Positions 1 through 64,000 of a stretch of 64,000 nt of DNA are shown here, piece after piece. Each line of letters begins with the position of its first letter. Positions within the stretch are counted from its first letter, which is position 1. The position numbers were made by a program, and so were the translations under genes. The stretch spans positions 9,313 through 73,312 of the IMG/VR virus record IMGVR_UViG_2791355157_000004, one strand, 5' to 3'. The notes under the pieces are model-generated. The model saw only the letters and a program-made list of their open reading frames with translations, was not told the origin of the DNA and did not search any database. This DNA comes from a virus (taxonomy: Duplodnaviria > Caudoviricetes).

Positions 1-37
1 AGATAGCGCTCGTCGGTCTCACCGTGTTGCATGGCAA

Positions 38-187
38 TCAGGATGTCAATGACGTGCATATCTCCTCCACAAATCGCATGTAGTTCATGTCCAGGGTAAC
101 ATTGCTTTCCAGTAGGGCAGTACACCAGACTTCGTTATAGCCGTAGCCCTCCTGCTTAAACAGGCGCAGCAGTTCGAGTATCCGCAT
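38..187 (-). CDS. small hypothetical protein, Glu5 mini-protein family (MRILELLRLF...)
   Basis: ATG at 187 inside ORF 38..358; M-x3-E-hydrophobic start like the 6-12.6 kb array members. Confidence 0.5.
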   Translation of the reverse strand: MRILELLRLFKQEGYGYNEVWCTALLESNVTLDMNYMRFVEEICTSLTS

Positions 188-202
188 TCGGAAGCACTCC
201 GG

Positions 203-233
203 AAAAAAATAACGCCATCCCCTAAGGGATGGC
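203..233 (-). terminator. rho-independent terminator
   Basis: GCCATCCC-TTAG-GGGATGGC stem-loop followed by a T-rich tail on the minus strand. Confidence 0.7.
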
Positions 234-240
234 AGTTGGA

Positions 241-324
241 TTATTCGATGAAACCAGCGTACACGCAGAACAGGCTGAGCAGAAACACCCCGCCAATGGC
301 CAGGGCAATATGATGTCTTTTCAT
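241..324 (-). CDS. 27-aa single-TM peptide (MKRHHIALAIGGVFLLSLFCVYAGFIE)
   Basis: Read by hand; ATGA overlap with the RNAP2 stop; one hydrophobic segment. Confidence 0.45.
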   Translation of the reverse strand: MKRHHIALAIGGVFLLSLFCVYAGFIE

Positions 325-1529
325 GAAAGGGGATATTCCGCTTTGAGGATCTCTTCATGCAGGTCGTCCGACAGCTTGGCTACGGTGATGTTGCTGCCGG
401 TAATCTGGCTCGCAATATCGCTCATCATGCTGCTGCGCGCAATCTGGGAGAAGATTTCGAGGTAATGCCAGCGAACCCAGTTCATGTAGTTCGGGTGACA
501 CTTGAAGCAGTCGTGCACGCACACCAGATGAAACGGATTGTGCTGGCGCATTGAACTGAGCAGGCATTGCAGCTCCAGGTGCTCGTCCGCGCTGAGGTGG
601 CCATAGTTCTGATCATCCAGATACTCCACCAGCACCAGGCTCATAAAGCCGGATTTGCGGGTGCGGTTCAGGATGCGCAGCAGCTTCTGGTCACACAGGC
701 GATCGTCACGGGTACCGCCTTCCAGCCATGACTGCGTCTGCAGTCTGGCGACTGCATCCTTGTCATAGCTGCAGCGGCGGCCCATTTCACGGACGACCAG
801 GGCATCCACAGAGTGGGTGACGTTTGCCACCAGGCTGATGCCTTTCTCGGTGCCGGCATTGACGTAGTGCTCGATGTCGATCGGCATACCGAGGAACTGC
901 ACCGCGGTGGAGACCTTGTCCATTACTTTAATTACAACATCCCCGCCGTCTGGCAGGGTCCAGGAATGGTCCTCTGCGAACGGCTGCCACAGCGTCTGAA
1001 TGTCGTCACGCAGGGCGCGAACCCCTGGAAGGATGGCATCCTGCATTTTGTAGAACATGTCCAGCGCTGGCGTGCCGTCGCCGAATGCGGATTTAGGCTG
1101 CGCCTGTGATCCGTACATCGAGGTCATCAGGGCGTTTTTGACCACCTTGCGAACCAGCTGGCCAACCACGTTGAGTTTCTCGTTCATCCAGGCGTAAGCG
1201 TTGGTGTAAACGTCCTGGCGTTTCTGGCCGGTCAGCCCGCAATTACGCGCTGAGATTTTGCAACCGGACAGGGCAGCCAGGATCTGAATGCCAGAGGCGC
1301 ACGCATCGTGGCCAACCATGTAGCCTGAAGGGACACCCGCCAGGGTGTCACGCCAGGCGAGCACACCTGCAAGAAACTGAGCCGGTTCCTCTGCGTCACG
1401 CACAAGGGATTCCAGATGATGCTCATTCTCGCTGAACCAGTTCAGGCGGGTCTCGTACTGCTCGCCATCCAGGCCAAAGCTGTTGGCAATGTCGATCATG
1501 AGGTACTGCTTGCCAGTGAAGTGCTGCAT
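321..1529 (-). CDS. N4-like RNA polymerase II, subunit 2 (gp16-like)
   Basis: 402 aa; T7-type motifs A (HDACASGIQ), B (RKVVKNALMTSMYG) and C (VHDCF). Confidence 0.93.
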   Translation of the reverse strand: MQHFTGKQYLMIDIANSFGLDGEQYETRLNWFSENEHHLESLVRDAEEPAQFLAGVLAWRDTLAGVPSGYMVGHDACASGIQILAALSGCKISARNCGLTGQKRQDVYTNAYAWMNEKLNVVGQLVRKVVKNALMTSMYGSQAQPKSAFGDGTPALDMFYKMQDAILPGVRALRDDIQTLWQPFAEDHSWTLPDGGDVVIKVMDKVSTAVQFLGMPIDIEHYVNAGTEKGISLVANVTHSVDALVVREMGRRCSYDKDAVARLQTQSWLEGGTRDDRLCDQKLLRILNRTRKSGFMSLVLVEYLDDQNYGHLSADEHLELQCLLSSMRQHNPFHLVCVHDCFKCHPNYMNWVRWHYLEIFSQIARSSMMSDIASQITGSNITVAKLSDDLHEEILKAEYPLS

Positions 1530-1574
1530 GTGGAATCTCCAGTATGAAATGTGAAGTATGAAATAACAGGCATG

Positions 1575-1597
1575 AAAAAGGGGACCCGAAGGTCCCC
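1575..1597 (-). terminator. rho-independent terminator
   Basis: GGGGACC-TTCG-GGTCCCC followed by T5 on the minus strand. Confidence 0.75.
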
Positions 1598-1619
1598 CAT
1601 TTACTGAATGTGGTCGTGC

Positions 1620-1871
1620 TTAGTCGGTGATGCGGCCGAGGATACGTGCGACGTTATAGTCGGTATTCAGTTCGGTCTCGATCTCCGCGTCGGTCTTGCC
1701 GAACAGCGGGCATTTACCCATGTCACGTGAGCCATCCGGCTTGGCGTTTTCGCCGGTACAGCAGGTTGCACACTTCGGGTTCTTGGAGCAGAAATGCTTC
1801 TCCATTTCAGCCGGGATGGTTTTAATCAACTGGGTGATTTTGATCAGCTGCTCAATGCGTGTTAAGGCCAT
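1620..1871 (-). CDS. Cys-rich mini-protein (divergent Cys4 family member)
   Basis: FCSKNPKCATCC...KCPLFG. Confidence 0.65.
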   Translation of the reverse strand: MALTRIEQLIKITQLIKTIPAEMEKHFCSKNPKCATCCTGENAKPDGSRDMGKCPLFGKTDAEIETELNTDYNVARILGRITD

Positions 1872-2074
1872 GATTGTGTGTCTCCATAAATTGATAGTGG
1901 TGCAAATCGTGTAACGGGTGAGGCGCGAAAAGGACAGTTAGCACATTGAATCCCATGATGCTTACAGCTTTCCGGTAGGTCATTCAGCACTGCGCAAGGT
2001 TCCCACATCCTGCGAAATGCTGTGTCAGCTTCCAGCTGGTGGTGCATTAAATCCAGGATGGTTCCTATTTTCAA
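1862..2074 (-). CDS. Cys4 mini-protein
   Basis: MKIGTILDL...PC...SCKHHGIQCANCPF. Confidence 0.65.
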   Translation of the reverse strand: MKIGTILDLMHHQLEADTAFRRMWEPCAVLNDLPESCKHHGIQCANCPFRASPVTRFAPLSIYGDTQSWP

Positions 2075-2276
2075 CTACCACCTCTAGCGATCGTAGTAAC
2101 GGATCTTCTGCCGGCGAGAAGATGCCGGACAGCGGACAGGCTTTGCAGTAAATAAATTCACAGGAGTCCTCCCTGTCCTGTATCAGCGTACAGATCGGAT
2201 GCGCGTAAGCGCTCCCGCTCGGGCTGCCGTGATTGGCCACGTGTTTGATGGCCAGTAAAACATCAGAAGTTTTCAG
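2025..2276 (-). CDS. Cys4 mini-protein, probable CTG start
   Basis: AAGGAGG SD precedes CTG-AAA-ACT-TCT-GAT (MKTSDVLLAI); IC...SCEFIYCKACPL. Confidence 0.6.
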   Translation of the reverse strand: MKTSDVLLAIKHVANHGSPSGSAYAHPICTLIQDREDSCEFIYCKACPLSGIFSPAEDPLLRSLEVVVENRNHPGFNAPPAGS

Positions 2277-2312
2277 TGCCGCCTCCTTTATTTTTCGTTC
2301 AGGTCCGATCTA

Positions 2313-2332
2313 TACTGTACATACATACAGTA
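2313..2332 (+). promoter_or_regulatory. LexA (SOS) box overlapping the -10 element TATACT (2311-2316)
   Basis: TACTGTACATACATACAGTA fits CTG-N10-CAG and the Gammaproteobacterial consensus; 15 nt upstream of the umuD-like ATG. Confidence 0.88.
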
Positions 2333-2347
2333 AATGGACCGGAAATT

Positions 2348-2722
2348 ATGGGTTTCCCCTCACCAGCCACGGACTACGTTGAGCATCGAATTTCCCTCGA
2401 TGGGCTATGCAATACCCGTGCGCCTTCCGTCTACCTGTTTAAGGCAGGTGAGACGGTAATGCGCGCCGGGATCAGCAAAGGTTCTCTGCTCGTCGTTGAC
2501 AGCGCGATTACGCCATCAGACGGTAACGTGGTGGTGGCCATGATTGATGGAACATTTCGTGTGGCGCGTTACTGTACGCACCCGGCACCGTATCTGGAAG
2601 ATATGAATGTGCCGGGGCGTCGGCTCGCGACAGCAGGTGAGGATGTCATGCAGGGGGAGGAGACGATTTGTTTTGGCGTAGTCACCCACGCTCTGGGAGT
2701 GCTGCGGTCAGCCTACCAGTAA
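2348..2722 (+). CDS. umuD: UmuD'-like (HumD-type) S24 family protein
   Basis: Starts MGFPSPATDY, i.e. at the UmuD cleavage junction; GSLLVVD, GNVVVA and FGVVTH motifs; catalytic Ser and Lys not retained. Confidence 0.85.
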   Translation: MGFPSPATDYVEHRISLDGLCNTRAPSVYLFKAGETVMRAGISKGSLLVVDSAITPSDGNVVVAMIDGTFRVARYCTHPAPYLEDMNVPGRRLATAGEDVMQGEETICFGVVTHALGVLRSAYQ

Positions 2723-3031
2723 GCGGGCAATCGTGCGGACGGCTTCCAGCTCAGCCGGCGTGGCTTTGCCTTTAAGGGCTGCATTACGTGCTTTCCAATC
2801 CAGGCTTTTCACCTGGTCTGCCAGGGCGACGTTCGCCGGCGTGCCGGCGATCGCCACTTCCATCGGGTAACCCTTGATCTTGGTGGTGAGCGGGACGCAC
2901 ACCATCAGGTCGTGCTTATTATAGTAGGCCGGGCTGAGTACCAGCGCCGGTCTGCGGCCGGCCTGTTCGTGGCCAGCCTGCGGGTTGAAGTCCAGCCATA
3001 CGATATCGCCGGCTTCAGGGACAAATGCCAT
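2708..3031 (-). CDS. mazF: MazF/PemK endoribonuclease toxin
   Basis: GDIVWLDFNPQAGHEQAGRRPALVLSP, PLTTKIKGYP, LADQVKSLDW. Confidence 0.95.
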   Translation of the reverse strand: MAFVPEAGDIVWLDFNPQAGHEQAGRRPALVLSPAYYNKHDLMVCVPLTTKIKGYPMEVAIAGTPANVALADQVKSLDWKARNAALKGKATPAELEAVRTIARLLVG

Positions 3032-3282
3032 TACCAGATCTCCTTACCTACTTCGCCGAAGTCCTGCTCACCGTGACGGTTTTCAGGCGTGATGCGGCTC
3101 ACCAGGGCTTCCAGGGTGGGCTTAGCGCGTGCTGGTTCAATCACAAGGCGCGACACGTTAAAGGCATCCTTCTGGACGGTCACTTCGACTTCAGCGTCGA
3201 TACCGAGGTCCATCAGGTTCATGAGGTTAGTGGGGATGCGGACTGCAGGGCTGTTGCCCCAGCGCTTAATAGTCTGACGCAT
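3031..3282 (-). CDS. mazE: MazE/AbrB antitoxin
   Basis: KRWGNSPAVRIP N-terminus; ITPENRHGE..GKEIW C-terminus; 1-nt overlap with mazF. Confidence 0.93.
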   Translation of the reverse strand: MRQTIKRWGNSPAVRIPTNLMNLMDLGIDAEVEVTVQKDAFNVSRLVIEPARAKPTLEALVSRITPENRHGEQDFGEVGKEIW

Positions 3283-3299
3283 GATGCTTCTCCGTTTAT

Positions 3300-3356
3300 A
3301 CGTTTGTATAGACAGATTACTCTTTTTTGAGCAATGTATCTACATTAGTATCTACT
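3300..3356 (-). promoter_or_regulatory. mazEF promoter/operator region
   Basis: Repeated imperfect palindromes TGTATAGACA (3305), TGTATCTACA (3335) and GTATCTAC (3348), resembling MazE operators. Confidence 0.55.
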
Positions 3357-3372
3357 TTTCTGAATGGCAGCG

Positions 3373-4182
3373 TCACTCCACCAGCTCCGCGTCAGCGAGC
3401 TGCAGCACCGCCTTGGCATAGTCATTCCCCTGGTAGGAGACGTGATAGCCCTGGCAGTAGGTGCGCAGTCGCTTATCCACTTTGTGGGTGAGGTGGAAGC
3501 GGTTGCCCTCGTTCACCAGCAGGGCGAACGTGTGCATGCTGTCCTTCTCAAAGCGTTCAAACGCCTCAACACGCTTGCGGTAGTCGCGGAAGCTTTCCCC
3601 GTCACGCGGCTTGTCGAGGTTCTTCCGCTTATTGCGGATAGTCCTGATCACCCGCTCATTGAGCGCCAGCGGCACCCGGTTAAACCGGTTGATGCTGTCG
3701 TAACAGAGGTCACCCTCGTGGTGGTTGTTCTTCAGGATGAGCGAATCACCGCGATCGTTAAGGTAGCCGCTGCCGCGATTACCGGTCACCTCAAGCGGTG
3801 GCACAATCATTGGCGGCAGGTACTGATACTGGTGCATCAGCTCCTTCACGTCGTTGCTGACATCCAGGTTAATGATGAAGTTCATCGTCTGCATGTCGAA
3901 GTTCACCAGCTCAGTGTTCGCGCAGATGTACTCCAGGTGTGCCGCGGTCTGCTGGTAGTCGCCGTCGAAAAAGCGCGCCAGGATGCCGATCAGCACGTTG
4001 GCCGGCGCCCGACGGTGAAGCACCATCTGAACCAGCAGCTCGATGACGAACCCTTCCGGCATAGCCAGGCTTTCGACGATCGCCATAACGGCGGTGTCGT
4101 TCTCAAACTCACGACGCAGCAGCGGCAGCGTCTGGTACCGCGCAAAGCGCTGTTCAATCAGTTTCTGGGTTTCGTATTTCAT
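3373..4182 (-). CDS. N4-like RNA polymerase II, subunit 1 (gp15-like)
   Basis: 269 aa; YLPPMIVPP and HKVDKRLRTYCQGYHVSYQG (DxxGR-type motif). Confidence 0.92.
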   Translation of the reverse strand: MKYETQKLIEQRFARYQTLPLLRREFENDTAVMAIVESLAMPEGFVIELLVQMVLHRRAPANVLIGILARFFDGDYQQTAAHLEYICANTELVNFDMQTMNFIINLDVSNDVKELMHQYQYLPPMIVPPLEVTGNRGSGYLNDRGDSLILKNNHHEGDLCYDSINRFNRVPLALNERVIRTIRNKRKNLDKPRDGESFRDYRKRVEAFERFEKDSMHTFALLVNEGNRFHLTHKVDKRLRTYCQGYHVSYQGNDYAKAVLQLADAELVE

Positions 4183-4348
4183 AGGTGATGTCCCTCAGAA
4201 GGTGTTTATCTTTATCAGGCGTGCAGTCGAACGGACAGTTGCGGCAGGCGATTGCCCCGCACCTGATACCGTTGCTGGCATCGCACAGTGGGTTATTTAG
4301 CGGATCGGTTGTGTCGTTGATGAGACACAGCAGGGTCGAGAGTTTCAT
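4154..4348 (-). CDS. Cys4 mini-protein
   Basis: MKLSTLL...LCDASNGIRCGAIACRNCPF. Confidence 0.7.
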   Translation of the reverse strand: MKLSTLLCLINDTTDPLNNPLCDASNGIRCGAIACRNCPFDCTPDKDKHLLRDITYEIRNPETD

Positions 4349-4517
4349 TCAGCTTGTCCATGATGTGCGGCACACGTGACGACACGGCACCGCCGCTCAA
4401 CGGGCAGTTGATGCACTCGATGCCGGTACAGTCCAGCGCTGGGACATTACAGACAGGGTTGCCCGAGATGAGCAGTTCGCTATACGTGAACTCCACTAAC
4501 AGGGGTTTCAGTTTCAT
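4293..4517 (-). CDS. Cys4 mini-protein
   Basis: MKLKPLL...VCNVPALDCTGIECINCPL. Confidence 0.7.
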   Translation of the reverse strand: MKLKPLLVEFTYSELLISGNPVCNVPALDCTGIECINCPLSGGAVSSRVPHIMDKLNETLDPAVSHQRHNRSAK

Positions 4518-4680
4518 TGATCATCTGCCTTAGCAGGCTGTTACCTTCACGGGCGTAGTCGAGGGGACAGTCCTTACATTCAATGCCTTCACAGCCGGCG
4601 CTGATACACAGAGAGGAGGTGGTTACTGTCATTTCACTGCGGAGAGTGGTGAGCAGGATAGTCAACTTCAGCTGGTTCAA
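4480..4680 (-). CDS. Cys4 mini-protein
   Basis: TTG start overlapping the upstream stop; LKLTILL...LCISAGCEGIECKDCPL. Confidence 0.62.
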   Translation of the reverse strand: MNQLKLTILLTTLRSEMTVTTSSLCISAGCEGIECKDCPLDYAREGNSLLRQMINETETPVSGVHV

Positions 4681-4934
4681 ATGACATTGTCCAATAGCAG
4701 AATTTGCAGGATAGCGTCCCGCAGGTATCTGAACGGCTTCATGTCTACGTAGTAGAAATGGCTGTTGGTCAGCCGCTTTATCAGATGCAGGCGCTTCGGT
4801 GTGGACACACTCCATATGCGCGTACGACGGTCATAATGCACCTTGTACTCGAAGCCCTCCGGCTTCTCCTTAACGACATTTCCGGTCAAATCATTGCGAT
4901 CGCTGTTGAGCACGTGCAATACGGTTCTGTTCAT
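4677..4934 (-). CDS. early hypothetical protein (MNRTVLHVL...)
   Basis: GGAG SD; first gene after the hairpin promoter at 4971. Confidence 0.7.
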   Translation of the reverse strand: MNRTVLHVLNSDRNDLTGNVVKEKPEGFEYKVHYDRRTRIWSVSTPKRLHLIKRLTNSHFYYVDMKPFRYLRDAILQILLLDNVI

Positions 4935-4969
4935 ATTTGTCTCCGAAGTTAAGAAGGAAAAGGCAAACG

Positions 4970-4988
4970 CCAAAAGGGGCGAAGCCCC
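4970..4988 (-). promoter_or_regulatory. vRNAP hairpin promoter (+1 near 4971)
   Basis: Template (+) strand CC-AAAA-GGGGC-GAA-GCCCC matches the N4 architecture CC-N4-5bp stem-GNA loop. Confidence 0.85.
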
Positions 4989-5033
4989 GGGCGAGTAATT
5001 ATGCAAGACCTTCAGACAAAAACCAGATTATTC

Positions 5034-5279
5034 CTAATGGTCCGATGAGTTGATGTCTGTCATGGCACGGTGAAGATCGTGCGCCAGGTGGGCGGTGAGA
5101 TTTAACGGGCAGATACTGCAAAAGTGCAGGTGAATGTTGGTACCGGGTTCGCGGTGCTGGCCGATATTCAGCGCACAGACATTACCTGGCATCGACGAGC
5201 ACAGGTCACGCTGCTCACCGTCGCCGGTGTCGCCAGGCTGAAACACCTGGATGGTGGACAGCACGTCATGAAGCTTCAT
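5034..5279 (-). CDS. Cys4 mini-protein
   Basis: MKLHDVL...LCSSMPGNVC...HFCSICPL. Confidence 0.7.
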   Translation of the reverse strand: MKLHDVLSTIQVFQPGDTGDGEQRDLCSSMPGNVCALNIGQHREPGTNIHLHFCSICPLNLTAHLAHDLHRAMTDINSSDH

Positions 5280-5454
5280 GATAAAGCTCCCTGAACAGGC
5301 TGCCCTCACACTGCAACGGGCAGTTCTGGCACTGGATGTCCCTGCAGCTGATTTTGTTCATATCCCGGTCATGCAGGTACTGGCACAGCGACTGGTTGTG
5401 CTTGCCTGTCTCTACAGGCTGGCTGGTGGCGATCAGGACGTTACTGAGTTTCAT
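5266..5454 (-). CDS. Cys4 mini-protein
   Basis: MKLSNVL...LCQY...SCRDIQCQNCPL. Confidence 0.7.
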   Translation of the reverse strand: MKLSNVLIATSQPVETGKHNQSLCQYLHDRDMNKISCRDIQCQNCPLQCEGSLFRELYHEAS

Positions 5455-5666
5455 GGTTCACGCCCTGTCATTTCATCCAGGATGTGCGTTTGCGGCAGGT
5501 TAGCTGATCGTGCCTGTTTGCCGGCGGACAGCGGACAGTTATGACAGTAGACATGCGTGTGCAGCTCCCGATCGGTATCGCAGACGCTGATGTTGTGCGC
5601 GCTGCACAGGCTCTTCTGCTCAACGGTTTCAGTGTGGGTGAGGAACAGCAGATCCAGCAATTTCAC
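5451..5666 (-). CDS. Cys4 mini-protein
   Basis: MKLLDLL...LCSAHNISVC...VYCHNCPL. Confidence 0.7.
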   Translation of the reverse strand: MKLLDLLFLTHTETVEQKSLCSAHNISVCDTDRELHTHVYCHNCPLSAGKQARSANLPQTHILDEMTGREP

Positions 5667-5844
5667 GGTATTCCTCCAACTCGGCTTTGCTTAGCAGGCA
5701 GATACTGGCGTCCGGGCAATAGAGTATTGCCTGTTTGTGTATTCCAATCAGTGATTTTGCCTCGGCCGCGTTCGGCATGTTGCGATCGTCGGACCGCATC
5801 TGTTCGCGAAGGGTGATGGCGTGTTGAATGAGGGTAGGGCGCAT
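5629..5844 (-). CDS. hypothetical protein
   Basis: GGAG SD; co-oriented with neighbours. Confidence 0.6.
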   Translation of the reverse strand: MRPTLIQHAITLREQMRSDDRNMPNAAEAKSLIGIHKQAILYCPDASICLLSKAELEEYREIAGSAVPHPH

Positions 5845-5868
5845 GGGTGATCTCCGGATTCTTCAGGC

Positions 5869-5901
5869 AAAAAGAAAGCCCGACGAGTTTACTCGTCAGG
5901 C
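5869..5901 (-). terminator. rho-independent terminator
   Basis: GCCTGACGAG-TAAA-CTCGTCGGGC followed by TTTCTTTTT. Confidence 0.7.
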
Positions 5902-6952
5902 ATCATCTTGAGAATCGTGGCGATCAGTTCAGGTGGCAGTGACTGGCTGTAGTAAATCCGCCAGTTCAGCTTCAGGCAGAGCTGCGTATCGGCATCACGG
6001 AACATGAGCCTGAGAATGCTTGCGGCATGTCTTTCCGGCACTGTGCCAATTCCTTCATCAGGGGAACAAGTGCGCCCAGATACACATCTTCCAGCTGCTC
6101 AGAAACGTGCATGTTGATAGCCCACATGGCCACAGCATACTCTGCTGAGTGCATCTGACTGATGATTTCTACCGTATCCATTGGTTTACCGGGTCGAGAG
6201 GGGTTGCCTGATGTTATAGCGCCGCAAGCGATAGAGATCAAACAGGACAATTCTGATTTTGGGTAAATGCTTCATTAAGAAGTACCACAAAATCAAAAAT
6301 TTGAGCATTTTCTAAACTGAGGCTGTCTGGGTTTTCGGTGGATTCCCATAGCAATTGCCAGACAGGACCTCCGGGTTGTAAGAGCATCGCCTGCACCAGA
6401 TGGCGCAAGGGCTCAGAAGGGGATTTCGTGAACGTCGTTGAGTTCATCGAGCAGCTGCCTTGACCGGACAAGCGTGGACGGTTGGAGACCCTTCAGCTGA
6501 AGTGCCCGGATTAGGGGCACCAGCCACAGCAGATCGTAAAGCAGGATAAAGAGTTTATCGTTATGTGATGGCGATCTCATTTTGGCCTTCTCTGATGTGT
6601 CGCAGCTGGTGGGCCAGATTGTTACAGACGGTTGGTGAGACCTGGCTGGTTGCGCTGCCCTGAGACAAGATCTTTTCCCAGAACAGCTCCCAGCACCACG
6701 GGTACATGAGCATGAAGATCTCACGTGCCGTAATCGTCTGTGATGATAACGCCGGCTGACCGGCCGCGGAGTGTAGTTTTTCCACAGATTTCCCTCGCAA
6801 GTTTCGGTGCGTCTTGAATATCAAGACCGCGAAACTGCCTGAGGCGTCTGCCAAAGGTCTGGCCCTTGGCTGCCCATTGCAGTTCGCTGTAAACAGCGAG
6901 CCACGAGGTCGGGTCGGAGTGGAGCGTGGAAATTATATCGGAGATGAGGTTT

Positions 6953-7105
6953 TTAGGCTGGTTCATTTGGCGGTATCAGGTCACTGGCTAACGGAATGCC
7001 AATATGCCAGGCGCAGCCGGCCTCTTCAATCATCCGGATCACCCGGTGCCAGATGAGGCTGTCCGCGTCGTTGTTGAAGAGTATCACCCATTCGGTCAGG
7101 CGCAT
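6953..7105 (-). CDS. Glu5 mini-protein (MRLTEWVILF..., 50 aa)
   Basis: Read by hand (below ORF cutoff); aligns without gaps to 8254..8403 (E5-W6, L9, G30-C31). Confidence 0.6.
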   Translation of the reverse strand: MRLTEWVILFNNDADSLIWHRVIRMIEEAGCAWHIGIPLASDLIPPNEPA

Positions 7106-8253
7106 GGGTGTGCCCCCATGTGTTTCACCAGGATCATGCTGCGCAGGTTAATGCTTCTGGTGGGCTGAGGTGAGCAGACTGAGCGCTGCATCATTTCCCA
7201 GACTTCGTTGCGGGCTATCGCCGTCAGCCACAGTTCGTGGAGTAGCAGGTTCAGCATCTTCTATGGCCTCGATCAGAGTCTGCATAAGCGGAAAACACAG
7301 GCTGAATTGCCTGTCTATATCGGGCAGCGACTGGGTGATCCCAACCCATGCGCGAGCGTGACAGCTCAACAGCCAGATGACGTTTACCGCGTGCATATGC
7401 ACTCCTTAATGGTTTTCAGTTCTCACAGCGTGAAGCTGTTTCAGTATGGTGTAGGCATCAAAGTCTGCCTCGTGTTGCCCGAATATGCCAGTGGCAGCAT
7501 CCGGGCTATGGCCGTCGTGAGTCAGCCAGTGCATGAAGGTCTGGCCCCGCGCTTCCGCGAAGAACCAGAGCACATCAGTGGTAGACATAGACTATCCCGT
7601 TGCATAAATGCTTCCAGTCACTCATGGCCATCATCAGCTGATCAGCGCATGGCAGGTAATCCGCGAACGGGTACGCCGGCGCTTTCTCATAGAAGCTGGT
7701 GACGATCGCCTGAGGGACGTTCAGGTCATTCGTGTTGTTGATGATTTCGTTCATGATGTCGGCAATGCGCACGGGTGCAGCTCCATATCCTGAGGGGTGA
7801 CCCGTAGCATATGCCGAATTGCGATGAACCAGGATTAGGCCGATTCCGAAAGTATTACCTCACACATATTACGTAATACTTATTCACGCCTGACGATGTA
7901 GGGCACGCCAGGCAGAAATTCTATCTGCACAGCAGCTTCGAGCTCCGTGGCATAAGGCTTGGCCTCATTCTCGGTACCGAAGCGTGGTGTGTTATCGGCA
8001 TCAAAGCCGGTAAACCACAGACCATCCGCTCTGCGTTTGATGTAATAGTTTCCGGTGTCAAACACGATTGCTCCTTATGTACGAAAACAGTTCCGGGTAA
8101 ATGGCGATCGCCGTCCTGGCAGCCTCGACCTGATCACCTGTATCAGGGAACAGGGTCTCCAGAACAATGCCCAGGCGATTCCACATATTCATATCATGCA
8201 CGAAGTACAGCATGGGCAGGATGATACCCGCCTTCCATTCGAACCCGTGCTGA

Positions 8254-8403
8254 TCAGGCATGCTCAACGCCCTCTATCTGCATGATCAGCTGCGTGACGG
8301 CGGCCATACGGCAGCCTTTTTTCACGGCGATACTCCAGATATCCAGGTAAAACCCGGGCTGACATTCCTCCCGGTACAGGCAGAACCACTCAATCAGTTT
8401 CAA
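8254..8403 (-). CDS. Glu5 mini-protein (MKLIEWFCLY..., 49 aa)
   Basis: TTG start, 14-nt overlap with the upstream ORF; paralog of 6953..7105. Confidence 0.6.
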   Translation of the reverse strand: MKLIEWFCLYREECQPGFYLDIWSIAVKKGCRMAAVTQLIMQIEGVEHA

Positions 8404-8592
8404 GGTTCAGTCCCTCAAGGGTTACGTTGAGTGAATCGGTATACAGGTTAAGCAGCACGATTCCGTCACCGTGTGCCGGCATCGTACCGTTGAGGTAACC
8501 GACAGAGAATGCACTGTATGCGCGAGCCAGTACCCGTATGTCACCGACTATCTCCAGCAGAATAATTTTTAACATGACTATCCCTCAGCGAT

Positions 8593-8625
8593 AAAAAATA
8601 ACCGGGAAGCCCGAAGGCTCCCCGA
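8593..8625 (-). terminator. terminator after the gp2-like gene
   Basis: CGGGAGCC-TTCG-GGCTTCCCG followed by a T-rich tail. Confidence 0.7.
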
Positions 8626-8630
8626 TTGGA

Positions 8631-9023
8631 TTATTTCATCAGTGCTGCCAGTACCGCGTTGGCCAGCGGGTTGTCGTTCTTCGCTGGCTCATCGTTCTGT
8701 GCTGCGCGACGCAGCTGCACGGTGAGGTTCAGCTCGACTTCTTTACCCGGCTCCAGCTGGGCGGCCAGCAGCTGCAGCTGTTCCAGCAGCGTGTTCTTGG
8801 CCTGCGCCATCTGGTTCCATTCGCTGTTGTTGGTGTTGGCACGGGCAGGTTTCATGTCGTCCAGCGGTAAGCCCACTGGCAGTGAGATGAACTCTTCGCC
8901 GGCCTGCACACCCACGTTCAGCCAGAACTCGGATGGTTTGCGCGGTTGCTGCGGATTCTGGGCAGACGCGTTGTTGCCTTTAACCAGAGATGATGAAGTC
9001 AGTGCAGAATTTAAAACAGCCAT
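8631..9023 (-). CDS. N4 gp2-like ssDNA-binding RNAPII activator
   Basis: 130 aa; FWLNVG, FISLPVGLPLD and TVQLRR motifs; lies behind a hairpin promoter next to the gp1-like gene. Confidence 0.82.
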   Translation of the reverse strand: MAVLNSALTSSSLVKGNNASAQNPQQPRKPSEFWLNVGVQAGEEFISLPVGLPLDDMKPARANTNNSEWNQMAQAKNTLLEQLQLLAAQLEPGKEVELNLTVQLRRAAQNDEPAKNDNPLANAVLAALMK

Positions 9024-9068
9024 GGTATGTCTCCGAATTTAAAAGAAAAAGGTTTTGGGCATAGTTAC

Positions 9069-9087
9069 CCATTAGCGGCGAAGCCGC
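9069..9087 (-). promoter_or_regulatory. vRNAP hairpin promoter (+1 near 9070)
   Basis: CC-ATTA-GCGGC-GAA-GCCGC. Confidence 0.85.
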
Positions 9088-9129
9088 CGCTAACAGACAG
9101 GGAAGGGCGTACAGAAAGCAGGATCGGGT

Positions 9130-9477
9130 TCAGAAATGCAGAACACCCTGCGCGACAGGGCTGGGCATGGCCATAAGGCTGCTCAGGTCTGCGCTCTCAA
9201 AATCAGGGGCATCTTTATCCAGCTCGTACTGGGTGCGGATGTCATTGAGGATGGCACGGTTGAGTTTGATGGCGCTCAGATCGCGCAGTGCCATGATAAT
9301 GGCCGATACCGGCTGGATACGTCCTGGCTCTTTCACTCCCCGCAGCAGCACACGCGAATCTTCTAAGAAGCGCGCTCGCAGTGCCGGGTCGGATTTGTGG
9401 CTCCAGATCATCTGACGGGTCAGTTTACGGCGGGTCCACATACGGCGGGCAAGGGCAGCCCGTGCAGTCATACACAT
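9130..9477 (-). CDS. N4 gp1-like early protein
   Basis: AGGAG SD; ARAALARRMWTRR...HKSDP...IQPVSAII resembles N4 gp1; synteny with gp2. Confidence 0.72.
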   Translation of the reverse strand: MCMTARAALARRMWTRRKLTRQMIWSHKSDPALRARFLEDSRVLLRGVKEPGRIQPVSAIIMALRDLSAIKLNRAILNDIRTQYELDKDAPDFESADLSSLMAMPSPVAQGVLHF

Positions 9478-9506
9478 AATTGATCTCCTGATTTGATGGG
9501 TGGTGG

Positions 9507-9526
9507 CCATCAGCGGCGAAGCCGCT
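9507..9526 (-). promoter_or_regulatory. vRNAP hairpin promoter (+1 near 9508)
   Basis: CC-ATCA-GCGGC-GAA-GCCGC. Confidence 0.85.
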
Positions 9527-9919
9527 ACTTCACATCTATGAAGTGTTACTTATTAAGTATGAAGGATTCATGCAACGCTTCCAGCGTTCGCATGCTCTCC
9601 ATGTAAAACTTTACATGATTGCTTATTGGGTCCTGCACGTGGTTTTTAACCACGGTCAGCATCAGTATGGCAATGTACCGGTTATCGCCTTTTGCTGCGT
9701 GCAGCTCGGCGAGCACCTCATAGGTGCGCATGATTCAGCTCCTGTGCAATGGCCACGGTCAGGGCGATATCGGTGATATCCCTGAATCGCGGCATTTTGT
9801 GTTTGGGATGTTTACCCAGGTACCAGGCGAGGATAATGGTCTCCTCGAACTGCCGATCGCGGTGGGCGAACATGTCATGGAGGATTCTGGCTGGTTTAAC
9901 ATAATCCGTATTTAGCGCA

Positions 9920-10093
9920 CTATAGGCCATAGATAGCCTGCGCGACAGAACCCAGTGTCAGTGTGTCGCAGGATTCTTTGGTGCGCCAGGGTGCGTTCAG
10001 CCAGAGTCCGTAGACGGCCCTCATGACGTTCACGTTGGCACCAACCAGCTCATCGCTGCCGCGCATGAGCATATAGATTTCACCTGCCTTCAT
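9920..10093 (-). CDS. Glu5 mini-protein (MKAGEIYMLMRG..., 57 aa)
   Basis: Read by hand; paralog of adjacent ORFs. Confidence 0.7.
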   Translation of the reverse strand: MKAGEIYMLMRGSDELVGANVNVMRAVYGLWLNAPWRTKESCDTLTLGSVAQAIYGL

Positions 10094-10283
10094 AGATAGT
10101 CCTCACTAATGCAGCCAGTTGGCCGGTGTCCATTAACTTGTGTTGCGTAACCATAGTGCCGTCTTCCAGCTTAGCGCGCCGGTAAACACGCCAGACGTGA
10201 TATACCCTGCGTGCCGCGGTATTGTCCTCGATGCGCGGTGAGTCACCGCGAATCTCTGCAAAAATCTCTGCTGCTTTTAACAA
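10080..10283 (-). CDS. Glu5 mini-protein (LKAAEIFAEIRG...)
   Basis: KAxEI...RG motif. Confidence 0.68.
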   Translation of the reverse strand: MLKAAEIFAEIRGDSPRIEDNTAARRVYHVWRVYRRAKLEDGTMVTQHKLMDTGQLAALVRTIYEGR

Positions 10284-10419
10284 TTTCTATCCCCAGCTTA
10301 ACCAGGCCACGGGTGTCGCCTATTTCATCTTTGTACGTCCGGAACAGTGCGTGTAATGCGCCGGTGTACTCCGCGTCAGGATTACCCCTTAACAGAATGA
10401 AGATCTCAACTGCCTTCAT
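10243..10419 (-). CDS. Glu5 mini-protein (MKAVEIFILLRG..., 58 aa)
   Basis: Read by hand; AAGGA SD; KAxEI...RG motif. Confidence 0.7.
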   Translation of the reverse strand: MKAVEIFILLRGNPDAEYTGALHALFRTYKDEIGDTRGLVKLGIEIVKSSRDFCRDSR

Positions 10420-10585
10420 ATATGTCCTTCGCCATAACGGCCAGTTTCCGTGCTGTTATTCTGTGGAGCACAAAATCCTCACCGTCTTCCCACGCATACC
10501 ACACTTCATTTATCAGTCTTGATGAATTCAGATGCGTCGCGACGCTGGTGCCCCGCATCAGTAAAAATATCTCTGCTGCTTTCAT
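10406..10585 (-). CDS. Glu5 mini-protein (MKAAEIFLLMRG..., 59 aa)
   Basis: Read by hand; AAGGAG SD; KAxEI...RG motif. Confidence 0.7.
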   Translation of the reverse strand: MKAAEIFLLMRGTSVATHLNSSRLINEVWYAWEDGEDFVLHRITARKLAVMAKDIYEGS

Positions 10586-10930
10586 GGATCTCCTTTGCGG
10601 TTATCATCAGGCGCATCACGGGTGTGCGCTGACCACCGTCAAATCCCCTGGCAGTGCGCCACACCTGCTCAATAGGGCTATTGCGGAAGTATGACGACTC
10701 CAGCGTAAAGATTGTGTGCAGCACCTCAGACGTCGTCACCCAGCTTCCCCAGTTTATCGGCATACTCTTTATCAGGCTTACCGGCCAGATGCCAGGCATA
10801 GCTGGCCATGTAGACCAGTGGCTTCTTCCTGCCCTCATGCCTGATCATGCTGTAGCGGTAGTGATTCCATGCACGACGTAATTCTGTCTGGTTAATCTGG
10901 TCTGCTGTGATAATTAAATCAGCGACAAGC

Positions 10931-11080
10931 TCACTTAATTGCATAGATGCCTTTCAGATCAGAACGAATAAAGCGGAATGGCAAATGCCATCCCGCTTTT
11001 GATTGTTACCAATGCTGCCCGATAATGACTGTTATCTTTGCAGATCCCAGCATATATAAAAGCAGCTCACCGGTTTTCAT
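10931..11080 (-). pseudogene. Glu5 family member with an in-frame TAA at codon 25
   Basis: MKTGELLLYMLG...QHW*QSK...LKGIYAIK*; the frame resumes and ends in the family's 14-nt overlap. Confidence 0.5.
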
Positions 11081-12402
11081 TATACTGCCTTACGGTTGTT
11101 CCTTACCTTTCAGAATACTGTCCAGGTCGTCGAGCGCCGTGTTCAGCTTCTTCAGTGGCTCATGCTTTATGTCTTTGCGATAGCAATGATCGGTTAGCAT
11201 AGTCCTGACTTTATGACTGCTGAGCATCATGATAAGGATGTTTCGTATTTTCACTATTCAACACTTAATTGAAACCCCAGTTTCTTACAGATGCCAGGGA
11301 TATGTTTAAACGAGGGCAATATAGTACGGCGATAGCCTTTCGTTGAATAGTCAGCGTGAGAGATAATTGCTTGTTTAAGGGTTGGTTTGGTCCACAAATA
11401 TTTCATTAGTGCTTACTCCATGGGTATGCACACACCGGCCAGGATGCGTGCGGAAGTATGTGACATTGTCACACGGGATTAACGTCAGTGCATTTCGCGC
11501 TGATGTATATTTCCTTGGCGAGTTGCTGGGCGAGCCACCAGTCACTGAAACTGCCCCCGGCCATGCGGAGCGTATGCAGAATTGCACCGCTGGTGGCGCT
11601 GGTGGTAAGAATAAGATGAAGCACTTCATTCAATGACATGGCGCTTCCTCTTATTATCACGATGGTTCATGATGAGCGCCATAATAATCCAGAAGGCGAT
11701 TAAGCCTCCTGTTAACAGAGTGTCTTTGCACATGGTTCACCTGCGGATAATAAAGGTTACAGCATGATGTTAATTAACCACTTCGCTCTTCCGAGATAGT
11801 TTCCGGTGAACCGGATACCATCAATGGTTATTTGCGCGTGGTACATGTAAAAGTCCTGAGGTATTTCACTGCGCTGCGTTGTGTTCTCGATAATAAACTC
11901 ATCGATGCCAGCTAGTGCGTGAAGCTTTATTTGTTTGATAATTTCAGGTGTCAGATAAAGTAATTTATCGTCATTCTGATTACGCAGCATGTTATATTTC
12001 AAGGATGTTCACCAGGTTTAATGCCATAGACAGGTTATAAGAGGGAAATACCATGCCGGCATGATTAGCATGGATAAGGAAGCAGTTTTCTAGGGTTGAG
12101 CCGGCTTTTATCTCAAGATAAATGCGGACCAACACCTCGCTGAGTCGTACAGATTTCACGTAGCGTGACCTCTGTGACTCCAGACCTCGTGAGTCTGGAG
12201 TCACAATCAATGACGGCGTTTGCGCATGTGGTATGGAAAATGGCGCTGCGCCGTGCGGTACAGCTTCCAGCGCTTGCGGATGATCAGCCAGTGATGGATA
12301 GACTGCACGCTGGCGAACACGGCCATGATGATGGCCACGCCAATGAGCCCGATGCCTAACCAGGCGCTCAGGTGATGGGTGTCTTCGACGTGTGATGCGG
12401 CG

Positions 12403-12570
12403 TTAATCAGTAATTCGTGCATGGTATAGCTCCTGAATGATGTGCTGAATTTTTATGGGTACCAGATCGGGATCTGATGGTATGGCGTCAAAAACCAGAG
12501 GGTTGAGGCGCCACTGCGTATAGGTATTGGCCTCGATGAGGATGTAATGCAGGTATTCCACGAACGTCAC
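12403..12570 (-). CDS. Glu5 mini-protein (MTFVEYLHYIL..., 55 aa)
   Basis: AGGAGG SD plus GTG; read by hand. Confidence 0.62.
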   Translation of the reverse strand: MTFVEYLHYILIEANTYTQWRLNPLVFDAIPSDPDLVPIKIQHIIQELYHARITD

Positions 12571-13156
12571 CACCACCTCCTGCGGATGAGAGTGTTACGC
12601 ATCGCAGATCTCCTTCATGACAAAGAACACTTCATCCGGATAGATGGCGGTAACCGTGTAACTGTCGGTGGCTTCGATGGCACTGTTGAACAGTCCGGCA
12701 TGCAGCAGGTTTGTTCTGCTGGCATTCTCGATCAGCGCACTGAACAGGATGGTGATGAGGCTATTCGGTATTGCGTGCGTAGAGCGCTTACGCTGTGAAT
12801 TGTCCGGTGAACTCGTTGACATAAATCTGCTTCTCTTCACGTGACAACGTAATGGTTGTCTGGCCCTGGATTCTCAGGACAAAGGGCAATGCCATATTCA
12901 GGTCGGTGCCCAGAAGATACTGTGCAAACTTAACGGCTTGAGCGTGGTCAATGCGAACTTTCTTAAAGTTGAACATGGTAGCTGTCTCCTCGACTAATTC
13001 CCATACAATGATGGTTAAAGCGCACCAGACAGGCTTTAGGCTGTCTTTAGTGCAAAGGCATACCTTTGGGTGCAGATAGTCTTTAGGAGCGCACTGTGTG
13101 CTTCCTGCTGGTCTATCACCCTGCCTGAACAACGGGGCCGCCAGGCCCCGCAGTGT

Positions 13157-13474
13157 TTAGTCGAACAGTGCTGCGCATTCGACAAACAGTTCCTGCAACT
13201 CAGTTGAGTGTGCAAGTTCTTGTTTAATCGCATGCTTCTGCGTAGCGAGACGCAGTGCTGCTGAGTCTTTGGAGGTGACACGATGCACGATGAGATCGTG
13301 TTTGGTATCCACCTCTGCTTTGGCATACATGGCTGATGCCTTGAGGTTTAGGGTGCCTAAGGCTTTGGAGATAGTCTCCACAGTACCTGTTACACCCTGA
13401 GCTAAGCTGCTCACTGTGTTCATTACGTCAACGACTGCGCCTGTTGATGATGCGGTTACGCCTTTGTTTAACAT
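13157..13474 (-). CDS. first early protein (MLNKGVTAS...), hypothetical
   Basis: AGGAG SD; directly after the hairpin promoter at 13513. Confidence 0.72.
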   Translation of the reverse strand: MLNKGVTASSTGAVVDVMNTVSSLAQGVTGTVETISKALGTLNLKASAMYAKAEVDTKHDLIVHRVTSKDSAALRLATQKHAIKQELAHSTELQELFVECAALFD

Positions 13475-13511
13475 GGTGATGCTCCTGATCCTGATAGTGA
13501 TGGCATGATTG

Positions 13512-13530
13512 CCACTACCGGCGAAGCTGG
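13512..13530 (-). promoter_or_regulatory. vRNAP hairpin promoter with one G-T pair (+1 near 13513)
   Basis: CC-ACTA-CCGGC-GAA-GCTGG. Confidence 0.68.
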
Positions 13531-13619
13531 CCCACACACGAAGGAGGAGGCAAACCGGGGGGGAGTGTCCGGTGTTGTGTAATGTGTGGGGCCACACCCC
13601 TACTCTCAGACGTCACCAT

Positions 13620-13647
13620 AAAAAAATGGCCAACCTTTCGGTCAGCC
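13620..13647 (-). terminator. rho-independent terminator
   Basis: GGCTGACC-GAAA-GGTTGGCC followed by A and T7. Confidence 0.72.
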
Positions 13648-13818
13648 TTTTGGTATTGGCCGCCTGGCCAGTTCCTTTTGCAGCTCTGCTATCTGCCGCT
13701 CCAGGGAGACTATCCGTCCCTGATAGTGCGCGGTCAGGATCTCCATGTTCTCTTTGTTCTGCTGGGTCAGGCGTTGCCGTGTGCGATCGCAGTTATCGCA
13801 GTTCTTTGGTCTTCCCAT
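13642..13818 (-). CDS. 58-aa CxxC plus coiled-coil protein (MGRPKNCDNC...)
   Basis: Read by hand; ends in the terminator. Confidence 0.55.
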   Translation of the reverse strand: MGRPKNCDNCDRTRQRLTQQNKENMEILTAHYQGRIVSLERQIAELQKELARRPIPKG

Positions 13819-13827
13819 ATTTCATAC

Positions 13828-14121
13828 TTAATATTTCACACGTATGAGGTACCGGGGGTACACGGTCTCACCGTCGATGTCCTTAGTGGCCAGCATCTCA
13901 ACCTCAAAGCGCTGGCTGCCCGGGTAGGCTTCAGTGATGAGGATGTGAAGACGCTGGATGAGTTTGTCCCTGAGCTTCGCAGCCTGACGCCGTTTCTTCG
14001 TCGGGAACAGGACTTTCAGTCCGGTAAAGAACTGCGCGGAGATGAGGTGCTGATGAACCAGCAACTGATAGGCGAGCGCTTCCTGGCCCGTTGACCTGTG
14101 CGTCACTACGATGATGCTCAT
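13828..14121 (-). CDS. hypothetical protein
   Basis: AAGGA SD; co-oriented. Confidence 0.62.
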   Translation of the reverse strand: MSIIVVTHRSTGQEALAYQLLVHQHLISAQFFTGLKVLFPTKKRRQAAKLRDKLIQRLHILITEAYPGSQRFEVEMLATKDIDGETVYPRYLIRVKY

Positions 14122-14168
14122 GGATGGTGTCCTTGCAATGCCGGTACCAGGCGGTACCGGGGGGGTCG

Positions 14169-14657
14169 TCAGATGATTGCGTTAAGTTTGGCGGTAAGCT
14201 TCAGAATAATATCGTTGAGCTCTTTGGCCGTATTGCCGTTGGTAACGTTACGCAGGGAACCGCACAGCTGGCTGATCAGGTCAGCGAGGTGCTGGCGCTC
14301 CTGCGCGCGCGCATAGTCTTCGCTTAACGAAGAATTAACAACTACTTTTTCTGGGGAATTGACTTCTGCCTCCGACTGCGCGCACGTGCTGACGTGTGTC
14401 ACCTGCCAGTCATCGGCGTGCATATCACCCTGGCTCGGCACCCAGGGGACGACGCTGCCCTGCGCGTTCTTCAGCGCGTAGTAGCTGCCGTACGGAACGA
14501 GGTTATCGGGGAAGTGGTCTTTGATCACCTCCATGCGTGCCGGGTAGTTGCCGGCGGGGACGAACCAGACAAACTGGCCCTTGCCGTTCCAGCCCTGGCG
14601 CTGGATAGCCTTGCCGTCTGCGGTACATGCACGCAGCGCTTCAGCGAAATTCATCAT
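14169..14657 (-). CDS. tad2: DUF2829 / Tad2-like nucleotide-sponge protein with C-terminal extension
   Basis: MNFAEAL...RQGWNGKGQFV...PWVPSQGDMHADDW is the DUF2829 signature. Confidence 0.8.
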   Translation of the reverse strand: MMNFAEALRACTADGKAIQRQGWNGKGQFVWFVPAGNYPARMEVIKDHFPDNLVPYGSYYALKNAQGSVVPWVPSQGDMHADDWQVTHVSTCAQSEAEVNSPEKVVVNSSLSEDYARAQERQHLADLISQLCGSLRNVTNGNTAKELNDIILKLTAKLNAII

Positions 14658-14902
14658 GGAACCGATTCCTTTTTTGGTTTTTGGGGGGGCGTGCTGGCCT
14701 TGTATTTGCGTTTGCCCATCATCTGCAGGCGCAGATCCTGGATAACGGCGATGGCGCACATCACTGGGTAGTGGCGGTAAAGCGCCAGCAAAGAATGCTC
14801 CAGCTCGGCCATGTTGCGGTGCATCCGCTTACGCACGCACTCTTCACCCGCGCAGTGGCCGATGAAGTACGCGAGGCACATCAATAGAATGGTGATGATC
14901 AT
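14654..14902 (-). CDS. hypothetical membrane-anchored protein
   Basis: Hydrophobic N-terminus; ATGA overlap with the next gene. Confidence 0.55.
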   Translation of the reverse strand: MIITILLMCLAYFIGHCAGEECVRKRMHRNMAELEHSLLALYRHYPVMCAIAVIQDLRLQMMGKRKYKASTPPQKPKKESVP

Positions 14903-14954
14903 GTGGGTCCTTGGTTCATTTGAGGGCGCCGCAGCGCCCCAGCCGGGAAGGAGA

Positions 14955-15260
14955 TTAGCGGGATAACTGCATATTCATGAGCGATGGGTGGACTAACTGG
15001 CGGGTCATGTCGTAGCCCTTGCGGAAGAGGCAAGTGGTCAGCAGATCGAGACTCAGTTCAGACAGCTGGCCAGTCAACATGGCGCGGGCTTCATCGATGG
15101 TGATCTGGTGATCCTGGGCGAAGTGGGCGACCCCATTCTCTTCACCGCCGTAATCCATTGTTAACAGAATGAGAAAATCTGCTTTTAGTTTTAAAACCTT
15201 ACGCTCGATATGGTTATCAGTCAGAACGTCAAAGGGGGAAGCGACTTTTAGCGACAGCAT
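14955..15260 (-). CDS. XRE/HigA2-like (HTH_37-type) helix-turn-helix protein
   Basis: SPFDVL...KLKADFL...AMLTGQLSELSLDLLTTCLFRKGYDM resembles HTH_37 regulators; recognition helix looks divergent. Confidence 0.55.
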   Translation of the reverse strand: MLSLKVASPFDVLTDNHIERKVLKLKADFLILLTMDYGGEENGVAHFAQDHQITIDEARAMLTGQLSELSLDLLTTCLFRKGYDMTRQLVHPSLMNMQLSR

Positions 15261-15273
15261 CTGGTGGACCTGC

Positions 15274-15432
15274 TCAGTTAGGAATTGTCCTATTTAAGCA
15301 CCGCTTTAGCAGCGCGGCAATGACCTGTTCCAATTCTTTTTTGACTAACTTTCTTTCACAGTCGAGCTCTGTGAGGTGGTCATTAAGATGGTGAAACTTT
15401 GCCATCAGTTCTTGCTGAGATCGTGTCGTCAT
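15274..15432 (-). CDS. 52-aa coiled-coil hypothetical protein (MTTRSQQELM...)
   Basis: Read by hand. Confidence 0.45.
   Translation of the reverse strand: MTTRSQQELMAKFHHLNDHLTELDCERKLVKKELEQVIAALLKRCLNRTIPN
15279..15292. promoter_or_regulatory. palindromic operator-like site
   Basis: TAGGAATTGTCCTA, 18 nt upstream of the HTH gene. Confidence 0.55.
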
Positions 15433-15701
15433 GCGGGGCCTTCTTTTATAAATATTCTATATATATCAAATACCTAATCCGTGGCGCCAGGCGGCTCCTT
15501 CCGTTCGCCAAATTGTGTGTATGATGTAACTATTCAGGTACACTAAGGTAAGGCGCCCTCAGGCGCCCTTCATTAAAAATTCTAATGCTAATGACCGTTT
15601 TTCACGGTTCGATATTCGGGTGGTCCGGCTGACAAAAAGAGTGCGATCGCCACTGTCAATCCGGAAGAAAAAGCGACCGTTTAACTGACCCTGGCGGACC
15701 T

Positions 15702-16079
15702 TCAAATCTTGCAACCGTCGCAGTCATCGTCGTTCAGGTCAGCCAGCAGATCGCGGGTTTCGCGTTCCTGGTACAGCGTTTCTTTTAACAAATAACCCTC
15801 AAGTGGCCAGATTTTTTCGAACGCGTTATCGAAGGCGCACTTCTGGCCAATCTCTTCGTTGTAGTTCGACGGATCGACACAGGCGCTGGTGCCTTCCACC
15901 TTGAAGCCGTTCTCCAGCTCGATGATGCAGACGGTCACCAGGCTCAGCTCACCCATGGTGCGCAGGTCAAGTGACGCGTCGGGCGCGAGTGCTGCAAGCA
16001 CGGCGCGGCCGGCGTTGATGTAGTGGACGCTGCGGATTTTGCTCTGGATTAATTCAGGTGTGATTTTACGTTCGGTCAT
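15702..16079 (-). CDS. N4 gp49/Sf6 gp66 family protein (Acb4-like sponge)
   Basis: TVCIIELENGFKVEGTSACVDPSNYNEEIG...KIWPLEGYLL signature. Confidence 0.85.
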   Translation of the reverse strand: MTERKITPELIQSKIRSVHYINAGRAVLAALAPDASLDLRTMGELSLVTVCIIELENGFKVEGTSACVDPSNYNEEIGQKCAFDNAFEKIWPLEGYLLKETLYQERETRDLLADLNDDDCDGCKI

Positions 16080-16102
16080 AGTGATTCTCTCTGGTTCAGA
16101 AA

Positions 16103-16127
16103 GAGAAAAGCCCAGCCGAAGCTGGGC
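16103..16127 (-). terminator. rho-independent terminator
   Basis: AGCCCAGC-TTCG-GCTGGGCT followed by TTTCTCTTT. Confidence 0.72.
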
Positions 16128-16129
16128 TA

Positions 16130-16470
16130 TCCCATATTGTTACGCGGCGCTCCGACCCCTCGGGACCCGTGTATTTGATAGTGGTAGCTATCTGGGAAGG
16201 CACTGCATGTGGCGGTAAATCCGGGAAGAAACCCGCCGGCAATGCCCTCTCAGATAAATACGCCCCAATCCGGTAACAGAGAAGGGGCAGAACTCTGGTT
16301 TCCGCGCTTATCAGGCGCTTCCGCGTAACAGGCCACTGACCTGTGGTGACGAAAAATATCCGTAAGGAAATGGATTGCACAGCATCATCAGCAAGGCGGC
16401 ACCAGCGCTAATGCTAAAGGCGTCTCGGGGAAACGGCTTTCACCTTAGGGCCTGCTCAGAATGCCAATGC
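16130..16470 (-). ncRNA. candidate structured non-coding RNA
   Basis: No credible ORF; 18-bp stem 16189-16256 with G-U pairs on the minus strand; ends at the terminator. Confidence 0.35.
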
Positions 16471-16496
16471 GCAAAAGATGCGTCAATAATTATTTT

Positions 16497-16510
16497 TCGG
16501 ATTAATCTTA
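16497..16510. promoter_or_regulatory. palindromic operator-like site
   Basis: TCGGATTAATCTTA in the divergent region before the terminase operon. Confidence 0.5.
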
Positions 16511-16568
16511 TAGGATAGCATTTAGGTTTGTGCTTGTCGGACCGCAAGCACTCAAAAAGGAACCTGAG

Positions 16569-17249
16569 ATGCTCACACTTGATTTACTGCAGAATTCCCT
16601 GCCCCAGCAGCTCAAGACACGCGTGACTCAGGATATGGTGGACAGCTTCAACGCTTCCATCACTGATCCGCTCGTTGCCGAGAACATGCGGGACAACCTG
16701 CTCTCTTACACCCGCGTCCTGGCCGACGGGCGGTTTAAGATGGCGGACTACATGGATGCGGTGCGCTACGTCAGCTTTAAGCTGATGGGCTACCCCAACC
16801 AGGACGCGTACGCCCGTACCTTCCCTAACCGCTGGCAGGCGCTGCATGCCCAGGGTGCTTCACCCAAGGACATCTCTGCCTACGTCAGCGCCTACAACAA
16901 GAACAAGCTGGTGAACCTGATTCTGGAGCAGACGCTGATCCCGACTCACGTGCTGAACCAGGATATCTACCAGAAGGCCATTAACGTCCAGGCCGACATG
17001 ATGATGAACGCCAAGAGCGAGAAGGTTCGCGTTGAGGCGGCGAACTCCCTGCTCAATCACCTGAAGCGCCCTGATACGCACAAGGTTGAACTGGAGATCG
17101 GCATCAAGGACAGCTCCGGCCTGCGTGAGCTCAAGGATTCCATGGCTCAGCTGGCACAGCAGCAGCGGGACATGATCCAGGGTGGTCACATCTCTGCCCG
17201 CAGCGTTGCCCATTCACCCCTGGTGATCGAGGCAGGTGACGATGAGTAA
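16569..17249 (+). CDS. N4 gp69-like protein (putative terminase small subunit)
   Basis: AAGGA SD; SEKVRVEAANSLLNHLK motif; directly upstream of terL. Confidence 0.8.
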   Translation: MLTLDLLQNSLPQQLKTRVTQDMVDSFNASITDPLVAENMRDNLLSYTRVLADGRFKMADYMDAVRYVSFKLMGYPNQDAYARTFPNRWQALHAQGASPKDISAYVSAYNKNKLVNLILEQTLIPTHVLNQDIYQKAINVQADMMMNAKSEKVRVEAANSLLNHLKRPDTHKVELEIGIKDSSGLRELKDSMAQLAQQQRDMIQGGHISARSVAHSPLVIEAGDDE

Positions 17250-18837
17250 TGCCCTGATTAAGCAGAACGTCGATGACTGGTTAAATCAGGTGGATTACAA
17301 AAAGCTGAACTCGCATGACTACGTGCCGAGCCAGTTTTCCATCAACTATGTCAACTTCATCAAGCTGGTGAACGGCGAGAAAGGCGAATCCAATAAGTCT
17401 CCCGTGGTTCACCTGCGCATGCTCGATGAGCTCGCCGGCAAGAAGACCCGCCTGGCTAACCTCTGCTCACGCGGGATCGCCAAGACCACCCTGTTTGGCG
17501 AGTACCTGGTGCTCTACATCGCGGTGTTCGGGGAAATTGAAGGGTTCGGTGAAATCAGCGGCATGATCTACGTCTCCGACTCCATGGAGAACGGCGTGAA
17601 GTCGCTGCGCAAGAACATCGAGTTCCGCTACAACGACTCGCCCTGGCTGCAGCACTGGCTGCCGGTGGCCAAGTTCACGGACGCCTACATGGAGTTTGAG
17701 AACCGTGATGGCCATAAGCTCGGCGTGAAGATGTTCGGTGCGAAGACCGGCCTGCGCGGGACCAAGATTTTCGGTAAACGTCCGGTGCTGGCGGTGCTCG
17801 ATGACCTCGTCAGCGATGACGACTCCAAATCCAAGACCTCGATGGAAAACATCAAGGACACTGTCTACAAGGGTGTTGATTATGCGCTCGATCCTACTCG
17901 CCGCAAGATTGTTTTTAACGGTACTCCCTTCAACAAAAACGACATTCTGTATGAGGCAGTCGAGTCAGGGGGCTGGCACGTCAACGTGTATCCGATCTGC
18001 GAGCGTTTCCCCTGCACGCGGGAAGAGTTCCAGGGCGCCTGGCCCGATCGCTTCAGCTATGACTTCGTCAAACAGCAGTACGACCTCTCCGTTGCCACCG
18101 GCAAGTTAGCCGCGTTCCAGCAGGAGCTGATGCTCCGGATCTCCAGTGATGAGGAGCGACTGGTACAGGACGATGACATCCGGTGGTACTCACGCCAGAC
18201 GCTGCTGATGAACAAGTCGCGGTTCAATTTCTATATCACCACCGACTTCGCCACCAGCGAGAAGACCAGCGCCGACTTCTCTGTCATTTCGGTCTGGGCC
18301 CTCAACTCACATGGCGACTGGTTCTGGGTGGATGGCATCTGTAAGAAGCAGCTCATGGACGCCAACATCAACGACCTGTTCCGCCTGGTCTCCGAATACC
18401 GGCCGCAGCAGGTGGGGATCGAGGTGACCGGCCAGCAGTCCGGCTTCATCCCGTGGATTCAGCAGGAAATGATGAGCCGCAACATCTGGTTCTCCTTTTC
18501 CAGCGATGGCAACGGTTCACGCCCGGGTATCCGCCCGAACGTCAACAAGATGGTGCGCTTCAACATGGTGCTGCCGATGTTCAAGACCGGGAAGATCTAC
18601 TTCCCGACCGAGATGAAAGAGACGGATATCGTGCGCGAGTTCATCGGCGAACTGTCGATGGCCACGCTCAAGGGCTTCAAGTCGCGCAATGACGACTGCA
18701 TCGACACCATCTCCATGCTGATGTCACTTCAGGCCTGGCGGCCAAGCGAAGACATACCCATTGCCAAGGTGCAGGGCGACCTGTGGGATTGGGAAGAGCC
18801 TGATTCTCCCAGTAATTTGAGTTCCTACCTGGTATAA
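17242..18837 (+). CDS. terL: terminase large subunit (N4 gp68-like)
   Basis: SRGIAKTT (Walker A-like), AVLDDL, YITTDFA and DDCIDT nuclease motifs. Confidence 0.95.
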   Translation: MSNALIKQNVDDWLNQVDYKKLNSHDYVPSQFSINYVNFIKLVNGEKGESNKSPVVHLRMLDELAGKKTRLANLCSRGIAKTTLFGEYLVLYIAVFGEIEGFGEISGMIYVSDSMENGVKSLRKNIEFRYNDSPWLQHWLPVAKFTDAYMEFENRDGHKLGVKMFGAKTGLRGTKIFGKRPVLAVLDDLVSDDDSKSKTSMENIKDTVYKGVDYALDPTRRKIVFNGTPFNKNDILYEAVESGGWHVNVYPICERFPCTREEFQGAWPDRFSYDFVKQQYDLSVATGKLAAFQQELMLRISSDEERLVQDDDIRWYSRQTLLMNKSRFNFYITTDFATSEKTSADFSVISVWALNSHGDWFWVDGICKKQLMDANINDLFRLVSEYRPQQVGIEVTGQQSGFIPWIQQEMMSRNIWFSFSSDGNGSRPGIRPNVNKMVRFNMVLPMFKTGKIYFPTEMKETDIVREFIGELSMATLKGFKSRNDDCIDTISMLMSLQAWRPSEDIPIAKVQGDLWDWEEPDSPSNLSSYLV

Positions 18838-18846
18838 GACAGATAT

Positions 18847-18864
18847 AATAGGATTTATCCTATT
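18847..18864. promoter_or_regulatory. palindromic operator-like site
   Basis: AATAGGATTTATCCTATT between terL and the gp67-like gene. Confidence 0.65.
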
Positions 18865-18880
18865 GACCAGGGGACACTTA

Positions 18881-19585
18881 ATGCAACTGAGCCAGCTCTT
18901 CCAGACTCTCAGCTTCGACACGCTGAGTAATCTGGTGATTGGCGGGGAAGGTTCAGGGGTTATCGAACCCCGGCACTGGCCCCGCCTCATCATGCAAATC
19001 AACGCAGGGCTGACCGCCCTGCATTCCCGTTTTCCCCTGCTGGAAAAAGAGCTGACGCTGCAGCTGTTTGACGAAGTGGCGCACTATTTTTTCCGCCCGG
19101 AGCATTCGGTGTCGGTTGGCACCGACTATTACCGGTACATCCTGGACACCCCGTTCGATCCGTTCGTGAACGACATCCTGCGGGTTGAACAGGTATTTGA
19201 CGAGCTGGGCTGCGAGCTGCTGCTCAACAACGAGTCTGAGTGCTGCTCGCTGTTCACGCCGTCATATGACTCGCTGCTGGTAACGCACCCCATGAAGGAG
19301 ACCATCCTGCGGGTGAGCTACCGGGCGAACCACAAACAGATCGCGCTTGATGTTTCTGAGCCTTCCACTGTTGAGGTGAACATTCCGGTTTCCCACCAGA
19401 AAGCCCTGTGCTTTTACGTGGCCGGTCAGATCTACTCCAGCATGAACGGTCAAGAGCACACCCTTAAAGGACAGGAGTTTCTCGCCAAGTTCGAACAGGA
19501 GTGCGTCTTCATTGAGGACAAGAACCTGGATAACAACGGGTTCGTTCAGACCAATATCAAACCCATGCTCGGAGGTTGGCGCTAA
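18881..19585 (+). CDS. N4 gp67-like head-tail adaptor/virion protein
   Basis: INAGLTALHSRFPL, YRANH; synteny. Confidence 0.8.
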   Translation: MQLSQLFQTLSFDTLSNLVIGGEGSGVIEPRHWPRLIMQINAGLTALHSRFPLLEKELTLQLFDEVAHYFFRPEHSVSVGTDYYRYILDTPFDPFVNDILRVEQVFDELGCELLLNNESECCSLFTPSYDSLLVTHPMKETILRVSYRANHKQIALDVSEPSTVEVNIPVSHQKALCFYVAGQIYSSMNGQEHTLKGQEFLAKFEQECVFIEDKNLDNNGFVQTNIKPMLGGWR

Positions 19586-22500
19586 ATGAGTAATCGCACA
19601 CTCGGTTCACCCTGCAATCAGGCCGGACAGGTACAGAAATACCTGGGCACTGCCTATGATGTCGTTAAGACGGTGCATGACAACCTGCCGGAAATCAGCC
19701 TCGTCAGTGAGATGCTGTCGAAGTATGGCGTGCTGCTGTGCTTTAACAGCGCAGCTGACCTGGCCACCATTGACCCGACGCTCGCGACCTTTGCCCGCGT
19801 CTACGACACCAGCGATCCGCTGAACCTCTACTACAAAGACTATGTCTACCAGGCTGAGAATACCGATGGCCTGGCCGCCAAGAACGGTATCGGCAGCTGG
19901 GTGGAGATGGACTCCATCAACTCCGTGTTCGGCTCGATGGCCTGGGTCTATAATGGCGGCTCTGCGATCGGCGGCGAAACCCAGCTGACGCTGGACATTG
20001 AAACGCTGTCGATCACTGACCTGTTCATCAACGGTTCCTACCAGACCTACGGCCTGAACTTCTCGTTCGATCCGGCAACGCAGGTGGTGACGCTGAGCCA
20101 GGAACTGCTTGAGGGTGACATGGTGGTGGCCAAGCTGTCAGGCGTACCGGCACTCGCCCCTGGCTCCAGCGTGGACAACTTCCATTTCCTGAACTTCATC
20201 TACAACGAAGGTGCAGCGCTGGGCGGCGAAACGGTGATCAGCACCGGTATCCCGTTCATGAACATCACCTCGGTGTTCCGCAATGGCGCACGCCTGCTGT
20301 ACGGGAAAGACTTCACCTACTCCGCCACCAGCTACACCATCACCTTCACCAAACCCCTGATTGAAGGTGAGGTGGTGCAGGCCACTCTCGGCGGCAACCT
20401 CGATACCCTGAGTGAAGCCACCGGCGTCATGGCGTCGAAGACCGTGGCGTATTACCAGCGCGCCAAAGACCTGATCGACGAGTTCGGGCTGAACATCAGC
20501 CTGGCGCAGGGCTATGCCAACTCCTCTGAATCCTCCGCCAGAAAGAGCGCGCTGTCGGCCGGCGAGTCCGGCACGAGCGCAGCGAGTGCAAAGGACGCGC
20601 AGGCGGCAGCTGAGGCTGCACAGAAGGCCGCTGAAACTGCCCGTCTCGGTGCTGAAAGCGCACTGACCGACACAGAAAACTCTGCGCAGCAGGGCGCCAA
20701 CGCTGCGACCGATGCCAAAAAATCAGCGTCCGCCGCGGCAGCATCGGCAGACGCAGCTGCTGACCAGGCGTCTGCCGCCACCGGGCGCGCAACAGCTGCC
20801 GCAGCGTCGGCAACGGCCGCAGCACTGAGCGAAAATAACGCTGATGTCGCAGCGACCACGGCCACTGATGCGGCAAACACGGCGCAGAACAAGGCCGACG
20901 TCGCGGCGCAGAATGCGCAGCAGGCGATTAACGCCCAGTCCCTGGCAAGCCAGTCAGCAGATACCGCGAACAAGCAGGCTATCGCTGCCACCAATGCAGG
21001 GTCAGCAGCAGCGGCCTCTGAAGCCAATGCCAAAACCTCTGAGACCAGTGCGAAGTCGTCCGAGACCAACGCGGCAACCTCAGAGAAAAATGCCAAGACC
21101 TCAGAGACCAGTGCCAAGGCCAGCGCTGATGCAGCAGCAACGGCGGCCGCCAGCTATTCCAACCTGCAGTCCGGTGACGCCGGCAAGGGTGACGAACTGC
21201 TGGCGGTGAAGGCGCCTTACGCCAACGCCGTGCAGATCACCCAGCACACCAAAAACCTGGAAAGCGTGTATGCGCCGGAGATGGGCCTGGTGCCGGGTAC
21301 GCTGGTACAGACCCTGTTCAACAATGCGCTGAAGGCGGCGGCTGCTGCCGGCAAAGAGCTGGTGGTGCCTGCAGGTACCTACACCATCTCTGGCAGCATC
21401 GTTCTGCCGAGCAACACGCGACTGCGTCTGGAGCCGGGCTGCGTCATTCAGCGTGACCCGTCCGGTACCACCATGCGCATCATGCTGATCAACGCGCCGG
21501 CAGACGCCACCGTCGGCGGTTACCTGGCGAACCAGAACATCATGGTTTACGGCGGCGGTACGATCGACGGTAACAGCGCCATGCTGGCCACCGGCACCGG
21601 ACTGATGGCGTTCAGCCACTGCACCAACGTGCGTGTGGAGAACCTGGACCTCATCAACGGCGGCGGCAGCGGTCACGCGCTGGAGTTCAACGCCTGTCAG
21701 AATGCCTGGGGTGTGAACGTCCGGGCAAACAACGCCGGCACCAATACCGTGGTCACCAACGAAGCGTTCCAGATCGACGCGGCCATCAGCAACGTGACGT
21801 TCCCGTGGTTTGGTCCGTATGACATGACCGCGTGCGATCACGTGGGCTTCCTCAACTGCCAGGCCATCGGCTACGGCACGGGCATCGGGACCAACTCTGA
21901 CGGAACCAACAACCACAAGAACATCGTGCTGCGCGACAACCGCCTGATCACCAACGTGGTGGGCATCAACATGATGGGCTGGGACAACGTCAACGTTGAG
22001 AACAATGAGATCAGCTGGGGCGGACTCGGTACGATGATTGCCGGCATTCAGGCGACCTACAACACCAACGCCAGCTCAACGCGGACCAGCACCAACCTCA
22101 ATATCAAGGACAACTACATCCACGATATTGTGCCGGCAGACCTCACGGTTGACCCGGGCACCAATTGGTACGGCATCCGCATGATCGGCCTGAGCAGCGA
22201 CATCACCAAAGTGCGCGACCTCATCCTGCACCACAACCACATCGAGAACACCGGTAACGCGGCGATCGCCTGTCAGTACCTGACCAATATGTTGCTGGCC
22301 GGGAACCGCCTGGGTAATCCGAAGTGTACCGGTGCGGCCGGCCTGGAATCACTGGACGTCAAAGACTGCAACCGCGTTCAGTGCCTGGGCAACCGTCTCG
22401 AAGGTTCGGTCACCGTGGGCAAAGGTACCGCCACCGGCCAGACGCACATTTTCAAGGACAACTGGGTCGGCGGGACTCTGGCAACCGGTGGCACGCTTTT

Positions 22501-22597
22501 CGCCAAAGGCGCTGTAAGCGGCAACCATGCGGTCACCGCCGTGCCTGCAACTCTGTCCGAAACCGCGCGAATCGTGGCAAATAACACGGTAGGATGA
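19586..22597 (+). CDS. tail spike 1: virion anchor, two XD-like docking domains, Ala-rich stalk, beta-helix depolymerase
   Basis: KYLGTAYDVVK anchor; two YNxGxAxGGET repeats; VPAGTY and GTIDGN pectate-lyase-like motifs. Confidence 0.85.
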   Translation: MSNRTLGSPCNQAGQVQKYLGTAYDVVKTVHDNLPEISLVSEMLSKYGVLLCFNSAADLATIDPTLATFARVYDTSDPLNLYYKDYVYQAENTDGLAAKNGIGSWVEMDSINSVFGSMAWVYNGGSAIGGETQLTLDIETLSITDLFINGSYQTYGLNFSFDPATQVVTLSQELLEGDMVVAKLSGVPALAPGSSVDNFHFLNFIYNEGAALGGETVISTGIPFMNITSVFRNGARLLYGKDFTYSATSYTITFTKPLIEGEVVQATLGGNLDTLSEATGVMASKTVAYYQRAKDLIDEFGLNISLAQGYANSSESSARKSALSAGESGTSAASAKDAQAAAEAAQKAAETARLGAESALTDTENSAQQGANAATDAKKSASAAAASADAAADQASAATGRATAAAASATAAALSENNADVAATTATDAANTAQNKADVAAQNAQQAINAQSLASQSADTANKQAIAATNAGSAAAASEANAKTSETSAKSSETNAATSEKNAKTSETSAKASADAAATAAASYSNLQSGDAGKGDELLAVKAPYANAVQITQHTKNLESVYAPEMGLVPGTLVQTLFNNALKAAAAAGKELVVPAGTYTISGSIVLPSNTRLRLEPGCVIQRDPSGTTMRIMLINAPADATVGGYLANQNIMVYGGGTIDGNSAMLATGTGLMAFSHCTNVRVENLDLINGGGSGHALEFNACQNAWGVNVRANNAGTNTVVTNEAFQIDAAISNVTFPWFGPYDMTACDHVGFLNCQAIGYGTGIGTNSDGTNNHKNIVLRDNRLITNVVGINMMGWDNVNVENNEISWGGLGTMIAGIQATYNTNASSTRTSTNLNIKDNYIHDIVPADLTVDPGTNWYGIRMIGLSSDITKVRDLILHHNHIENTGNAAIACQYLTNMLLAGNRLGNPKCTGAAGLESLDVKDCNRVQCLGNRLEGSVTVGKGTATGQTHIFKDNWVGGTLATGGTLFAKGAVSGNHAVTAVPATLSETARIVANNTVG

Positions 22598-22682
22598 CGG
22601 CGATTATCTTTTGTCTATGAGATAATTCTGATTTTACGGGGGAATTTATTTCCCCCTGTTTTTGGGCACACGGGAGTCTGAC

Positions 22683-25352
22683 ATGACCACTCAAGTTCTA
22701 AAGCCTTTCTCGCAGCCCCGCCATAACACGGCGGTGGAGGTGAACAAGGAATCCATTGCCCGAAACTACGGAGTGAACACTGACGCGGTCGGTTACGCCA
22801 AAGTCGGTATGTCACTTGACGGGGTTCAGGTGCTCTATGACACAGACCTCCAGCGCTCCTATCCGCTGCCCGCAGGGGTCGTGGGTGGCGCGGTGGTGAC
22901 ATCGTATTCCGCAGGCCAACTGGCCTTTGCCTCCGGCAATACGGTGAAGGTTATCGATCTCAACGAGCTGTGCGTTCAGCGTGGTCTCTGGTTCATCCTC
23001 TACGGGTATGACTTCAGCTCGGGCGCCACGCTGCAGTATGCCAACGACGTGCTGGAATACTTCGACGAGTCCATCAAGGCATTCTCCTACTACCGCTGGG
23101 GCGGTGCGCTGCCGAAGGTCGTGAGCATGGACTCTGACCCGCTGAGCGACGACAACTGGATTGTGGTCGGTACCCAGGCGATCTCCTCTGCCCTCTCCGG
23201 CCCGACCGGTGCGTCACAGGTAGGCTTCGGTACCACGAACGTCTCTGCTGCGCTCCAGGATCTGCAGAAGCGCATGACGGTCATGGAAGAGTACCCGGAA
23301 CAAATCGAGGTACTGGAAGCGAACTCCGGCGATCACACCAACCGCCTGGTCACCCTGGAGAATTACAAGACCGGTCTGTCTGGTGCCGATGGCTTCAAGA
23401 ACATTGGCTGGGTCGCGAGCGTAGCAGCGCTGCGTAAGATTGAACCGATCGCTGATGGCCAGCTGATCCGCGTGCGTGCCTGGGAAGCCGGCTCGGTATT
23501 CGGTGGTGGCTGGTTCGTGCATGATGCCTCTGCGACAACAAACGCTGACGACGGTGGGTATTACATCGTGACGGCCGGTGGCAAACGCTGGCGGCGCGAA
23601 GTGAAGGTGAGCGAGCTGACCATCCTCGATTTTGGTGGCCAGGCACTCCCTACCTTCGACAACATGCCCGCTATCCTGCGCATGCACAACTTCATGCAGG
23701 CACAGCTGGCCACCTACAACATGGGTGTGCGCATTCCTGCCGGCAGCTACGGTCTCGGCTCCACGATTAACCTGGGCACGGCCGAGATCGGCGCATTCCA
23801 CCTCAGCGGCGAGCGGGCGAACTACGGGGTAATCCCGGCGACCAACCTGGTCCCCATCCTGAACAACGCCTCGGCCGCGTTCTTCACGATGAATGCCCGT
23901 CGTATGGAGATCAGCAACATCCGCCTGCTGAGCACCTCGGACAACGTCACCCCGTTCTACAAAAATATCTGTACCGGCGGGCAGTACGTGAACGTGCGCT
24001 GCTTCGTGGCCAACAACCATGCCGGCCGCATTTTCGATCTGCTGGACACCATCGACTGCCTGTTTGAGCAGGTGTATGCGTACCGCATCAAAGCGGCTTT
24101 CGCCTACTCCATCTGGTCAAACCGCGTAGACGGTTACTGGGACCACTCGACCGCGATCGAGATCCGCAATGCCAACTTCTCGGCCTGCACCGGTAAGTAC
24201 ACCCTCTATCTGCCACGCTGCGGTCAGTCGATGATGCGTAACGTCTGGTTCCAGAACTGTGAGTACCCCTTCGATATTTCCCAGGGTGGCTGGACGCTGG
24301 ATAACGTGTCGATGGAAAGCTGCACCCATAAGGGCAACACGCGCTACGCCAAGCTGCTCATTCTCAACATGAACGTGCAGGGTAACGGCCTGGATGACAG
24401 CATCACCGATACCGATCCGGCGTGGGATAAGACCGGTTTCAACAACGGTAACTATCCGTCCTGGGTCACCTCGGCGTACCAGCGTGGTTTTGCGCAGATC
24501 CAGCCATCAGCGCAGCAGCGTATCGGTGGTGCCGCTGAGCACTTCAAGTATTCGAACCTGCTCATCAACAACGCCACCAACCAGACCACCTGGTTTTGCA
24601 TTGGCTCCTTCTCCAGCCAGGGTCATGCCCACGGCTTTAAGCTGCGCATCATCGGAACCTCGGGCTGGAACAGTGCGGTGAACACCATTTACCGTCCGGA
24701 CCAGAGTAACTACGGCGGCGGCGAAGCGATTATCCGTGCGCAGATCAAAGCGAACTCCGCGGCGACGACCTCGATCGGCGAAGTCAGCTGGCACGGTGAA
24801 GGCGCCTGCCCAATCAAGGCGGTGAAGTACGTTCACTACTACAACACCATCACCGTCTACGTGCAGATGCAGCAGTACGCCTACTACGGCGCCGTGTTCG
24901 TGGAGACTGACGGTACCAGCCGACTGGAAGCAGGTATCCCCTTCTACGTCACGCCGAACCTGGCCTCCATTTCCGACACGGATATCGCTGCGGTGGCCAA
25001 CATCCGGGATGCCACCCGCCAGTGGTCTGTCAACGGCGGTGTGCAGAGTGGTTCGGGCTTTGGCATGAACCTGGATACCGGCGATCTGCTGCTGTACGCA
25101 CCGAACACGCCGAACAGCGAAGTGTTCAGCATCATGCTCAACGGCAACCAGCGCTATATCCGGACCTCCACCCGCGACTATGCGCAGACGTTTGCCCGCT
25201 TCACGCGAGCCAACCTGCCCAACGTCAACGATGGCGTGTACACCGTGGCGTTTGTGACCGATGCACCGTACACACCGTCGCTCCAGCTGGTCGCATCGAA
25301 CGGCTATGGCTGGTACTACGTCACCGACAACACCCTTGTTTCCCGCACCTGA
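22683..25352 (+). CDS. tail spike 2, AmsF/WceF-like EPS-modifying domain
   Basis: FSQPR..VEVNKESIARNYGV spike N-terminus; YRWGGALPKVV; DDGG..GGKRW; WDHSTAIE and PRCGQS motifs recalled from AmsF. Confidence 0.75.
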   Translation: MTTQVLKPFSQPRHNTAVEVNKESIARNYGVNTDAVGYAKVGMSLDGVQVLYDTDLQRSYPLPAGVVGGAVVTSYSAGQLAFASGNTVKVIDLNELCVQRGLWFILYGYDFSSGATLQYANDVLEYFDESIKAFSYYRWGGALPKVVSMDSDPLSDDNWIVVGTQAISSALSGPTGASQVGFGTTNVSAALQDLQKRMTVMEEYPEQIEVLEANSGDHTNRLVTLENYKTGLSGADGFKNIGWVASVAALRKIEPIADGQLIRVRAWEAGSVFGGGWFVHDASATTNADDGGYYIVTAGGKRWRREVKVSELTILDFGGQALPTFDNMPAILRMHNFMQAQLATYNMGVRIPAGSYGLGSTINLGTAEIGAFHLSGERANYGVIPATNLVPILNNASAAFFTMNARRMEISNIRLLSTSDNVTPFYKNICTGGQYVNVRCFVANNHAGRIFDLLDTIDCLFEQVYAYRIKAAFAYSIWSNRVDGYWDHSTAIEIRNANFSACTGKYTLYLPRCGQSMMRNVWFQNCEYPFDISQGGWTLDNVSMESCTHKGNTRYAKLLILNMNVQGNGLDDSITDTDPAWDKTGFNNGNYPSWVTSAYQRGFAQIQPSAQQRIGGAAEHFKYSNLLINNATNQTTWFCIGSFSSQGHAHGFKLRIIGTSGWNSAVNTIYRPDQSNYGGGEAIIRAQIKANSAATTSIGEVSWHGEGACPIKAVKYVHYYNTITVYVQMQQYAYYGAVFVETDGTSRLEAGIPFYVTPNLASISDTDIAAVANIRDATRQWSVNGGVQSGSGFGMNLDTGDLLLYAPNTPNSEVFSIMLNGNQRYIRTSTRDYAQTFARFTRANLPNVNDGVYTVAFVTDAPYTPSLQLVASNGYGWYYVTDNTLVSRT

Positions 25353-25361
25353 GGAATTTTT

Positions 25362-25730
25362 ATGACTGTAATCATCAAAAAACAGCTGACCCCTGAGATT
25401 TATTTCGCGGAACCGATGATCACCGTGCCCGGTGAGCCTCAGGAGGTTGAGCTGACCTACGCTGTGCTGCGTATCGTGTCGTTTGATAACAACATGGTGA
25501 CGGCGGAATACTCGGTTGCCATGAATGGCGTGGCCTCTACCGAGACCATCCTGCGCATGTTCGCCTATTCCGGCTCCGGTAACCCGATTGACCAGGCAGA
25601 AGATCAGCTGCGCGCCTGGCTCAGCGAATTACCCGGCGTGGTGCTGGAAGATGGCAGCGTAATTACGCCGCCGGCGGTAGATGAAGCTGAAACAACCACT
25701 GTAGCGAGTGACCCTGCCCCAGCGGCATAA
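25362..25730 (+). CDS. hypothetical tail-associated protein
   Basis: GAGGA SD; follows spike 2. Confidence 0.65.
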   Translation: MTVIIKKQLTPEIYFAEPMITVPGEPQEVELTYAVLRIVSFDNNMVTAEYSVAMNGVASTETILRMFAYSGSGNPIDQAEDQLRAWLSELPGVVLEDGSVITPPAVDEAETTTVASDPAPAA

Positions 25731-25800
25731 CAAAAAAGCCCCCGACCTGGGGGCTTATTGCTGTGTGACGTCCAAAAAAGAGGGACCTTCCGGTCCCTAA
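25731..25800. terminator. convergent terminators
   Basis: AAAAAAGCCCCC..GGGGGCTT and AAAAAAGAGGGACC..GGTCCCT hairpins between convergent genes. Confidence 0.65.
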
Positions 25801-25828
25801 TATTCAGTCGGTGCAGATTTCAGTATTT

Positions 25829-26206
25829 CTAGCCTGCCACTGCCGGGGCAACCGGCGTTGCAGTGCCACTAACTGTAGCAACCTGATCAGCAGATGCAAC
25901 CGCAGCGGTCGCACTTTCTGAATGTGACAGTGCTTTCAGCGTGTTCCAGCTCTGCACCACCATATCCACCCAGCTCGACAGCTCATCCTTCAGTAACGCC
26001 CAGTTCTGACCGACCGACACGCAGAATGCCTGCAATGCCTGGAGCACGGCCGCCTTTTTGGTGGCACCGCTGCCGACAGAGGCAGAATACGCGTTCTCAG
26101 CGACGACGATCAGCTCAGCGCCCGCCTTATAGATAATCTCAGTGGCCTGAACAGCACCGGCAACAACAGATAAAGCAGTGGCAATAGCAGAAAGTGAAAA
26201 GCTCAT
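25829..26206 (-). CDS. holin-like membrane protein (LL-H-like AE...GSGATKK motif)
   Basis: GAGG SD; hydrophobic N-terminus; last gene of the lysis cassette. Confidence 0.5.
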   Translation of the reverse strand: MSFSLSAIATALSVVAGAVQATEIIYKAGAELIVVAENAYSASVGSGATKKAAVLQALQAFCVSVGQNWALLKDELSSWVDMVVQSWNTLKALSHSESATAAVASADQVATVSGTATPVAPAVAG

Positions 26207-26222
26207 AGGGGTTACCTCAGGT

Positions 26223-26549
26223 TCAGTTAATAAGACCGCGGGTGCGGAGGGTGTTGAGACAATTTCGGGTACCGGCGCGCATGACACGCTCGGCGCGGAA
26301 CTTGCCGCTGGTGTCGATGGCCCAGAGGTTGAGGGCTCGGATGTGAGCCAGCAGTAAATCCGGGTCGCGAGTGTCTTCAATGCCGGGATAAGGGAGGAGA
26401 ACTTCATCAGGTTCCGCTTCCTTACACTGGATCGTTGGCGCTATCGACTGCGTCTGCAGCGATACGGTTTTGGGTGTGCAGGCTGTCACTATGCCGAGCA
26501 GCGTCAGTGCGACGCAGAGTGTCAGAATGTACGGCAGCGATTTGCACAT
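26223..26549 (-). CDS. o-spanin (Rz1-like lipoprotein)
   Basis: Signal peptide with lipobox VTAC; overlaps the i-spanin. Confidence 0.72.
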   Translation of the reverse strand: MCKSLPYILTLCVALTLLGIVTACTPKTVSLQTQSIAPTIQCKEAEPDEVLLPYPGIEDTRDPDLLLAHIRALNLWAIDTSGKFRAERVMRAGTRNCLNTLRTRGLIN

Positions 26550-26685
26550 GGGCTTCCTCATCGGTTGTGCGGGCAACGTCGGCGGATGCCCGATTCGCCT
26601 CATTGATAATTTGCTGATCGGTCTTCTTTTTGGTGAGAAAGAAGTTAAGCAGGACGGTGACTACACTTGCGATCGCAGACCACAT
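26422..26685 (-). CDS. i-spanin (Rz-like)
   Basis: N-terminal TM, helical body; after the endolysin. Confidence 0.68.
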   Translation of the reverse strand: MWSAIASVVTVLLNFFLTKKKTDQQIINEANRASADVARTTDEEAHVQIAAVHSDTLRRTDAARHSDSLHTQNRIAADAVDSANDPV

Positions 26686-26687
26686 AG

Positions 26688-27215
26688 TTACTCCTCGATA
26701 AACCAGGATTGCTCGATGCGGCGCCGTGTCTTCAGCCCGTCCATTACCACCCCGCCGGCTTTCACCCACAGCATGAACTGACCGGCTGCCGCACCGTACG
26801 CGCCAGCGTTAAGGTAGCGGAGCAGCCGGGAAGTCTTGAGGTTCTGCAAACCCAGATTCCAGCTGAAGCTCACCAGCGCATCAAACTGCCCCTGCGTCAG
26901 GGGAACCTTGACGAGAGCGGTAACACCCTCCTCATACTTTTTCAGCTCGGTGGCCAGCAGCGCATCGGCTCTGGCGCGGGTGATGACCATGCCCGGCACG
27001 ATGGCTGCGCCATCGACCGGTCCGGTCCACCCGGCGCCGATCGTCCACGGACTGCCGTTCAGGTTTTTCCAGTTGGCCAGCTTTCGGTACTGGCACATCT
27101 TCAGCCTGGCCGCGGTACAGGCACGGCCAAGTGGGCTGGCAGGATCAGGGTAAGCTTCCAGCTCGACGCCCTCGAATTCCTCCAGACCGGTGATCCCACG
27201 CGCACTCATTTTCAT
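26688..27215 (-). CDS. endolysin, GH24 lysozyme
   Basis: FEG..EAYPD, PWTIG, QGQFDALVSF, GLKTRR. Confidence 0.92.
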   Translation of the reverse strand: MKMSARGITGLEEFEGVELEAYPDPASPLGRACTAARLKMCQYRKLANWKNLNGSPWTIGAGWTGPVDGAAIVPGMVITRARADALLATELKKYEEGVTALVKVPLTQGQFDALVSFSWNLGLQNLKTSRLLRYLNAGAYGAAAGQFMLWVKAGGVVMDGLKTRRRIEQSWFIEE

Positions 27216-27233
27216 GTCGCATCCCCATAGCAA

Positions 27234-27261
27234 TAAAAAGGCCCGATCAAAAGATCAGGCC
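27234..27261 (-). terminator. terminator-like hairpin between holins and endolysin
   Basis: GGCCTGATC-TTTT-GATCGGGCC followed by TTTTTATT. Confidence 0.6.
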
Positions 27262-27269
27262 AAAGGATA

Positions 27270-27283
27270 TAGGAATAATCCGA
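27270..27283. promoter_or_regulatory. palindromic operator-like site
   Basis: TAGGAATAATCCGA. Confidence 0.6.
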
Positions 27284-27292
27284 AAGTTTGAA

Positions 27293-27571
27293 TTAATGTC
27301 TGCGCCACTGCGACCGGAATTGCTTGTGCAGATGTGTCGAAACCACCAGCACAGCGCCCAGCAGGATCACGTTGAAAAACAATTCAGTACCACTGGTAGG
27401 CCGGTTCAATGAGGCGAGGTGCTGAATGGTCCGGCTGCCGGCGTAGATGGTGACCATCAGCGCACAGACGTTGTAGACCAGCGGCGCGTGGATGCGCGGC
27501 GCGTTCATGAAGAACATCAGCTTGGTGCAGATCACCAGGCAGATAGCGAGGCTCAGATAGCTGGAAATCAT
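27293..27571 (-). CDS. putative holin/antiholin (3 TM)
   Basis: Three hydrophobic segments, basic C-terminus. Confidence 0.65.
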   Translation of the reverse strand: MISSYLSLAICLVICTKLMFFMNAPRIHAPLVYNVCALMVTIYAGSRTIQHLASLNRPTSGTELFFNVILLGAVLVVSTHLHKQFRSQWRRH

Positions 27572-27963
27572 TGCGTATCCCCCGGGGTGCCAGACACCCG
27601 CTCTACGGCGCGGTTTTTCACAACGAGGATGATGTTGATGGCAGACGCGGCACCGAACAGCGCACCTACCGAATTGCTCACATCAACCTGCAGCATCACC
27701 AGCGATAGCGTGGCGGTCAGGATCTTGGCCACCGCCTCCGCGCTCAGGATGCCTGCCACAATCGAGATGAGGAAATAACCGAACAGCTTAATCCGGCTCA
27801 TGGGCGCCGAGCTCAGTAAAAACATTACTGCCCCGGCAAAGGCGCCAATCAGAACATCCGGGGGGATGTTGTGAAAGAACGCCATCAGGGTCACGGGCGT
27901 CGCCGTGGCAGCGGCTGCTGCCAGCGCCACGTTGGTATCCGCGACCTGGGTTGGACTGTACAT
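27568..27963 (-). CDS. putative holin
   Basis: VLIGAFAGAVMF motif; multiple TMs. Confidence 0.7.
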   Translation of the reverse strand: MYSPTQVADTNVALAAAAATATPVTLMAFFHNIPPDVLIGAFAGAVMFLLSSAPMSRIKLFGYFLISIVAGILSAEAVAKILTATLSLVMLQVDVSNSVGALFGAASAINIILVVKNRAVERVSGTPGDTQ

Positions 27964-28004
27964 GACTCACCTTCCTGTCTGTGTAATGGGCACAGGTGAG
28001 ATGT

Positions 28005-28018
28005 TCGGATAAATCCTA
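28005..28018. promoter_or_regulatory. palindromic operator-like site
   Basis: TCGGATAAATCCTA between the divergent lysis and portal operons. Confidence 0.62.
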
Positions 28019-28097
28019 AAAGTAATCAATTTAAGAGTTGTCTTATTGACATACAGAAATCAGACTATGTTGCCTCTACTCACCACGGGATCGCACC

Positions 28098-30305
28098 ATG
28101 TCTGAAATCCAGAAGCAAACCGAGGTCTCCGCCCGCTATACACCATTGAGTGATTGGGCGAATGAACCGTCGGTCAGTGACATGAAGGACACGCTCACTG
28201 CGGCCTCGACGTCACAGAAGCAGCAGATTGCCAAGATCAACACGTGGCTCGACAACCTCAACGTTGAAGGCAATGCCAAACCCAAGCCGCGTAAGGGCCG
28301 CAGCCAGGTTCAGCCCAAGCTGATCCGCAAACAGGCCGAGTGGCGCTACTCCGCACTGACCGAACCCTTCCTGTCAGCACAGCAGCTGTTCACCGTGCGC
28401 CCGGTTTCCTGGGACGATAAGGCGGCAGCGGAGCAGAATCAGATCGTGCTCAACTGGCAGTTCCGCACCAAGCTCGACAAGGTGAAGTTCATTGATGAGT
28501 ACGTGCGTACCGCCGTCGATGAAGGCACCGTGATCGTGCGCGTGGGCTGGCGCCGGGAAACGAAGACCGTCAAGGTTGAGGCACCTGTCTACAGCTACTA
28601 CCAGATCTCAGATCCGGCCTGGCTTGAACAGCTTCAGCAGGCGATGCAGCTGAAGTCGGAAAACCCGGCGGCGTTTCTGCAGCTGCCTGAGGAGATGCAG
28701 GAATCGGTGACCTACTCCCTGGAGCAGAACATGCCCCTGATGGCGAAGATCACCGGGTCGCAAGAAGTGGAACAGGAAGAGGTGCTGAAGAACGAGCCGG
28801 TGGTGGAAATCGTCAACACCGCGAACGTCTATATCGACCCCTCCTGCCAGGGTGTGTTTGAGAATGCCCGCTTCCTCATCTACTCGTTCGAGACCTCGTA
28901 CGCGGAGCTGAAAGCGGATGGTCGCTATAAGAACCTCGATACCGTCAACTTTGAGAGCAAAAGCATCCTCGCCGAACCGGATCACAAAACCGATACGCCG
29001 GATGACTTCAACTTCAAAGACAAGGGCCGTAAACGCGTCGTGGCCTACGAATACTGGGGCTGGTACGACATTCACGGAAACGGTGAGCTGGCGCCGATTG
29101 TCTCCACCTGGGTAGGCGACATCATGATCCGCCTGGAAGCGAACCCTTTCCCTGACGGCAAGATCCCCTTTGTGGTGGTCCCTTACCTGCCGGTGAAGCG
29201 TTCCGTCTATGGTGAGCCGGATGGTTCACTGCTTGAAGATAACCAGCGCGTTTCGGGTGCGGTAATGCGCGGCATGATCGACATCATGGCCCGATCGGCC
29301 AACGGCCAGAAAGGCATGCGCAAAGACATGCTCGACGTGGTGAACCGCCGCAAATATGACAATGGCGAGGACTACGAATTCAACATGACCGTAGACCCGC
29401 GTCAGGGCATCGTTGACCACGTTTATCCGGAAATCCCGAACAGTGCGCTGACCATGATCCAGCTGATGAACTCAGAGGCGGAATCCCTGACCGGGGTGAA
29501 AGCGTTCTCGGGTGGCCTCAGTGGAGACGCATTCGGTCCGACCGCTGCCGGTACCCGTGGCGTGCTCGACGCCTCGTCCAAACGTGAGACCGCGATTCTG
29601 CGTCGCCTGGCTAAAGGCGTTGCGGCGATCGGGCAGAAAATCGTGCTGATGAATGCGGAGTTCATGAGTGAAGAGGAGCAGGTGCGCCTCACAAACGAGG
29701 AGTTCGTGGCGATCCGCCGTGATGATCTGCAGGGGAACTTCGACCTGGAGGTGGCCATTACAACGGCCGAGGAAGATAACGCGAAGAGTGAGCAGCTTGC
29801 CTTCATGCTACAAACGATGGCAAGCAGTATGCCATCAGAATTATCTCAAATGGTTCTTGCGGATATCGCCAGGCTGCGTAATATGCCGACATTGGCACAC
29901 AACATCCAACACTATGTTCCACAACCAGATCCTTTCCAGGAACAGATGAAACAACTGGAACTGCAGAAGGCTCAGCTGGAACTGGCGCAGGTGCAACAGA
30001 AAATCGCCACGGATAAAGCCCAGGAGCAGTATTACTACTCCCGTGCCCGTGACACCTCCAATGCCGCTGACCAGAAGAACCTGGATTACGTGGAGCAGGA
30101 GACCGGTACCAAACACGCCCGGGAGATGGAGAAGCAATCTGCGCAGGCAGAAGCCAACCAGAACCTGGAAGTGACCAAAGGTATCCTGGCGCAACAATCG
30201 GCTGGCCCCGATTCTGCACCCGGTACCGCCCCTAAAGGTCCCAGCGACTCTCATATCGCGACGGCCGTGGGGTTCAATCAGCTAAGCAAAGCACTGACAC
30301 CCTGA
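28098..30305 (+). CDS. portal protein (N4 gp59-like)
   Basis: PKLIRKQAEWRYSALTEPFL; size and synteny. Confidence 0.95.
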   Translation: MSEIQKQTEVSARYTPLSDWANEPSVSDMKDTLTAASTSQKQQIAKINTWLDNLNVEGNAKPKPRKGRSQVQPKLIRKQAEWRYSALTEPFLSAQQLFTVRPVSWDDKAAAEQNQIVLNWQFRTKLDKVKFIDEYVRTAVDEGTVIVRVGWRRETKTVKVEAPVYSYYQISDPAWLEQLQQAMQLKSENPAAFLQLPEEMQESVTYSLEQNMPLMAKITGSQEVEQEEVLKNEPVVEIVNTANVYIDPSCQGVFENARFLIYSFETSYAELKADGRYKNLDTVNFESKSILAEPDHKTDTPDDFNFKDKGRKRVVAYEYWGWYDIHGNGELAPIVSTWVGDIMIRLEANPFPDGKIPFVVVPYLPVKRSVYGEPDGSLLEDNQRVSGAVMRGMIDIMARSANGQKGMRKDMLDVVNRRKYDNGEDYEFNMTVDPRQGIVDHVYPEIPNSALTMIQLMNSEAESLTGVKAFSGGLSGDAFGPTAAGTRGVLDASSKRETAILRRLAKGVAAIGQKIVLMNAEFMSEEEQVRLTNEEFVAIRRDDLQGNFDLEVAITTAEEDNAKSEQLAFMLQTMASSMPSELSQMVLADIARLRNMPTLAHNIQHYVPQPDPFQEQMKQLELQKAQLELAQVQQKIATDKAQEQYYYSRARDTSNAADQKNLDYVEQETGTKHAREMEKQSAQAEANQNLEVTKGILAQQSAGPDSAPGTAPKGPSDSHIATAVGFNQLSKALTP

Positions 30306-30324
30306 CACTCACTGAGGACACACA

Positions 30325-30669
30325 ATGAGTAACATTCAGAAAGTCGAACTTGCCATCGAGCATGCCAAATCTGGCATCGCCTTCGGGGAAGCACTCGACC
30401 GCCTGCTCAACAACCGCGATTTCCAGCAGGTCATTGAACAGGGATACCTTCGGGAAGAAGCCATTCGCCTGGTTCACCTGAAAGCCGACCCGGGTATGTA
30501 TACCGAGTCCGATCAGGCAGACATCGACCGGCAGATCTCCGCAATTGGCCAGTTTAAAAACTGGTTCCATCTGCAGCGCACTATCACCGAACACCTTCGC
30601 AAAGAGCTGAAAGACAACAGCGATGAGCTCGAAGAACTGCGTCGTGAAGAAGCGGAGGGTGCTAACTGA
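30325..30669 (+). CDS. N4 gp58-like protein
   Basis: RLLNNRDFQQVIEQGY..EAIRLV; synteny. Confidence 0.8.
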   Translation: MSNIQKVELAIEHAKSGIAFGEALDRLLNNRDFQQVIEQGYLREEAIRLVHLKADPGMYTESDQADIDRQISAIGQFKNWFHLQRTITEHLRKELKDNSDELEELRREEAEGAN

Positions 30670-31799
30670 TGAGCGGAGAAAACGAAGTTAACCATCTGGC
30701 CCTGTCAGACGAAGACTTCCTCAATGCTCCCCATGAGCCGGCAGAACCGGCTCCTGTGGCAGAGCCTGAGGCAGCCAGCGAAGCCGATCCGGTTGTTGAA
30801 GGTCAGGGTGACCCTGAGCCTGAACTGCCCGCGGGCGAAGAACTGCCTGCAGCTGACGTCCCTGAGGAGGTAGCTGATGCCGTCCCGCCAGAGAAGACTG
30901 AACCTGCAGAGAAGGCGGAGAAACCTGCTGATGCTCCGGCTGAGGCTGGAGACAAACCTGCCGACGTTAATGCTGAAGCTGAACTCGCCCGTATCATGGC
31001 GCCGTTCAAAGCTAACGGCCGCGACATCCAGGTAAAGAACGTGGATGAAGCCATTCGCCTCATGCAGATGGGCGCGAATTACAATAAGAAGATGGAAGGC
31101 TTGAAGCCGTCCATGAAAATTCTTAAAATGCTCGATAATAACCAGTTGTTAGATGAACAGAAACTTTCATTCCTTATTGATATAAGCAAGAAAGACCCTG
31201 CCGCCATCCAACAGCTGCTGAGAGACAGCGGAATTGACCCGCTTTCACTCGACCCAGATAACGCCCCCAAGTATGCACCTGGCGATCATACCGTCAGTGA
31301 CAAAGAAGTGGAGCTTGATTCGGTGCTCGATGAGGTTCATGCCTCCGCCACCGGTCAGCGAACCATTCAGACCGTCACTGCCTGGGATGAACACAGTAAG
31401 CGGATACTCGCGGAAAATCCCCAACTTATCTCGACAATCAACACCATGATGGCGAACGGTATTTACGACCAGATCGCCGATGAAGTTGAGCGTCGCAAGG
31501 TACTTGGTGACCTGAAGAACCTGTCAGCGCTTGATGCAATTAAGCTGGTGGGTGACGAGTTACAGGCCAAAGGATTACTGCAAGCAACCGCTACTGCGCC
31601 CACTGCTGCTGCCCCCTCTACGCCTGAACCTGTTGCCACCCGTGTAAAAGCTCCAGCTGCTGAAACGGATACCGAGCGTGCGGCTAAAGCCCGTGCTGCC
31701 GGTACCACGAAGAGCACGACCAACGTTGCCAAGCAGGAATTCAACCCGCTGGCCATGTCGGACGAAGAGTTCGAAAAAATGAGCAGTGCACACTTTTAA
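30669..31799 (+). CDS. N4 gp57-like protein (scaffold-like, often annotated tape measure)
   Basis: PFKANGR, LMQMGANY; upstream of the capsid gene. Confidence 0.82.
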   Translation: MSGENEVNHLALSDEDFLNAPHEPAEPAPVAEPEAASEADPVVEGQGDPEPELPAGEELPAADVPEEVADAVPPEKTEPAEKAEKPADAPAEAGDKPADVNAEAELARIMAPFKANGRDIQVKNVDEAIRLMQMGANYNKKMEGLKPSMKILKMLDNNQLLDEQKLSFLIDISKKDPAAIQQLLRDSGIDPLSLDPDNAPKYAPGDHTVSDKEVELDSVLDEVHASATGQRTIQTVTAWDEHSKRILAENPQLISTINTMMANGIYDQIADEVERRKVLGDLKNLSALDAIKLVGDELQAKGLLQATATAPTAAAPSTPEPVATRVKAPAAETDTERAAKARAAGTTKSTTNVAKQEFNPLAMSDEEFEKMSSAHF

Positions 31800-31819
31800 C
31801 ACGCTAACAGGTGACGACT

Positions 31820-33004
31820 ATGAGCAATCAGTACAAGAACCCAGTCGGCGGAACGCCGTCAACAGTTGGCCCGCAGATCCGCACCGACTACTGGTATAAA
31901 AAATCCATCATCGATGCGGTGAAAGATCAGTATTTCACCCCGCTGGCTGACGTGACTGACATGCCGAAGAACATGGGTAAAACCATCAAGGTATTCCAGT
32001 ACGTGCCACTGCTCGACGATCGCAACGTCAACGACCAGGGTATCGACGCCTCAGGCGCCACCATTGCCAACGGCAACCTGTGGGGCTCCAGCAAAGACAT
32101 CGGTGCGATGACCGGTAAGCTGCCTACGCTGACCGAGAACGGTGGCCGTGTGAACCGCGTTGGCTTCACCCGTATCACCCGTGAAGGCACCATCCATAAA
32201 ATGGGCTTCTTCACCGAGTGGACCCAGGAGTCTGTGGACTTCGATACCGACGATGAGCTGTTCGGTCACTTCTCTCGTGAGATGGTGAACGGCGCCGGTC
32301 AGATGACTGAAGCCATCCTGCAGTACGATCTGCTGAACGCAGCCGGCGTGGTTGTTTACGGCGGTGAAGCGACGTCTACTGCCACCATCACCGGTGAAGG
32401 CGATACGCCATCTGTGATCAGCTACGACGACCTGATGCGTCTGGCGCTGACCCTGGATGACAACCGTGCGCCTAAGCACACCAAGATCATCGCGGGTTCC
32501 CGCATGGTAGACACCAAAACCATCAACAGCGCCCGTATCCTGTACTGCGGCTCTGAAATGGTCCCTACCCTGCGTAAGATGAAGGATTCCTTCGGTGATC
32601 CGGCGTTCATCCCGGTGAACAAGTACGCTGACGCGGGTACCCTGCTGAACGGTGAGATCGGTGCAATTGACCGCTTCCGTATCGTACTGGTTCCGGAAAT
32701 GTACCACTGGGCAGGTGCGGGTGCAGCAGCGACTGCCGCTAACCCTGGCTACCGCGAAACCGGTGACAAGTACGACGTGTTCCCAATGCTGGTGGTATCA
32801 GGTGAGTCCTTCACCACTATCGGCTTCCAGACTGACGGCAAGTCAGTGAAATTCGTCATCAATACCAAAATGCCTGGTAAAGAGATGGTGACGAAGGAAG
32901 ACCCGTACGGTGAGACCGGCCTGATGAGCATCAAGTGGTACTACGGCACCCTGATTAAGCGTCCTGAGTGGATCGCCCTGATCAAAACCGTAGCAGCACT
33001 GTAA
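31820..33004 (+). CDS. major capsid protein (N4 gp56-like)
   Basis: [35 protein letters not shown]. Confidence 0.96.
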
Positions 33005-33017
33005 TAGCTCGCTGACA

Positions 33018-33044
33018 GGTGGGGGAGAAATCCCCCGCCTTTTT
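33018..33044 (+). terminator. terminator after the capsid gene
   Basis: GGTGGGGGA-GAAA-TCCCCCGCC followed by T6. Confidence 0.8.
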
Positions 33045-33087
33045 TAGACGTAAACGCTGGCGCCACCCAGCTTAAAAGGATGAATAC

Positions 33088-33648
33088 ATGAGCCAAGAAT
33101 TAGAAGCCCTGAAACGTAAAGCCGACACCCTGGGTGTTACCTATTCCCCAAACATTGGTGTGGAGACGCTGCGCGCCCGCATCAATGAGAAGCTGGAAGG
33201 CAGTGATGAAACTGCTGAAGCCGTCGCGGCTGAACCGGTTGCTGCCCCTTCACTGAACAAGGCTCAGCGCCACCGTCAGCTGCGTAAAGACGCCACTAAA
33301 ATGGTGCGCTGCCGCATCACCTGCATGAACCCGTCCAAGCAGGATGTGCCTGGCGAAATCATCGCGGTATCGAACTCGGTGATCGGCGTCATTAAGCACT
33401 TCGTCCCGTTCGGTGAAGTCACCGACAACGGCTGGCATATCCCGCAGATTATTTACGACGAAATCAAAGAGCGTAAATGCACCATCATGCGTAAGAAGCG
33501 TGACAGCAAAGGTTCACTGGATACCCATGAGCCGGTGCAGATCCGCGAGTTTGCCATCGAAGTGCTGCCGGCACTGACAGAGACCGAGCTGAAAGAACTG
33601 GCTCAGCGTCAGGCAATGGCGTCAGGCACCGCAGCTGCAGTGGTGTAA
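33088..33648 (+). CDS. N4 gp55-like protein
   Basis: VRCRITCMNPSK, EVLPALTETELKELA. Confidence 0.8.
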   Translation: MSQELEALKRKADTLGVTYSPNIGVETLRARINEKLEGSDETAEAVAAEPVAAPSLNKAQRHRQLRKDATKMVRCRITCMNPSKQDVPGEIIAVSNSVIGVIKHFVPFGEVTDNGWHIPQIIYDEIKERKCTIMRKKRDSKGSLDTHEPVQIREFAIEVLPALTETELKELAQRQAMASGTAAAVV

Positions 33649-33651
33649 CCC

Positions 33652-34605
33652 ATGGCCACACCCATCCCGGTAGACGAGCTGCTGGCCAATCTGAAAGCGC
33701 TCACCAACGATGACCTGACAGCGGCAACGCTGGAGGGCAACGGGCTGTTTGACCAGATGATGCGTGCGACAACCACGCATCTCGCCACGCAGCTGGAGAA
33801 GGGCCGCATCACCGGCAGCGACTATGCGACCGTATACCTCGGCGCAATGCAGGCGACGATGCAGAACGCGGTGCAGTATCTGCTGTCACGCGATCAGTCG
33901 TATGCCCAGGCGCTGCAGCTTGCTGCGCAGATCGAAGCCACGCAGGCTCAGGTGAAGCTGGCCGAGCAGGACCTGGTGCTGAAGCAGACCGAGCAGCAGA
34001 TCCAGCTGGTTAACCTGGATATCCAGCGCCAGCAGCTGGAGATTGCCAAAGCCGATCTGCTACTGAAGCAGGCCCAGCTACCGCTGGCGCAGGCGCAGAC
34101 AGCACAGGCCACGGCACAGGTTGAGCTGATCAAAGCGCAGACCGCTGACGTTGCAGCGAAAACGCCACTGGAAGCTGCCCTGCTGAACAGCCAGAAAGCG
34201 CAGACGGATGCCGCAACCGGCAAAGTCTCGCACGACGTGTCGCTGGTGGATGCGCAGGTGTCGCAGTCCAACGCGCAGACACAGGTGCTGAACGGTCAGG
34301 TAGCGCTTAACGCCCAGCAGACCGCGCTGATGAAAGAGAAAGTCGAAACGGAACGTGGGCAGACGCTCAACACCCGTACCGACGGCTCACAAATCGCCGG
34401 TATTGTTGCCTCGCAGAAAGCCCTTCAGACGCAGCAGATTGCCGCGTTCAAGAGTGATGCGAAGCAGAAGGGTGCCAAGATCCTCATGGATACCTGGGTC
34501 ACGCGTAAAACGGTGGATGACGGTGTCGCGGTACCGAGTAACATCGATACCGACTCCATCAACGTGGTCATGCAGAACCTGTTTGCGGATGCAGGGCTGC
34601 AGTAA
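33652..34605 (+). CDS. N4 gp54-like virion protein
   Basis: GNGLFDQMM, GRITGSDYA; Gln/Ala coiled coil. Confidence 0.8.
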   Translation: MATPIPVDELLANLKALTNDDLTAATLEGNGLFDQMMRATTTHLATQLEKGRITGSDYATVYLGAMQATMQNAVQYLLSRDQSYAQALQLAAQIEATQAQVKLAEQDLVLKQTEQQIQLVNLDIQRQQLEIAKADLLLKQAQLPLAQAQTAQATAQVELIKAQTADVAAKTPLEAALLNSQKAQTDAATGKVSHDVSLVDAQVSQSNAQTQVLNGQVALNAQQTALMKEKVETERGQTLNTRTDGSQIAGIVASQKALQTQQIAAFKSDAKQKGAKILMDTWVTRKTVDDGVAVPSNIDTDSINVVMQNLFADAGLQ

Positions 34606-34622
34606 CGGCAACACGACTGGAG

Positions 34623-34647
34623 GAGGCGGCTACGGCCGCCTTTTTTA
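34623..34647 (+). terminator. terminator
   Basis: GGCGGC-TACG-GCCGCC followed by T6. Confidence 0.65.
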
Positions 34648-34649
34648 TT

Positions 34650-37022
34650 ATGGGACTGTTCAGTAAGAAGAAGAAAACATACGTTTCCTCCGTCAGCTAC
34701 AACCTGGCCGGCGACGACGTGGAGAACTTCGCGACCTCCATTATCTCCAACTCTATCCTGTCTGGCTCCGCCAACGGCCTGGCCACGGACATCGTGCAGA
34801 GTTACCTCAAAGGCCAGGGCATGAAGCTCCGGCAGGCCTACGACTACGGCCGCGATCACTACTCCCTGGGGCTGCCAACGTCGAGCCGCACCACCGGATC
34901 GGTGGATGTCTCTACCGTTGAGCCCATCATTGAAAGCATCACCGGCAACAGCGTACTTATCTCAGAAACATATATCGGATCACCTGACTATGCCTTCTGG
35001 GTATATCAGTATCTGGGTGAGCATTACGGTTACGATGAGTCCACGGGGGAGTTCCTGACGCCGCCGCCTGGTGTGTCTGCCACAGATGCCGTGGTGACCA
35101 GCGACATCACTACCGCCGGCACGGTCAAAATCACCCTGACTAACCCGGACAGCAGCGCGGTGACGCTGACGTTTACGGCCACGATCGACAACACTGCGAA
35201 CTACATTTACGTGCCCTACCGCACGGTGACCAACCCGCAGGTTAACTCCGTCACCACCCAGGCACCGTATCAGGACGGGGATGAAGCGGATACCACGGTC
35301 AGGTCCACCAGCGTGCGCAACGGTGGCCAGACGATCACCACCGAGGTGAAGGTGGTCACCACCATCGACGAGGCCAAAACCATCACCACCACGGTGACCA
35401 CGACGACCGTCGGTATCACGAGCCAGCTTCTCTATTTCATCTACCGGCTGGGTGCCGGCGTGTACCCTGCGCTGGATGCACTGGCGTCCACCAGTAACCT
35501 GGCCTCCCCGTATTACCCCTGGGTCATCATGCGCGATAACAACAAGGATATGACGGCGGCGCAGTATCAGGACACCGACCAGTACAGAACGGCGAAGAAG
35601 CTGCTGAACAAAGCGGGCCTGAAAATGACGGACCTGGCAAAGGCGATCAACACCAACGACAACATTGGTGACATCGACTTTGCCTTCATCCACTTCGGGA
35701 TCTCAATTAATACCGTGGTTCAGGAGTCCAAGGCCTACCTCTATAACTTCATGCTGTACCTGCAGGCGCAGCAGAAATACTCGGCGCTGGACTGGGACAC
35801 CTGGTATGAGGGCTACAACAATTACCTGAAGCATAAGAAGAACTACCAGGGCGACAGCTCGACAAACTACTACCGCATTGCGCAGCCGGGCAACAACTCG
35901 ATCAGCATCCGCTACGACAATAAGAACTGGTACAACGTCACCATCTCCTGGCAGTACGTGAAGACCGTGATTGAGCCAATGGTGATCGGCAGTATCGGTC
36001 ACGTGGAAATCACGTCCAATGAGGCGCAGGAGATCACCATCTGGTCGGATGAAAAGGACACCATCGAGCAGTATTCGGTGGACGCCTCCACGGTGCTGTT
36101 CCGCAAGCAGATCAACGCCACACAGGTGCAGACCCTGATTGTTCGCGGCCTGCAGCATGACAATAAGGTCTACGACGGCAAGTCGGTCACCACCTCTGCC
36201 TATAAGGCGCTGGCCAAAGAGGAGGATGAGCTGGGCAACTTTATCGTGCCGCTGAACCGCCAGGTGTTCGACGCGATGGGGATCGTGGACGTCACGCAGA
36301 CCTGCTATGACTGCATGCACGTCACCTTCAACTGCTACAAGGTCGTTAAGCAGAAGTGGTACCAGACCTCCATCTTCAAGATTGTGGTCATCGTTATTGC
36401 GGTCGTCATTACGGTGCTGTCATGGGGAACACTGTCAGCGCCTGCCGCTGCTGTCGCTACGGCTGCTGCCGCAGCCGGCGCCACCGCGACCGTCGCACTG
36501 GTAGCAGGGATTCTGACTCAGGTTGCGATTGGTGTAGCGGTATCGGTGGCCATGAAGATTGTGGCGCAGTACATCTCCCCTGATCTGTTCGCCGTGTTCT
36601 CGATCGCCATGCTGGCTTACGGTGCCTATGCCGTGGGCTCCAACTATGCCGCCACCAGCCAGTTCTCCGCGTCAACGTCCCTGGCCTCCAGCCAGACCTA
36701 TATGTCGGCGGTCAACACCACGCTTTACGGGTACCAGCAGAGCATCAACTATCAGGTGAAAGACCTGGCTCAGCAGATGAGTACCGCCTCGCAGAGCTAC
36801 ACCGACGCGATGACCAGCCTGACCGAAGCGTGGGACAGTCTGGGTGAGGCAAACAAAGAGATCGACCTCTACGGCATGCAGGACAGCTACTTCAATTTGT
36901 TCGAATCGCCGTCCGCTTACATCGCGCGAACTACCACCACGAATACTGTGAGCATGATGCTGGAAGGGATACAATCGTTCACGGGAAACGCCTTGAATAT
37001 CAGTGGCGGACTACTTAAATAA
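34650..37022 (+). CDS. N4 gp53-like virion protein
   Basis: MGLFSKKKKTYVSS..YNLAG; KQKWYQT followed by TMs. Confidence 0.82.
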   Translation: MGLFSKKKKTYVSSVSYNLAGDDVENFATSIISNSILSGSANGLATDIVQSYLKGQGMKLRQAYDYGRDHYSLGLPTSSRTTGSVDVSTVEPIIESITGNSVLISETYIGSPDYAFWVYQYLGEHYGYDESTGEFLTPPPGVSATDAVVTSDITTAGTVKITLTNPDSSAVTLTFTATIDNTANYIYVPYRTVTNPQVNSVTTQAPYQDGDEADTTVRSTSVRNGGQTITTEVKVVTTIDEAKTITTTVTTTTVGITSQLLYFIYRLGAGVYPALDALASTSNLASPYYPWVIMRDNNKDMTAAQYQDTDQYRTAKKLLNKAGLKMTDLAKAINTNDNIGDIDFAFIHFGISINTVVQESKAYLYNFMLYLQAQQKYSALDWDTWYEGYNNYLKHKKNYQGDSSTNYYRIAQPGNNSISIRYDNKNWYNVTISWQYVKTVIEPMVIGSIGHVEITSNEAQEITIWSDEKDTIEQYSVDASTVLFRKQINATQVQTLIVRGLQHDNKVYDGKSVTTSAYKALAKEEDELGNFIVPLNRQVFDAMGIVDVTQTCYDCMHVTFNCYKVVKQKWYQTSIFKIVVIVIAVVITVLSWGTLSAPAAAVATAAAAAGATATVALVAGILTQVAIGVAVSVAMKIVAQYISPDLFAVFSIAMLAYGAYAVGSNYAATSQFSASTSLASSQTYMSAVNTTLYGYQQSINYQVKDLAQQMSTASQSYTDAMTSLTEAWDSLGEANKEIDLYGMQDSYFNLFESPSAYIARTTTTNTVSMMLEGIQSFTGNALNISGGLLK

Positions 37023-37032
37023 GGGGACCGAA

Positions 37033-37494
37033 ATGAGTGACATGGGTATCTTCAATAACGGCTATGGTTCGATGGCGAACTATGGTGCGACACAAAACGG
37101 TGGACTGGACCTCTCCGTTTTCAATACCGGGCAGCCTGCCGGCGCCGCAGGCCTTGGCCTGGGGCAAGCCGGCGGGGCTGCTGACTCTGGCCTCTTTTCC
37201 ATGAGCTCGATGTTCGGTGGTAAAGATGCGGGCGGTGCGCAGTCAACGGGCTGGGTAACCGGTGGCCTGGGTGCGCTGCAGGGGATCGGCAACCTGTACC
37301 TGGGTATGCAGAGCTACGGCCTGGCCAAACAGCAGTTTGCCGCGCAGCAGCAGGCCTACAAAACCAACCTGGCGAACTCGGTGAACTCCTACAACACCGC
37401 GCTGGAAGACAAGATCCGCGGACGCACCTCGGATTACGCCGGCAAAGAGCAGGACGTACAGAACTATCTGGCGTCTCACAAAGCCACCACCTGA
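37033..37494 (+). CDS. N4 gp52-like ejection protein
   Basis: Gly-rich; SYNTALED; synteny. Confidence 0.75.
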   Translation: MSDMGIFNNGYGSMANYGATQNGGLDLSVFNTGQPAGAAGLGLGQAGGAADSGLFSMSSMFGGKDAGGAQSTGWVTGGLGALQGIGNLYLGMQSYGLAKQQFAAQQQAYKTNLANSVNSYNTALEDKIRGRTSDYAGKEQDVQNYLASHKATT

Positions 37495-37506
37495 GGGGAA
37501 TAACAC

Positions 37507-39036
37507 ATGGCTTCACCGTTGACGTGGCAGAACGTTGACGGTCCCCGTGCAGGTTACGGCGGGCCGTCTTTCAGTGATGCACTCCAGGCCATTAATACCG
37601 GGCTTAACTCGCTGCAGGGTGTGGGTAAATCCCTGCGCGACGACTCTGTGGCCAACTTCGATAACGCGAAGAATCAGAACACCGGCGCGCTGGTCAATGC
37701 CCTGTCGAATATCACCGATGCCGGCGAACTCCAGAAGCAGATCGCTTCCGGTGCCTTTAACGCGGACAACCTGCAGAAGCAGTTCGGCGGCGCCATTGAC
37801 TATGGCGTCTTCAACAAAGCGCTGCAGGCCCGGGCCGGGCAGATTCAGGCAGACCAGGAAGGTCAGCTGAAGCTGAACGAGGACACCGATTACCAGGCGC
37901 ATCAGGCAGACCTGGCGCAACTGGCGGGGCTGGCCAACACTGATCCGTCGGCTTACAACGCTGCGCTGAAGAACCTGGATCTGGGTACCGCTGCCGGCCG
38001 CATCCTGAGCCAGACCAACCCGTACATGAGCGCTACCCGTGAGAATGCCACCACGATGCGCGGTCAGGACCTGTCGCACGCTGACAACCAGGCGCAGATT
38101 GGCCTGGCGCGTGATCAGTTCAACTACCGTAAAGCGATGGACACCAAGCTCCAGGCGAAGCAGGACACGGACGATGCGTTTGCCAGTGGCCAGAACTTCG
38201 CGGTATCGGCGCTCAAGGACAAGTCGGAGAACGACGCAACCAAGGCGTTTACCAGCTCCAAAGAGTTCCTGGCAATGGACCCGGACCACCAGAAGGCAGC
38301 CCTGACCGGCCTCACCACTGCTTATCAGCGTGGTTCAGCCATGACGGATGCCGAGCAGCAGGACTTCCAGAAGACCATGCAGCCGGTGCAGCAGATCACC
38401 TCCGCCATCGACAACAAAATCAGCACGCTGACCGCGAACTTTGCCCGCACGAATCCGCAGTTCCAGATTCTGCAGGGCGCTGACGAACTGTCAGGCAAGT
38501 CGCAGCAGGACGTGGTGAAGGAGATGATGGAGGGCACGAAGTACAACGACGCGGGTGAGGTCACCGATAAGGTGAATGCGATCGCGCAGAAGTACAACGT
38601 GCCGCCAGCACTGGTTGCCTCGGTCGCCAAAAACTCACAGAAGTCCTCGGCCATTCGCCTGGGCGGGTTCGGACGTGAAGGTGTCACCTATGACTGGGAC
38701 CGCCTTGATGACGGTGTTGCCGCTGCCATCAAGTACCAGAGTTCCGGTCAGGCCTACCAGGATCAGCAGACGCTGGGTGCCGTCACCATGCCTGCCGCAC
38801 AGCTGAAGCAGCAGATCAGCCAGGTGCAGCAGACACTGAAGCGAGTTCAGGCCGCCGGCGGCGATACCACCGCCATCAAGCGCAACCTGGAGACGCTGCA
38901 GAAACAGGGTGTGGGTGTCTACGGTGCGCTGTCTAAAACAGCGGACGATGTGCAGGCCTCTGCCAACAACACTGTACCCGCCAGTGCCAGCCGTTCCTTC
39001 ACCCAGGGCATGCTGGATAATTACCGGCGTCAGTAG
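37507..39036 (+). CDS. N4 gp51-like ejection protein
   Basis: LTWQNV N-terminus; no Cys seen; precedes vRNAP. Confidence 0.72.
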   Translation: MASPLTWQNVDGPRAGYGGPSFSDALQAINTGLNSLQGVGKSLRDDSVANFDNAKNQNTGALVNALSNITDAGELQKQIASGAFNADNLQKQFGGAIDYGVFNKALQARAGQIQADQEGQLKLNEDTDYQAHQADLAQLAGLANTDPSAYNAALKNLDLGTAAGRILSQTNPYMSATRENATTMRGQDLSHADNQAQIGLARDQFNYRKAMDTKLQAKQDTDDAFASGQNFAVSALKDKSENDATKAFTSSKEFLAMDPDHQKAALTGLTTAYQRGSAMTDAEQQDFQKTMQPVQQITSAIDNKISTLTANFARTNPQFQILQGADELSGKSQQDVVKEMMEGTKYNDAGEVTDKVNAIAQKYNVPPALVASVAKNSQKSSAIRLGGFGREGVTYDWDRLDDGVAAAIKYQSSGQAYQDQQTLGAVTMPAAQLKQQISQVQQTLKRVQAAGGDTTAIKRNLETLQKQGVGVYGALSKTADDVQASANNTVPASASRSFTQGMLDNYRRQ

Positions 39037-39111
39037 TAGTTCGCTGATCTGACATAACTTATTATGGGGGAGCGTACACACTCCCCCTTCTTTATGTCTG
39101 AGGATCGGCAC

Positions 39112-42100
39112 ATGGCCTATGAGCTAAATTACGGACAGCCCCTGGCCGGGCAGTCCGTTGGCGACGTGAAAAAGCAGCAGGTGGCAGAAGCCTCCGCAGC
39201 TAAGCAGCAGGAGCTCGACCCTGCCGCCGCCTACAACAAGGACCTGGCGAGCCTTGACCCCGTCCTGCTCCAGCAGAAGTACGGCGATAAAGCGGTCGTT
39301 GACCAGCTGGACTACAAGCTGGGCGCGGCACAGAGCCAGCGCATGGACAACTGGGATCGCAGCGCAGGTGAAGTCACCAGCGATACCGGTTTATCGGTTG
39401 CCAAAGGCGCAGTTGGCCTGGGCGGTTTCCTGTCGAGCTTCGCCCGTATGGCGGGCCAGGGCATGGCCGTCACTGGTCAGAACTGGAACGACCCTGAACA
39501 GGCACTGAAGAACCTGCACGCCGTTGAAGTGGGCAATGCCCGCTCCGCTGCGGCGCAGAACCAGAGCATCAATAATGCCAATGACGCGCTGACGCAGGCC
39601 CTGAGCCGTCGCAGCCAGCTGGCAGAGACCCGCACCAACGCGGATATTCAGGATCGCCAGCAGCAGAACACCGCGCAGTATGACGCCGACCTTAAAGCCG
39701 GTGCGTCCCCGCTGGTGGCCGGACTGGAGCAGCTGGGCCGTGGCTTTGTTGACGGTGCCAGCGCAGTCGCCAAAGACCCGACCTACCTCAGCAACTTCGT
39801 CGCCCAGCAGGTCCCTTCCCTCGCCCTCGGTCCGGCCAGCGCCGTAGCCGCCCGTGCTGAAGTCGCAGCAGGCCTCACTGGCTCAGCAGCCCGTGACCTT
39901 CTGAAGTCTGAACTCGGTAAAGCCGCGGTCCAGAAAGCCGGTACCCGTAACCTGATGGCAAGCATCGGGATCACCGAAGGCGCTGGCGCCGGTCAGCAGA
40001 CGTTTGACCAGGTGAACCAGACCAGCTTTGATGATCTGCAGAAGCACTCGCAGGACTACCGTGACCTCATCGCCCAGGGCAATTCCCCTGAGGATGCCCG
40101 CGCTGTCGTGGCCCAGCGTTCCGCCAATGCGGCAACGCTTATCCAGACGCCTGCCGCTGCCCTTGCCGGCAAGATTGCCGCGAAGTTTGAGCTGGCACCG
40201 CTGTCAGGTGGTGGCGCTACCGGTGCTGCCCGCGTCGGTCATGCCCTGATGAGTACGCTCAAAGAGACCGGTGAAGAGACCCTTCAGTCCGGTGGCGGTC
40301 AGCTGGCGCAGAACGTCGGCGTGAAGAGCTACGCGGACGACACGCAGTCCCTGTCGGACGGTGTCGGTGAGCAGGCCGGTATGGGTGCGCTCGGTGCCGT
40401 CGGTTTAACCACCGCAGTCCAGGCGCCAAGCGCCGCTGCCGGCGTGGCAAAAGTCACTGCGCGCCAGACCGCTGACATGGCGAAACAGGCGGCCGGTTTC
40501 TCAATGACCAAACTGCGCGATATCGCCGAGAAGCGTACCGCGCTGAACCCTGAAGACCAGGCCGCTGCCGATGCACAGACACAGTCTGAGTCCATCAACA
40601 CGGCCGCTCAGGAGTACGCCCAGGCGCAGCCGCAGGCGGCTACGGATGAGCAGGCCACTGAAGAAGCCCCTGCCGCACCCGAAGATACCCGCATTGGAAA
40701 GCTGGCTCAGCTGAACCAGTTCCTGTCACACCCGCAGGCACCGGAAGCGCAGAAGCGTGACCTGGTGGCCAAAGCCGTGGTGCAGATGGGCAACATGGTC
40801 AATGAGTACAAAGCCATGGGTGCAGAGGTAGAAGCCGATCCTGACGCTGACCACACGGTAACCCTGGGCAAGATGCAGGCGATGGAAAAAGCCTTCGCCT
40901 CTCCGGAATTCCAGAACATCATTGCCCACCAGCAGCACTACGCGCAGAACCCGATCGACGTCGCTGCTGCGGATGAAGCGATCCCCGAACAGGTCGGTAC
41001 CGCAACGCCTGAGATGCAGCAGCACGCCAAAGACGTGGCGGATCAGGCGGCTATTGAGCCGGAAAAAATCCCTGAGCCGCTGTATCAGAAGGTGATCAGC
41101 AACGGTAAAGCGCTGGGCCTGAACCCGCAGCAGATTGCGCAGGTACAGGGTGGCCTGAAGGTCGCGCAGCTGTCGCAGACCAAAGGCATCGACATGGTCA
41201 ATAAGGACGTGACAGAAGGCGGCAACGCCCAGTTCATGAGCCTCAAGGACCACGTGAAGGGCGTCTATGCCGGCCTCGCTGCCAATGACATGCAGAGCGC
41301 GCAGAATGCCATGACCGGCCTTCAGGCGTTTGCGCAGCACATGGCCAGCAAAGCGGCTGACTTTGACGCTGCCTACGATCGCTGGCAGGCCAACCCGGCA
41401 GCCGGTCCGGTCAGCGTGACCCGTGCCGACGGTTCCACCTACAACTCGCTGGTAACCGCGGGCCAGCAGGCGAAACCGATGTTTGCCTCCGGCAAGTCAT
41501 CCGTGCTGATGGCGAAGATCCGCAATGAAGCGAAGCTCCTGGCGGACACCTACAACCAGATGCTGTCGGACCATCCGGAGCTGTCTGGCTCACCGATTTC
41601 ACTGGCCCCTGCCCCGCAACAGCAGCAGGCACAGCCAGTGGCGGCACCTAAACCCGCTGCACCGGTGCGTGAATCCACAACCGGTACCGGCGTCTTTAAC
41701 GGTGAGCGTGAGCTGACCCGCGCTGAGATGCAGGACCTCGCCTCCGGTGAAGTGACGATCGCCGACCTCAAACAGAAGTGGGCTGACGAAGCCGCACCGG
41801 CGCCGGCGGTACAGGAGCCTGTGGCGGAAGCAGCCCCTGAACCTGCCCGGGCAGCTGAGCCGGTACCGCAGGAATCAGTACCAGCACAACCAGAGCCAAC
41901 TCCGGTGGAATCTCCAGCAGAAACCAGGGACAATGTTACTGAGCCGTTAAGTAAAGCAGACCCAGTAACTGCTAACCCAGAACCTGTGACTCCACAAACT
42001 GATGAAGCCGGGGAGCCGCAGAATGAACCGTCTGAACCATCTGAGCCTGTGGCTGATCGTGAGCCTGCAGGTGAACCTGTGGTGGCTGAAGAGGACACTC

Positions 42101-45100
42101 AGACGGGCGCTGAGCGACTTCTTGCTAATCTGACACCACGCCTTAGCCGCGAGCGTACAGAAAAGGAGAGCGAGGCCGATCACGAAGCCCGCGTCTCCAA
42201 CGCCGTGGTGAAATGGTTTGCGCCGGCTAAAGCCCGTACCCCCTTCTCCCGCACCCTGGATTTCATGTCGAAACTCGGCGAGGCGCTGCGCACATCGGCG
42301 GATGCCACCGGTGAACTGCTGGGCCTGAAAGACGGTGAGCAGCTGACCCAGGAAAACATGGATGCACTGGAGACGCTGACCTACCTCAATGACCGGTTCC
42401 GCGATGAATACGCGCAGGCCATTGCTGCCAAGCTGGCCAAGGTCAAAGACCTCAATGCCCTGCCGTGGCGCAACAGCCCTATCCTGTATTTCACCCGCGT
42501 CAGCCAGAAAGGTGAGCTGCGTTCGCACCAGACGTCACGTCACGCCACCGATGCGATCGGCATGGCGGCGCTGAAGTTTGCCCTGGATAACCTGAACGCC
42601 ACCGGGCCAACGTCACGCGAAGACCTGGCGGAAGACCTGAACATCAGCGCTGACCAGATCACCGACGCCATGATGGAGCGGTTCATGACCGGCTCGCAGG
42701 CATTCAGCGTGGTGGCCGGCCGTCTCGCCGCCTCGATTACCCGCACCATGGGCCTGAAAGCCAGTGATGACGCCCCCGGCAACATCGCCAACGGGATTCC
42801 GCTGTCGCTGGCCATGGATGCGCTGAACGTGCTGCAGAAGCTGGGCCTGGCGAAGATCGACTCCCTGAAAATGGATGTGGGTACCGCTGATGCACCGGAG
42901 ATTAAAACCTTCAAATCGGTGAGTTTCGTCAACGATGAAGGCAGTGCGCTGCGCGACATCGATGCTGCGCTGGGCAGCCAGCTGGACCTGCTGTCCCGCA
43001 TGATTGACCCGGAGAGCAAAGCCTCTGCGTACATCGATGCGCTGCCGCCTGTCGGTGGCGATCGGCTGGGCCGCTCACAGGTACAGAAGCTGTCTTCCCG
43101 CCTGAAGGATACTGTACGCAACCTGCAGAAAAAGGCGTTCTACCTGAACACCGACCTGCATGATCTGGTTGAGGGCATGGGCTTTGACGCCGTGGGTAAA
43201 ATGCTGGGTATCCGGGAAACGGATAACCTCAACCGGATGCACGCGGAAAGCGTCGAGGGCAAGAACGTCTCCATTCGTTCAGCCCTGGCAAGCTGGCAGC
43301 GCGGCATGTCTGACCTGCAGGCGAAAGCCGGCGATCGCAACCTGGGTGACATCCCGGTGCGCTTCGCCTGGTCCATCGGCAGCAACATGCGCGCCATGCT
43401 GAACTCCACCACCTTCAACCCGCAGCGGCATAAATTCCACCGCGAGCTGATGACCGGTGAACCCCGTGCGATCACCCTGGGTGATAAAAAGCAGGTTCAC
43501 CAGTTCCAGATGGCGGTAGCCCAGGCAATGGGCGTGAAGGTTGACCGCATGAGTAACGCAGCGGCCAAGGCTAAAGCAGCCGAGAAGCTGGCTGATCCGA
43601 CCGTTGCCGCTGCCGTGGATACGCTGAAAGCGCACCTCGGTGACTACTCCGGCCTGACGGCCAGCGACGTAGGGGTGATCACTGCGGCGGTCGGCATTGC
43701 CGGCGAGGGCATGAAATCCTTCCATGGTCTGCTGGCTCAGGCGAAGTTCCTGCATGCGCAGGAGAATGGCGCCACCAGCTTCATGAACCATCTCACCTTT
43801 GAGCTCGACGGTAAAACGGATGGTCCGGCAAATGCCCTGGTGCATTTCGGATCGGCGCGGGGTGACAGCACCTTCTTCAGCATGCTGAAGAAAGTCGGCC
43901 TGTTCGTGAACGATGCCTCCACCGCGCTGAACGTGTTCTCCGCCGGTGACTCCGACATCTACCAGGAAGTGTCAGCGCGCATCAACAACGTGCTGAAAGC
44001 GGCGAATCCGGACAACATGGAACCGGGTGCGGTGCGTGCCATGAAGGGGCAGCTTCGTCTGCTGCAGCTGGCGGGTAACATTGAGATTGCCGATCCGGAT
44101 GATATCAAGACGGCAACCGCCACCCGTAACATGGCCAAGAACCCGGTGACGCAGACCGTCTATTCTGCCGGTGACGACGCCAAGGTCCGCAGCCTCAGTA
44201 AGCAGATGCAGACGGCCGTGTATGAGGAACTCAGTAAGGCGCTGGCTCAGGGTACCCAACTTGACCAGAGCATCGTGGATGCCGTGGAGTCCCTGACCGG
44301 GAATACTGCGCTGCGCGATCCGGCGAACTATCAGGGTTTCCGGTTCTCGCCCAACGACAACACGCTGATGGAAAACCACCTGACCACCGGCATGGGTGCG
44401 GTGCTGAATACGGCGATCGGCGACGTGCTGGGTAACGTGGTGACCTCCGGCCAGACGCTGGCCAAGGCCGCTGCCGTTCAGCACCAGTTCTTCGCCGCCG
44501 CGTTCACCAAAGCCCGCCAGGCGAAACTCGACGCGCTGCGTGCTGCAGGCGAACTGTCGGGATTTGAAGATCTGTCCGCGGCTCAGGTGCAGGAAGTCTA
44601 TGATTCCGTGGTTCACCTCGCACCGATTTACCACAACGCCCTGACCAGCGGCACGAACCCGCGTGACGGGATGCTGATGAGTAAAGAGGTCCGCGGCAAA
44701 TTCACTGAGCAGCGCGCCGAGTCAGTCTTCGGTGACAAAACCGATATCCCGGCGCTGGACTTTGAGGCGCCAGGCGCACGCCCTGCTCCGATGATGACCA
44801 TCTCCTCAGGCGATGCCACCATGATGGCGCTCTACTTCCTGAAGCACGACAACGCCCTGAACGTCTTTGACGGACTGGAGGTTATGCCAGGGGAGTTCGA
44901 TGCCGCCGCGAAGGCGATCAACGAAGCGGTGTTCCAGGGCTGGCAGTTTGGCCTGATGAGCAGCATTGCCGAGTCGTATGAAGCCGGTATCCGCGCTGTC
45001 ACGCCTGACCTGTTCAGCGGCCTGTCTGTGGCAGAGCTGGGCAACATGGCGCGTAACCTGCGCATTCCCGCGAAGCAGCTGAAGGGTCTCGATGCCGGTC

Positions 45101-48100
45101 AGCTGATGACGCGCATCATGCAGGAGGCGGAGGGAACCAACATCGATCTGAGTGACCTTGCCACCAACATCGATGCGACGAAGAGCGTCATCTTCAACGA
45201 ACTGCCGACCTCGACCGACCACATGGCCGGCCACGAGCAGCCGGTGATTAACCGTGCTGATATCGCCCCGGTCACTGACCCGGTGACGCAGGTGGCCAGC
45301 CGCGCTAACGCCTACCGCATGCGGAAACGTAAAGCGGAAGATCTGCAGCTGTCGCAGAATGACACGGCACTCGACCGGCACCTCAAAGCGGTGAACCCGG
45401 GCAAGGGTGACCCTGTCACGGTGTTCACCAAAGACCAGGTCCTGCAGGCGCTGAAAGGCTACCTCGATGAGGTTGCCGGTAAGAAGGCGCGTATCCCGCA
45501 GTTCGTGCTGAGCCAGATTGAGAAGCAGCTGCCTGATGACCTGAGCGTCCATATCGGCACGCCGCAGAACATCCGCAGTCACATCCTGGCGCAGTTCCCG
45601 GATCTGGGCAGCGGTACGCTGGACCTGGTGCAGGGTATGACGTACGGCAACACGGTGTTCATCGGCAACCGCTCCGCAGAAACCATCCTGCATGAGCTGG
45701 TTCACGCCGCGACACAGAACGTGATTGACCAGTATTTCAGTGACGCCACCCGGCTGTCGCCAGAGCAGCGCAGCAGTATCGGAGCACTCAACCGCATCCT
45801 GACCGACTTTCTCTCAGAGGAAGCCGCCGGCCTGCCGGTTGAACAGCGCCGCTTTGGCAAGTCGGGCAACGTGCAGCAGTACCTGCAGATGCTGGTCACT
45901 ACCGGCGATCGCACCACTGCGCTGAAAGAGTTTGTGGCCTGGTCGATGACTAACCCCTGGTTAGCCGCTGACCTGCAGGCCGTGGAGAACACGGATAAAT
46001 CCACCCACATCCTGGGCCGCATCCTGAAGGTGATCGCCCGCATGCTGGGTATCGGTACCGCAGCGCAGAGCTATTTCACCTCGATCGCCGGCCACGTGCA
46101 GCAGGCCATGGGCCCTGCCTACACGCGGGACGTCACCGGCACAGCGACGGCGCTGAATCAGCTCGACCTTGATGGCCTGTTCGCCCGCCTGCGCTCCGAG
46201 CGTACGACGGTCAGTCATCAGGCGCATCTGGATCAGGTGTTCGCTAACCTCAAACAGAACCTGATTGACCGCATCACGACCACGGCGCAGCCGGTAGCCG
46301 GTATCAAAACCGCTGCTGACCAGCTGGACCTGGACGCCATCGACCCGGCTATCAGCCAGTCCGCTGCGCAGTTTATGGCGAGCGGCTACCCGATGAACGC
46401 CCAGGAAGAAATGGTGTTCAAGATGCTGCAGGCGTCACTATCCACGGCGTTTGAGGCGCACCCTGCCCGTGCCATCGAAGCGCGTAAGCTCTTCAATGAA
46501 GCGGCGCAGCGCCTGACACCGGCAGACTTTGGCCTGGGACCGATGGGCCAGATGCGCTACGACGCGCTGTTTGGTCAGGGTCAGCATGCAGATACCCAGC
46601 TGGCCAACTTCCTGGCCGTGGCCCAGGTCAACCAGCAGCTGCGTGACGCACTGCGTCAGATGTTCGTGAAGCGCAGCAGCCAGCGATCGCAGAACTGGGA
46701 AGAGCGCATCACCAAATCGGTGGATGACGCCATCCGCTGGGTGGCCAACCTCGGTACCGGTATTCGCCGCTCTACCGAAGTGCAGAAGCGCCTCGATATT
46801 CTGACGAAGAACCTGACGCACTTTGAGGCGCAGGCGAAGCAGAACGTCATTGAGAAAGCGACCAGCGGTATCGGTGATTCACTGGATCAGCTGAACAACG
46901 TGGTGAACCAGAAGAAGGCCAATGGTGCTGCCTGGCTGGAAGCCAACGCCGAGCAGCTGGCACAGAAGGTGCCGAACGCAGTCGCACAGAACTATGCCGA
47001 GTTTCTGATGCGCGGTGTGGCCGCGATGGGCAGCAAAGGGGCGAGCAGCCGGTTTGCCGAAGCGCTGACTTCCACCATTAACCAGGGCGATGCGGATACC
47101 CCGCTCGGGCCGCTGCGCTCACTGGTGGTGGAGATGATGGGCGTGACTGACTCCAACCGGGCAACGCTTGAGCTGGTCTCCCGCGCCAAGACCTCGGTGG
47201 ACAAGGTGCGTCAGATCATCCGCGAGCAGGTACCGAAAATCCTCAGCGAGCGGTTCAGCGCCCCGCTGTCACAGCAGGAGTCCGCTGCCCTGCACGCCGG
47301 CCTGGGTAAGACCGATGCTGCGTCACTGCTGAAAGCAGGCTACAGCCATACCGATGTGCAGCGCCTGTTCGCTGACCAGGCGTATCTGGTGAATGAAATC
47401 AGCAATGCGTCCGCTGCGATCGTCGGCCCTCACGCTGCTTCGCAGCGCCTGGCCTCCGACGCGCTGGCGCACTTTATGGTGACGGGTGAGGTGACCAACA
47501 GCCACCTGCTGACCAATGCCTACCAGATTGCTAACCTGACCGGTACCGGTATTGCGGTGCAGTCTGCTGATGCGAAAGCCAATCAGTCGGCGCTTGATAA
47601 ACTGGTGTCGCTGCTGGCGATCAGCAAACTGCCGGCACAGCAGAAGAGTGACGTCGCCGCAGTCATGGCGCGTGAGGAGAAAGCGAACCCGGGCGACAAT
47701 GGCGCCACGTTCTCGCTGAACTACCTCAACAACCTGCGTGAGCGCGAGGATGCTCGCCTCAATGCGATGAACGGCATCAAGGGTGCGATGCACACCACGT
47801 TTGACGCCCATAAGTCGGTGGTCATTGCCACGGCGGCCCAGGGTGCTGAGCTGCTCAAGCGCGGTTATATCAAGGGTGCCATGGTTCAGGGTGATCCGCA
47901 GGCTAACCACGGCGTCATGCATTACTACGAGTCCTCTGAGGGCGGTCGCCCGCAGTGGAATCAGGGTGCGATGCAGACGGTGCAGGTCACGGCCGGCGGC
48001 GTTGACCCGTATACCGGTCGCATGATCACCCCGGTTTCCACCCCGCGACTGCAGGGGGGTACCCAGGTGAGTGCGCTGGCAGCGAAGCGTCGCCAGCAGG

Positions 48101-49533
48101 CACGAACCGGCCGGGCTTTCATGCCGAACGGTAACAACATGAATCTGCGCCCTGTCTTCGACATCAACGGCGCCACGGTGGCGTATGAATACTCGGTGCC
48201 GCATGACGTCCGGGACGCGAAGCTTGAGGCGAACACGGACTTTGGTCACAACCTGGGTGTGTGGGAAGGCCGTATTCAGGAGGAGCTGCTGAGCCAGGGC
48301 TTCAACCAGAAGCTGGTGGAAGTGCTGCACGATCGCTACACCGAGGATATGAAGACCACGGGCCGCGATAACGAGTACATCGCCATCAACGCGAAGTCCA
48401 AAGACCCGCAGGTGCGTGAGATGTATGGCCTGATGCCGGTTGAGATGAAGGCGATGGTGGAGAATGTGTTCGGGGGTGATCTGATGGTGCGTAAGGATAT
48501 GCTGGATAACGCCCTGGGCTTTCGCCGTGCGTCGGTCAAGGAGATCTGGGACGGCAACAGCCGTCTGAATGCGGGGGCACAGAGTGCTGTGAAAGCGGTC
48601 TCTGAGGTGGTGATGGGTAAATCCGCTGCGCGATACCTGCGCAAAGGGGAGCGCTTCCTGCAGGAGGCCGTATCCAGTGCAAAAGACTGGATCGTCGTAC
48701 GTTCCCTGGTGGTGGCACGTGACAACATCGTCTCAAACGTGACCCAGATGCTGAGCCACGGTATGAACCCTCTGCAGGTAGCGCGTAAAAGTGCCGAAGC
48801 AATGGTGCTGGTGGATGCGTATCAGAAGAACGAGCGCCGCATGAACGAGCTGTCGCTGCTGATCCAGAACGGCGTGACGCCGGCGAAGCATCCGGCATTC
48901 AACCGCGAGCTGGAATCGCTGCGTGCGGAGAACGCCCGTAACCCGGTGCATCCCCTGGTGATGGCCGGCCATCTGCCGACGATCGCCGAAGGGCTGTCTG
49001 AGAACGACGACTACAGCATGCGCAATGACTTTAACGGCTGGGTTGAACGCCAGACCGCGAAGTTACCGAAGGGTGTGACCACGGCTGCGCGCTATGCGCT
49101 GATTGCCCGCGGTACCCCGCTGTATGCCGGTCTCAACCGGATGATTCAGTATGGTGATTTCACTGCGAAGTACGCCCTGTATGACCATCTCATGACCCGG
49201 AAATCGGACAAGATGGACCAGCAGGGGGCACTGCAAATGCTGGAGGATGAGTTCGTGAACTACGCGCTGCTGCCTTCCCGCTCCCGTGATTACCTGGAGA
49301 GCATGGGTGCAACGTGGTTCCTGAACTACAAACTGCGCATTCAGAAAATCCTGCTGCGCTCGATGCGTGACAATCCGCTGCGCTTCCTGGCGATCGCCGG
49401 TGGCTTTAATGCGGCTGACGTGCCGAACGTGCTGGATGCAAACCTGGTGACGAATTCGGTGAGTCCGAACCTGGGGATGGGGGCGCTGTTCAGAGCGCAT
49501 GAAACGCACCCGCTCTGGTGGCTTATCGACTGA
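39112..49533 (+). CDS. virion-encapsidated RNA polymerase (N4 gp50-like)
   Basis: ~3,470 aa, no Cys seen; motif A ELDGKTDG, motif B RNMAKNPVTQTVY, motif C NVFDG. Confidence 0.95.
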   Translation: MAYELNYGQPLAGQSVGDVKKQQVAEASAAKQQELDPAAAYNKDLASLDPVLLQQKYGDKAVVDQLDYKLGAAQSQRMDNWDRSAGEVTSDTGLSVAKGAVGLGGFLSSFARMAGQGMAVTGQNWNDPEQALKNLHAVEVGNARSAAAQNQSINNANDALTQALSRRSQLAETRTNADIQDRQQQNTAQYDADLKAGASPLVAGLEQLGRGFVDGASAVAKDPTYLSNFVAQQVPSLALGPASAVAARAEVAAGLTGSAARDLLKSELGKAAVQKAGTRNLMASIGITEGAGAGQQTFDQVNQTSFDDLQKHSQDYRDLIAQGNSPEDARAVVAQRSANAATLIQTPAAALAGKIAAKFELAPLSGGGATGAARVGHALMSTLKETGEETLQSGGGQLAQNVGVKSYADDTQSLSDGVGEQAGMGALGAVGLTTAVQAPSAAAGVAKVTARQTADMAKQAAGFSMTKLRDIAEKRTALNPEDQAAADAQTQSESINTAAQEYAQAQPQAATDEQATEEAPAAPEDTRIGKLAQLNQFLSHPQAPEAQKRDLVAKAVVQMGNMVNEYKAMGAEVEADPDADHTVTLGKMQAMEKAFASPEFQNIIAHQQHYAQNPIDVAAADEAIPEQVGTATPEMQQHAKDVADQAAIEPEKIPEPLYQKVISNGKALGLNPQQIAQVQGGLKVAQLSQTKGIDMVNKDVTEGGNAQFMSLKDHVKGVYAGLAANDMQSAQNAMTGLQAFAQHMASKAADFDAAYDRWQANPAAGPVSVTRADGSTYNSLVTAGQQAKPMFASGKSSVLMAKIRNEAKLLADTYNQMLSDHPELSGSPISLAPAPQQQQAQPVAAPKPAAPVRESTTGTGVFNGERELTRAEMQDLASGEVTIADLKQKWADEAAPAPAVQEPVAEAAPEPARAAEPVPQESVPAQPEPTPVESPAETRDNVTEPLSKADPVTANPEPVTPQTDEAGEPQNEPSEPSEPVADREPAGEPVVAEEDTQTGAERLLANLTPRLSRERTEKESEADHEARVSNAVVKWFAPAKARTPFSRTLDFMSKLGEALRTSADATGELLGLKDGEQLTQENMDALETLTYLNDRFRDEYAQAIAAKLAKVKDLNALPWRNSPILYFTRVSQKGELRSHQTSRHATDAIGMAALKFALDNLNATGPTSREDLAEDLNISADQITDAMMERFMTGSQAFSVVAGRLAASITRTMGLKASDDAPGNIANGIPLSLAMDALNVLQKLGLAKIDSLKMDVGTADAPEIKTFKSVSFVNDEGSALRDIDAALGSQLDLLSRMIDPESKASAYIDALPPVGGDRLGRSQVQKLSSRLKDTVRNLQKKAFYLNTDLHDLVEGMGFDAVGKMLGIRETDNLNRMHAESVEGKNVSIRSALASWQRGMSDLQAKAGDRNLGDIPVRFAWSIGSNMRAMLNSTTFNPQRHKFHRELMTGEPRAITLGDKKQVHQFQMAVAQAMGVKVDRMSNAAAKAKAAEKLADPTVAAAVDTLKAHLGDYSGLTASDVGVITAAVGIAGEGMKSFHGLLAQAKFLHAQENGATSFMNHLTFELDGKTDGPANALVHFGSARGDSTFFSMLKKVGLFVNDASTALNVFSAGDSDIYQEVSARINNVLKAANPDNMEPGAVRAMKGQLRLLQLAGNIEIADPDDIKTATATRNMAKNPVTQTVYSAGDDAKVRSLSKQMQTAVYEELSKALAQGTQLDQSIVDAVESLTGNTALRDPANYQGFRFSPNDNTLMENHLTTGMGAVLNTAIGDVLGNVVTSGQTLAKAAAVQHQFFAAAFTKARQAKLDALRAAGELSGFEDLSAAQVQEVYDSVVHLAPIYHNALTSGTNPRDGMLMSKEVRGKFTEQRAESVFGDKTDIPALDFEAPGARPAPMMTISSGDATMMALYFLKHDNALNVFDGLEVMPGEFDAAAKAINEAVFQGWQFGLMSSIAESYEAGIRAVTPDLFSGLSVAELGNMARNLRIPAKQLKGLDAGQLMTRIMQEAEGTNIDLSDLATNIDATKSVIFNELPTSTDHMAGHEQPVINRADIAPVTDPVTQVASRANAYRMRKRKAEDLQLSQNDTALDRHLKAVNPGKGDPVTVFTKDQVLQALKGYLDEVAGKKARIPQFVLSQIEKQLPDDLSVHIGTPQNIRSHILAQFPDLGSGTLDLVQGMTYGNTVFIGNRSAETILHELVHAATQNVIDQYFSDATRLSPEQRSSIGALNRILTDFLSEEAAGLPVEQRRFGKSGNVQQYLQMLVTTGDRTTALKEFVAWSMTNPWLAADLQAVENTDKSTHILGRILKVIARMLGIGTAAQSYFTSIAGHVQQAMGPAYTRDVTGTATALNQLDLDGLFARLRSERTTVSHQAHLDQVFANLKQNLIDRITTTAQPVAGIKTAADQLDLDAIDPAISQSAAQFMASGYPMNAQEEMVFKMLQASLSTAFEAHPARAIEARKLFNEAAQRLTPADFGLGPMGQMRYDALFGQGQHADTQLANFLAVAQVNQQLRDALRQMFVKRSSQRSQNWEERITKSVDDAIRWVANLGTGIRRSTEVQKRLDILTKNLTHFEAQAKQNVIEKATSGIGDSLDQLNNVVNQKKANGAAWLEANAEQLAQKVPNAVAQNYAEFLMRGVAAMGSKGASSRFAEALTSTINQGDADTPLGPLRSLVVEMMGVTDSNRATLELVSRAKTSVDKVRQIIREQVPKILSERFSAPLSQQESAALHAGLGKTDAASLLKAGYSHTDVQRLFADQAYLVNEISNASAAIVGPHAASQRLASDALAHFMVTGEVTNSHLLTNAYQIANLTGTGIAVQSADAKANQSALDKLVSLLAISKLPAQQKSDVAAVMAREEKANPGDNGATFSLNYLNNLREREDARLNAMNGIKGAMHTTFDAHKSVVIATAAQGAELLKRGYIKGAMVQGDPQANHGVMHYYESSEGGRPQWNQGAMQTVQVTAGGVDPYTGRMITPVSTPRLQGGTQVSALAAKRRQQARTGRAFMPNGNNMNLRPVFDINGATVAYEYSVPHDVRDAKLEANTDFGHNLGVWEGRIQEELLSQGFNQKLVEVLHDRYTEDMKTTGRDNEYIAINAKSKDPQVREMYGLMPVEMKAMVENVFGGDLMVRKDMLDNALGFRRASVKEIWDGNSRLNAGAQSAVKAVSEVVMGKSAARYLRKGERFLQEAVSSAKDWIVVRSLVVARDNIVSNVTQMLSHGMNPLQVARKSAEAMVLVDAYQKNERRMNELSLLIQNGVTPAKHPAFNRELESLRAENARNPVHPLVMAGHLPTIAEGLSENDDYSMRNDFNGWVERQTAKLPKGVTTAARYALIARGTPLYAGLNRMIQYGDFTAKYALYDHLMTRKSDKMDQQGALQMLEDEFVNYALLPSRSRDYLESMGATWFLNYKLRIQKILLRSMRDNPLRFLAIAGGFNAADVPNVLDANLVTNSVSPNLGMGALFRAHETHPLWWLID

Positions 49534-49540
49534 TACAAAG

Positions 49541-49574
49541 AATAAAGCCCTCCTATTGCTAGGGGGGCTTCTTT
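49541..49574. terminator. bidirectional terminator
   Basis: AAAGCCCTCCTA-TTGC-TAGGGGGGCTTCTTT at the convergence point. Confidence 0.7.
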
Positions 49575-49711
49575 CCGCTGACTCCTTCCTTGAGTACAGC
49601 TACCACTATCAGAAATACAACTACGTATGGGATCGCGTAGAACAATAGTGGCAGCATCGAAAAAAGTCCAATGATCGCAGCCGTGATGAGTAGCGCCCTA
49701 AGCCAGAGCAT
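49559..49711 (-). CDS. 50-aa two-TM protein (MLWLRALLIT...)
   Basis: Read by hand. Confidence 0.5.
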   Translation of the reverse strand: MLWLRALLITAAIIGLFSMLPLLFYAIPYVVVFLIVVAVLKEGVSGKKPP

Positions 49712-49719
49712 GCGCTTTT

Positions 49720-50142
49720 TTACGCCGTCTGGCGGTTAAAAAGTGACACACCTTTGCTGGCCGGTCCCTCTGCAGCGATATCATTGAACGGTCCATTTTC
49801 CGGATTTTCCTTAGTCAAATCAGGTTCCTGCGAGGAGCCCTGGGTATCGACTGAAGACTTTCCCGGCAAGGCAGCACCGGTGTCCTGTGGTAACGTTTCG
49901 GAATTATCCGAAAGTGCAACAACCGGGGTCTGCTCCACAGTTTTGACCGCCTTTTCAACCGCTTCAGCGCGGCGCGGCGACTTGGTGAACTCCAGGGTTG
50001 CCCCGTATTCAGAGGGGGTTTTACCCCCGCCGCCACCGGTCAGGGCGACACTGGCGTTGGTCCCTTCAGCCAGGATGCCCAGGCCGATAATATAAAGCTG
50101 CACGGCTTCATGCAGCTCGCTTTCATTCAGGGTGATTTGCAT
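49720..50142 (-). CDS. hypothetical protein (N4 gp46-like)
   Basis: MQITLNESELHEAV..YI; acidic tail ending SLF. Confidence 0.65.
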   Translation of the reverse strand: MQITLNESELHEAVQLYIIGLGILAEGTNASVALTGGGGGKTPSEYGATLEFTKSPRRAEAVEKAVKTVEQTPVVALSDNSETLPQDTGAALPGKSSVDTQGSSQEPDLTKENPENGPFNDIAAEGPASKGVSLFNRQTA

Positions 50143-50522
50143 TTCACTTCCTCGATCAGCACCTCGACGCGGGGATTACCTTTATCCACCGCACCAAAGC
50201 GGAAATTTATCTGAGCCAGATGGTGGTAGTTGTCATCCGGCAGCTTGCCGAGCTCAACCAGCGCGTCACAGAAGAACTTGTCCACCACGCTGCACACGTT
50301 GCTGACGTCGAACGCCTGCAGTGTCTTCGGGTAGACCGTGTACGTGAGGCTGACTCTGTCCATCTCAGGCAGCAGTACGATCGCATCCTGCACCAGCTCC
50401 TTGAACGTCACCTTGGCCCGGTTGAGGCTGAGGTAATGTTTGTTGCGATACTGGTTCAGATTGAGGATGAATTTTGACTTGCTGCTGAGCGGCACGGACA
50501 GGGGTAACGATATGACGTGCAT
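50127..50522 (-). CDS. RusA-like Holliday junction resolvase
   Basis: DVSN..DKFFCDAL..DDN acidic motif. Confidence 0.78.
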   Translation of the reverse strand: MHVISLPLSVPLSSKSKFILNLNQYRNKHYLSLNRAKVTFKELVQDAIVLLPEMDRVSLTYTVYPKTLQAFDVSNVCSVVDKFFCDALVELGKLPDDNYHHLAQINFRFGAVDKGNPRVEVLIEEVKCKSP

Positions 50523-50570
50523 AGAAAAATCCCTCCAATAGTGGAGGGATCATTCTACCAGGCCTGGGGC

Positions 50571-51335
50571 TTACGCCTTAGCGCCAAACAGGGAGTTTGC
50601 AGGCTTCTGAGCCTGGCCCAGAATACCGCCGCCCACACCCGGTGCGCCGGCTGAGGTGCCCGCTTTTTTGTCGGTGCGATCGGAGATCTTACCTTTATTG
50701 CGCGCTACCCACTGCTGCAGGAATTCTGCCTGCTCAACGTTGTTGCGGATTTCAGTGGTGGTGCGGCCATCTTCTGCGTAGAAGACCTTCACGATTTCGT
50801 TCTGCTCGCGGGTTTTGCCTGATGGCACGTACACGCCAGAGTTCGGTGCCGTTTCCTGGTTCACGTCCACCAGCTGCTTCTCGATAGCCAGCTTAACGCG
50901 GCCACCGTGCAGTTCGGTCAGCGCCTGAACCTTGGTCGGCACTTCCGCTTTCGCGTCGAAGTCGTACAGTTTGACGATCTTCTCTTCGGCAACCATGGCC
51001 GGCAGCTCTTTGTCGGCGATCAGCAGGCACAGCGCGTTGGCTGCGTTCCAGCCTGGCAGGAATTCTTTCTTGTCAGTCTTCTTGTTCACATAGAAGTTCT
51101 GACCCTGCTTGTTGGTCACGTAGAAGGTGTGGCGCACTTCTTTACCGTTGATGTCCGCGTGGATGGTCAGGGACTTGGAGCCGCGCTTGGACTCGCCTGC
51201 GTACGCCAGCTTGATGGTGGCATCATAGACGTCGGTGTCCAGAATAAAGCTTCCACCCAGGACGTCTTTTTCCTGCTCGACATCAGCAGCGGTTTCAACG
51301 GTTGCGAAGATTGACATTAAAGAGATGAGTGACAT
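50571..51335 (-). CDS. ssDNA-binding protein (N4 gp45-like)
   Basis: EKDVLGG, REQNEIVKVF, C-terminal SLFG; synteny. Confidence 0.85.
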   Translation of the reverse strand: MSLISLMSIFATVETAADVEQEKDVLGGSFILDTDVYDATIKLAYAGESKRGSKSLTIHADINGKEVRHTFYVTNKQGQNFYVNKKTDKKEFLPGWNAANALCLLIADKELPAMVAEEKIVKLYDFDAKAEVPTKVQALTELHGGRVKLAIEKQLVDVNQETAPNSGVYVPSGKTREQNEIVKVFYAEDGRTTTEIRNNVEQAEFLQQWVARNKGKISDRTDKKAGTSAGAPGVGGGILGQAQKPANSLFGAKA

Positions 51336-51396
51336 GTTTGATCCTTAGTTTCTGATAGTGTTTTTACGTAGTTTAAATTTTGTGAAACGTGCCACT

Positions 51397-52134
51397 TCAC
51401 GCCGCGTGGTAGTAGGCGTTTACGTGATCCAACAGCTGCTGAGCGCAGTTGTTCATAAAGGTCTGCTTAGTGGTAAACAGGCCCATTGGTGACCGAATCC
51501 GCTCGTTCACCGTGGTCTTGGTAAGTTTCGTCTGGAAGACGTACTTAAAGCCCAGCGCCTCTTCCTCTGCGTCGATCTGCAGAAGTTCGGAGCCATAGTC
51601 CTTCAAATCCTTGATAGCGACTTTCTTCGCTGCGACCACACAGCTGAAGTAGGCTTCGATGCCCTGATTTTTCAGCGCACCTTTTACCGGCACTTTGGTC
51701 TCGATGACCATGTCGGCCTCGTTATACGTGGCCAGCGTGTGTGCCAGCACGATAACGTTCTTGGTTGAGCGGGCCACTTTATCCTGCATCAACGTTTTAA
51801 AGAACTGGTTATACGCGCCCCATGCCTGCATGGTGTTGGCGCTGGTCAGCACGTGAACAGATTCAAACATATCCATCATGAACGTCGCCGTGTCGATGAT
51901 GATAGTGTGAATATTGGAATCCGTTTCCGCGTGATCGAACGCCTCCAGTACCTGGTAGGGGTCAGTGATGGTATAGCTTTGGAAATTATTTGCAAAGGGC
52001 AATTTTTTCCCGGCTTCGCAGTTCAGGTACATCACGCCTTCCTGATTGCGCAGTCCGCGCAGCGATGCACTTTTACCGGCGGCTGATGCGCCGACGATCA
52101 GCACTAAATTGTCATTTACCTGGGTCTGGCTCAT
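51397..52134 (-). CDS. AAA/Sak4-like ATPase (N4 gp44-like)
   Basis: GASAAGKS Walker A, IIIDT, RIRSPMGLF. Confidence 0.87.
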   Translation of the reverse strand: MSQTQVNDNLVLIVGASAAGKSASLRGLRNQEGVMYLNCEAGKKLPFANNFQSYTITDPYQVLEAFDHAETDSNIHTIIIDTATFMMDMFESVHVLTSANTMQAWGAYNQFFKTLMQDKVARSTKNVIVLAHTLATYNEADMVIETKVPVKGALKNQGIEAYFSCVVAAKKVAIKDLKDYGSELLQIDAEEEALGFKYVFQTKLTKTTVNERIRSPMGLFTTKQTFMNNCAQQLLDHVNAYYHAA

Positions 52135-52178
52135 ACGTAGTGGTCTCCTGATACCGGGCATCCTGCCCGGGTAAAACG

Positions 52179-54365
52179 TTAGGGTTGGCCTGCCTGACGG
52201 GCAGCCATTTCTTTTCCGACGGTGACCAGCACGGTTGCGTGCAGTTCATCCTCCGGCAGTTTGTTACTGAGCTTTTTGTTGAAGCTGACGACCTTCTCCT
52301 GCACCTCGTTAAACGACATGCCCGCGTCCACCAGGATGCGTGCAAAGCGGTGCATCAGGTTGTTGCGTGACCCTGTCACCATACGCTGTGCAAACCAGCG
52401 CTCCAGGTTGTCCAGAGAGTCCATGCGCATAACGTTCTGGCGGAACTCTTCGTTTTTACTGGTGCGCGGGATGAACGGTAAAACGTCCATCAGCTGCCCA
52501 TGGTTCACCTCGTAGTGGCCATTAGCGTGGGTCAGCCATTTACGCGATCGCTGACCGGTAGAGTCGTCAACCGGAAAAGGCAGCCACGAATACACGTTGT
52601 CCATGAACTCCTTGTATTCCGGGCCGTTCAGCTTGATGACGTAGTTGGTGGGGATGATGACGCGGAAGCGATCGCCCTCACCGTTCAGCTGGTGACGTTT
52701 GGTGGTGTAGAGCGCGTAGGTGTAATCCTTGAGCAGCTCCCGGGCCATATCCAGCGTCACGCCTTTACCGTCCACGTCGAGCACCAGCAGGTTAAAGCCA
52801 GGCAGACAGTTCTCTTCGGTGCGGTGACCTTCAGAGGCATTGCCCCGCGGCAGCGCATGGGTGATCCAGTGGTGGTCTTTCAGCTTCATCAGCGTATCGA
52901 GCTGATCGAACGGTACCGCTGTTTCGGTGGTGTACCGGTAAGCCTCATGGTTCGACCAGCTGAGCAGCAGCTCGTTGAGGTTGGTTTCCTTCAGGGCTTC
53001 CCCTGAATAGAACTCGATCCCGTCGGTGAAGCTCTTCTTTAGCACGATGTGGTTTTTGTACCCCCACGCCGTGGCCAGGGTGAGCATTTCACTTTTGGCA
53101 CCCGCAGAGCCTTTGAAGAACGGCAGGCTGTCCATCATGTCTGCGTGGGTCAGTTCTGTCCCGGCAGAGGCAATGAACTTGGCCAGCTTCACGTAGTTCT
53201 TCTCGCGGTTGAGGATGCCCATCAGGGATGCGCCGCTCTCTTCCACCAGCTTGATGGCCGCCCACAGGTGGTCCATGGTTACGGTCGGTGACTCATCGAC
53301 AAACGCATAGGCGCCTGCCAGCTTCATCGCCTTAAAGTAGCGGTGGCTCAGCTCGGCCTTATGGATTTCCTGGTGATCGGGCATCTCATCGGCACGGGCT
53401 TCGCAGTCGCTTTTATAACGGATGAGCTCAACGCTCACCGCCTCAGGCATCGGGATGCGCTGACCGAACTTCGACGGATCAGCCAGTAACTCAAAGTGGT
53501 TCGCCAGGCGCTCCAGCAGTTTGTTATTGGACTTATCCTTGAGGTTCGCGAAGATCTGCTCAGGGGTCAGCTTGTGCGCGGCACGCTCACGCGTTGACAT
53601 CCCGAACAGGCAGCGGCGGGCATACCCGGTTTCGAGCAGCGAATAGAATTCGTCCTCTTCCTTCCCGCCATTCAGCAGCTTGGCCGGTGTCCCGAACAGC
53701 AGCATGTTGGCAGGCGTCTTGCCCTCCAGCTCCTCACCACGGACGTTCTCCGCGGTGTTCTTCACCAGCTTCTGCTTCACCAGCCCCTGGTCATACAGCT
53801 CCAGGAACACGTTCAGCGCTTCCAGGTTGTTGATGAGGTTTGAACCAATCTCATCCACCTGGAAGTTGAGTGCGCCGGCACCGGCCAGCAGCAGCTTACC
53901 GCGCATCTGCTTGATGGCCGGACCGGTGGCGGAGTCGAACGCAAACAGCGCGCCGCCGGAGGTTTTAAACTCCTTCACCAGCCCCTCGAACTCATTGTTC
54001 TCGTCGGTCTGGTTGCGCATGGCACGCTGACGGGCGATCTCCCACAGGTTGTGCTCGGCCATGATCGGGAAGGTATCCGACATGAACCGCTCACGGAACT
54101 TGTGCAGCATGCTGCCTTCGATGATGTTGGTGGAATGCCCCTTACCAAACCCTGACGGCGCCACGTTGAGCGCGTAGATGTTGATAGGCACATTGCCACG
54201 GTCCAGCGTATCGAGGCTGGCACGCATACTCGCCGCCATGGTTCCGAGGAAATAGGCGGTCTGTACGCGGAAAAACAGCGGACTTTCGTTCTGCGTCTTT
54301 TTGCAAAGCAGCTGAACGATCTCCTCCATCAGAGGATGATGTTGAACTTCATCCAGGTCTCTCAT
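52179..54365 (-). CDS. DNA primase (N4 gp43/Dns-like)
   Basis: SGFGKGHS P-loop, LDVD, YTTKRH, GSRNN. Confidence 0.88.
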   Translation of the reverse strand: MRDLDEVQHHPLMEEIVQLLCKKTQNESPLFFRVQTAYFLGTMAASMRASLDTLDRGNVPINIYALNVAPSGFGKGHSTNIIEGSMLHKFRERFMSDTFPIMAEHNLWEIARQRAMRNQTDENNEFEGLVKEFKTSGGALFAFDSATGPAIKQMRGKLLLAGAGALNFQVDEIGSNLINNLEALNVFLELYDQGLVKQKLVKNTAENVRGEELEGKTPANMLLFGTPAKLLNGGKEEDEFYSLLETGYARRCLFGMSTRERAAHKLTPEQIFANLKDKSNNKLLERLANHFELLADPSKFGQRIPMPEAVSVELIRYKSDCEARADEMPDHQEIHKAELSHRYFKAMKLAGAYAFVDESPTVTMDHLWAAIKLVEESGASLMGILNREKNYVKLAKFIASAGTELTHADMMDSLPFFKGSAGAKSEMLTLATAWGYKNHIVLKKSFTDGIEFYSGEALKETNLNELLLSWSNHEAYRYTTETAVPFDQLDTLMKLKDHHWITHALPRGNASEGHRTEENCLPGFNLLVLDVDGKGVTLDMARELLKDYTYALYTTKRHQLNGEGDRFRVIIPTNYVIKLNGPEYKEFMDNVYSWLPFPVDDSTGQRSRKWLTHANGHYEVNHGQLMDVLPFIPRTSKNEEFRQNVMRMDSLDNLERWFAQRMVTGSRNNLMHRFARILVDAGMSFNEVQEKVVSFNKKLSNKLPEDELHATVLVTVGKEMAARQAGQP

Positions 54366-55373
54366 TTACAGCTCCACTATCTTCAGATCGCCAGACGCGA
54401 TGAGGTCATCCTTCTGGCTACACAGCGCGAAGGCGGGGCAGTAGCGACAGGCTTTCACTTCACCGGGCACCGAACGCACGATCCCCACACCGCCCTGGTT
54501 GGCCAGGTGGAGGTTCGCTTCGTGCAGTGAGTCAAAGTTTTTGGTGCTGCGCCCTGTCTTCGTCGGGTCCTTGTAATACTTAAACACCGGATCAGAGCGC
54601 CACAGCTCATCAGCGCTGCAGAGCGGCAGCTCCTTCTCCGGGGTGTCCTGCAGCCGGCTGAGGTCGCGAAGTTTGGAGCGGATGAACTGCTCCGTTTCGC
54701 CGATCGACATCAGGCGAACAGGAAACTCAAGAACCCGAGACCGAGGATATTTAGGGTCAGATTTAGCAAAGTTCGCAGACCAATCTGTGAAAATGTACTG
54801 AATGTAGATGTAATCATCGGTGATTTTCTCCGGGTTGAGCCAACGGTAAATGCTGCCCTGCTGGCAGTATTTATGGACGTTGGTCTGGTTTTTGTAGGTG
54901 AACGTCGAGGTTGACTTGAAGTCCTGCAGGCGACCTTCGATCACCATGTCGTACTTCCCGCCGATCAGGTAGCCGTCGAGTTCACGAACGGCACGCTGCT
55001 CGATGTACACCGGCAGAATGTCCGGGTTCTCAGCGAGTTCCTCAGCTGTCGGGTTGATGCGCACCAGCTCAATGACACGGTTGGGATAGCCCAGCTTACG
55101 CAGGTTCTCCTTATAGTGATCAGGGTGCCAGGCACGCTCGATACCCGAGTGGAAGGACTGCCCCATGGCCGAACTCACCTCCCCGGCAATGTCGGGGATG
55201 CTGGTACCGGCTTTGTTAGCGCGCCCTGCCAGGATCAGCTGACGGGTTGGTTTGAGCAGGCTGGTGGCCGAGATGTATTTCTCCTGGTTCACGTGATCGT
55301 AATCGTCATGAGCCAGCCACACAGCAACCGGCAGTGAGATGCCGGAGTTATTGGTAAATCGCATCTGTTGCAT
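54366..55373 (-). CDS. PD-(D/E)xK exonuclease (N4 gp42-like)
   Basis: SATSLLKP, GKYD..QDFKST, CRYCPAFALC. Confidence 0.85.
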   Translation of the reverse strand: MQQMRFTNNSGISLPVAVWLAHDDYDHVNQEKYISATSLLKPTRQLILAGRANKAGTSIPDIAGEVSSAMGQSFHSGIERAWHPDHYKENLRKLGYPNRVIELVRINPTAEELAENPDILPVYIEQRAVRELDGYLIGGKYDMVIEGRLQDFKSTSTFTYKNQTNVHKYCQQGSIYRWLNPEKITDDYIYIQYIFTDWSANFAKSDPKYPRSRVLEFPVRLMSIGETEQFIRSKLRDLSRLQDTPEKELPLCSADELWRSDPVFKYYKDPTKTGRSTKNFDSLHEANLHLANQGGVGIVRSVPGEVKACRYCPAFALCSQKDDLIASGDLKIVEL

Positions 55374-55384
55374 CGAGCCCCCGG

Positions 55385-56011
55385 TTACTGTTCCGTTAAT
55401 GCTCTTGCCACGGTCGGCAGCTCACGAAAGAGAATGTCCTGGATAGCCAGGGCAATGTCGCGGTGCTCTGCCTGGGTACCGTTCCCGGAACGCAGACCGG
55501 TGTAGTGAATCCAGCTGCGGATATCGCCCGTCATGTAGAGCGTGGTCGGTGTGGCCAGCGGCAACACTTCACGCGCACACTCTTTGGCGATGCCGTCGGC
55601 GAGCATGTCTTCGTACAGTCGCTGGGATTCCACGAAGTGATCGGCAATGCGCGCCAGGTACTTCGCACGGATCTCTTCCGGAATGTCGTCGATGGAGTTC
55701 TGGCGATTTTTACTGTCCTGCCGGCGCAGCGCGGGCAGCACCGCAGGTGCGGTGACCGCAGCGTAGCGCTGGCTGAACTCCTGAAAACGAAAGCTGTTAT
55801 GGCGCAGCAGCTGCGGGGCGATCGCACGCGTGGTGGTAATCTCCACGGTCATGTGAGCCTGTTCGAACACAGACCAGTGACCATGGCGGATGCAGTAAGC
55901 CAGCAGACCCGCAACGTTCGCGTTGTCCTGGTTCGCCGGATTACTGACGCGGGCAATGAAGCCCATCAGCTTTTCGGCGTCTGGCGTGATATTAATAAGT
56001 TTGACGTTCAT
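55385..56011 (-). CDS. thyX: FAD-dependent thymidylate synthase
   Basis: HWSVFE, QLLRH..FQEFSQRY, TQAEHR. Confidence 0.95.
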   Translation of the reverse strand: MNVKLINITPDAEKLMGFIARVSNPANQDNANVAGLLAYCIRHGHWSVFEQAHMTVEITTTRAIAPQLLRHNSFRFQEFSQRYAAVTAPAVLPALRRQDSKNRQNSIDDIPEEIRAKYLARIADHFVESQRLYEDMLADGIAKECAREVLPLATPTTLYMTGDIRSWIHYTGLRSGNGTQAEHRDIALAIQDILFRELPTVARALTEQ

Positions 56012-56104
56012 GACAGTGCCCACGTGATCAGCGCCCAGCACAAGGCTGAACCGATGAATAACAGGGACCATGAGCAACGGACGGTCAGCCCATTTTTAGA
56101 TTTT

Positions 56105-56118
56105 TCGGAATTATCCTG
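56105..56118. promoter_or_regulatory. palindromic operator-like site
   Basis: TCGGAATTATCCTG upstream of thyX. Confidence 0.55.
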
Positions 56119-56222
56119 GTTCATTTTCAAAATTAACCTAATAAGCTGACCTGGAGTGTGTACTCAGGTCCCAAATTACGGACTGCGACCGGCCAGGGTG
56201 CAGTCCGTTCCCTACCCCTGAA

Positions 56223-56561
56223 TCAGGGTAATGTTGCTACTGATTTGGTCTTCTTCAGAATGCGCCCCGCGTAGTGAGCCATCTTCTCAGCGTCATATAA
56301 CGCCGACTGACCAGGTTTACCGTTGTCCTGCCGGGCAGCTGCGGTACGCCACAGTGCTTTGAACAGACAGCCCTCATCAAACGTCATACCAAGTGCCTGG
56401 ATAATGTCTTCGCACTCTGCCTGATAAGGCGCCTGCTCTTCGCGCTGCGGGTACGTGACCTGCGTCAGGTAATAATTCACCCGCCCGCCGGTCAGCGCCG
56501 CCTTTGTCCCGTTCGGATCACCCGGTAAACCGCCTCCTGGTGTAACGCGACGTTCCGTCAT
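56223..56561 (-). CDS. DUF3310-like protein
   Basis: GGRVNYY, EDIIQALGMTFDEG..FKALWR, YDAEK. Confidence 0.6.
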   Translation of the reverse strand: MTERRVTPGGGLPGDPNGTKAALTGGRVNYYLTQVTYPQREEQAPYQAECEDIIQALGMTFDEGCLFKALWRTAAARQDNGKPGQSALYDAEKMAHYAGRILKKTKSVATLP

Positions 56562-56851
56562 TACACCGCTTCGGCTTCAGGTTCCACGCTATCAACCGCC
56601 GCATCAAATTCCGCAGCAGTCATGTAGCCCAGCTCAATACGGCCGGTCAGCGTGACAGCGGTGACATCGATGCCAGGCATGATGTCCTGCGCGTTGCGGA
56701 TCGCAGATTGTGACGCCTGCTTCAGCACCAGCTGAGTCAGGTTCGGGGTATCACGCGCCACCATGACCTGAACGGTCAGCGGCTTGTGATGGGTCGATTC
56801 GATCAGGTGTGACAGCAGCAGGTAATACTGTTTTTGTGCTTCAGCGGACAT
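56561..56851 (-). CDS. hypothetical protein downstream of DNA polymerase
   Basis: LGYMTAAEF motif; GGAG SD. Confidence 0.7.
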   Translation of the reverse strand: MSAEAQKQYYLLLSHLIESTHHKPLTVQVMVARDTPNLTQLVLKQASQSAIRNAQDIMPGIDVTAVTLTGRIELGYMTAAEFDAAVDSVEPEAEAV

Positions 56852-56865
56852 GGTTTTCTCCGTGG

Positions 56866-59451
56866 TTATGCGGCTTCGGGCTGCATATGCGCAGCCGCCA
56901 GCTCAATGATTTTTTCTTCGGTAACCCCGTTGGGGATCACCATTTCGTTCGACCAGTCTGGGTAGAACACCGACAGATCGCCGCCGAGTTTGACCTCGTC
57001 GTGCCAGATGAGCGGGTCATCCTGCCACTCGACTTCCTTAACCAGCTCCTCGTTCATCCACCGTAATAAGTGTGAATTATTACGTACTAAGTAATACTGA
57101 GCATCGTGGATCTGGGCACAGGGGCGGATGTCATACTTCCACTCGCTCTCGCGCACCTTCTTCATAAACGCCATGGCCGAGCGGCTGTTGAGTAAACCCC
57201 AGCTCTGGCCCAGCGCATTGCCGGCGGTACGCCCTTCGGCTTCCGCTTCGTACGGCGTTCGGCTCGTGCCGAGCACGACCTGCGACAGCAGGGGCGTGCG
57301 AACGCGCAGGCCGAATGCAGCGGTGACATAACCATCGCTACAGGCCTGCTGTACTTGTTTGGCAACCCACTGATCACTCACCACATAGAGCTCGTGATAG
57401 CGTTTCTCGATCATCTGAGCGAAGTCTTTGGAGAAGCCTAAGCTTCCCATGAGCCCGTGATACGTCCCGCCATAGGTCAGCAGGAACGTCGGGGTTTTCG
57501 ACTTCTGGCGCCAGTCGGGGTATTTGTCCGCGATCGAATTCACGGACTCCACCGAGGTCGGGTCGATGTCAGGCATTTCGTCAGCAAAGTAGGCCTGCGC
57601 CCGCAGGCAGTGACCGTCGTAGCCGTCGGTGTATACCTTCAGCTTGTTCGGGTCTTTGGTGGTGAGCGCAGAGATGCGGTCTTCCAGGGACGAATAATCC
57701 AGGCCGACAAACAGCCAGCCTTCGGGGGCTGCAAACATCTTCTTGATGACTTTCGCGTACTTCGAGCCGGTGGCCGGCAGGTTCTGCAGGTTGGGGCCGT
57801 TACTCGACAGGCGACCGGAAACGGTGCCGCCGAGGTTGAAGTTCCCGTGCAGATAGTGCCAGCCGTCGGCCGCCTGTGGCGCTGCCTCAAATGCCGGGAT
57901 AAACGAGGTGAGGATCTTATCGACCGCTTTGAAGTCGATGAGCCCCTCAAGCAGCTGCTGTACGTCCGGGTCCTGCGTGTGATGGACCAGCTTCTTCAGC
58001 GTTTTGCCACCAGTGGCAGGGAGCTTCGAATCGGTATAGTCCAGCACCGGCAAACCAAGAACCTCATACAACAGCTTTTGCAGCTGCGGACCTGAGCCAG
58101 GGTTAAACACTTCTTTGGCGTCGTCGATCGTGACGCGCTTCTTCTTCAGCGTGGCGTTTTTCTCCGCCACCCACTCCTCATTCATGATGCGCGTGAAATT
58201 AAGCACCGCGTTGGATGAGCGGATGCGCTTAATCGCACTGTCGCGATCGGCCTCCAGCTGCACCTTACCGATTTTTACCTGCGCCATATCGAGCGGGAGC
58301 CCGGTCAGCTGCATCTGGATGATGTCCTTGATGGCAGGCTTGAACAGGTTCTCGTAGATATCGAGCTGGTTATCCTGAACCAGGGTATGCCAGTGTTTCT
58401 CCAGGGCAAACCAGGTTCCGAGACCATCGATAAGGTTGTACTGAAGCAACGTGTCAGGCTCAATCAGCGTGATGTCGTCAATGTCGCCCTGGGCATAGTT
58501 GCCACAGAACTCCTGAGCGACGTCTTTCAGACTGAGTTTGTTGCCGGCGCAGCTGTTGGTGGCCAGATACGTAATGAGTTTTGTGCAGTCCCAGTTGCGC
58601 AGCATGATGTCGAGACCCTGGATCAGACCCTGGGTGTCGAGCAGATCACGCATGAACAGCTGGTAAATCAGCACGTACGCATCGAATGAGATGTTGTGGT
58701 AAACCGCCCTGCCGAGCCAGTTCGTGAAGAACCACTTCAGCAGTGCGCGAACCTGACGGCGTTCCGCCTGGTTGCGCAGGTGATCAACACGAAAGGCGAT
58801 GCCTTCGTGCTTACTCCAGCAGAAGCAGATAGTGCCGATCCCCGCCTTGTAGTGCTTGAGCCCATAGGTCTCAATGTCCACAGTCAGGTCCGTCTTCTCC
58901 TGCCAGAACTTCGTCAGCCAGGTCTCGATTTCCGCCACCGTCTGCGGATAGTCCGCATAGTGGATGATGTCGATGCCAGGCGGCTGATACGTGTCCCGCA
59001 TCCCGTTGACCAGAGTCTCCAGCGCCGTGTCGATTTTCGGCTGCAGCGAGGGGTCATAGAACAGCCCGGAGTAGTTCGGGCAGTAAATGACGTTCATGTG
59101 CTCGAAGCCTTCGAACACACATTTCTCGATGTAGCCAATGTGGCGATCGGCTTTGGTGCATTTGGTCAGCGTCTTGAAATACTCGGCGTCACAGACGACC
59201 AGCCACTCCACCTGCAGGGCTGCAAGTGTCGGGAGCAGGTCAACGCTGAGGTACTCTTTCTGCCGGGTAGCGGGGGTTTTCTTCCCTGTTGTCAGCAGGT
59301 CGTAAGCCAGGATGGTGGAAGGGTGTACGCCCAGATTATTCAGGGGATCAACATAGTTGGCCCGCAGCTCCTTTTGACGGAGCTGGAGTGGTTTCGTGAG
59401 AAAACACACCGGGTACTTAGTCCCTTCCACGTCAAAAGTGGTGTAACGCAT
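56866..59451 (-). CDS. family A DNA polymerase (N4 gp39-like)
   Basis: Exo DIET; SGRLSS..PNLQN; motif A DYSSLE; RQKSK..TY; QIHDA. Confidence 0.96.
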   Translation of the reverse strand: MRYTTFDVEGTKYPVCFLTKPLQLRQKELRANYVDPLNNLGVHPSTILAYDLLTTGKKTPATRQKEYLSVDLLPTLAALQVEWLVVCDAEYFKTLTKCTKADRHIGYIEKCVFEGFEHMNVIYCPNYSGLFYDPSLQPKIDTALETLVNGMRDTYQPPGIDIIHYADYPQTVAEIETWLTKFWQEKTDLTVDIETYGLKHYKAGIGTICFCWSKHEGIAFRVDHLRNQAERRQVRALLKWFFTNWLGRAVYHNISFDAYVLIYQLFMRDLLDTQGLIQGLDIMLRNWDCTKLITYLATNSCAGNKLSLKDVAQEFCGNYAQGDIDDITLIEPDTLLQYNLIDGLGTWFALEKHWHTLVQDNQLDIYENLFKPAIKDIIQMQLTGLPLDMAQVKIGKVQLEADRDSAIKRIRSSNAVLNFTRIMNEEWVAEKNATLKKKRVTIDDAKEVFNPGSGPQLQKLLYEVLGLPVLDYTDSKLPATGGKTLKKLVHHTQDPDVQQLLEGLIDFKAVDKILTSFIPAFEAAPQAADGWHYLHGNFNLGGTVSGRLSSNGPNLQNLPATGSKYAKVIKKMFAAPEGWLFVGLDYSSLEDRISALTTKDPNKLKVYTDGYDGHCLRAQAYFADEMPDIDPTSVESVNSIADKYPDWRQKSKTPTFLLTYGGTYHGLMGSLGFSKDFAQMIEKRYHELYVVSDQWVAKQVQQACSDGYVTAAFGLRVRTPLLSQVVLGTSRTPYEAEAEGRTAGNALGQSWGLLNSRSAMAFMKKVRESEWKYDIRPCAQIHDAQYYLVRNNSHLLRWMNEELVKEVEWQDDPLIWHDEVKLGGDLSVFYPDWSNEMVIPNGVTEEKIIELAAAHMQPEAA

Positions 59452-59496
59452 AGGCCATCCATCCTGCGCATATCATCAGAAGGGGTGTATTTATAA

Positions 59497-59510
59497 TAGG
59501 ATTAATCCTA
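59497..59510. promoter_or_regulatory. perfect palindromic operator-like site
   Basis: TAGGATTAATCCTA, 45 nt upstream of DNA polymerase. Confidence 0.68.
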
Positions 59511-59549
59511 AAAGACAAAATCTTTAAAGTGGTCAGACCAGTCTTATAA

Positions 59550-60053
59550 CTAACTTAGGATAAATCGCATCCCGATATATTTAAGTTGTAGTTTCTTCAC
59601 CTCTTCCGTCAGCGGGTAGGTCACCTCGTCGGCAGCCGTTATGCCGTTAAGCGGCTCAAATGCACGGTCCGAGATAATGACGGAAAGCACCTCCTTCATC
59701 AGGTTGGCTCTGAGTTCGCCAAGCTTACGGGCACGGGGTAGCATGTTGCGGTACCAGCTCATGACAGTGTGGCTTTCGTGCTCAAAGGTGCGCTGCAGCG
59801 CCAGGTAATCCTCCATGCGCTCATGCAGCTCGTGGTGCAGCTGCGGCATGCGGTCATATTTGGCGCCGGCGCGGGACGGGAAAAAGCGATCGTCGTACAT
59901 GAAGCCCATGTCGCAGCCGTTCAGACGTTTGTGATCGCGGTGAATACCCTTCAGCAGATGCTCAAGGTGTGCGAAGGCGGGCCCGAACAGGACTTTGTGG
60001 ATCGCCCCCATGAAATAGTGGCTGTCGTACTCCTGGTAGCGTGACGTCTTCAT
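59550..60053 (-). CDS. hypothetical protein (position of N4 gp38)
   Basis: Between helicase and polymerase; ATGA overlap. Confidence 0.65.
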   Translation of the reverse strand: MKTSRYQEYDSHYFMGAIHKVLFGPAFAHLEHLLKGIHRDHKRLNGCDMGFMYDDRFFPSRAGAKYDRMPQLHHELHERMEDYLALQRTFEHESHTVMSWYRNMLPRARKLGELRANLMKEVLSVIISDRAFEPLNGITAADEVTYPLTEEVKKLQLKYIGMRFILS

Positions 60054-60508
60054 CGGCGCCCGCCCATTTCGCGGTGGATGGCCAGCGTCATGTTCCACAG
60101 GTTCTGCACGAAGCTGAACAGGTACATGTTGCGGTTGTGCGGCGCCCGGCTCACCGACGACTGCGGGTGAAACCGGATGTAGTGCTTCTCGAACACTTCG
60201 CGCAGCAGCTGCTCTGGCTGGTTCAGCCCTTCCGTCGGGACGCCCGTCTCGCTGATCACCACGTCATCGCGGACCTGCGCCCAGGGGTACCAGGCGTTCT
60301 CATGACTGTTGAAACGGGATATCACCCCTTTGGATTCTTTTACCAGCCCCATTTCAGCGAGCTTATTAACAAGGGCGTTAGGATTGCGGCCGTGAACTTC
60401 GCACAGCTGCTGCAGCGACATGCCGGCATCGAAGTCGCGCCGTAAGTCATAGCGCTGACGCTGATACCAGGGCTGCCCAAAATTGCGGTACATATCGCGT
60501 TTACTCAT
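60050..60508 (-). CDS. hypothetical protein, possible HTH
   Basis: GQPW..FDAGMSLQQLCEVHGRNPNALVNKL. Confidence 0.55.
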   Translation of the reverse strand: MSKRDMYRNFGQPWYQRQRYDLRRDFDAGMSLQQLCEVHGRNPNALVNKLAEMGLVKESKGVISRFNSHENAWYPWAQVRDDVVISETGVPTEGLNQPEQLLREVFEKHYIRFHPQSSVSRAPHNRNMYLFSFVQNLWNMTLAIHREMGGRR

Positions 60509-60522
60509 GAGACACCTGATAA

Positions 60523-60547
60523 AAAATAAAGGCCCCGAAAGGGGCCT
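60523..60547 (-). terminator. terminator
   Basis: AGGCCCC-TTTC-GGGGCCT followed by TTATTTTTT. Confidence 0.7.
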
Positions 60548-60555
60548 GGTTAACG

Positions 60556-60744
60556 TTACTTCCGCCAGCGGGCAAAGCCCTCAGCGAGAAAATAGATCCC
60601 GAGCAGTAGCGAGACGATCGCATGCCCGGCACAGGACACTTTGTGATGAGCGGTCGGGTACAGCAGAACCAGCAGAATGTGGTCTGACAGGAACCAGAAA
60701 CCTAACACCAGCTGAACGCTGATGGGTCGGGTAAAAAGCCTCAT
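60556..60744 (-). CDS. small two-TM protein
   Basis: ATGA overlap; two hydrophobic segments. Confidence 0.55.
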   Translation of the reverse strand: MRLFTRPISVQLVLGFWFLSDHILLVLLYPTAHHKVSCAGHAIVSLLLGIYFLAEGFARWRK

Positions 60745-60926
60745 GCTGCCTCACGGTACTGAGTGGCATAACGCCTGTTACAGTAAATGGCGCGGTTGGC
60801 GGCCCATTCCTTGTTTTCTGTTTTTCTGGCGTGCTTGTTAGCACTGATCCAGAGTTGGGCAGCAACTCCGTAACTGCCCAGTTTTTCCTGCTCTACGGCA
60901 CGTGCGGCCAGCTCAGCAAATGTCAT
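60741..60926 (-). CDS. small phage protein (ANR/PerC-like)
   Basis: AAQLW..A..A...NKEWAANRAIYC. Confidence 0.5.
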   Translation of the reverse strand: MTFAELAARAVEQEKLGSYGVAAQLWISANKHARKTENKEWAANRAIYCNRRYATQYREAA

Positions 60927-62224
60927 GCGGCGTTCCCCTGGTAGCGTGGTGGTAATTCCCCATACAGATAAACTTTCTTCGCAGCACGCGAATAAGCGAC
61001 GTACAGCATCCGGGCAGCTTGTGCAGGGTTATTACAGAGGCCGATGTCGCCAAGGTCGATATAGACCGTGTCATACGTCGATCCCTGGGCCTTATACACA
61101 GTGGCGGCCTGAGGCATACGCAGATCTGCATAGGTCTGTTTGAGGTTGAAATAGGTTCCCCACTGGCGGGCGTTAGCGAGCTGCTTGAGCGCCCAGGTGA
61201 CCTGCGAGAAGTCCACCGGCTGAATCAGCGTGCCGGCCGAGGTCTCCAGCTTATAAACGGGGATGTCCCAGCCCAGCGCCTTGAGCTGCGGGCACATGTA
61301 CTGCTCGCCGGTTTCACGCACCTCCACCACCTGCTCGATGCGGGTGCTGCGGTTCTTGCCTGAAACCACCACGTTGTTGCAGATCAGCGTTTCATGTTCC
61401 TGATACTGCGGCGGCAGCCCACGGGACTCACGGATGTAGGCGTTGTACGTCTGCACCCGGTTATTGGAAAACGCCAGGATGCGCTTATCGAGGCCATCCT
61501 GAAGCACGAAATCGTTATTGAGGCGGAACTGCATTTCTTCTGCAGACAGCAGGACGATGTCCTGACCGTCGGGGATCACCGGCGTAAACCGGCCGGACTT
61601 CACCACCTCGCGCAACTGGCGGCAGACGGCGCCCAGCGCCGGCACGCCGCGGTTGCGCACAACCTCTTCCATCTCTGCCATCTCGACCTGGTCGTCAGGC
61701 ATCGAGAACACTTCGCTCTCGTCTTCAAAGACGGAGGCCATCTGGCAGCGATCGCCCATGAACATCACTTTGCAGTTCACGGTGCTCTCTTTGATAATTT
61801 TCAGCAGCGCCCTGTCCACCATCGAGCATTCGTCGATGACGATCAGGGTGTTGCGCACGAGTTCGAAGTCGCGGGACTTCACCAGACGTGTCTGGCCAGT
61901 CTCGAAGTCATTCTTCAGGTTGAGCTTCAGAAAGCTATGGATGGTACCCACATCCTCAATACCCTTTACGCCACGCATTGCCTGCTGCATGACTTCAGCA
62001 GCTTTATTGGTGGTGGCGGTAATGGCCACCTTCTTGATTGGCTCACCGCCCATCAGCGCCAGGATACCGTTCGGGTTCTTCACGGCTTCCAGCATGTGCT
62101 TCAGGATGAAGGTCTTGCCAACACCTGCAGATCCGGACAGCACCATATACGGCTTATTTCCCAGCATGAAGGCAGTGAATTTGGCCAGTGCATTCCGTTG
62201 GTCGTTGGTCAGGGTTACGCTCAT
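60923..62224 (-). CDS. Dda/RecD-like SF1 helicase (N4 gp37-like)
   Basis: GSAGVGKT, DECSM, GDRCQ, KAQGSTYD, YVAYSRA. Confidence 0.93.
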   Translation of the reverse strand: MSVTLTNDQRNALAKFTAFMLGNKPYMVLSGSAGVGKTFILKHMLEAVKNPNGILALMGGEPIKKVAITATTNKAAEVMQQAMRGVKGIEDVGTIHSFLKLNLKNDFETGQTRLVKSRDFELVRNTLIVIDECSMVDRALLKIIKESTVNCKVMFMGDRCQMASVFEDESEVFSMPDDQVEMAEMEEVVRNRGVPALGAVCRQLREVVKSGRFTPVIPDGQDIVLLSAEEMQFRLNNDFVLQDGLDKRILAFSNNRVQTYNAYIRESRGLPPQYQEHETLICNNVVVSGKNRSTRIEQVVEVRETGEQYMCPQLKALGWDIPVYKLETSAGTLIQPVDFSQVTWALKQLANARQWGTYFNLKQTYADLRMPQAATVYKAQGSTYDTVYIDLGDIGLCNNPAQAARMLYVAYSRAAKKVYLYGELPPRYQGNAA

Positions 62225-62439
62225 TCAGTGACTCCCATGAGGTTCATGATGCCGAAGTGCGTAACCGCCTCGTCGGACAAAATAGTGAATTGGATGTCGT
62301 CCTTTTTCAGCGGACGGACAGAATCGGTGGTACCGCTCTCCAGCATTCTGGCGCTCTGCAGGCCAGCCAGAACCTGCATTCCGGCGTCGTAAGGCAGTAG
62401 CAGCTGGGTGGACCAGTTCATGCGGATCAGGACGTGCAT
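62221..62439 (-). CDS. hypothetical protein
   Basis: GGAG SD; GTGA overlap with the helicase. Confidence 0.6.
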   Translation of the reverse strand: MHVLIRMNWSTQLLLPYDAGMQVLAGLQSARMLESGTTDSVRPLKKDDIQFTILSDEAVTHFGIMNLMGVTE

Positions 62440-62565
62440 GGCAGAACTCCATAAAAAAGGGCCCCGCAGGGCCGGAGACAGAATTGGTAAACCGCGGCCG
62501 GCTTAACAATGCGTTCTCGCCGCCAGGCGGCTCTTCCCGGCAGAACCAGAAAGAGCGCGCCCGGA

Positions 62566-62916
62566 TCAGGCAGCGGTAATCAGCCCGCTGGCTATCTTTG
62601 CGCCGTAATCCGTTTCGATGGTGTTGATCGAAATGATGAGGTCCTTCACCACCTTCTCAGGTCGCTTCGCATCGGCAATGGCCGTCAAAACCCTGCGGGT
62701 TTTGGCCGTCATGCCTCGCTCGCGGAAGATCATGCTCCGGGCACACTGCGCAGCAGCGAAGTCGGGAGAAAGCGGACTGTTGTGAATACACAGCAGAATG
62801 GAGGTCACGAAACGGACCAGCTCATCGAGGTGTTGGGCATTATCAGAAGGGGGCATCGTGGCGAGGACGAACTGAATGTTGTCTGAGCACACGTCCCGGT
62901 AACGGGTTCTGGTCAT
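62566..62916 (-). CDS. hypothetical protein
   Basis: 1-nt overlap with the upstream ORF. Confidence 0.55.
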   Translation of the reverse strand: MTRTRYRDVCSDNIQFVLATMPPSDNAQHLDELVRFVTSILLCIHNSPLSPDFAAAQCARSMIFRERGMTAKTRRVLTAIADAKRPEKVVKDLIISINTIETDYGAKIASGLITAA

Positions 62917-63113
62917 CAGCGCTTCCTGTGAAGTTCAGCGCGCACTCGTTTCTCGTGATCTTCGCGGCACTCTTCGTCGCAGTAGATTCCGGGGACGGGT
63001 GCTTCGCAGTTGTAGCAGCTGCCGATCTTCGGCAGCACGGGTTTGCGGTGAGTCAGTGCAGCCTGGGTCATGGCTTCCACATGCTCGTTAGCTATATCAG
63101 CGACATCACGCAT
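62916..63113 (-). CDS. TraR/DksA-like C4 zinc-finger protein
   Basis: DVADIA N-terminal motif; CYNC...CDEEC. Confidence 0.6.
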   Translation of the reverse strand: MRDVADIANEHVEAMTQAALTHRKPVLPKIGSCYNCEAPVPGIYCDEECREDHEKRVRAELHRKR

Positions 63114-63115
63114 TT

Positions 63116-63129
63116 TAGGATTATTCCGA
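63116..63129. promoter_or_regulatory. palindromic operator-like site
   Basis: TAGGATTATTCCGA, 2 nt upstream of the TraR-like start. Confidence 0.58.
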
Positions 63130-63177
63130 TAGACAAAATAAGATACGCGATTTTACCCATCGTGATCGCAAAGTCCA

Positions 63178-63561
63178 TCAGGACATCATGAGTTCCTGCA
63201 TTTTTTCCCGGCCGAGGGCGCGGACGATCATGCAGGTGTCCACATCGAAGAGGCCGATGTGGCATTCCTTGGCGCTGATGCCCAGCTGCGCGGCCAGCCA
63301 CTCGTAGGCTTTGGTGCGGGACATGTAGCGGAGCTTCCAGATCTGATCGAAGGCGCCGTGCGCCTCTGACCGGGCATTACGCAGCTCAGAGTTGGCCAGT
63401 GAGCCGTACGGCTTTGTGGTGCCTTCATGGCAGCCCACATGGGCTTTGCAGGGCTCACAGCGCCAGAAGGCTTTATCTGTCAGCTGTGGCAGGTGCGGGA
63501 ACAGGGTCAGGCCATAGACAAGCTTCGGGGGTTTATTGCAGTACGGGCAGGGTTTACTCAT
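63178..63561 (-). CDS. DUF3268-like zinc-finger protein
   Basis: CPYC, C..C.AHVGCH, G.LAN..LR..R..AH..FD..W, CHIG.FD. Confidence 0.78.
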   Translation of the reverse strand: MSKPCPYCNKPPKLVYGLTLFPHLPQLTDKAFWRCEPCKAHVGCHEGTTKPYGSLANSELRNARSEAHGAFDQIWKLRYMSRTKAYEWLAAQLGISAKECHIGLFDVDTCMIVRALGREKMQELMMS

Positions 63562-63566
63562 GGGGG

Positions 63567-63797
63567 TTACTCCCTCGCCTCAAGCATGGAGGCCTCTAAC
63601 AGAAACATGCTGATCAGCGGGTTATCCACATCGACATCCCAGATGGGAGCGTCCGGATGCCCGATATTTTTGATGTAGGTGATCACGAGGTTCTTCGACG
63701 CTTCAAACGCGTCGGCGGAATCCAGTCTGAGCACGCTATAGCCGAAAGCGCTCATTCTGACCCGCTGGCCAATATGAAAGGGCGGGTGGATATTCAT
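63567..63797 (-). CDS. hypothetical protein
   Basis: FHIGQRVR SH3/KOW-like start. Confidence 0.55.
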   Translation of the reverse strand: MNIHPPFHIGQRVRMSAFGYSVLRLDSADAFEASKNLVITYIKNIGHPDAPIWDVDVDNPLISMFLLEASMLEARE

Positions 63798-64000
63798 TGG
63801 GGTACTCGCTGACTAAGGTGAAACTCCGGTGCCAGTCACTCAGCGGGCGGGACCAGTCGGTGCGGGTATCCGCATTCCGGTAAACCACCGTAGGGGGATA
63901 TTCCGCTTTTGTGCTGGTGGTGTTGGTTAACATTAAAACGAGGTAAAGGTTACCGTTACGGTGTCTCCAGGACTGACCTGGAATAACTGCGGGGTGCGGC
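63736..64000 (-). CDS. DUF1653-like protein, 5' end outside the window
   Basis: WRHRNGNLY..VVYRN..WSRPL..F. Confidence 0.5.
   Translation of the reverse strand, partial: PHPAVIPGQSWRHRNGNLYLVLMLTNTTSTKAEYPPTVVYRNADTRTDWSRPLSDWHRSFTLVSEYPNEYPPALSYWPAGQNERFRL

Follow-up and report, generated by a model that had tools for sequence, protein, structure and literature searches.

The DNA analysed here (the window) is a 64,000-nt stretch, positions 9,313 to 73,312, of the IMG/VR virus record IMGVR_UViG_2791355157_000004, a canonical N4-like genome of about 73 kb. Between the genes for its two RNAPII subunits lies a cassette of 1.1 kb, which comprises a near-consensus LexA box (2313-2332), a humD gene on the + strand (2348-2722) and an intact mazE-mazF operon on the - strand (3282-2708). 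The sequence-only reading had described this cassette as an SOS-regulated umuD'-like gene that converges, with a 15-nt overlap, on a mazEF pair with its own operator repeats, and every one of these elements was confirmed at its position. On the left, the cassette is flanked by the gene for the RNAPII large subunit (RNAP2L; 321-1529, -), which matches PF00940 (E 1e-15). A tblastn search with this subunit matched 457 phage records, of which Pantoea phage G19 was 94% identical and all others were below 60%, the listed hits being annotated as RNA polymerase or RNAP2 of N4-like phages. On the right lies the gene for the small subunit (RNAP2S; 3373-4182, -), which is 48% identical to gp028 of Erwinia phage S6 and 43% identical to the 'RNA polymerase subunit' of phage FSL SP-058. 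Both subunits are homologous to the two 'RNA polymerase' genes of S6, a member of the Schitoviridae, and with the 3,489-aa virion RNA polymerase (phrog_2206, E 0 over residues 36-3487) the genome has the characteristic polymerases of this family. It additionally encodes TerL, portal, major head protein, DNA polymerase, primase, SSB, holin and endolysin.

Further small genes on the - strand lie between RNAP2L and the cassette. An 83-aa gene (orf83; 1620-1871) is 37-42% identical to the ORFs between the RNAPII genes of S6 and FSL SP-058, and also matches phrog_22821 (E 3e-14). Two ORFs with a C-x2-C-P-[LF] motif, orf70 (1862-2074) and orf71 (2025 to about 2276), follow directly downstream of the cassette. 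As inferred from the sequences, orf71 probably starts at a CTG (2276-2274), where L175, a divergent relative with an RNAP2L of 81% identity, has an ATG. The counterparts of the 83-aa gene and of the two Cys-motif ORFs in L175 are 83% and 51-52% identical, respectively.

A divergent intergenic region of 71 bp (2277-2347) separates orf71 from humD and holds a candidate -10 element of humD (TATACT, 2311-2316). The putative LexA box within this region, TACTGTACATACATACAGTA, has 2 mismatches to the 20-mer consensus and its CTGT starts 33 nt before the ATG of humD. It is the only match with up to 3 mismatches in the window, whereas none of 100 shuffled sequences yielded any match, and it is also the only site with up to 4 mismatches in the whole 73-kb genome, the next best site having 5. 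The same CTGT-N8-ACAG occurs upstream of 35 of 120 HumD-family genes, and in 32 of those 35 it lies at -29 to -38. Moreover, TATACTGTA...TACAGT is invariant across the window, G19, L175, an Erwinia tasmaniensis prophage locus and an IMG/VR contig, while the flanks vary. LexA binding is, however, inferred from sequence alone, and a scan with the consensus promoter found no sigma-70 site at threshold in front of humD.

The humD gene is the only + strand gene among its neighbours and encodes a protein of 124 aa that matches Pfam Peptidase_S24 (E 2e-9), phrog_811 (E 2e-37) and structures of UmuD/UmuD' (E 8e-21 to 1e-19; homology of the S24 fold to E. coli UmuD', PDB 1UMU, 1AY9 and 8GMT, was found at E 8e-21 to 1.7e-15). 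It passes the NCBIfam model of the HumD family (NF051876) with 130 bits against a cut-off of 120, but stays below the cut-off of the UmuD model (NF007621; 77 against 110). Residue G2 aligns to G25 of UmuD, so that the protein starts at the cleavage product and lacks the first 24 residues and the cleavage site, and all 20 aligned family members start with MGFPSPA. As T36 and A73 are located at the positions of UmuD S60 and K97, the Ser-Lys dyad of a self-cleaving S24 peptidase is absent. As in E. coli umuDC, a LexA box lies in the promoter region, but no umuC lies beside the gene. With regard to potential host partners, UmuC-type DUF4113 ORFs were present in five of five Pantoea and Erwinia genomes searched. 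Of the 93 phage records holding a HumD homologue 60 were listed, and all of these except G19 are temperate phages or phage-plasmids, such as HK639, N15, P1, P7, SJ46, D6 and phiKO2.

The mazF gene (2708-3031, -) overlaps humD tail to tail over 2708-2722 (15 nt) and encodes 107 aa. The protein matches PF02452 (E 6e-25, 88 bits) and E. coli MazF (E 3e-32), and passes the NCBIfam MazF equivalog (NF007386) with 151.8 bits against a cut-off of 120. The residues aligned to the catalytic R29 and T52 of E. coli MazF are kept. It is 76-78% identical to chromosomal MazF proteins of Pantoea, including P. agglomerans, which were found in the protein database, whereas a search of five Erwiniaceae genomes yielded only weak hits (35-39%) in two of them. 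Among 43 phage records with a MazF match only G19 is close, the other listed records being phages of Gram-positive hosts at 31-47% identity and a few 'Bacteriophage sp.' records from faecal samples. The mazE gene (3031-3282, -) precedes mazF, overlaps it by 1 nt and encodes 83 aa that match PF04014 (E 1.5e-6; 28.5 against a cut-off of 24.7). It aligns end to end with E. coli MazE (E 4e-17), including the final Trp of the acidic C-tail, although its NCBIfam MazE score of 69.6 bits is below the cut-off of 113. The region upstream of mazE (3283-3372) contains two direct repeats, GTATCTACATT and GTATCTACTTT, at 3336-3358 and 12 nt apart, which are a candidate operator. Here, GTAGATAC-N4-GT(A/T)GATACATT is invariant between the window and L175, while the surrounding sequence differs. 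Neither a terminator-like site separating this region from RNAP2S nor a sigma-70 promoter in front of mazE was found. An avoidance of ACA, examined as a possible trace of MazF activity, was not apparent either, as its observed/expected ratio of 0.80-0.82 ranks 8-14 of 64 trinucleotides in the three transcription blocks, which is unremarkable, although the cleavage site of this MazF is not known.

Several comparisons show that the cassette is old and under selection. Between the window and G19, four of four nucleotide changes in humD and six of six in mazE are synonymous, leaving both proteins 100% identical. MazF is less constrained than its neighbours, with 17 nucleotide and 9 amino-acid differences, 11 of them within 2775-2809. 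In L175, RNAP2L is followed by orf83, orf70, orf71, the LexA box and a HumD (56%) converging on MazF (78.5%) and MazE (65%), hence the same cassette is kept at the same site. The five mazF-linked HumDs form one clade (SH-aLRT 91). Of 240 HumD loci examined (80 each from GTDB, IMG/VR and metagenomes, with some contigs filed twice), only L175 had mazEF or RNAP2L within the fetched flanks. A blastn search for distant matches to 2250-3400 did not find the cassette as a unit on plasmids, but only pieces of mazF at 65-73% identity in 70 records, none of which covered at least 80% of the query.

As the sequence-only reading had suggested looking for maintenance genes elsewhere, the whole genome was searched. 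A plasmid-type parA together with a gene for a ribbon-helix-helix (RHH) partner was found 5.3 kb away, outside the window, on the + strand (5697-6576 of the full record, G000:C1). The 214-aa ParA lacks an N-terminal DNA-binding domain, carries the deviant Walker A motif KGGAAKT and matches phrog_164 (E 3e-32) as well as Pfam AAA_31, MipZ, CbiA and VirC1. It matches 2,960 plasmid records, the best with 72-77% identity in plasmids of Rahnella, Sodalis, Yersinia and Erwinia, although its score for the NCBIfam ParA_partition model (115) is below the cut-off of 180. The partner of 86 aa, whose gene overlaps the end of parA, is 53-64% identical to the gene directly after that parA on the same plasmids, annotated as RHH/CopG, and matches the Arc-like phrog_2639 (E 7e-5). 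The nearest phage homologues of ParA are in phage-plasmids: D6 at 43%, then phiSG1, VP882 and SSU5; the RHH partner and orf61 of D6 showed no similarity. The architecture is that of a type Ib partition system, as in ParF/ParG. Three TCACAYTT repeats lie upstream (C1:5637-5667) and a 25-nt inverted repeat lies at C1:6579-6629, which are no more than candidates for centromere or operator sites. No sigma-70 promoter was found in front of parA. Compared with G19, parA and the RHH gene exhibit three and two changes, respectively, so that all 15 substitutions in humD, mazE, parA and the RHH gene are synonymous.

In contrast, no tyrosine integrase (PF00589) or serine recombinase (PF00239) was found in the 73-kb genome, while the control searches matched in 14 and 13 of 14 genomes. 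HTH_3, Rep_3, IncFII RepA and ParB_N matches were likewise absent and the only S24 protein is HumD. On this basis neither the replicon nor the immunity repressor of phage-plasmids such as P1, N15 and SSU5 was found, but only these families were searched and many small ORFs have no assigned function.

With respect to its occurrence, the phage is a separate contig in one run (X1) holding 5.08 Mb of contigs in 2,352 records. There, it is a single, circularly permuted record of 73,132 bases with 0 differences, which runs across the start of the IMG/VR record. Eight such runs hold 100% of the sampled sequence words, but they come from two studies of one year and may be the source of the virus record itself, phage preparations or phage-challenged cultures. 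Moreover, contigs give no copy number, and a circular assembly is also what the terminal repeats of a linear virion genome, which N4-type genomes have, produce. Relatives from a surface metagenome, a plant metagenome and an organism listed as 'organism B' all cover both parA and the cassette, and further occurrences were in tobacco metagenomes. HumD, MazF and MazE homologues of a sister phage lie on a 73,671-bp contig of an NCBI Pantoea eucrina assembly. No RNA dataset was listed among those containing the sequence. RNAP2L was not found in 401 genomes sampled from the host family, a set which contained no positive control. G19 itself was deposited as a phage from sewage with P. agglomerans as host.

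The closest counterpart is the phage-plasmid P1, whose record annotates a LexA site 20 bp before humD, notes that HumD complements E. coli UmuD' and shows phd-doc directly after humD, with a partition system elsewhere on the replicon. This analogy is closer than the sequence-only reading had stated. In the genome studied here, however, the toxin-antitoxin pair is MazEF instead of Phd/Doc, the genes converge instead of running in one direction, and HumD is only 42% identical to that of P1, which keeps Ser and Lys where Thr and Ala are found here. The partition pair is a small ParA plus RHH, and the carrier is an N4-like podovirus without a detected repressor or Rep. Compared with chromosomal mazEF of E. 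coli and Pantoea, the order of the genes and their 1-nt overlap are the same, but the operon sits in the early region of a virulent-type phage. A precedent for persistence is the N4-like phage Ab09, which is maintained as a pseudolysogen in Pseudomonas aeruginosa through repeated colony passages without integration (PMC6467409); no par, TA or humD genes are mentioned in the sections consulted. Integrase-, transposase- or DGR-bearing N4-like genomes have been taken to imply a non-lytic lifestyle in Schitoviridae (PMC10654107), yet UmuD and LexA do not occur in the main text of that study, whose supplementary tables may list this or related genomes. Literature searches yielded no paper on phage G19 with Pantoea and, among the top-listed results, nothing relevant on Schitoviridae with MazF, UmuD, ParA or toxin-antitoxin systems.

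Taken together, it appears about as likely as not that these modules stabilise a non-integrated episomal carrier state, either pseudolysogeny or a plasmid-prophage state, alongside normal lytic growth. In this view, the cassette consists of two old, selected accessory modules in a clade of Pantoea N4-like phages. The LexA-repressed humD provides a ready-cleaved UmuD', which on SOS induction would join the UmuC of the host to form a Pol V-type lesion-bypass polymerase, and mazEF is an autoregulated pair taken from a Pantoea-type chromosome. Together with the ParA/RHH pair, they would constitute the functional set of P1, namely partition, addiction and a LexA-controlled HumD. While the rest of an N4-type genome is read by phage RNA polymerases, the three modules have their own regulatory sites and would be read by host RNA polymerase, making them the active genes in a cell where the lytic programme is not running. 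ParA/RHH would spread genome copies to daughter cells, MazEF would kill or arrest cells that lose the genome, and HumD would help host and episome to tolerate DNA damage. The identity of the genes, their position, conservation and purifying selection, the origin of the modules and the presence of the genome as a separate contig in bacterial-sized assemblies rest directly on the analysis, whereas LexA binding, the HumD-UmuC partnership and complementation of UmuD', autoregulation, post-segregational killing (from the behaviour of the family only), segregation, transcription by host RNA polymerase and the carrier state itself are inferred. No maintenance or immunity gene beyond the par pair was found, and how the lytic genes would be silenced and how the episome would replicate is not explained by any gene found. 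The genome also has a full lytic kit, and each module has a plausible use in a purely lytic cycle as well. The proposal of the sequence-only reading that the phage may persist as a plasmid or prophage is therefore supported in part: a partition pair is present, the genome is a separate contig and the cassette is not a decaying recent insertion, but neither integration nor a repressor or plasmid replicon is supported.

The main alternative, which is possible but less likely, is that the phage is strictly lytic and that each module is a moron serving productive infection. MazE, made early by read-through from the RNAPII gene, might act as a decoy antitoxin that blocks abortive infection by the host's own MazF, with mazF being retained only through operon linkage. 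HumD might speed Pol V-type bypass of UV lesions in phage DNA in SOS-induced leaf-surface hosts, as in Weigle reactivation, and ParA/RHH might position replicating phage DNA or have another role. The similarity of phage and host MazF makes cross-neutralisation conceivable, and this idea also fits with the orientation of mazEF along the early genes without a terminator-like site upstream, with MazE being perfectly conserved while MazF varies, with the occurrence of relatives in plant, tobacco and surface metagenomes and with the lack of a detected repressor, integrase or Rep. The phage also carries a Tad2-like anti-Thoeris gene and thus does collect counter-defence genes. However, a partition ATPase and its RHH partner, under purifying selection and with 72-77% identity to plasmid genes, have no evident use without cell division. 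An antitoxin alone would suffice as a decoy, yet mazF is intact in the window, G19, L175 and the P. eucrina contig. Furthermore, humD lies antisense to the early transcription unit, so it is poorly placed for expression during the lytic programme, and among the rows listed HumD and this ParA otherwise occur only in temperate phages and phage-plasmids.

It is unlikely that the modules are merely selfish passengers, although TA and par modules are typical mobile cargo that keep themselves in any replicon and the region between the RNAPII genes accepts insertions, as L175 also carries an HNH-like ORF there and relatives hold two to three unrelated small ORFs. Against this stand the exclusively synonymous substitutions in humD, mazE, parA and the RHH gene, the retention of the cassette at the same site across a divergence of 81% RNAP2L identity, the conserved regulatory motifs and, as an inference, the packaging limits of a 73-kb podovirus, which should purge useless DNA. 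Integration as a classical prophage is very improbable, for even though integrase-bearing N4-like genomes and proviruses have been reported from data mining (PMC10654107), the complete genome lacks PF00589 and PF00239 matches, the phage in run X1 is not joined to other DNA over the 20 kb examined and none of the 401 family genomes held RNAP2L.

A more far-reaching and doubtful possibility is that this Pantoea clade of Schitoviridae consists of true phage-plasmids. An N4-type genome would then be silent by default in any cell lacking the virion-delivered RNA polymerase, because its early and middle promoters are not read by host polymerase, and would be kept as a low-copy episome by ParA/RHH and MazEF addiction, with LexA-controlled HumD, and perhaps SOS-driven antisense interference with mazEF, linking it to host DNA damage. 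That would be a temperate-like lifestyle built without integrase or a CI-type repressor.

N4-like phages are treated as strictly virulent and are favoured for biocontrol and therapy for that reason. A clade carrying the P1-style set of partition, addiction and SOS-controlled HumD genes would show a route by which a virulent-type phage gains plasmid-like persistence without integrase, and would give a molecular handle on pseudolysogeny, which is poorly understood. The question is directly testable, since a cultured relative, G19, and its host exist. Phages of this clade would then not be safe 'obligately lytic' biocontrol agents for Pantoea or Erwinia.

The virus record of 73,312 bp, of which bases 9313–73312 form the window, has ends that repeat exactly for 149 bp. 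The early (−) and late (+) gene blocks diverge at about 16380–16530 of the window. This is probably the true end of the linear genome, so that the 149-bp end repeat of the record looks like an assembly overlap of a circularized graph. The genome is a canonical N4-like one. It encodes a virion RNA polymerase of 3,489 aa (phrog_2206, E 0), the two RNAPII subunits, terminase, portal, major head protein, tail spikes, holin and endolysin, as well as DNA polymerase, primase, helicase, SSB, exonuclease and a RusA-like resolvase. One of the tail spikes (22662–25352, +) contains an EPS-depolymerase domain (phrog_4250, E 1e-183), and a 196-aa ORF in the early region (14172–14759, −) has a Tad2-like (Thoeris anti-defence 2) domain (PF11195, E 2e-21), making it a counter-defence gene. 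The only close relative among 50,697 phage records is Pantoea phage G19, with 97.7% nucleotide identity over the region, while the other 456 records with the large RNAPII subunit gene (RNAP2L) are below 60% protein identity.

The small (RNAP2S; 3373–4182, −) and large (321–1529, −) RNAPII subunit genes enclose three small minus-strand ORFs, of which one (orf83) is conserved at the same place in phages S6 and FSL SP-058, and a cassette of 1.1 kb at about 2277–3372. Eight tandem small ORFs (about 60–110 aa) within 1862–5690 (−), which flank the RNAP2S gene and the cassette, share a C-x2-C-P-[LF] motif, and many of them begin with MKLxxLL. This motif occurs 0 times in the plus-strand frames, and no family was assigned to these ORFs. 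One of the small ORFs, orf71, probably starts at a CTG (2274–2276, −) preceded by GGAGG, and its counterpart in L175, a metagenome contig of 3,263 bp from a more distant relative, has ATG at the aligned place.

The cassette itself consists of a LexA box predicted from sequence (2313–2332), humD (2348–2722, +), mazF (2708–3031, −), mazE (3031–3282, −) and a 90-bp upstream region with two direct repeats. The observation made in the sequence-only reading was thus confirmed, including the tail-to-tail overlap of 15 nt. The LexA box has two mismatches to the consensus and is the only match with up to three mismatches in the window (0 of 100 shuffles gave a match) and the only site better than five mismatches in the genome. 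Two further CTGT-N8-ACAG sites (2178–2193 and 8138–8153) share CTGTATCAG. Three such sites in the window compare with 1.1 expected, and 9 of 100 shuffles reached three. These two sites are G + C-rich in the middle and probably arise by chance.

HumD aligns with UmuD from Gly25 onward and is therefore the ready-cleaved UmuD′ form. It passes the HumD equivalog model of NCBI and fails the UmuD model. The self-cleavage dyad is gone, with Thr at S60 and Ala at K97, whereas P1 HumD keeps Ser and Lys. Across 20 family members these two columns vary, while MGFPSPA at the start and FGV near the end are invariant. MazF and MazE are close homologs of the chromosomal pair of E. coli. The nearest relatives of MazF outside this phage clade are chromosomal proteins of Pantoea, including P. 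agglomerans, with 76–78% identity, and the pair was most likely captured from a host-type chromosome.

The cassette is not a decaying insertion. In comparison to G19, all four substitutions in humD and all six in mazE are synonymous. mazF exhibits 17 substitutions and nine amino-acid changes. However, 11 of the 17 differences fall within 35 nt (2775–2809), and at these residues G19 resembles L175, which suggests a recombination patch, possibly with another mazF allele. L175 shows the same order, with RNAP2L (81% identical), an extra HNH-like ORF, orf83 (83%), orf70 and orf71, a LexA box at −32, and HumD (56%) converging with a 12-nt overlap on MazF (78.5%) and MazE (65%). The extra ORF, a 191-aa HNH/AP2-like one between RNAP2L and orf83 (L175:705–1280, −), shows that the region between the RNAPII subunit genes accepts insertions. 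The TATACTGTA...TACAGT core is invariant in these phages and also in prophage-borne relatives, while the flanks vary, and the GTAGATAC repeats before mazE are likewise invariant. The five HumDs that are linked to mazF form one clade (SH-aLRT 91), which fits a single old acquisition. The LexA box came with the gene: 35 of 120 HumD-family loci have an exact CTGT-N8-ACAG upstream, and in 32 of those 35 it lies at −29 to −38. The pairing of humD with mazEF, in turn, is specific to this phage clade, as it occurs in one of 240 other HumD loci, and that one is L175.

The search for maintenance genes elsewhere in the genome, which had been proposed beforehand as a test of persistence, yielded a plasmid-type parA with an RHH partner outside the window, at C1:5697–6576 (+) of the complete genome (G000), 2,737–3,616 bases before window base 1. 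The first gene (5697–6341, +) encodes a ParA-type ATPase of 214 aa, which matches phrog_164 (E 3e-32) and Pfam AAA_31, MipZ, CbiA and VirC1, and carries the Walker A motif KGGAAKT. It is followed by an overlapping ORF of 86 aa (6316–6576), which hits an Arc-like RHH family. Both are 100% identical in protein to G19, with three and two synonymous changes, respectively. Three TCACAYTT repeats lie upstream (C1:5637–5667), and an inverted repeat of 25 nt lies downstream (C1:6579–6629). ParA matches 2,960 plasmid records, best with 72–77% on plasmids of Rahnella, Sodalis, Yersinia and Erwinia. The small ORF matches the gene immediately after that ParA on the same plasmids, annotated as RHH/CopG. 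Among phages, its nearest homologs are in phage-plasmids, namely D6, phiSG1, VP882 and SSU5. Like humD, this pair runs against the direction of its neighbors. On a conjugative plasmid of Erwinia amylovora (NZ_HG813238, 1414–3920) the closest-type parA-RHH pair lies directly after umuC, which links Pol V genes and this par module on plasmids of the host family. In contrast, no integrase, resolvase, HTH_3, Rep_3, IncFII RepA or ParB_N could be found in the complete genome.

All sampled words of the record were found in eight runs of one organism, which stem from two studies of the same year, comprise about 6 Mb each and are possible sources of the record itself. In the one run examined in detail (X1), with 5.08 Mb of contigs in 2,352 records, the phage is one record of 73,132 bases, which is identical over 20 kb, circularly permuted relative to the virus record and not joined to other DNA there. 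This fits a free replicon in a bacterial culture, but it also fits a phage preparation or a phage-challenged culture, and circular assembly is expected from terminal repeats as well. Independent support comes from an assembly of Pantoea eucrina at NCBI, in which homologs of HumD, MazF and MazE all lie on one contig of 73,671 bp. They are 85–87% identical to those of L175 and 56–78% identical to those of the window, and that this contig is N4-like is inferred from its size and from L175. Relatives in surface and plant metagenomes and in an organism coded as 'organism B' cover both parA and the cassette. RNAP2L was not found in 401 sampled genomes of the host family.

Phage P1 has the same triad. 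Its record annotates a LexA site 20 bp before humD (noted there as complementing UmuD′), followed directly by phd-doc, and it has a par system. In the phage studied here the same functions were assembled from different parts. We propose that these modules are read by host RNA polymerase, while the rest of the N4-type genome depends on phage polymerases, as is established for N4. In cells where the lytic program is not running, ParA/RHH would distribute genome copies to daughter cells, MazEF would penalize loss of the genome, and HumD, released from LexA on DNA damage, would pair with host UmuC. UmuC-type ORFs are present in five of five Erwiniaceae genomes searched. All of these functional steps, from host transcription and LexA control to partition, addiction and the partnership with UmuC, are inferred, and the missing repressor and replicon are the main gaps in this view. 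Pseudolysogeny is documented for the N4-like phage Ab09 (PMC6467409), and non-lytic lifestyles have been proposed for other N4-like genomes on the basis of integrases (PMC10654107). As humD and mazF converge without a clear terminator, it might also be speculated that SOS-driven transcription of humD interferes with mazEF expression.

The main alternative is a strictly lytic phage whose modules serve infection, with MazE as a decoy against the 76–78% identical host MazF, HumD for the bypass of UV lesions in a leaf-surface setting and ParA for something else. This would explain the conserved MazE, the variable MazF and the lack of a repressor, yet it leaves a selected partition pair and an intact toxin unexplained. 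The ideas that the modules are selfish passengers or that the phage integrates are weaker.

The suggestion of the sequence-only reading that this phage persists as a plasmid or prophage is therefore only partly supported, as integration is not supported. Plasmid-like persistence, however, is now backed by a partition module, by conservation and by occurrence in bacterial-sized assemblies. Whereas maintenance sets of this style are already known from phage-plasmids, no paper describing one on a Schitoviridae genome was found, and it is such a set that this N4-like genome carries.

What the first reader, a model, noticed from the sequence alone, without database searches (positions are those of the whole stretch)
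5972..12570. Large tandem array of Glu5/Asp5 mini-proteins filling the early region
Seen N-termini: MKAGEIYMLMRG, LKAAEIFAEIRG, MKAVEIFILLRG, MKAAEIFLLMRG, MTTSEVLHTIFT, MSLNEVLHLILT, MTFVEYLHYILI, MQLSELVADLII, MKTGELLLYMLG, MRTYEVLAELHA, MRLTEWVILF, MKLIEWFCLY, MDTVEIISQM, MSTTDVLWFF, MRIADIMNEI (plus MRILELL at 187). DNA repeats persist at junctions (AGATxTCAxCTGCCTTCATA at 10075 and 10401), and starts recur every ~140-205 bp between 10093 and 11254. Many are under 60 aa and missing from the ORF track. Inference: an accordion-like array of diversified early effectors for host takeover or anti-defence, transcribed by vRNAP right after entry.
Basis: partly seen in the sequence, partly recalled or inferred. 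Interest (0 to 1): 0.82.

Follow-up and report, generated by a model that had tools for sequence, protein, structure and literature searches.

The report
Early mini-gene block of N4-like phage
The stretch is the densely packed early-gene block of an N4-like Pantoea phage, holding several small tandem families of roughly 60-residue proteins of unknown function, and the recurring Glu/Asp at residue 5 comes largely from the way neighbouring genes overlap.

Summary

The window comes from an N4-like (Schitoviridae) Pantoea phage. The range lies in its left-end block, a gap-free tiling of about 43 minus-strand mini-genes.

It is not one demonstrable family. Sequence and profile tests support:
- family A: four clear tandem paralogues, one probable fifth and a 24-codon remnant (9920-11080);
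- family C: nine members, one inside the range (9731..9546), another at 187..38, the rest beyond the window start;
- a Cys-rich family B of four (4293-5666);
- singletons.

What they share is a seven-residue N-terminus, M-x-x-x-[D/E]-hydrophobic-hydrophobic. It occurs in 16 of 43 tiled ORFs, against 25 of 1008 random ORFs. Most also carry a Trp about 20 residues in.

In 10 of the 16, residue 5 coincides with a TGA in the -1 frame. In 8 of those the TGA is the upstream gene's stop codon, giving a 14-nt ATG-N8-TGA overlap that suggests translational coupling.

The paralogues are old (24-42% identity), so this is not a recent accordion. Four N4-type hairpin promoters fit early vRNAP transcription, but family A sits behind a terminator-like hairpin. 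Function is unknown.

The parts
13478..13612 (-). Sequence resembling the left genome terminus of N4 and Erwinia phage S6, with an imperfect TTC-loop hairpin (about 13530..13518), the candidate early promoter P1
   Evidence: Alignment with the N4 and S6 left ends; hairpin scan, also conserved in G19
13157..13474 (-). First left-end gene (105 aa), homologue of Erwinia phage S6 gp001
   Evidence: BLASTP E=2e-5 over the full length; S6 gp001 lies at 101-430 of a linear record
12403..12570 (-). Mini-ORF (55 aa, GTG start) with the N-terminal heptad; singleton; no TGA at codons 4/5
11626..11733 (-). 35-aa mini-ORF with a hydrophobic core, conserved in L002; its TGA stop lies inside codons 4-5 of the next gene
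11469..11639 (-). Mini-ORF (56 aa) with the heptad; 14-nt overlap with the upstream ORF; singleton
11254..11406 (-). 50-aa ORF without the heptad, 78% identical in the distant relative L002
11090..11254 (-). 54-aa ORF missing from G19 and from G19-like metagenome contigs (a nearly gene-precise indel)
11006..11080 (-). 24-codon remnant resembling the N-terminus of family A
   Evidence: BLASTP E=0.01 to the ORF at 10093
10970..10999 (-). Terminator-like hairpin (13-bp stem plus T-rich tail)
10726..10944 (-). Mini-ORF (72 aa) with the heptad; TGA present at codons 4/5 but not used as a stop; singleton
10506..10739 (-). Probable fifth member of family A (54 aa up to 10575), which has lost the junction stop and reads on to 10506
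   Evidence: E=0.074; hhalign E=0.0019, probability 14%
10406..10585 (-). Family A member (59 aa)
10243..10419 (-). Family A member; junction stop lost, reads on for 8 extra codons
10080..10283 (-). Family A member (67 aa, TTG start; the ATG at the homologous position is mutated)
9920..10093 (-). Family A member (57 aa)
9718..9930 (-). 70-aa ORF without the heptad; 11-nt overlap through a TAG stop
9546..9731 (-). Family C member (61 aa), with a 14-nt overlap
   Evidence: HMM of family C, E=3.2e-5 among 684 six-frame ORFs
9512..9526 (-). N4-type hairpin promoter candidate (6-bp GC stem, TTC loop, TGG downstream)
   Evidence: equivalents in L002 and G19
9130..9477 (-). 115-aa ORF between two hairpin promoters; highly divergent from its G19 counterpart
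9075..9087 (-). N4-type hairpin promoter candidate upstream of the gp2 homologue
8631..9023 (-). Homologue of N4 gp2 (130 aa)
   Evidence: tblastn: 187 phage records including N4 gp2
8600..8627 (-). Terminator-like hairpin
8254..8403 (-). Mini-ORF (49 aa, TTG start) with the heptad; 14-nt overlap
7575..7772 (-). Mini-ORF (65 aa, GTG start) with the heptad; distant counterpart in Erwinia phage Fifi011
7406..7588 (-). Mini-ORF (60 aa) with the heptad (Asp5); 14-nt overlap
6953..7105 (-). Mini-ORF (50 aa) with the heptad; no TGA at codons 4/5
5972..6181 (-). Mini-ORF (69 aa) with the heptad; no TGA at codons 4/5; weak ribosome-binding site
5878..5901 (-). Terminator-like hairpin
4293..5666 (-). 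Family B: four Cys-rich mini-proteins (5666..5451, 5454..5266, 5279..5034, 4517..4293); two of the four meet the D/E5 heptad, the other two have N or P at residue 5
   Evidence: (E 7.6e-5 to 0.003)
4976..4988 (-). N4-type hairpin promoter candidate
38..187 (-).

Best explanation
The range is part of the left-end (early) gene block of an N4-like Pantoea phage. The block is a gap-free tiling of about 43 minus-strand mini-genes of 24-130 codons, running from the genome's left terminus (about 13.6 kb) to the RNAPII genes. It holds several families rather than one repeated gene. Family A has four clear tandem paralogues, a probable fifth and a 24-codon remnant (9920-11080). Family C has one member here (9731..9546); its other eight lie at 187..38 and beyond the window start. 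Family B, Cys-rich with four members, lies just below the range. The remaining ORFs are singletons. What unites many of them is a seven-residue N-terminus (M-x-x-x-[D/E]-hydrophobic-hydrophobic) and, in most, a Trp about 20 residues in. AlphaFold predicts three short helices for families A and C, at low confidence. Glu/Asp at residue 5 is largely a side effect of gene packing. Codon 4 ends in T and codon 5 starts with GA, so a TGA sits in the -1 frame. In 8 junctions that TGA is the stop codon of the upstream gene, a 14-nt ATG-N8-TGA overlap, and a ribosome-binding-like purine run lies inside the upstream gene's last codons. I infer that ribosomes finishing one mini-gene restart on the next (translational coupling). 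I also infer that the block grew by old tandem duplications of units carrying this junction, followed by fast protein divergence. Shown here: the anatomy, the statistics and the family structure. Inferred: coupling, early expression, and a role in host takeover or counter-defence.
For: Identity and position: the only close relative among the phage records is Pantoea phage G19, at 94%. The window holds a 3489-aa vRNAP ORF and a gp2 homologue. The 105-aa ORF at 13474 matches S6 gp001. The terminus-like sequence aligns with the N4 and S6 left ends. Four hairpins matching the three N4 promoter hairpins lie at 13525, 9520, 9082 and 4983, and all are kept in G19.

Coding: 37 of 43 candidates score best in their own frame by codon usage, against 0 of 40 other ORFs in the region. 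35 of 43 are intact in G19.

Families: family A pairs reach BLASTP E=1.3e-7 to 0.02. The family-A profile finds 16 proteins at E<=1e-3 among 1.84 billion, of which 12 are other small proteins of 56-74 aa. A syntenic metagenome contig carries five family-A copies. An HMM of family C finds the ORF at 9731 at E=3.2e-5 and converges on 9 members with no decoy included.

Residue 5: 10 of the 16 D/E5 ORFs have T before GA, against 30 of 102 random ORFs, and 8 of those TGAs are the upstream stop. Of the 16 14-nt junctions on the minus strand, 10 lie in the block from -2024 to 10739. In L002 both copies with Gln at residue 5 have lost the stop, and the upstream ORF reads on. The same rule holds in S6 and in N4 gp10.

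Fast evolution: motif ORFs show 24 synonymous against 44 non-synonymous codon changes relative to G19. Four conserved neighbours show 38 against 15.
Against: The 43-ORF tiling is my own. No expression or translation data exist: no RNA run holds the stretch. Six of the 16 D/E5 ORFs have no TGA, and two family-A genes keep Glu5 although the stop is lost. The overlap therefore cannot be the whole reason for residue 5, and it does not explain the hydrophobic residues at 6-7. The P1 hairpin has a mismatch in its stem. Family A (10944 to 9546) and the segment 8575 to 5889 each lie just downstream of terminator-like hairpins and have no hairpin promoter of their own. Similar heptad-bearing arrays sit at the right end of Erwinia phage S6, and most of family C sits past the RNAPII genes. 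The motif is therefore not specific to vRNAP-early genes. Both structure models are of low confidence (pLDDT 67.5 and 70.5).
Confidence: 0.65

Rival explanations
1. One superfamily. All 22 or more heptad-bearing mini-proteins descend from a single ancestral three-helix gene and have diverged beyond detection everywhere except the N-terminal helix and one Trp.
For: The heptad occurs in 16 of 43 tiled ORFs against 25 of 1008 random ORFs. Of 42 genome-wide motif starts, 23 fall on the minus strand between -3292 and 12570. Trp at residues 15-36 occurs in 19 of 22 motif ORFs outside family B, against 773 of 2532 random and 10 of 60 long ORFs. hhalign of family A against family C gives a collinear end-to-end alignment with the Trp in register, P about 0.002-0.008. 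The AlphaFold models share the same first two helix boundaries. One L002 copy has an N-terminus intermediate between two types.
Against: No profile search reaches significance: the HMMs, and hhalign probabilities of 5-14%. Trp is also frequent in neighbouring ORFs without the motif (13 of 24), so it discriminates weakly. Family B shares only the N-terminus and has a different Cys-based core. Short helical proteins tend to look alike.
Confidence: 0.35
2. The heptad is a functional tag: a common N-terminal address shared by otherwise unrelated effector modules. It could be a binding site for one host or phage partner, a turnover signal or a sorting signal, either spread by recombination at the junction or gained convergently.
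For: Families with different cores (A, B, C) carry the same heptad. The N-terminus is the best-kept part between positional counterparts in L002 and Fifi011, for example seven identical first residues with nothing else alignable. The heptad recurs in another phage genus.
Against: There is no known partner and no cleavage site. N4 virions are not known to carry small proteins (my recollection, no call). The first 14 nt are also constrained by the overlap, which by itself slows change there.
Confidence: 0.15
3. A recent genomic accordion: copies amplified under selection from a host defence, with copy number changing quickly.
For: Tandem arrangement. A nearly gene-precise indel at 11081-11254 against G19. 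L002 carries five copies where the window has four or five.
Against: Copies are 24-42% identical. The array is unchanged in G19 and in two G19-like metagenome contigs.
Confidence: 0.04
4. Most of the mini-ORFs are not genes, and the pattern is a by-product of base composition.
For: They are short and unannotated in G19, and no RNA data are available.
Against: Frame-specific codon usage in 37 of 43 against 0 of 40 other ORFs. The tiling is gap-free with ribosome-binding-like motifs. ORFs and family members are conserved in independent metagenome contigs.
Confidence: 0.03

Closest known systems
Early ORFan block of coliphage N4 (gp1-gp14) and of LUZ7-type phages
   Same: Same genome position: the left end, between the first gene or gp2 and the RNAPII genes. 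Same strand logic, hairpin promoters of the N4 type and small proteins of unknown function. Background comes from passages read in PMC4496689 and PMC9163698.
   Different: The block is about 13.4 kb here against about 6.7 kb in N4. About 4.1 kb of mini-genes separate the first gene from gp2, against about 105 bp in N4 and 700 bp in S6. N4 has one heptad-like gene at most.
Right-end mini-gene array of Erwinia phages vB_EamP-S6 (gp103-gp114) and Fifi011
   Same: Tandem genes of 42-79 aa. 9 of the 13 S6 right-end genes start with M-x-x-x-[D/E/Q]-hydrophobic-hydrophobic. 14-nt overlaps coincide with Glu at residue 5.
   Different: The array lies at the other genome end. No significant full-length similarity to the window's ORFs. 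In S6 the motif is mostly ...-E/Q-L-L.
Hyperplastic regions and PeSL cassettes of T4-type phages (PMC2839356, PMC4122927; search listing and abstract openings only)
   Same: Blocks of small, fast-changing early genes, with gene-sized indels between close relatives.
   Different: There the conserved boundary is a promoter-terminator stem-loop between genes. Here it is a start/stop overlap inside coding sequence, and only three terminator-like hairpins lie in about 9 kb.
Genomic accordions (poxvirus K3L type; T4 counter-defence amplification, PMC9391042 and PMC13096335; search listing and abstract openings only)
   Same: Tandem copies of small genes that may act against the host.
   Different: Accordions are recent, near-identical and variable in copy number. 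These copies are old and stable among close relatives.
T4 internal proteins sharing an N-terminal capsid-targeting sequence (recalled, no call)
   Same: Unrelated small proteins that share only about ten N-terminal residues.
   Different: No evidence here of cleavage or packaging. It is offered only as a model for the tag hypothesis.

Membership tests
N4-type early (vRNAP-transcribed) gene block | Lies at the left genome end, which enters the cell first | tested here: met
   S6 gp001 homologue at 13474; terminus-like sequence; gp2 homologue. The physical ends were not mapped, because only contigs were available.
N4-type early (vRNAP-transcribed) gene block | Preceded by hairpin promoters (short GC stem, 3-nt loop) | tested here: inconclusive
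   Four sites in the right orientation and in intergenic context. The first has a stem mismatch, and the segments 10944-9546 and 8575-5889 follow terminator-like hairpins without a hairpin promoter.
N4-type early (vRNAP-transcribed) gene block | RNA made in the first minutes, independent of host RNA polymerase | not testable with these tools
   No RNA run holds the stretch.
   BLASTP, HMMs and hhalign: only families A (4 plus 1), B (4) and C (9) are supported.
   16 of 43 against 25 of 1008; 23 of 42 genome-wide hits lie in one 16-kb stretch of one strand.
   Three-helix models for A and C at pLDDT 67.5 and 70.5. Foldseek against BFVD gave no match at E<=0.001.
Genomic accordion | Near-identical tandem copies | tested here: not met
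   24-42% identity among the window's copies.
Genomic accordion | Copy number varies among close relatives | tested here: not met
   Family A has the same copy number in G19 and in the G19-like contigs X11 and X13.
PeSL-type cassette shuffling | Conserved promoter-terminator stem-loops flank the cassettes | tested here: not met
   The junctions are coding overlaps; there are three terminator-like hairpins in the block.
PeSL-type cassette shuffling | Gene-precise indels between relatives | tested here: met
   One case: 11081-11254 is absent from G19 and from X11 and X13.
Any Pfam or PHROGs family | Match at or near the curated threshold | tested here: not met
   20 ORFs were scanned in each library. 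Pfam gave none. PHROGs gave nothing below E=0.01 for A, C or the singletons. Family B matched phrog_14146, of unknown function, at best E=3.3e-5.

The most novel reading that the evidence does not exclude
The seven-residue N-terminus is a shared address tag carried by more than 20 otherwise unrelated early mini-proteins in Pantoea and Erwinia N4-like phages. One host or phage partner, such as a chaperone, a protease or part of the entry machinery, would read the tag, while the variable remainder supplies different activities. The 14-nt start/stop junction would double as the recombination joint that lets new modules be swapped in.
Probability: 0.15. Interest if true: 0.8.

Novelty: new variant of a known kind. 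Interest (0 to 1): 0.5.

Why it matters
Blocks of tiny early genes are where phages keep host-takeover and counter-defence functions, and most such genes remain unassigned. This report gives three things.

- It defines three undescribed mini-protein families (A, B, C), none with a named function. A and C have no Pfam or PHROGs match.
- It gives a simple rule that explains a striking protein-level pattern by gene overlap: a 14-nt overlap through TGA forces Asp or Glu at residue 5, and through TAA forces an AAN codon at residue 5 (Lys in both cases seen). Readers of raw phage sequence can use this rule to avoid mistaking packing constraints for homology.
- It leaves a shared N-terminal heptad across families and across two phage genera that the overlap does not fully explain and that can be tested directly.

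It also maps the likely left terminus and four early-promoter hairpins of a poorly annotated phage.

Tried and rejected
- Relatives: scans of IMG/VR contigs with the family-A alignment and with the gp2 homologue found none. tblastn of a family-A protein and of the 105-aa first gene against the phage records found only G19. The DNA searches likewise found only G19.
- The ESM Atlas gave no usable hit.
- Foldseek of the family-A model against BFVD gave 25 matches, none at E<=0.001. I made no PDB search because the model is weak.
- The sigma-70 promoter scan found 11 sites against 13.1 expected, so nothing.
- No RNA holder is listed among the sequencing runs. The runs I laid are contigs only, so neither genome ends nor expression could be read.
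- My own first reading was wrong. From gp2 synteny with N4 I placed 9546-12570 upstream of the first early promoter, in a right-end module. I dropped this after finding the S6 gp001 homologue, the terminus-like sequence and the fourth hairpin.
- hhalign of each remaining ORF against family A, and of family A against family C, stayed below any accepted threshold.
- A database search with family C returned only the same proteins or close relatives.
That several share a contig is inferred only from equal contig lengths.
- Literature searches for a prior description of such arrays in N4-like phages found none (passages of PMC3915230 read).

Full report
**What the window is.** The window is 64 kb of a 73,312-bp assembly of an N4-like phage.
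- It encodes a 3489-aa virion RNA polymerase ORF at 39064..49533.
- The only close relative among 50,697 phage records is Pantoea phage G19, at 94% identity, and G19 is almost unannotated in this region.
- The 130-aa ORF at 9023..8631 is the homologue of N4 gp2. It matches 187 phage records; N4 gp2 is 39% identical.
- The 105-aa ORF at 13474..13157 matches gp001, the first gene at the left end of the linear record of Erwinia phage S6 (E=2e-5, full length).
- The 135 bases upstream of it align with the left termini of N4 and S6: a G-rich start, a CACAC-type stretch and a run of C.
- I therefore place the genome's left end near window 13.6 kb, read on the minus strand. The minus-strand genes from 16380 to 13650 then correspond to the small right-end cluster of N4 (gp70-72).
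- I first misread this and placed the array upstream of the first promoter. The S6 comparison corrected it.

**Check of the observation.**
- Four use GTG or TTG starts. One (11080) is a 24-codon stump.
- The repeated DNA at 10075 and 10401 is the junction between two pairs of family-A genes.
- I tiled the minus strand from 13474 to 4293 into 43 candidate ORFs (this is my own call).
- 16 of the 43 have Asp or Glu at residue 5, and all 16 have hydrophobic residues at 6 and 7. Random ATG-ORFs give 102 of 1008 and 25 of 1008. Auto-called middle and late genes give 3 of 43 and 3 of 45 for D/E5.
- Genome-wide, 42 of 2831 open starts fit the motif. 23 of those lie on the minus strand between -3292 and 12570, and nearly all of them are tiled mini-ORFs of 49-81 aa.

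**Are they genes?**
- With a codon-usage score trained on 23 long genes and with stop codons ignored, 37 of 43 candidates score best in their own frame and 6 score second. None of 40 other ORFs of 45-130 codons in the region scores best.
- 35 of 43 are intact in G19 by a simple alignment test.
- A 2682-bp metagenome contig (L002) from a more distant relative keeps the same order of mini-ORFs. Its gp2 is 78% identical, while most mini-proteins cannot be aligned.
- No RNA data were available.

**Family structure.**
- BLASTP among the 43 candidates gives two clusters. Family A comprises 10585, 10419, 10283 and 10093 (E=1.3e-7 to 0.02). Family B, Cys-rich, comprises 5666, 5454, 5279 and 4517.
- A profile of family A searched against 1.84 billion representative proteins finds 16 at E<=1e-3. 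Four are the window's own or G19's copies, two are spurious long proteins, and the rest are small proteins of 56-74 aa from metagenomes.
- Enlarged profiles add only the ORF at 10739 (E=0.074 among 684 six-frame ORFs; hhalign E=0.0019, probability 14%). Its alignment keeps the Trp and the C-terminal helix.
- Nothing else rises above reversed-sequence decoys.
- A third family, C, emerged from the motif scan. Iteration converges on nine members with no decoy. These are 187..38, 9731..9546 and seven ORFs beyond the window start.
- Family A against family C by hhalign gives a collinear alignment with the Trp in register, but only P=0.002-0.008 and probability 5-13%.
- AlphaFold models are three-helical with the same first two helix boundaries, at low confidence. 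Family A has helices 3-11, 16-33 and 45-58 at pLDDT 67.5. Family C has helices 3-10, 16-30 and 32-54 at pLDDT 70.5.
- 20 ORFs were scanned against Pfam and PHROGs. Pfam gave nothing. PHROGs gave only a weak unknown-function match for family B.

**Why residue 5 is Asp or Glu.**
- In 10 of the 16 cases codon 4 ends in T and codon 5 begins with GA, so TGA stands in the -1 frame. The random expectation is 30 of 102.
- In 8 of those cases the TGA is the stop of the upstream tiled ORF, giving a 14-nt ATG-N8-TGA overlap.
- Of the 16 such junctions between ORFs of 40 aa or more on the minus strand, 10 lie between -2024 and 10739. Four are antisense to late genes and so are noise. The plus strand has 2.
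- Where the T is replaced (10585 and 10283), the upstream ORFs read on for 23 and 8 extra codons.
- In L002 the two copies with Gln at residue 5 have likewise lost the stop.
- The rule holds in S6 (three TGA overlaps, each with Glu5) and in N4 gp10. Overlaps ending in TAA put Lys at residue 5, in the window at 6966 and in S6 at 2573.
- A purine-rich ribosome-binding-like run lies 5-12 nt upstream of nearly all these starts, inside the upstream gene's last codons. That also explains the recurring C-terminal residues.
- I infer translational coupling. It is not shown.
- The overlap does not explain the hydrophobic residues at 6-7, the six D/E5 genes without TGA, or the two that keep Glu5 after losing the stop.

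**The shared N-terminus and the Trp.**
- Trp occurs at residues 15-36 in 19 of 26 motif ORFs, or 19 of 22 outside family B. Comparison figures are 773 of 2532 random open starts and 10 of 60 long ORFs, but also 13 of 24 neighbouring ORFs without the motif. It is suggestive, not decisive.
- The right-end arrays of Erwinia phages S6 and Fifi011 carry the same kind of N-terminus. 9 of the 13 S6 right-end genes do so if Gln is allowed at residue 5.
- Two window ORFs share their first six or seven residues exactly with Fifi011 ORFs. One of the two also shares a C-terminal patch (E=9e-4).

**Transcription.**
- N4's three early promoters appear in its record as GC-stem hairpins with TTC or TCC loops followed by TGG.
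- The window has four equivalents in the right orientation and context, at 13525 (one stem mismatch), 9520, 9082 and 4983. All are kept in G19, and two are present in L002.
- Passages of PMC4496689 and PMC9163698 state that such promoters lie at the left end, which is injected first, and have a stem of at least 4 bp and a 3-nt loop.
- Strong terminator-like hairpins lie at 10999..10970, 8627..8600 and 5901..5878. Family A and the block 8575-5889 therefore need read-through or an unrecognised promoter.

**Dynamics.**
- Against G19, the motif ORFs show 24 synonymous and 44 non-synonymous codon changes. Four conserved neighbours show 38 and 15.
- G19 and two G19-like metagenome contigs lack 11081-11254, which is one ORF, and have other sequence at about 5500-5860 and 4180-4600. 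Family A is unchanged in them.
- L002 has five family-A copies.
- The 24-codon stump at 11080, the hairpin behind it and a family-A-like C-terminal reading just upstream of 10944 look like a disrupted copy. This is inference.
- Copies are 24-42% identical. The duplications are therefore old, and this is not an accordion in the strict sense.

**Limits.**
- The tiling and start codons are mine.
- No expression data exist.
- The genome ends are inferred.
- The superfamily question is open.

Noticed in passing
window 4293-5666 (-): Family B: four tandem Cys-rich mini-proteins of 62-81 aa with paired Cys motifs, possibly zinc-binding. Two of the four carry the D/E5 heptad. They match phrog_14146 (unknown function) weakly. 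The region differs between the window and G19.
   Followed up: partly
window 38-187 (-) and L008 1777-4500 (genome bases before the window start): Family C: nine paralogous mini-proteins of 49-61 aa. Most lie downstream of the RNAPII large-subunit gene, and one is displaced to 9731..9546 beside family A.
   Followed up: partly
window about 2348-3282: G19's annotation places a PemK/MazF-like toxin gene, an AbrB/SpoVT-like gene and an opposite-strand UmuD-like gene between the two RNAPII subunit genes. The window has the matching 107-aa ORF at 3031..2708. A toxin-antitoxin-like pair inside an N4-type early block is unusual.
   Followed up: no
window 11254-11406 (-): A 50-aa ORF without the heptad is 78% identical in the distant relative L002, where its neighbours are unalignable. 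It is probably a functionally constrained early protein.
   Followed up: no
window 9130-9477 (-): The 115-aa ORF between two hairpin promoters is the most divergent gene against G19 (22 synonymous and 44 non-synonymous changes plus 15 gapped bases), yet it is conserved in position in L002.
   Followed up: no
window 10945-11080 (-): A 24-codon family-A-like stump, then a 13-bp-stem hairpin, then a family-A-like C-terminal reading ending at an unused TGA inside the next gene. It looks like a family-A copy broken by insertion of the hairpin.
   Followed up: partly
window 13650-16380 (-): The right-end module of about nine minus-strand genes ends at a terminator-like hairpin (13647..13628). It includes a helix-turn-helix protein and an N4 gp49/Sf6 gp66-family protein, according to G19's annotation. 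None has the heptad. It spans about 2.7 kb against 1.1 kb in N4.
   Followed up: no
L005 5612-7867 (Erwinia phage S6 gp103-gp114): A right-end array of 12 mini-genes, most beginning M-x-[L/I]-x-[E/Q/D]-L-L. It appears to be the same phenomenon in another genus and at the other genome end.
   Followed up: partly
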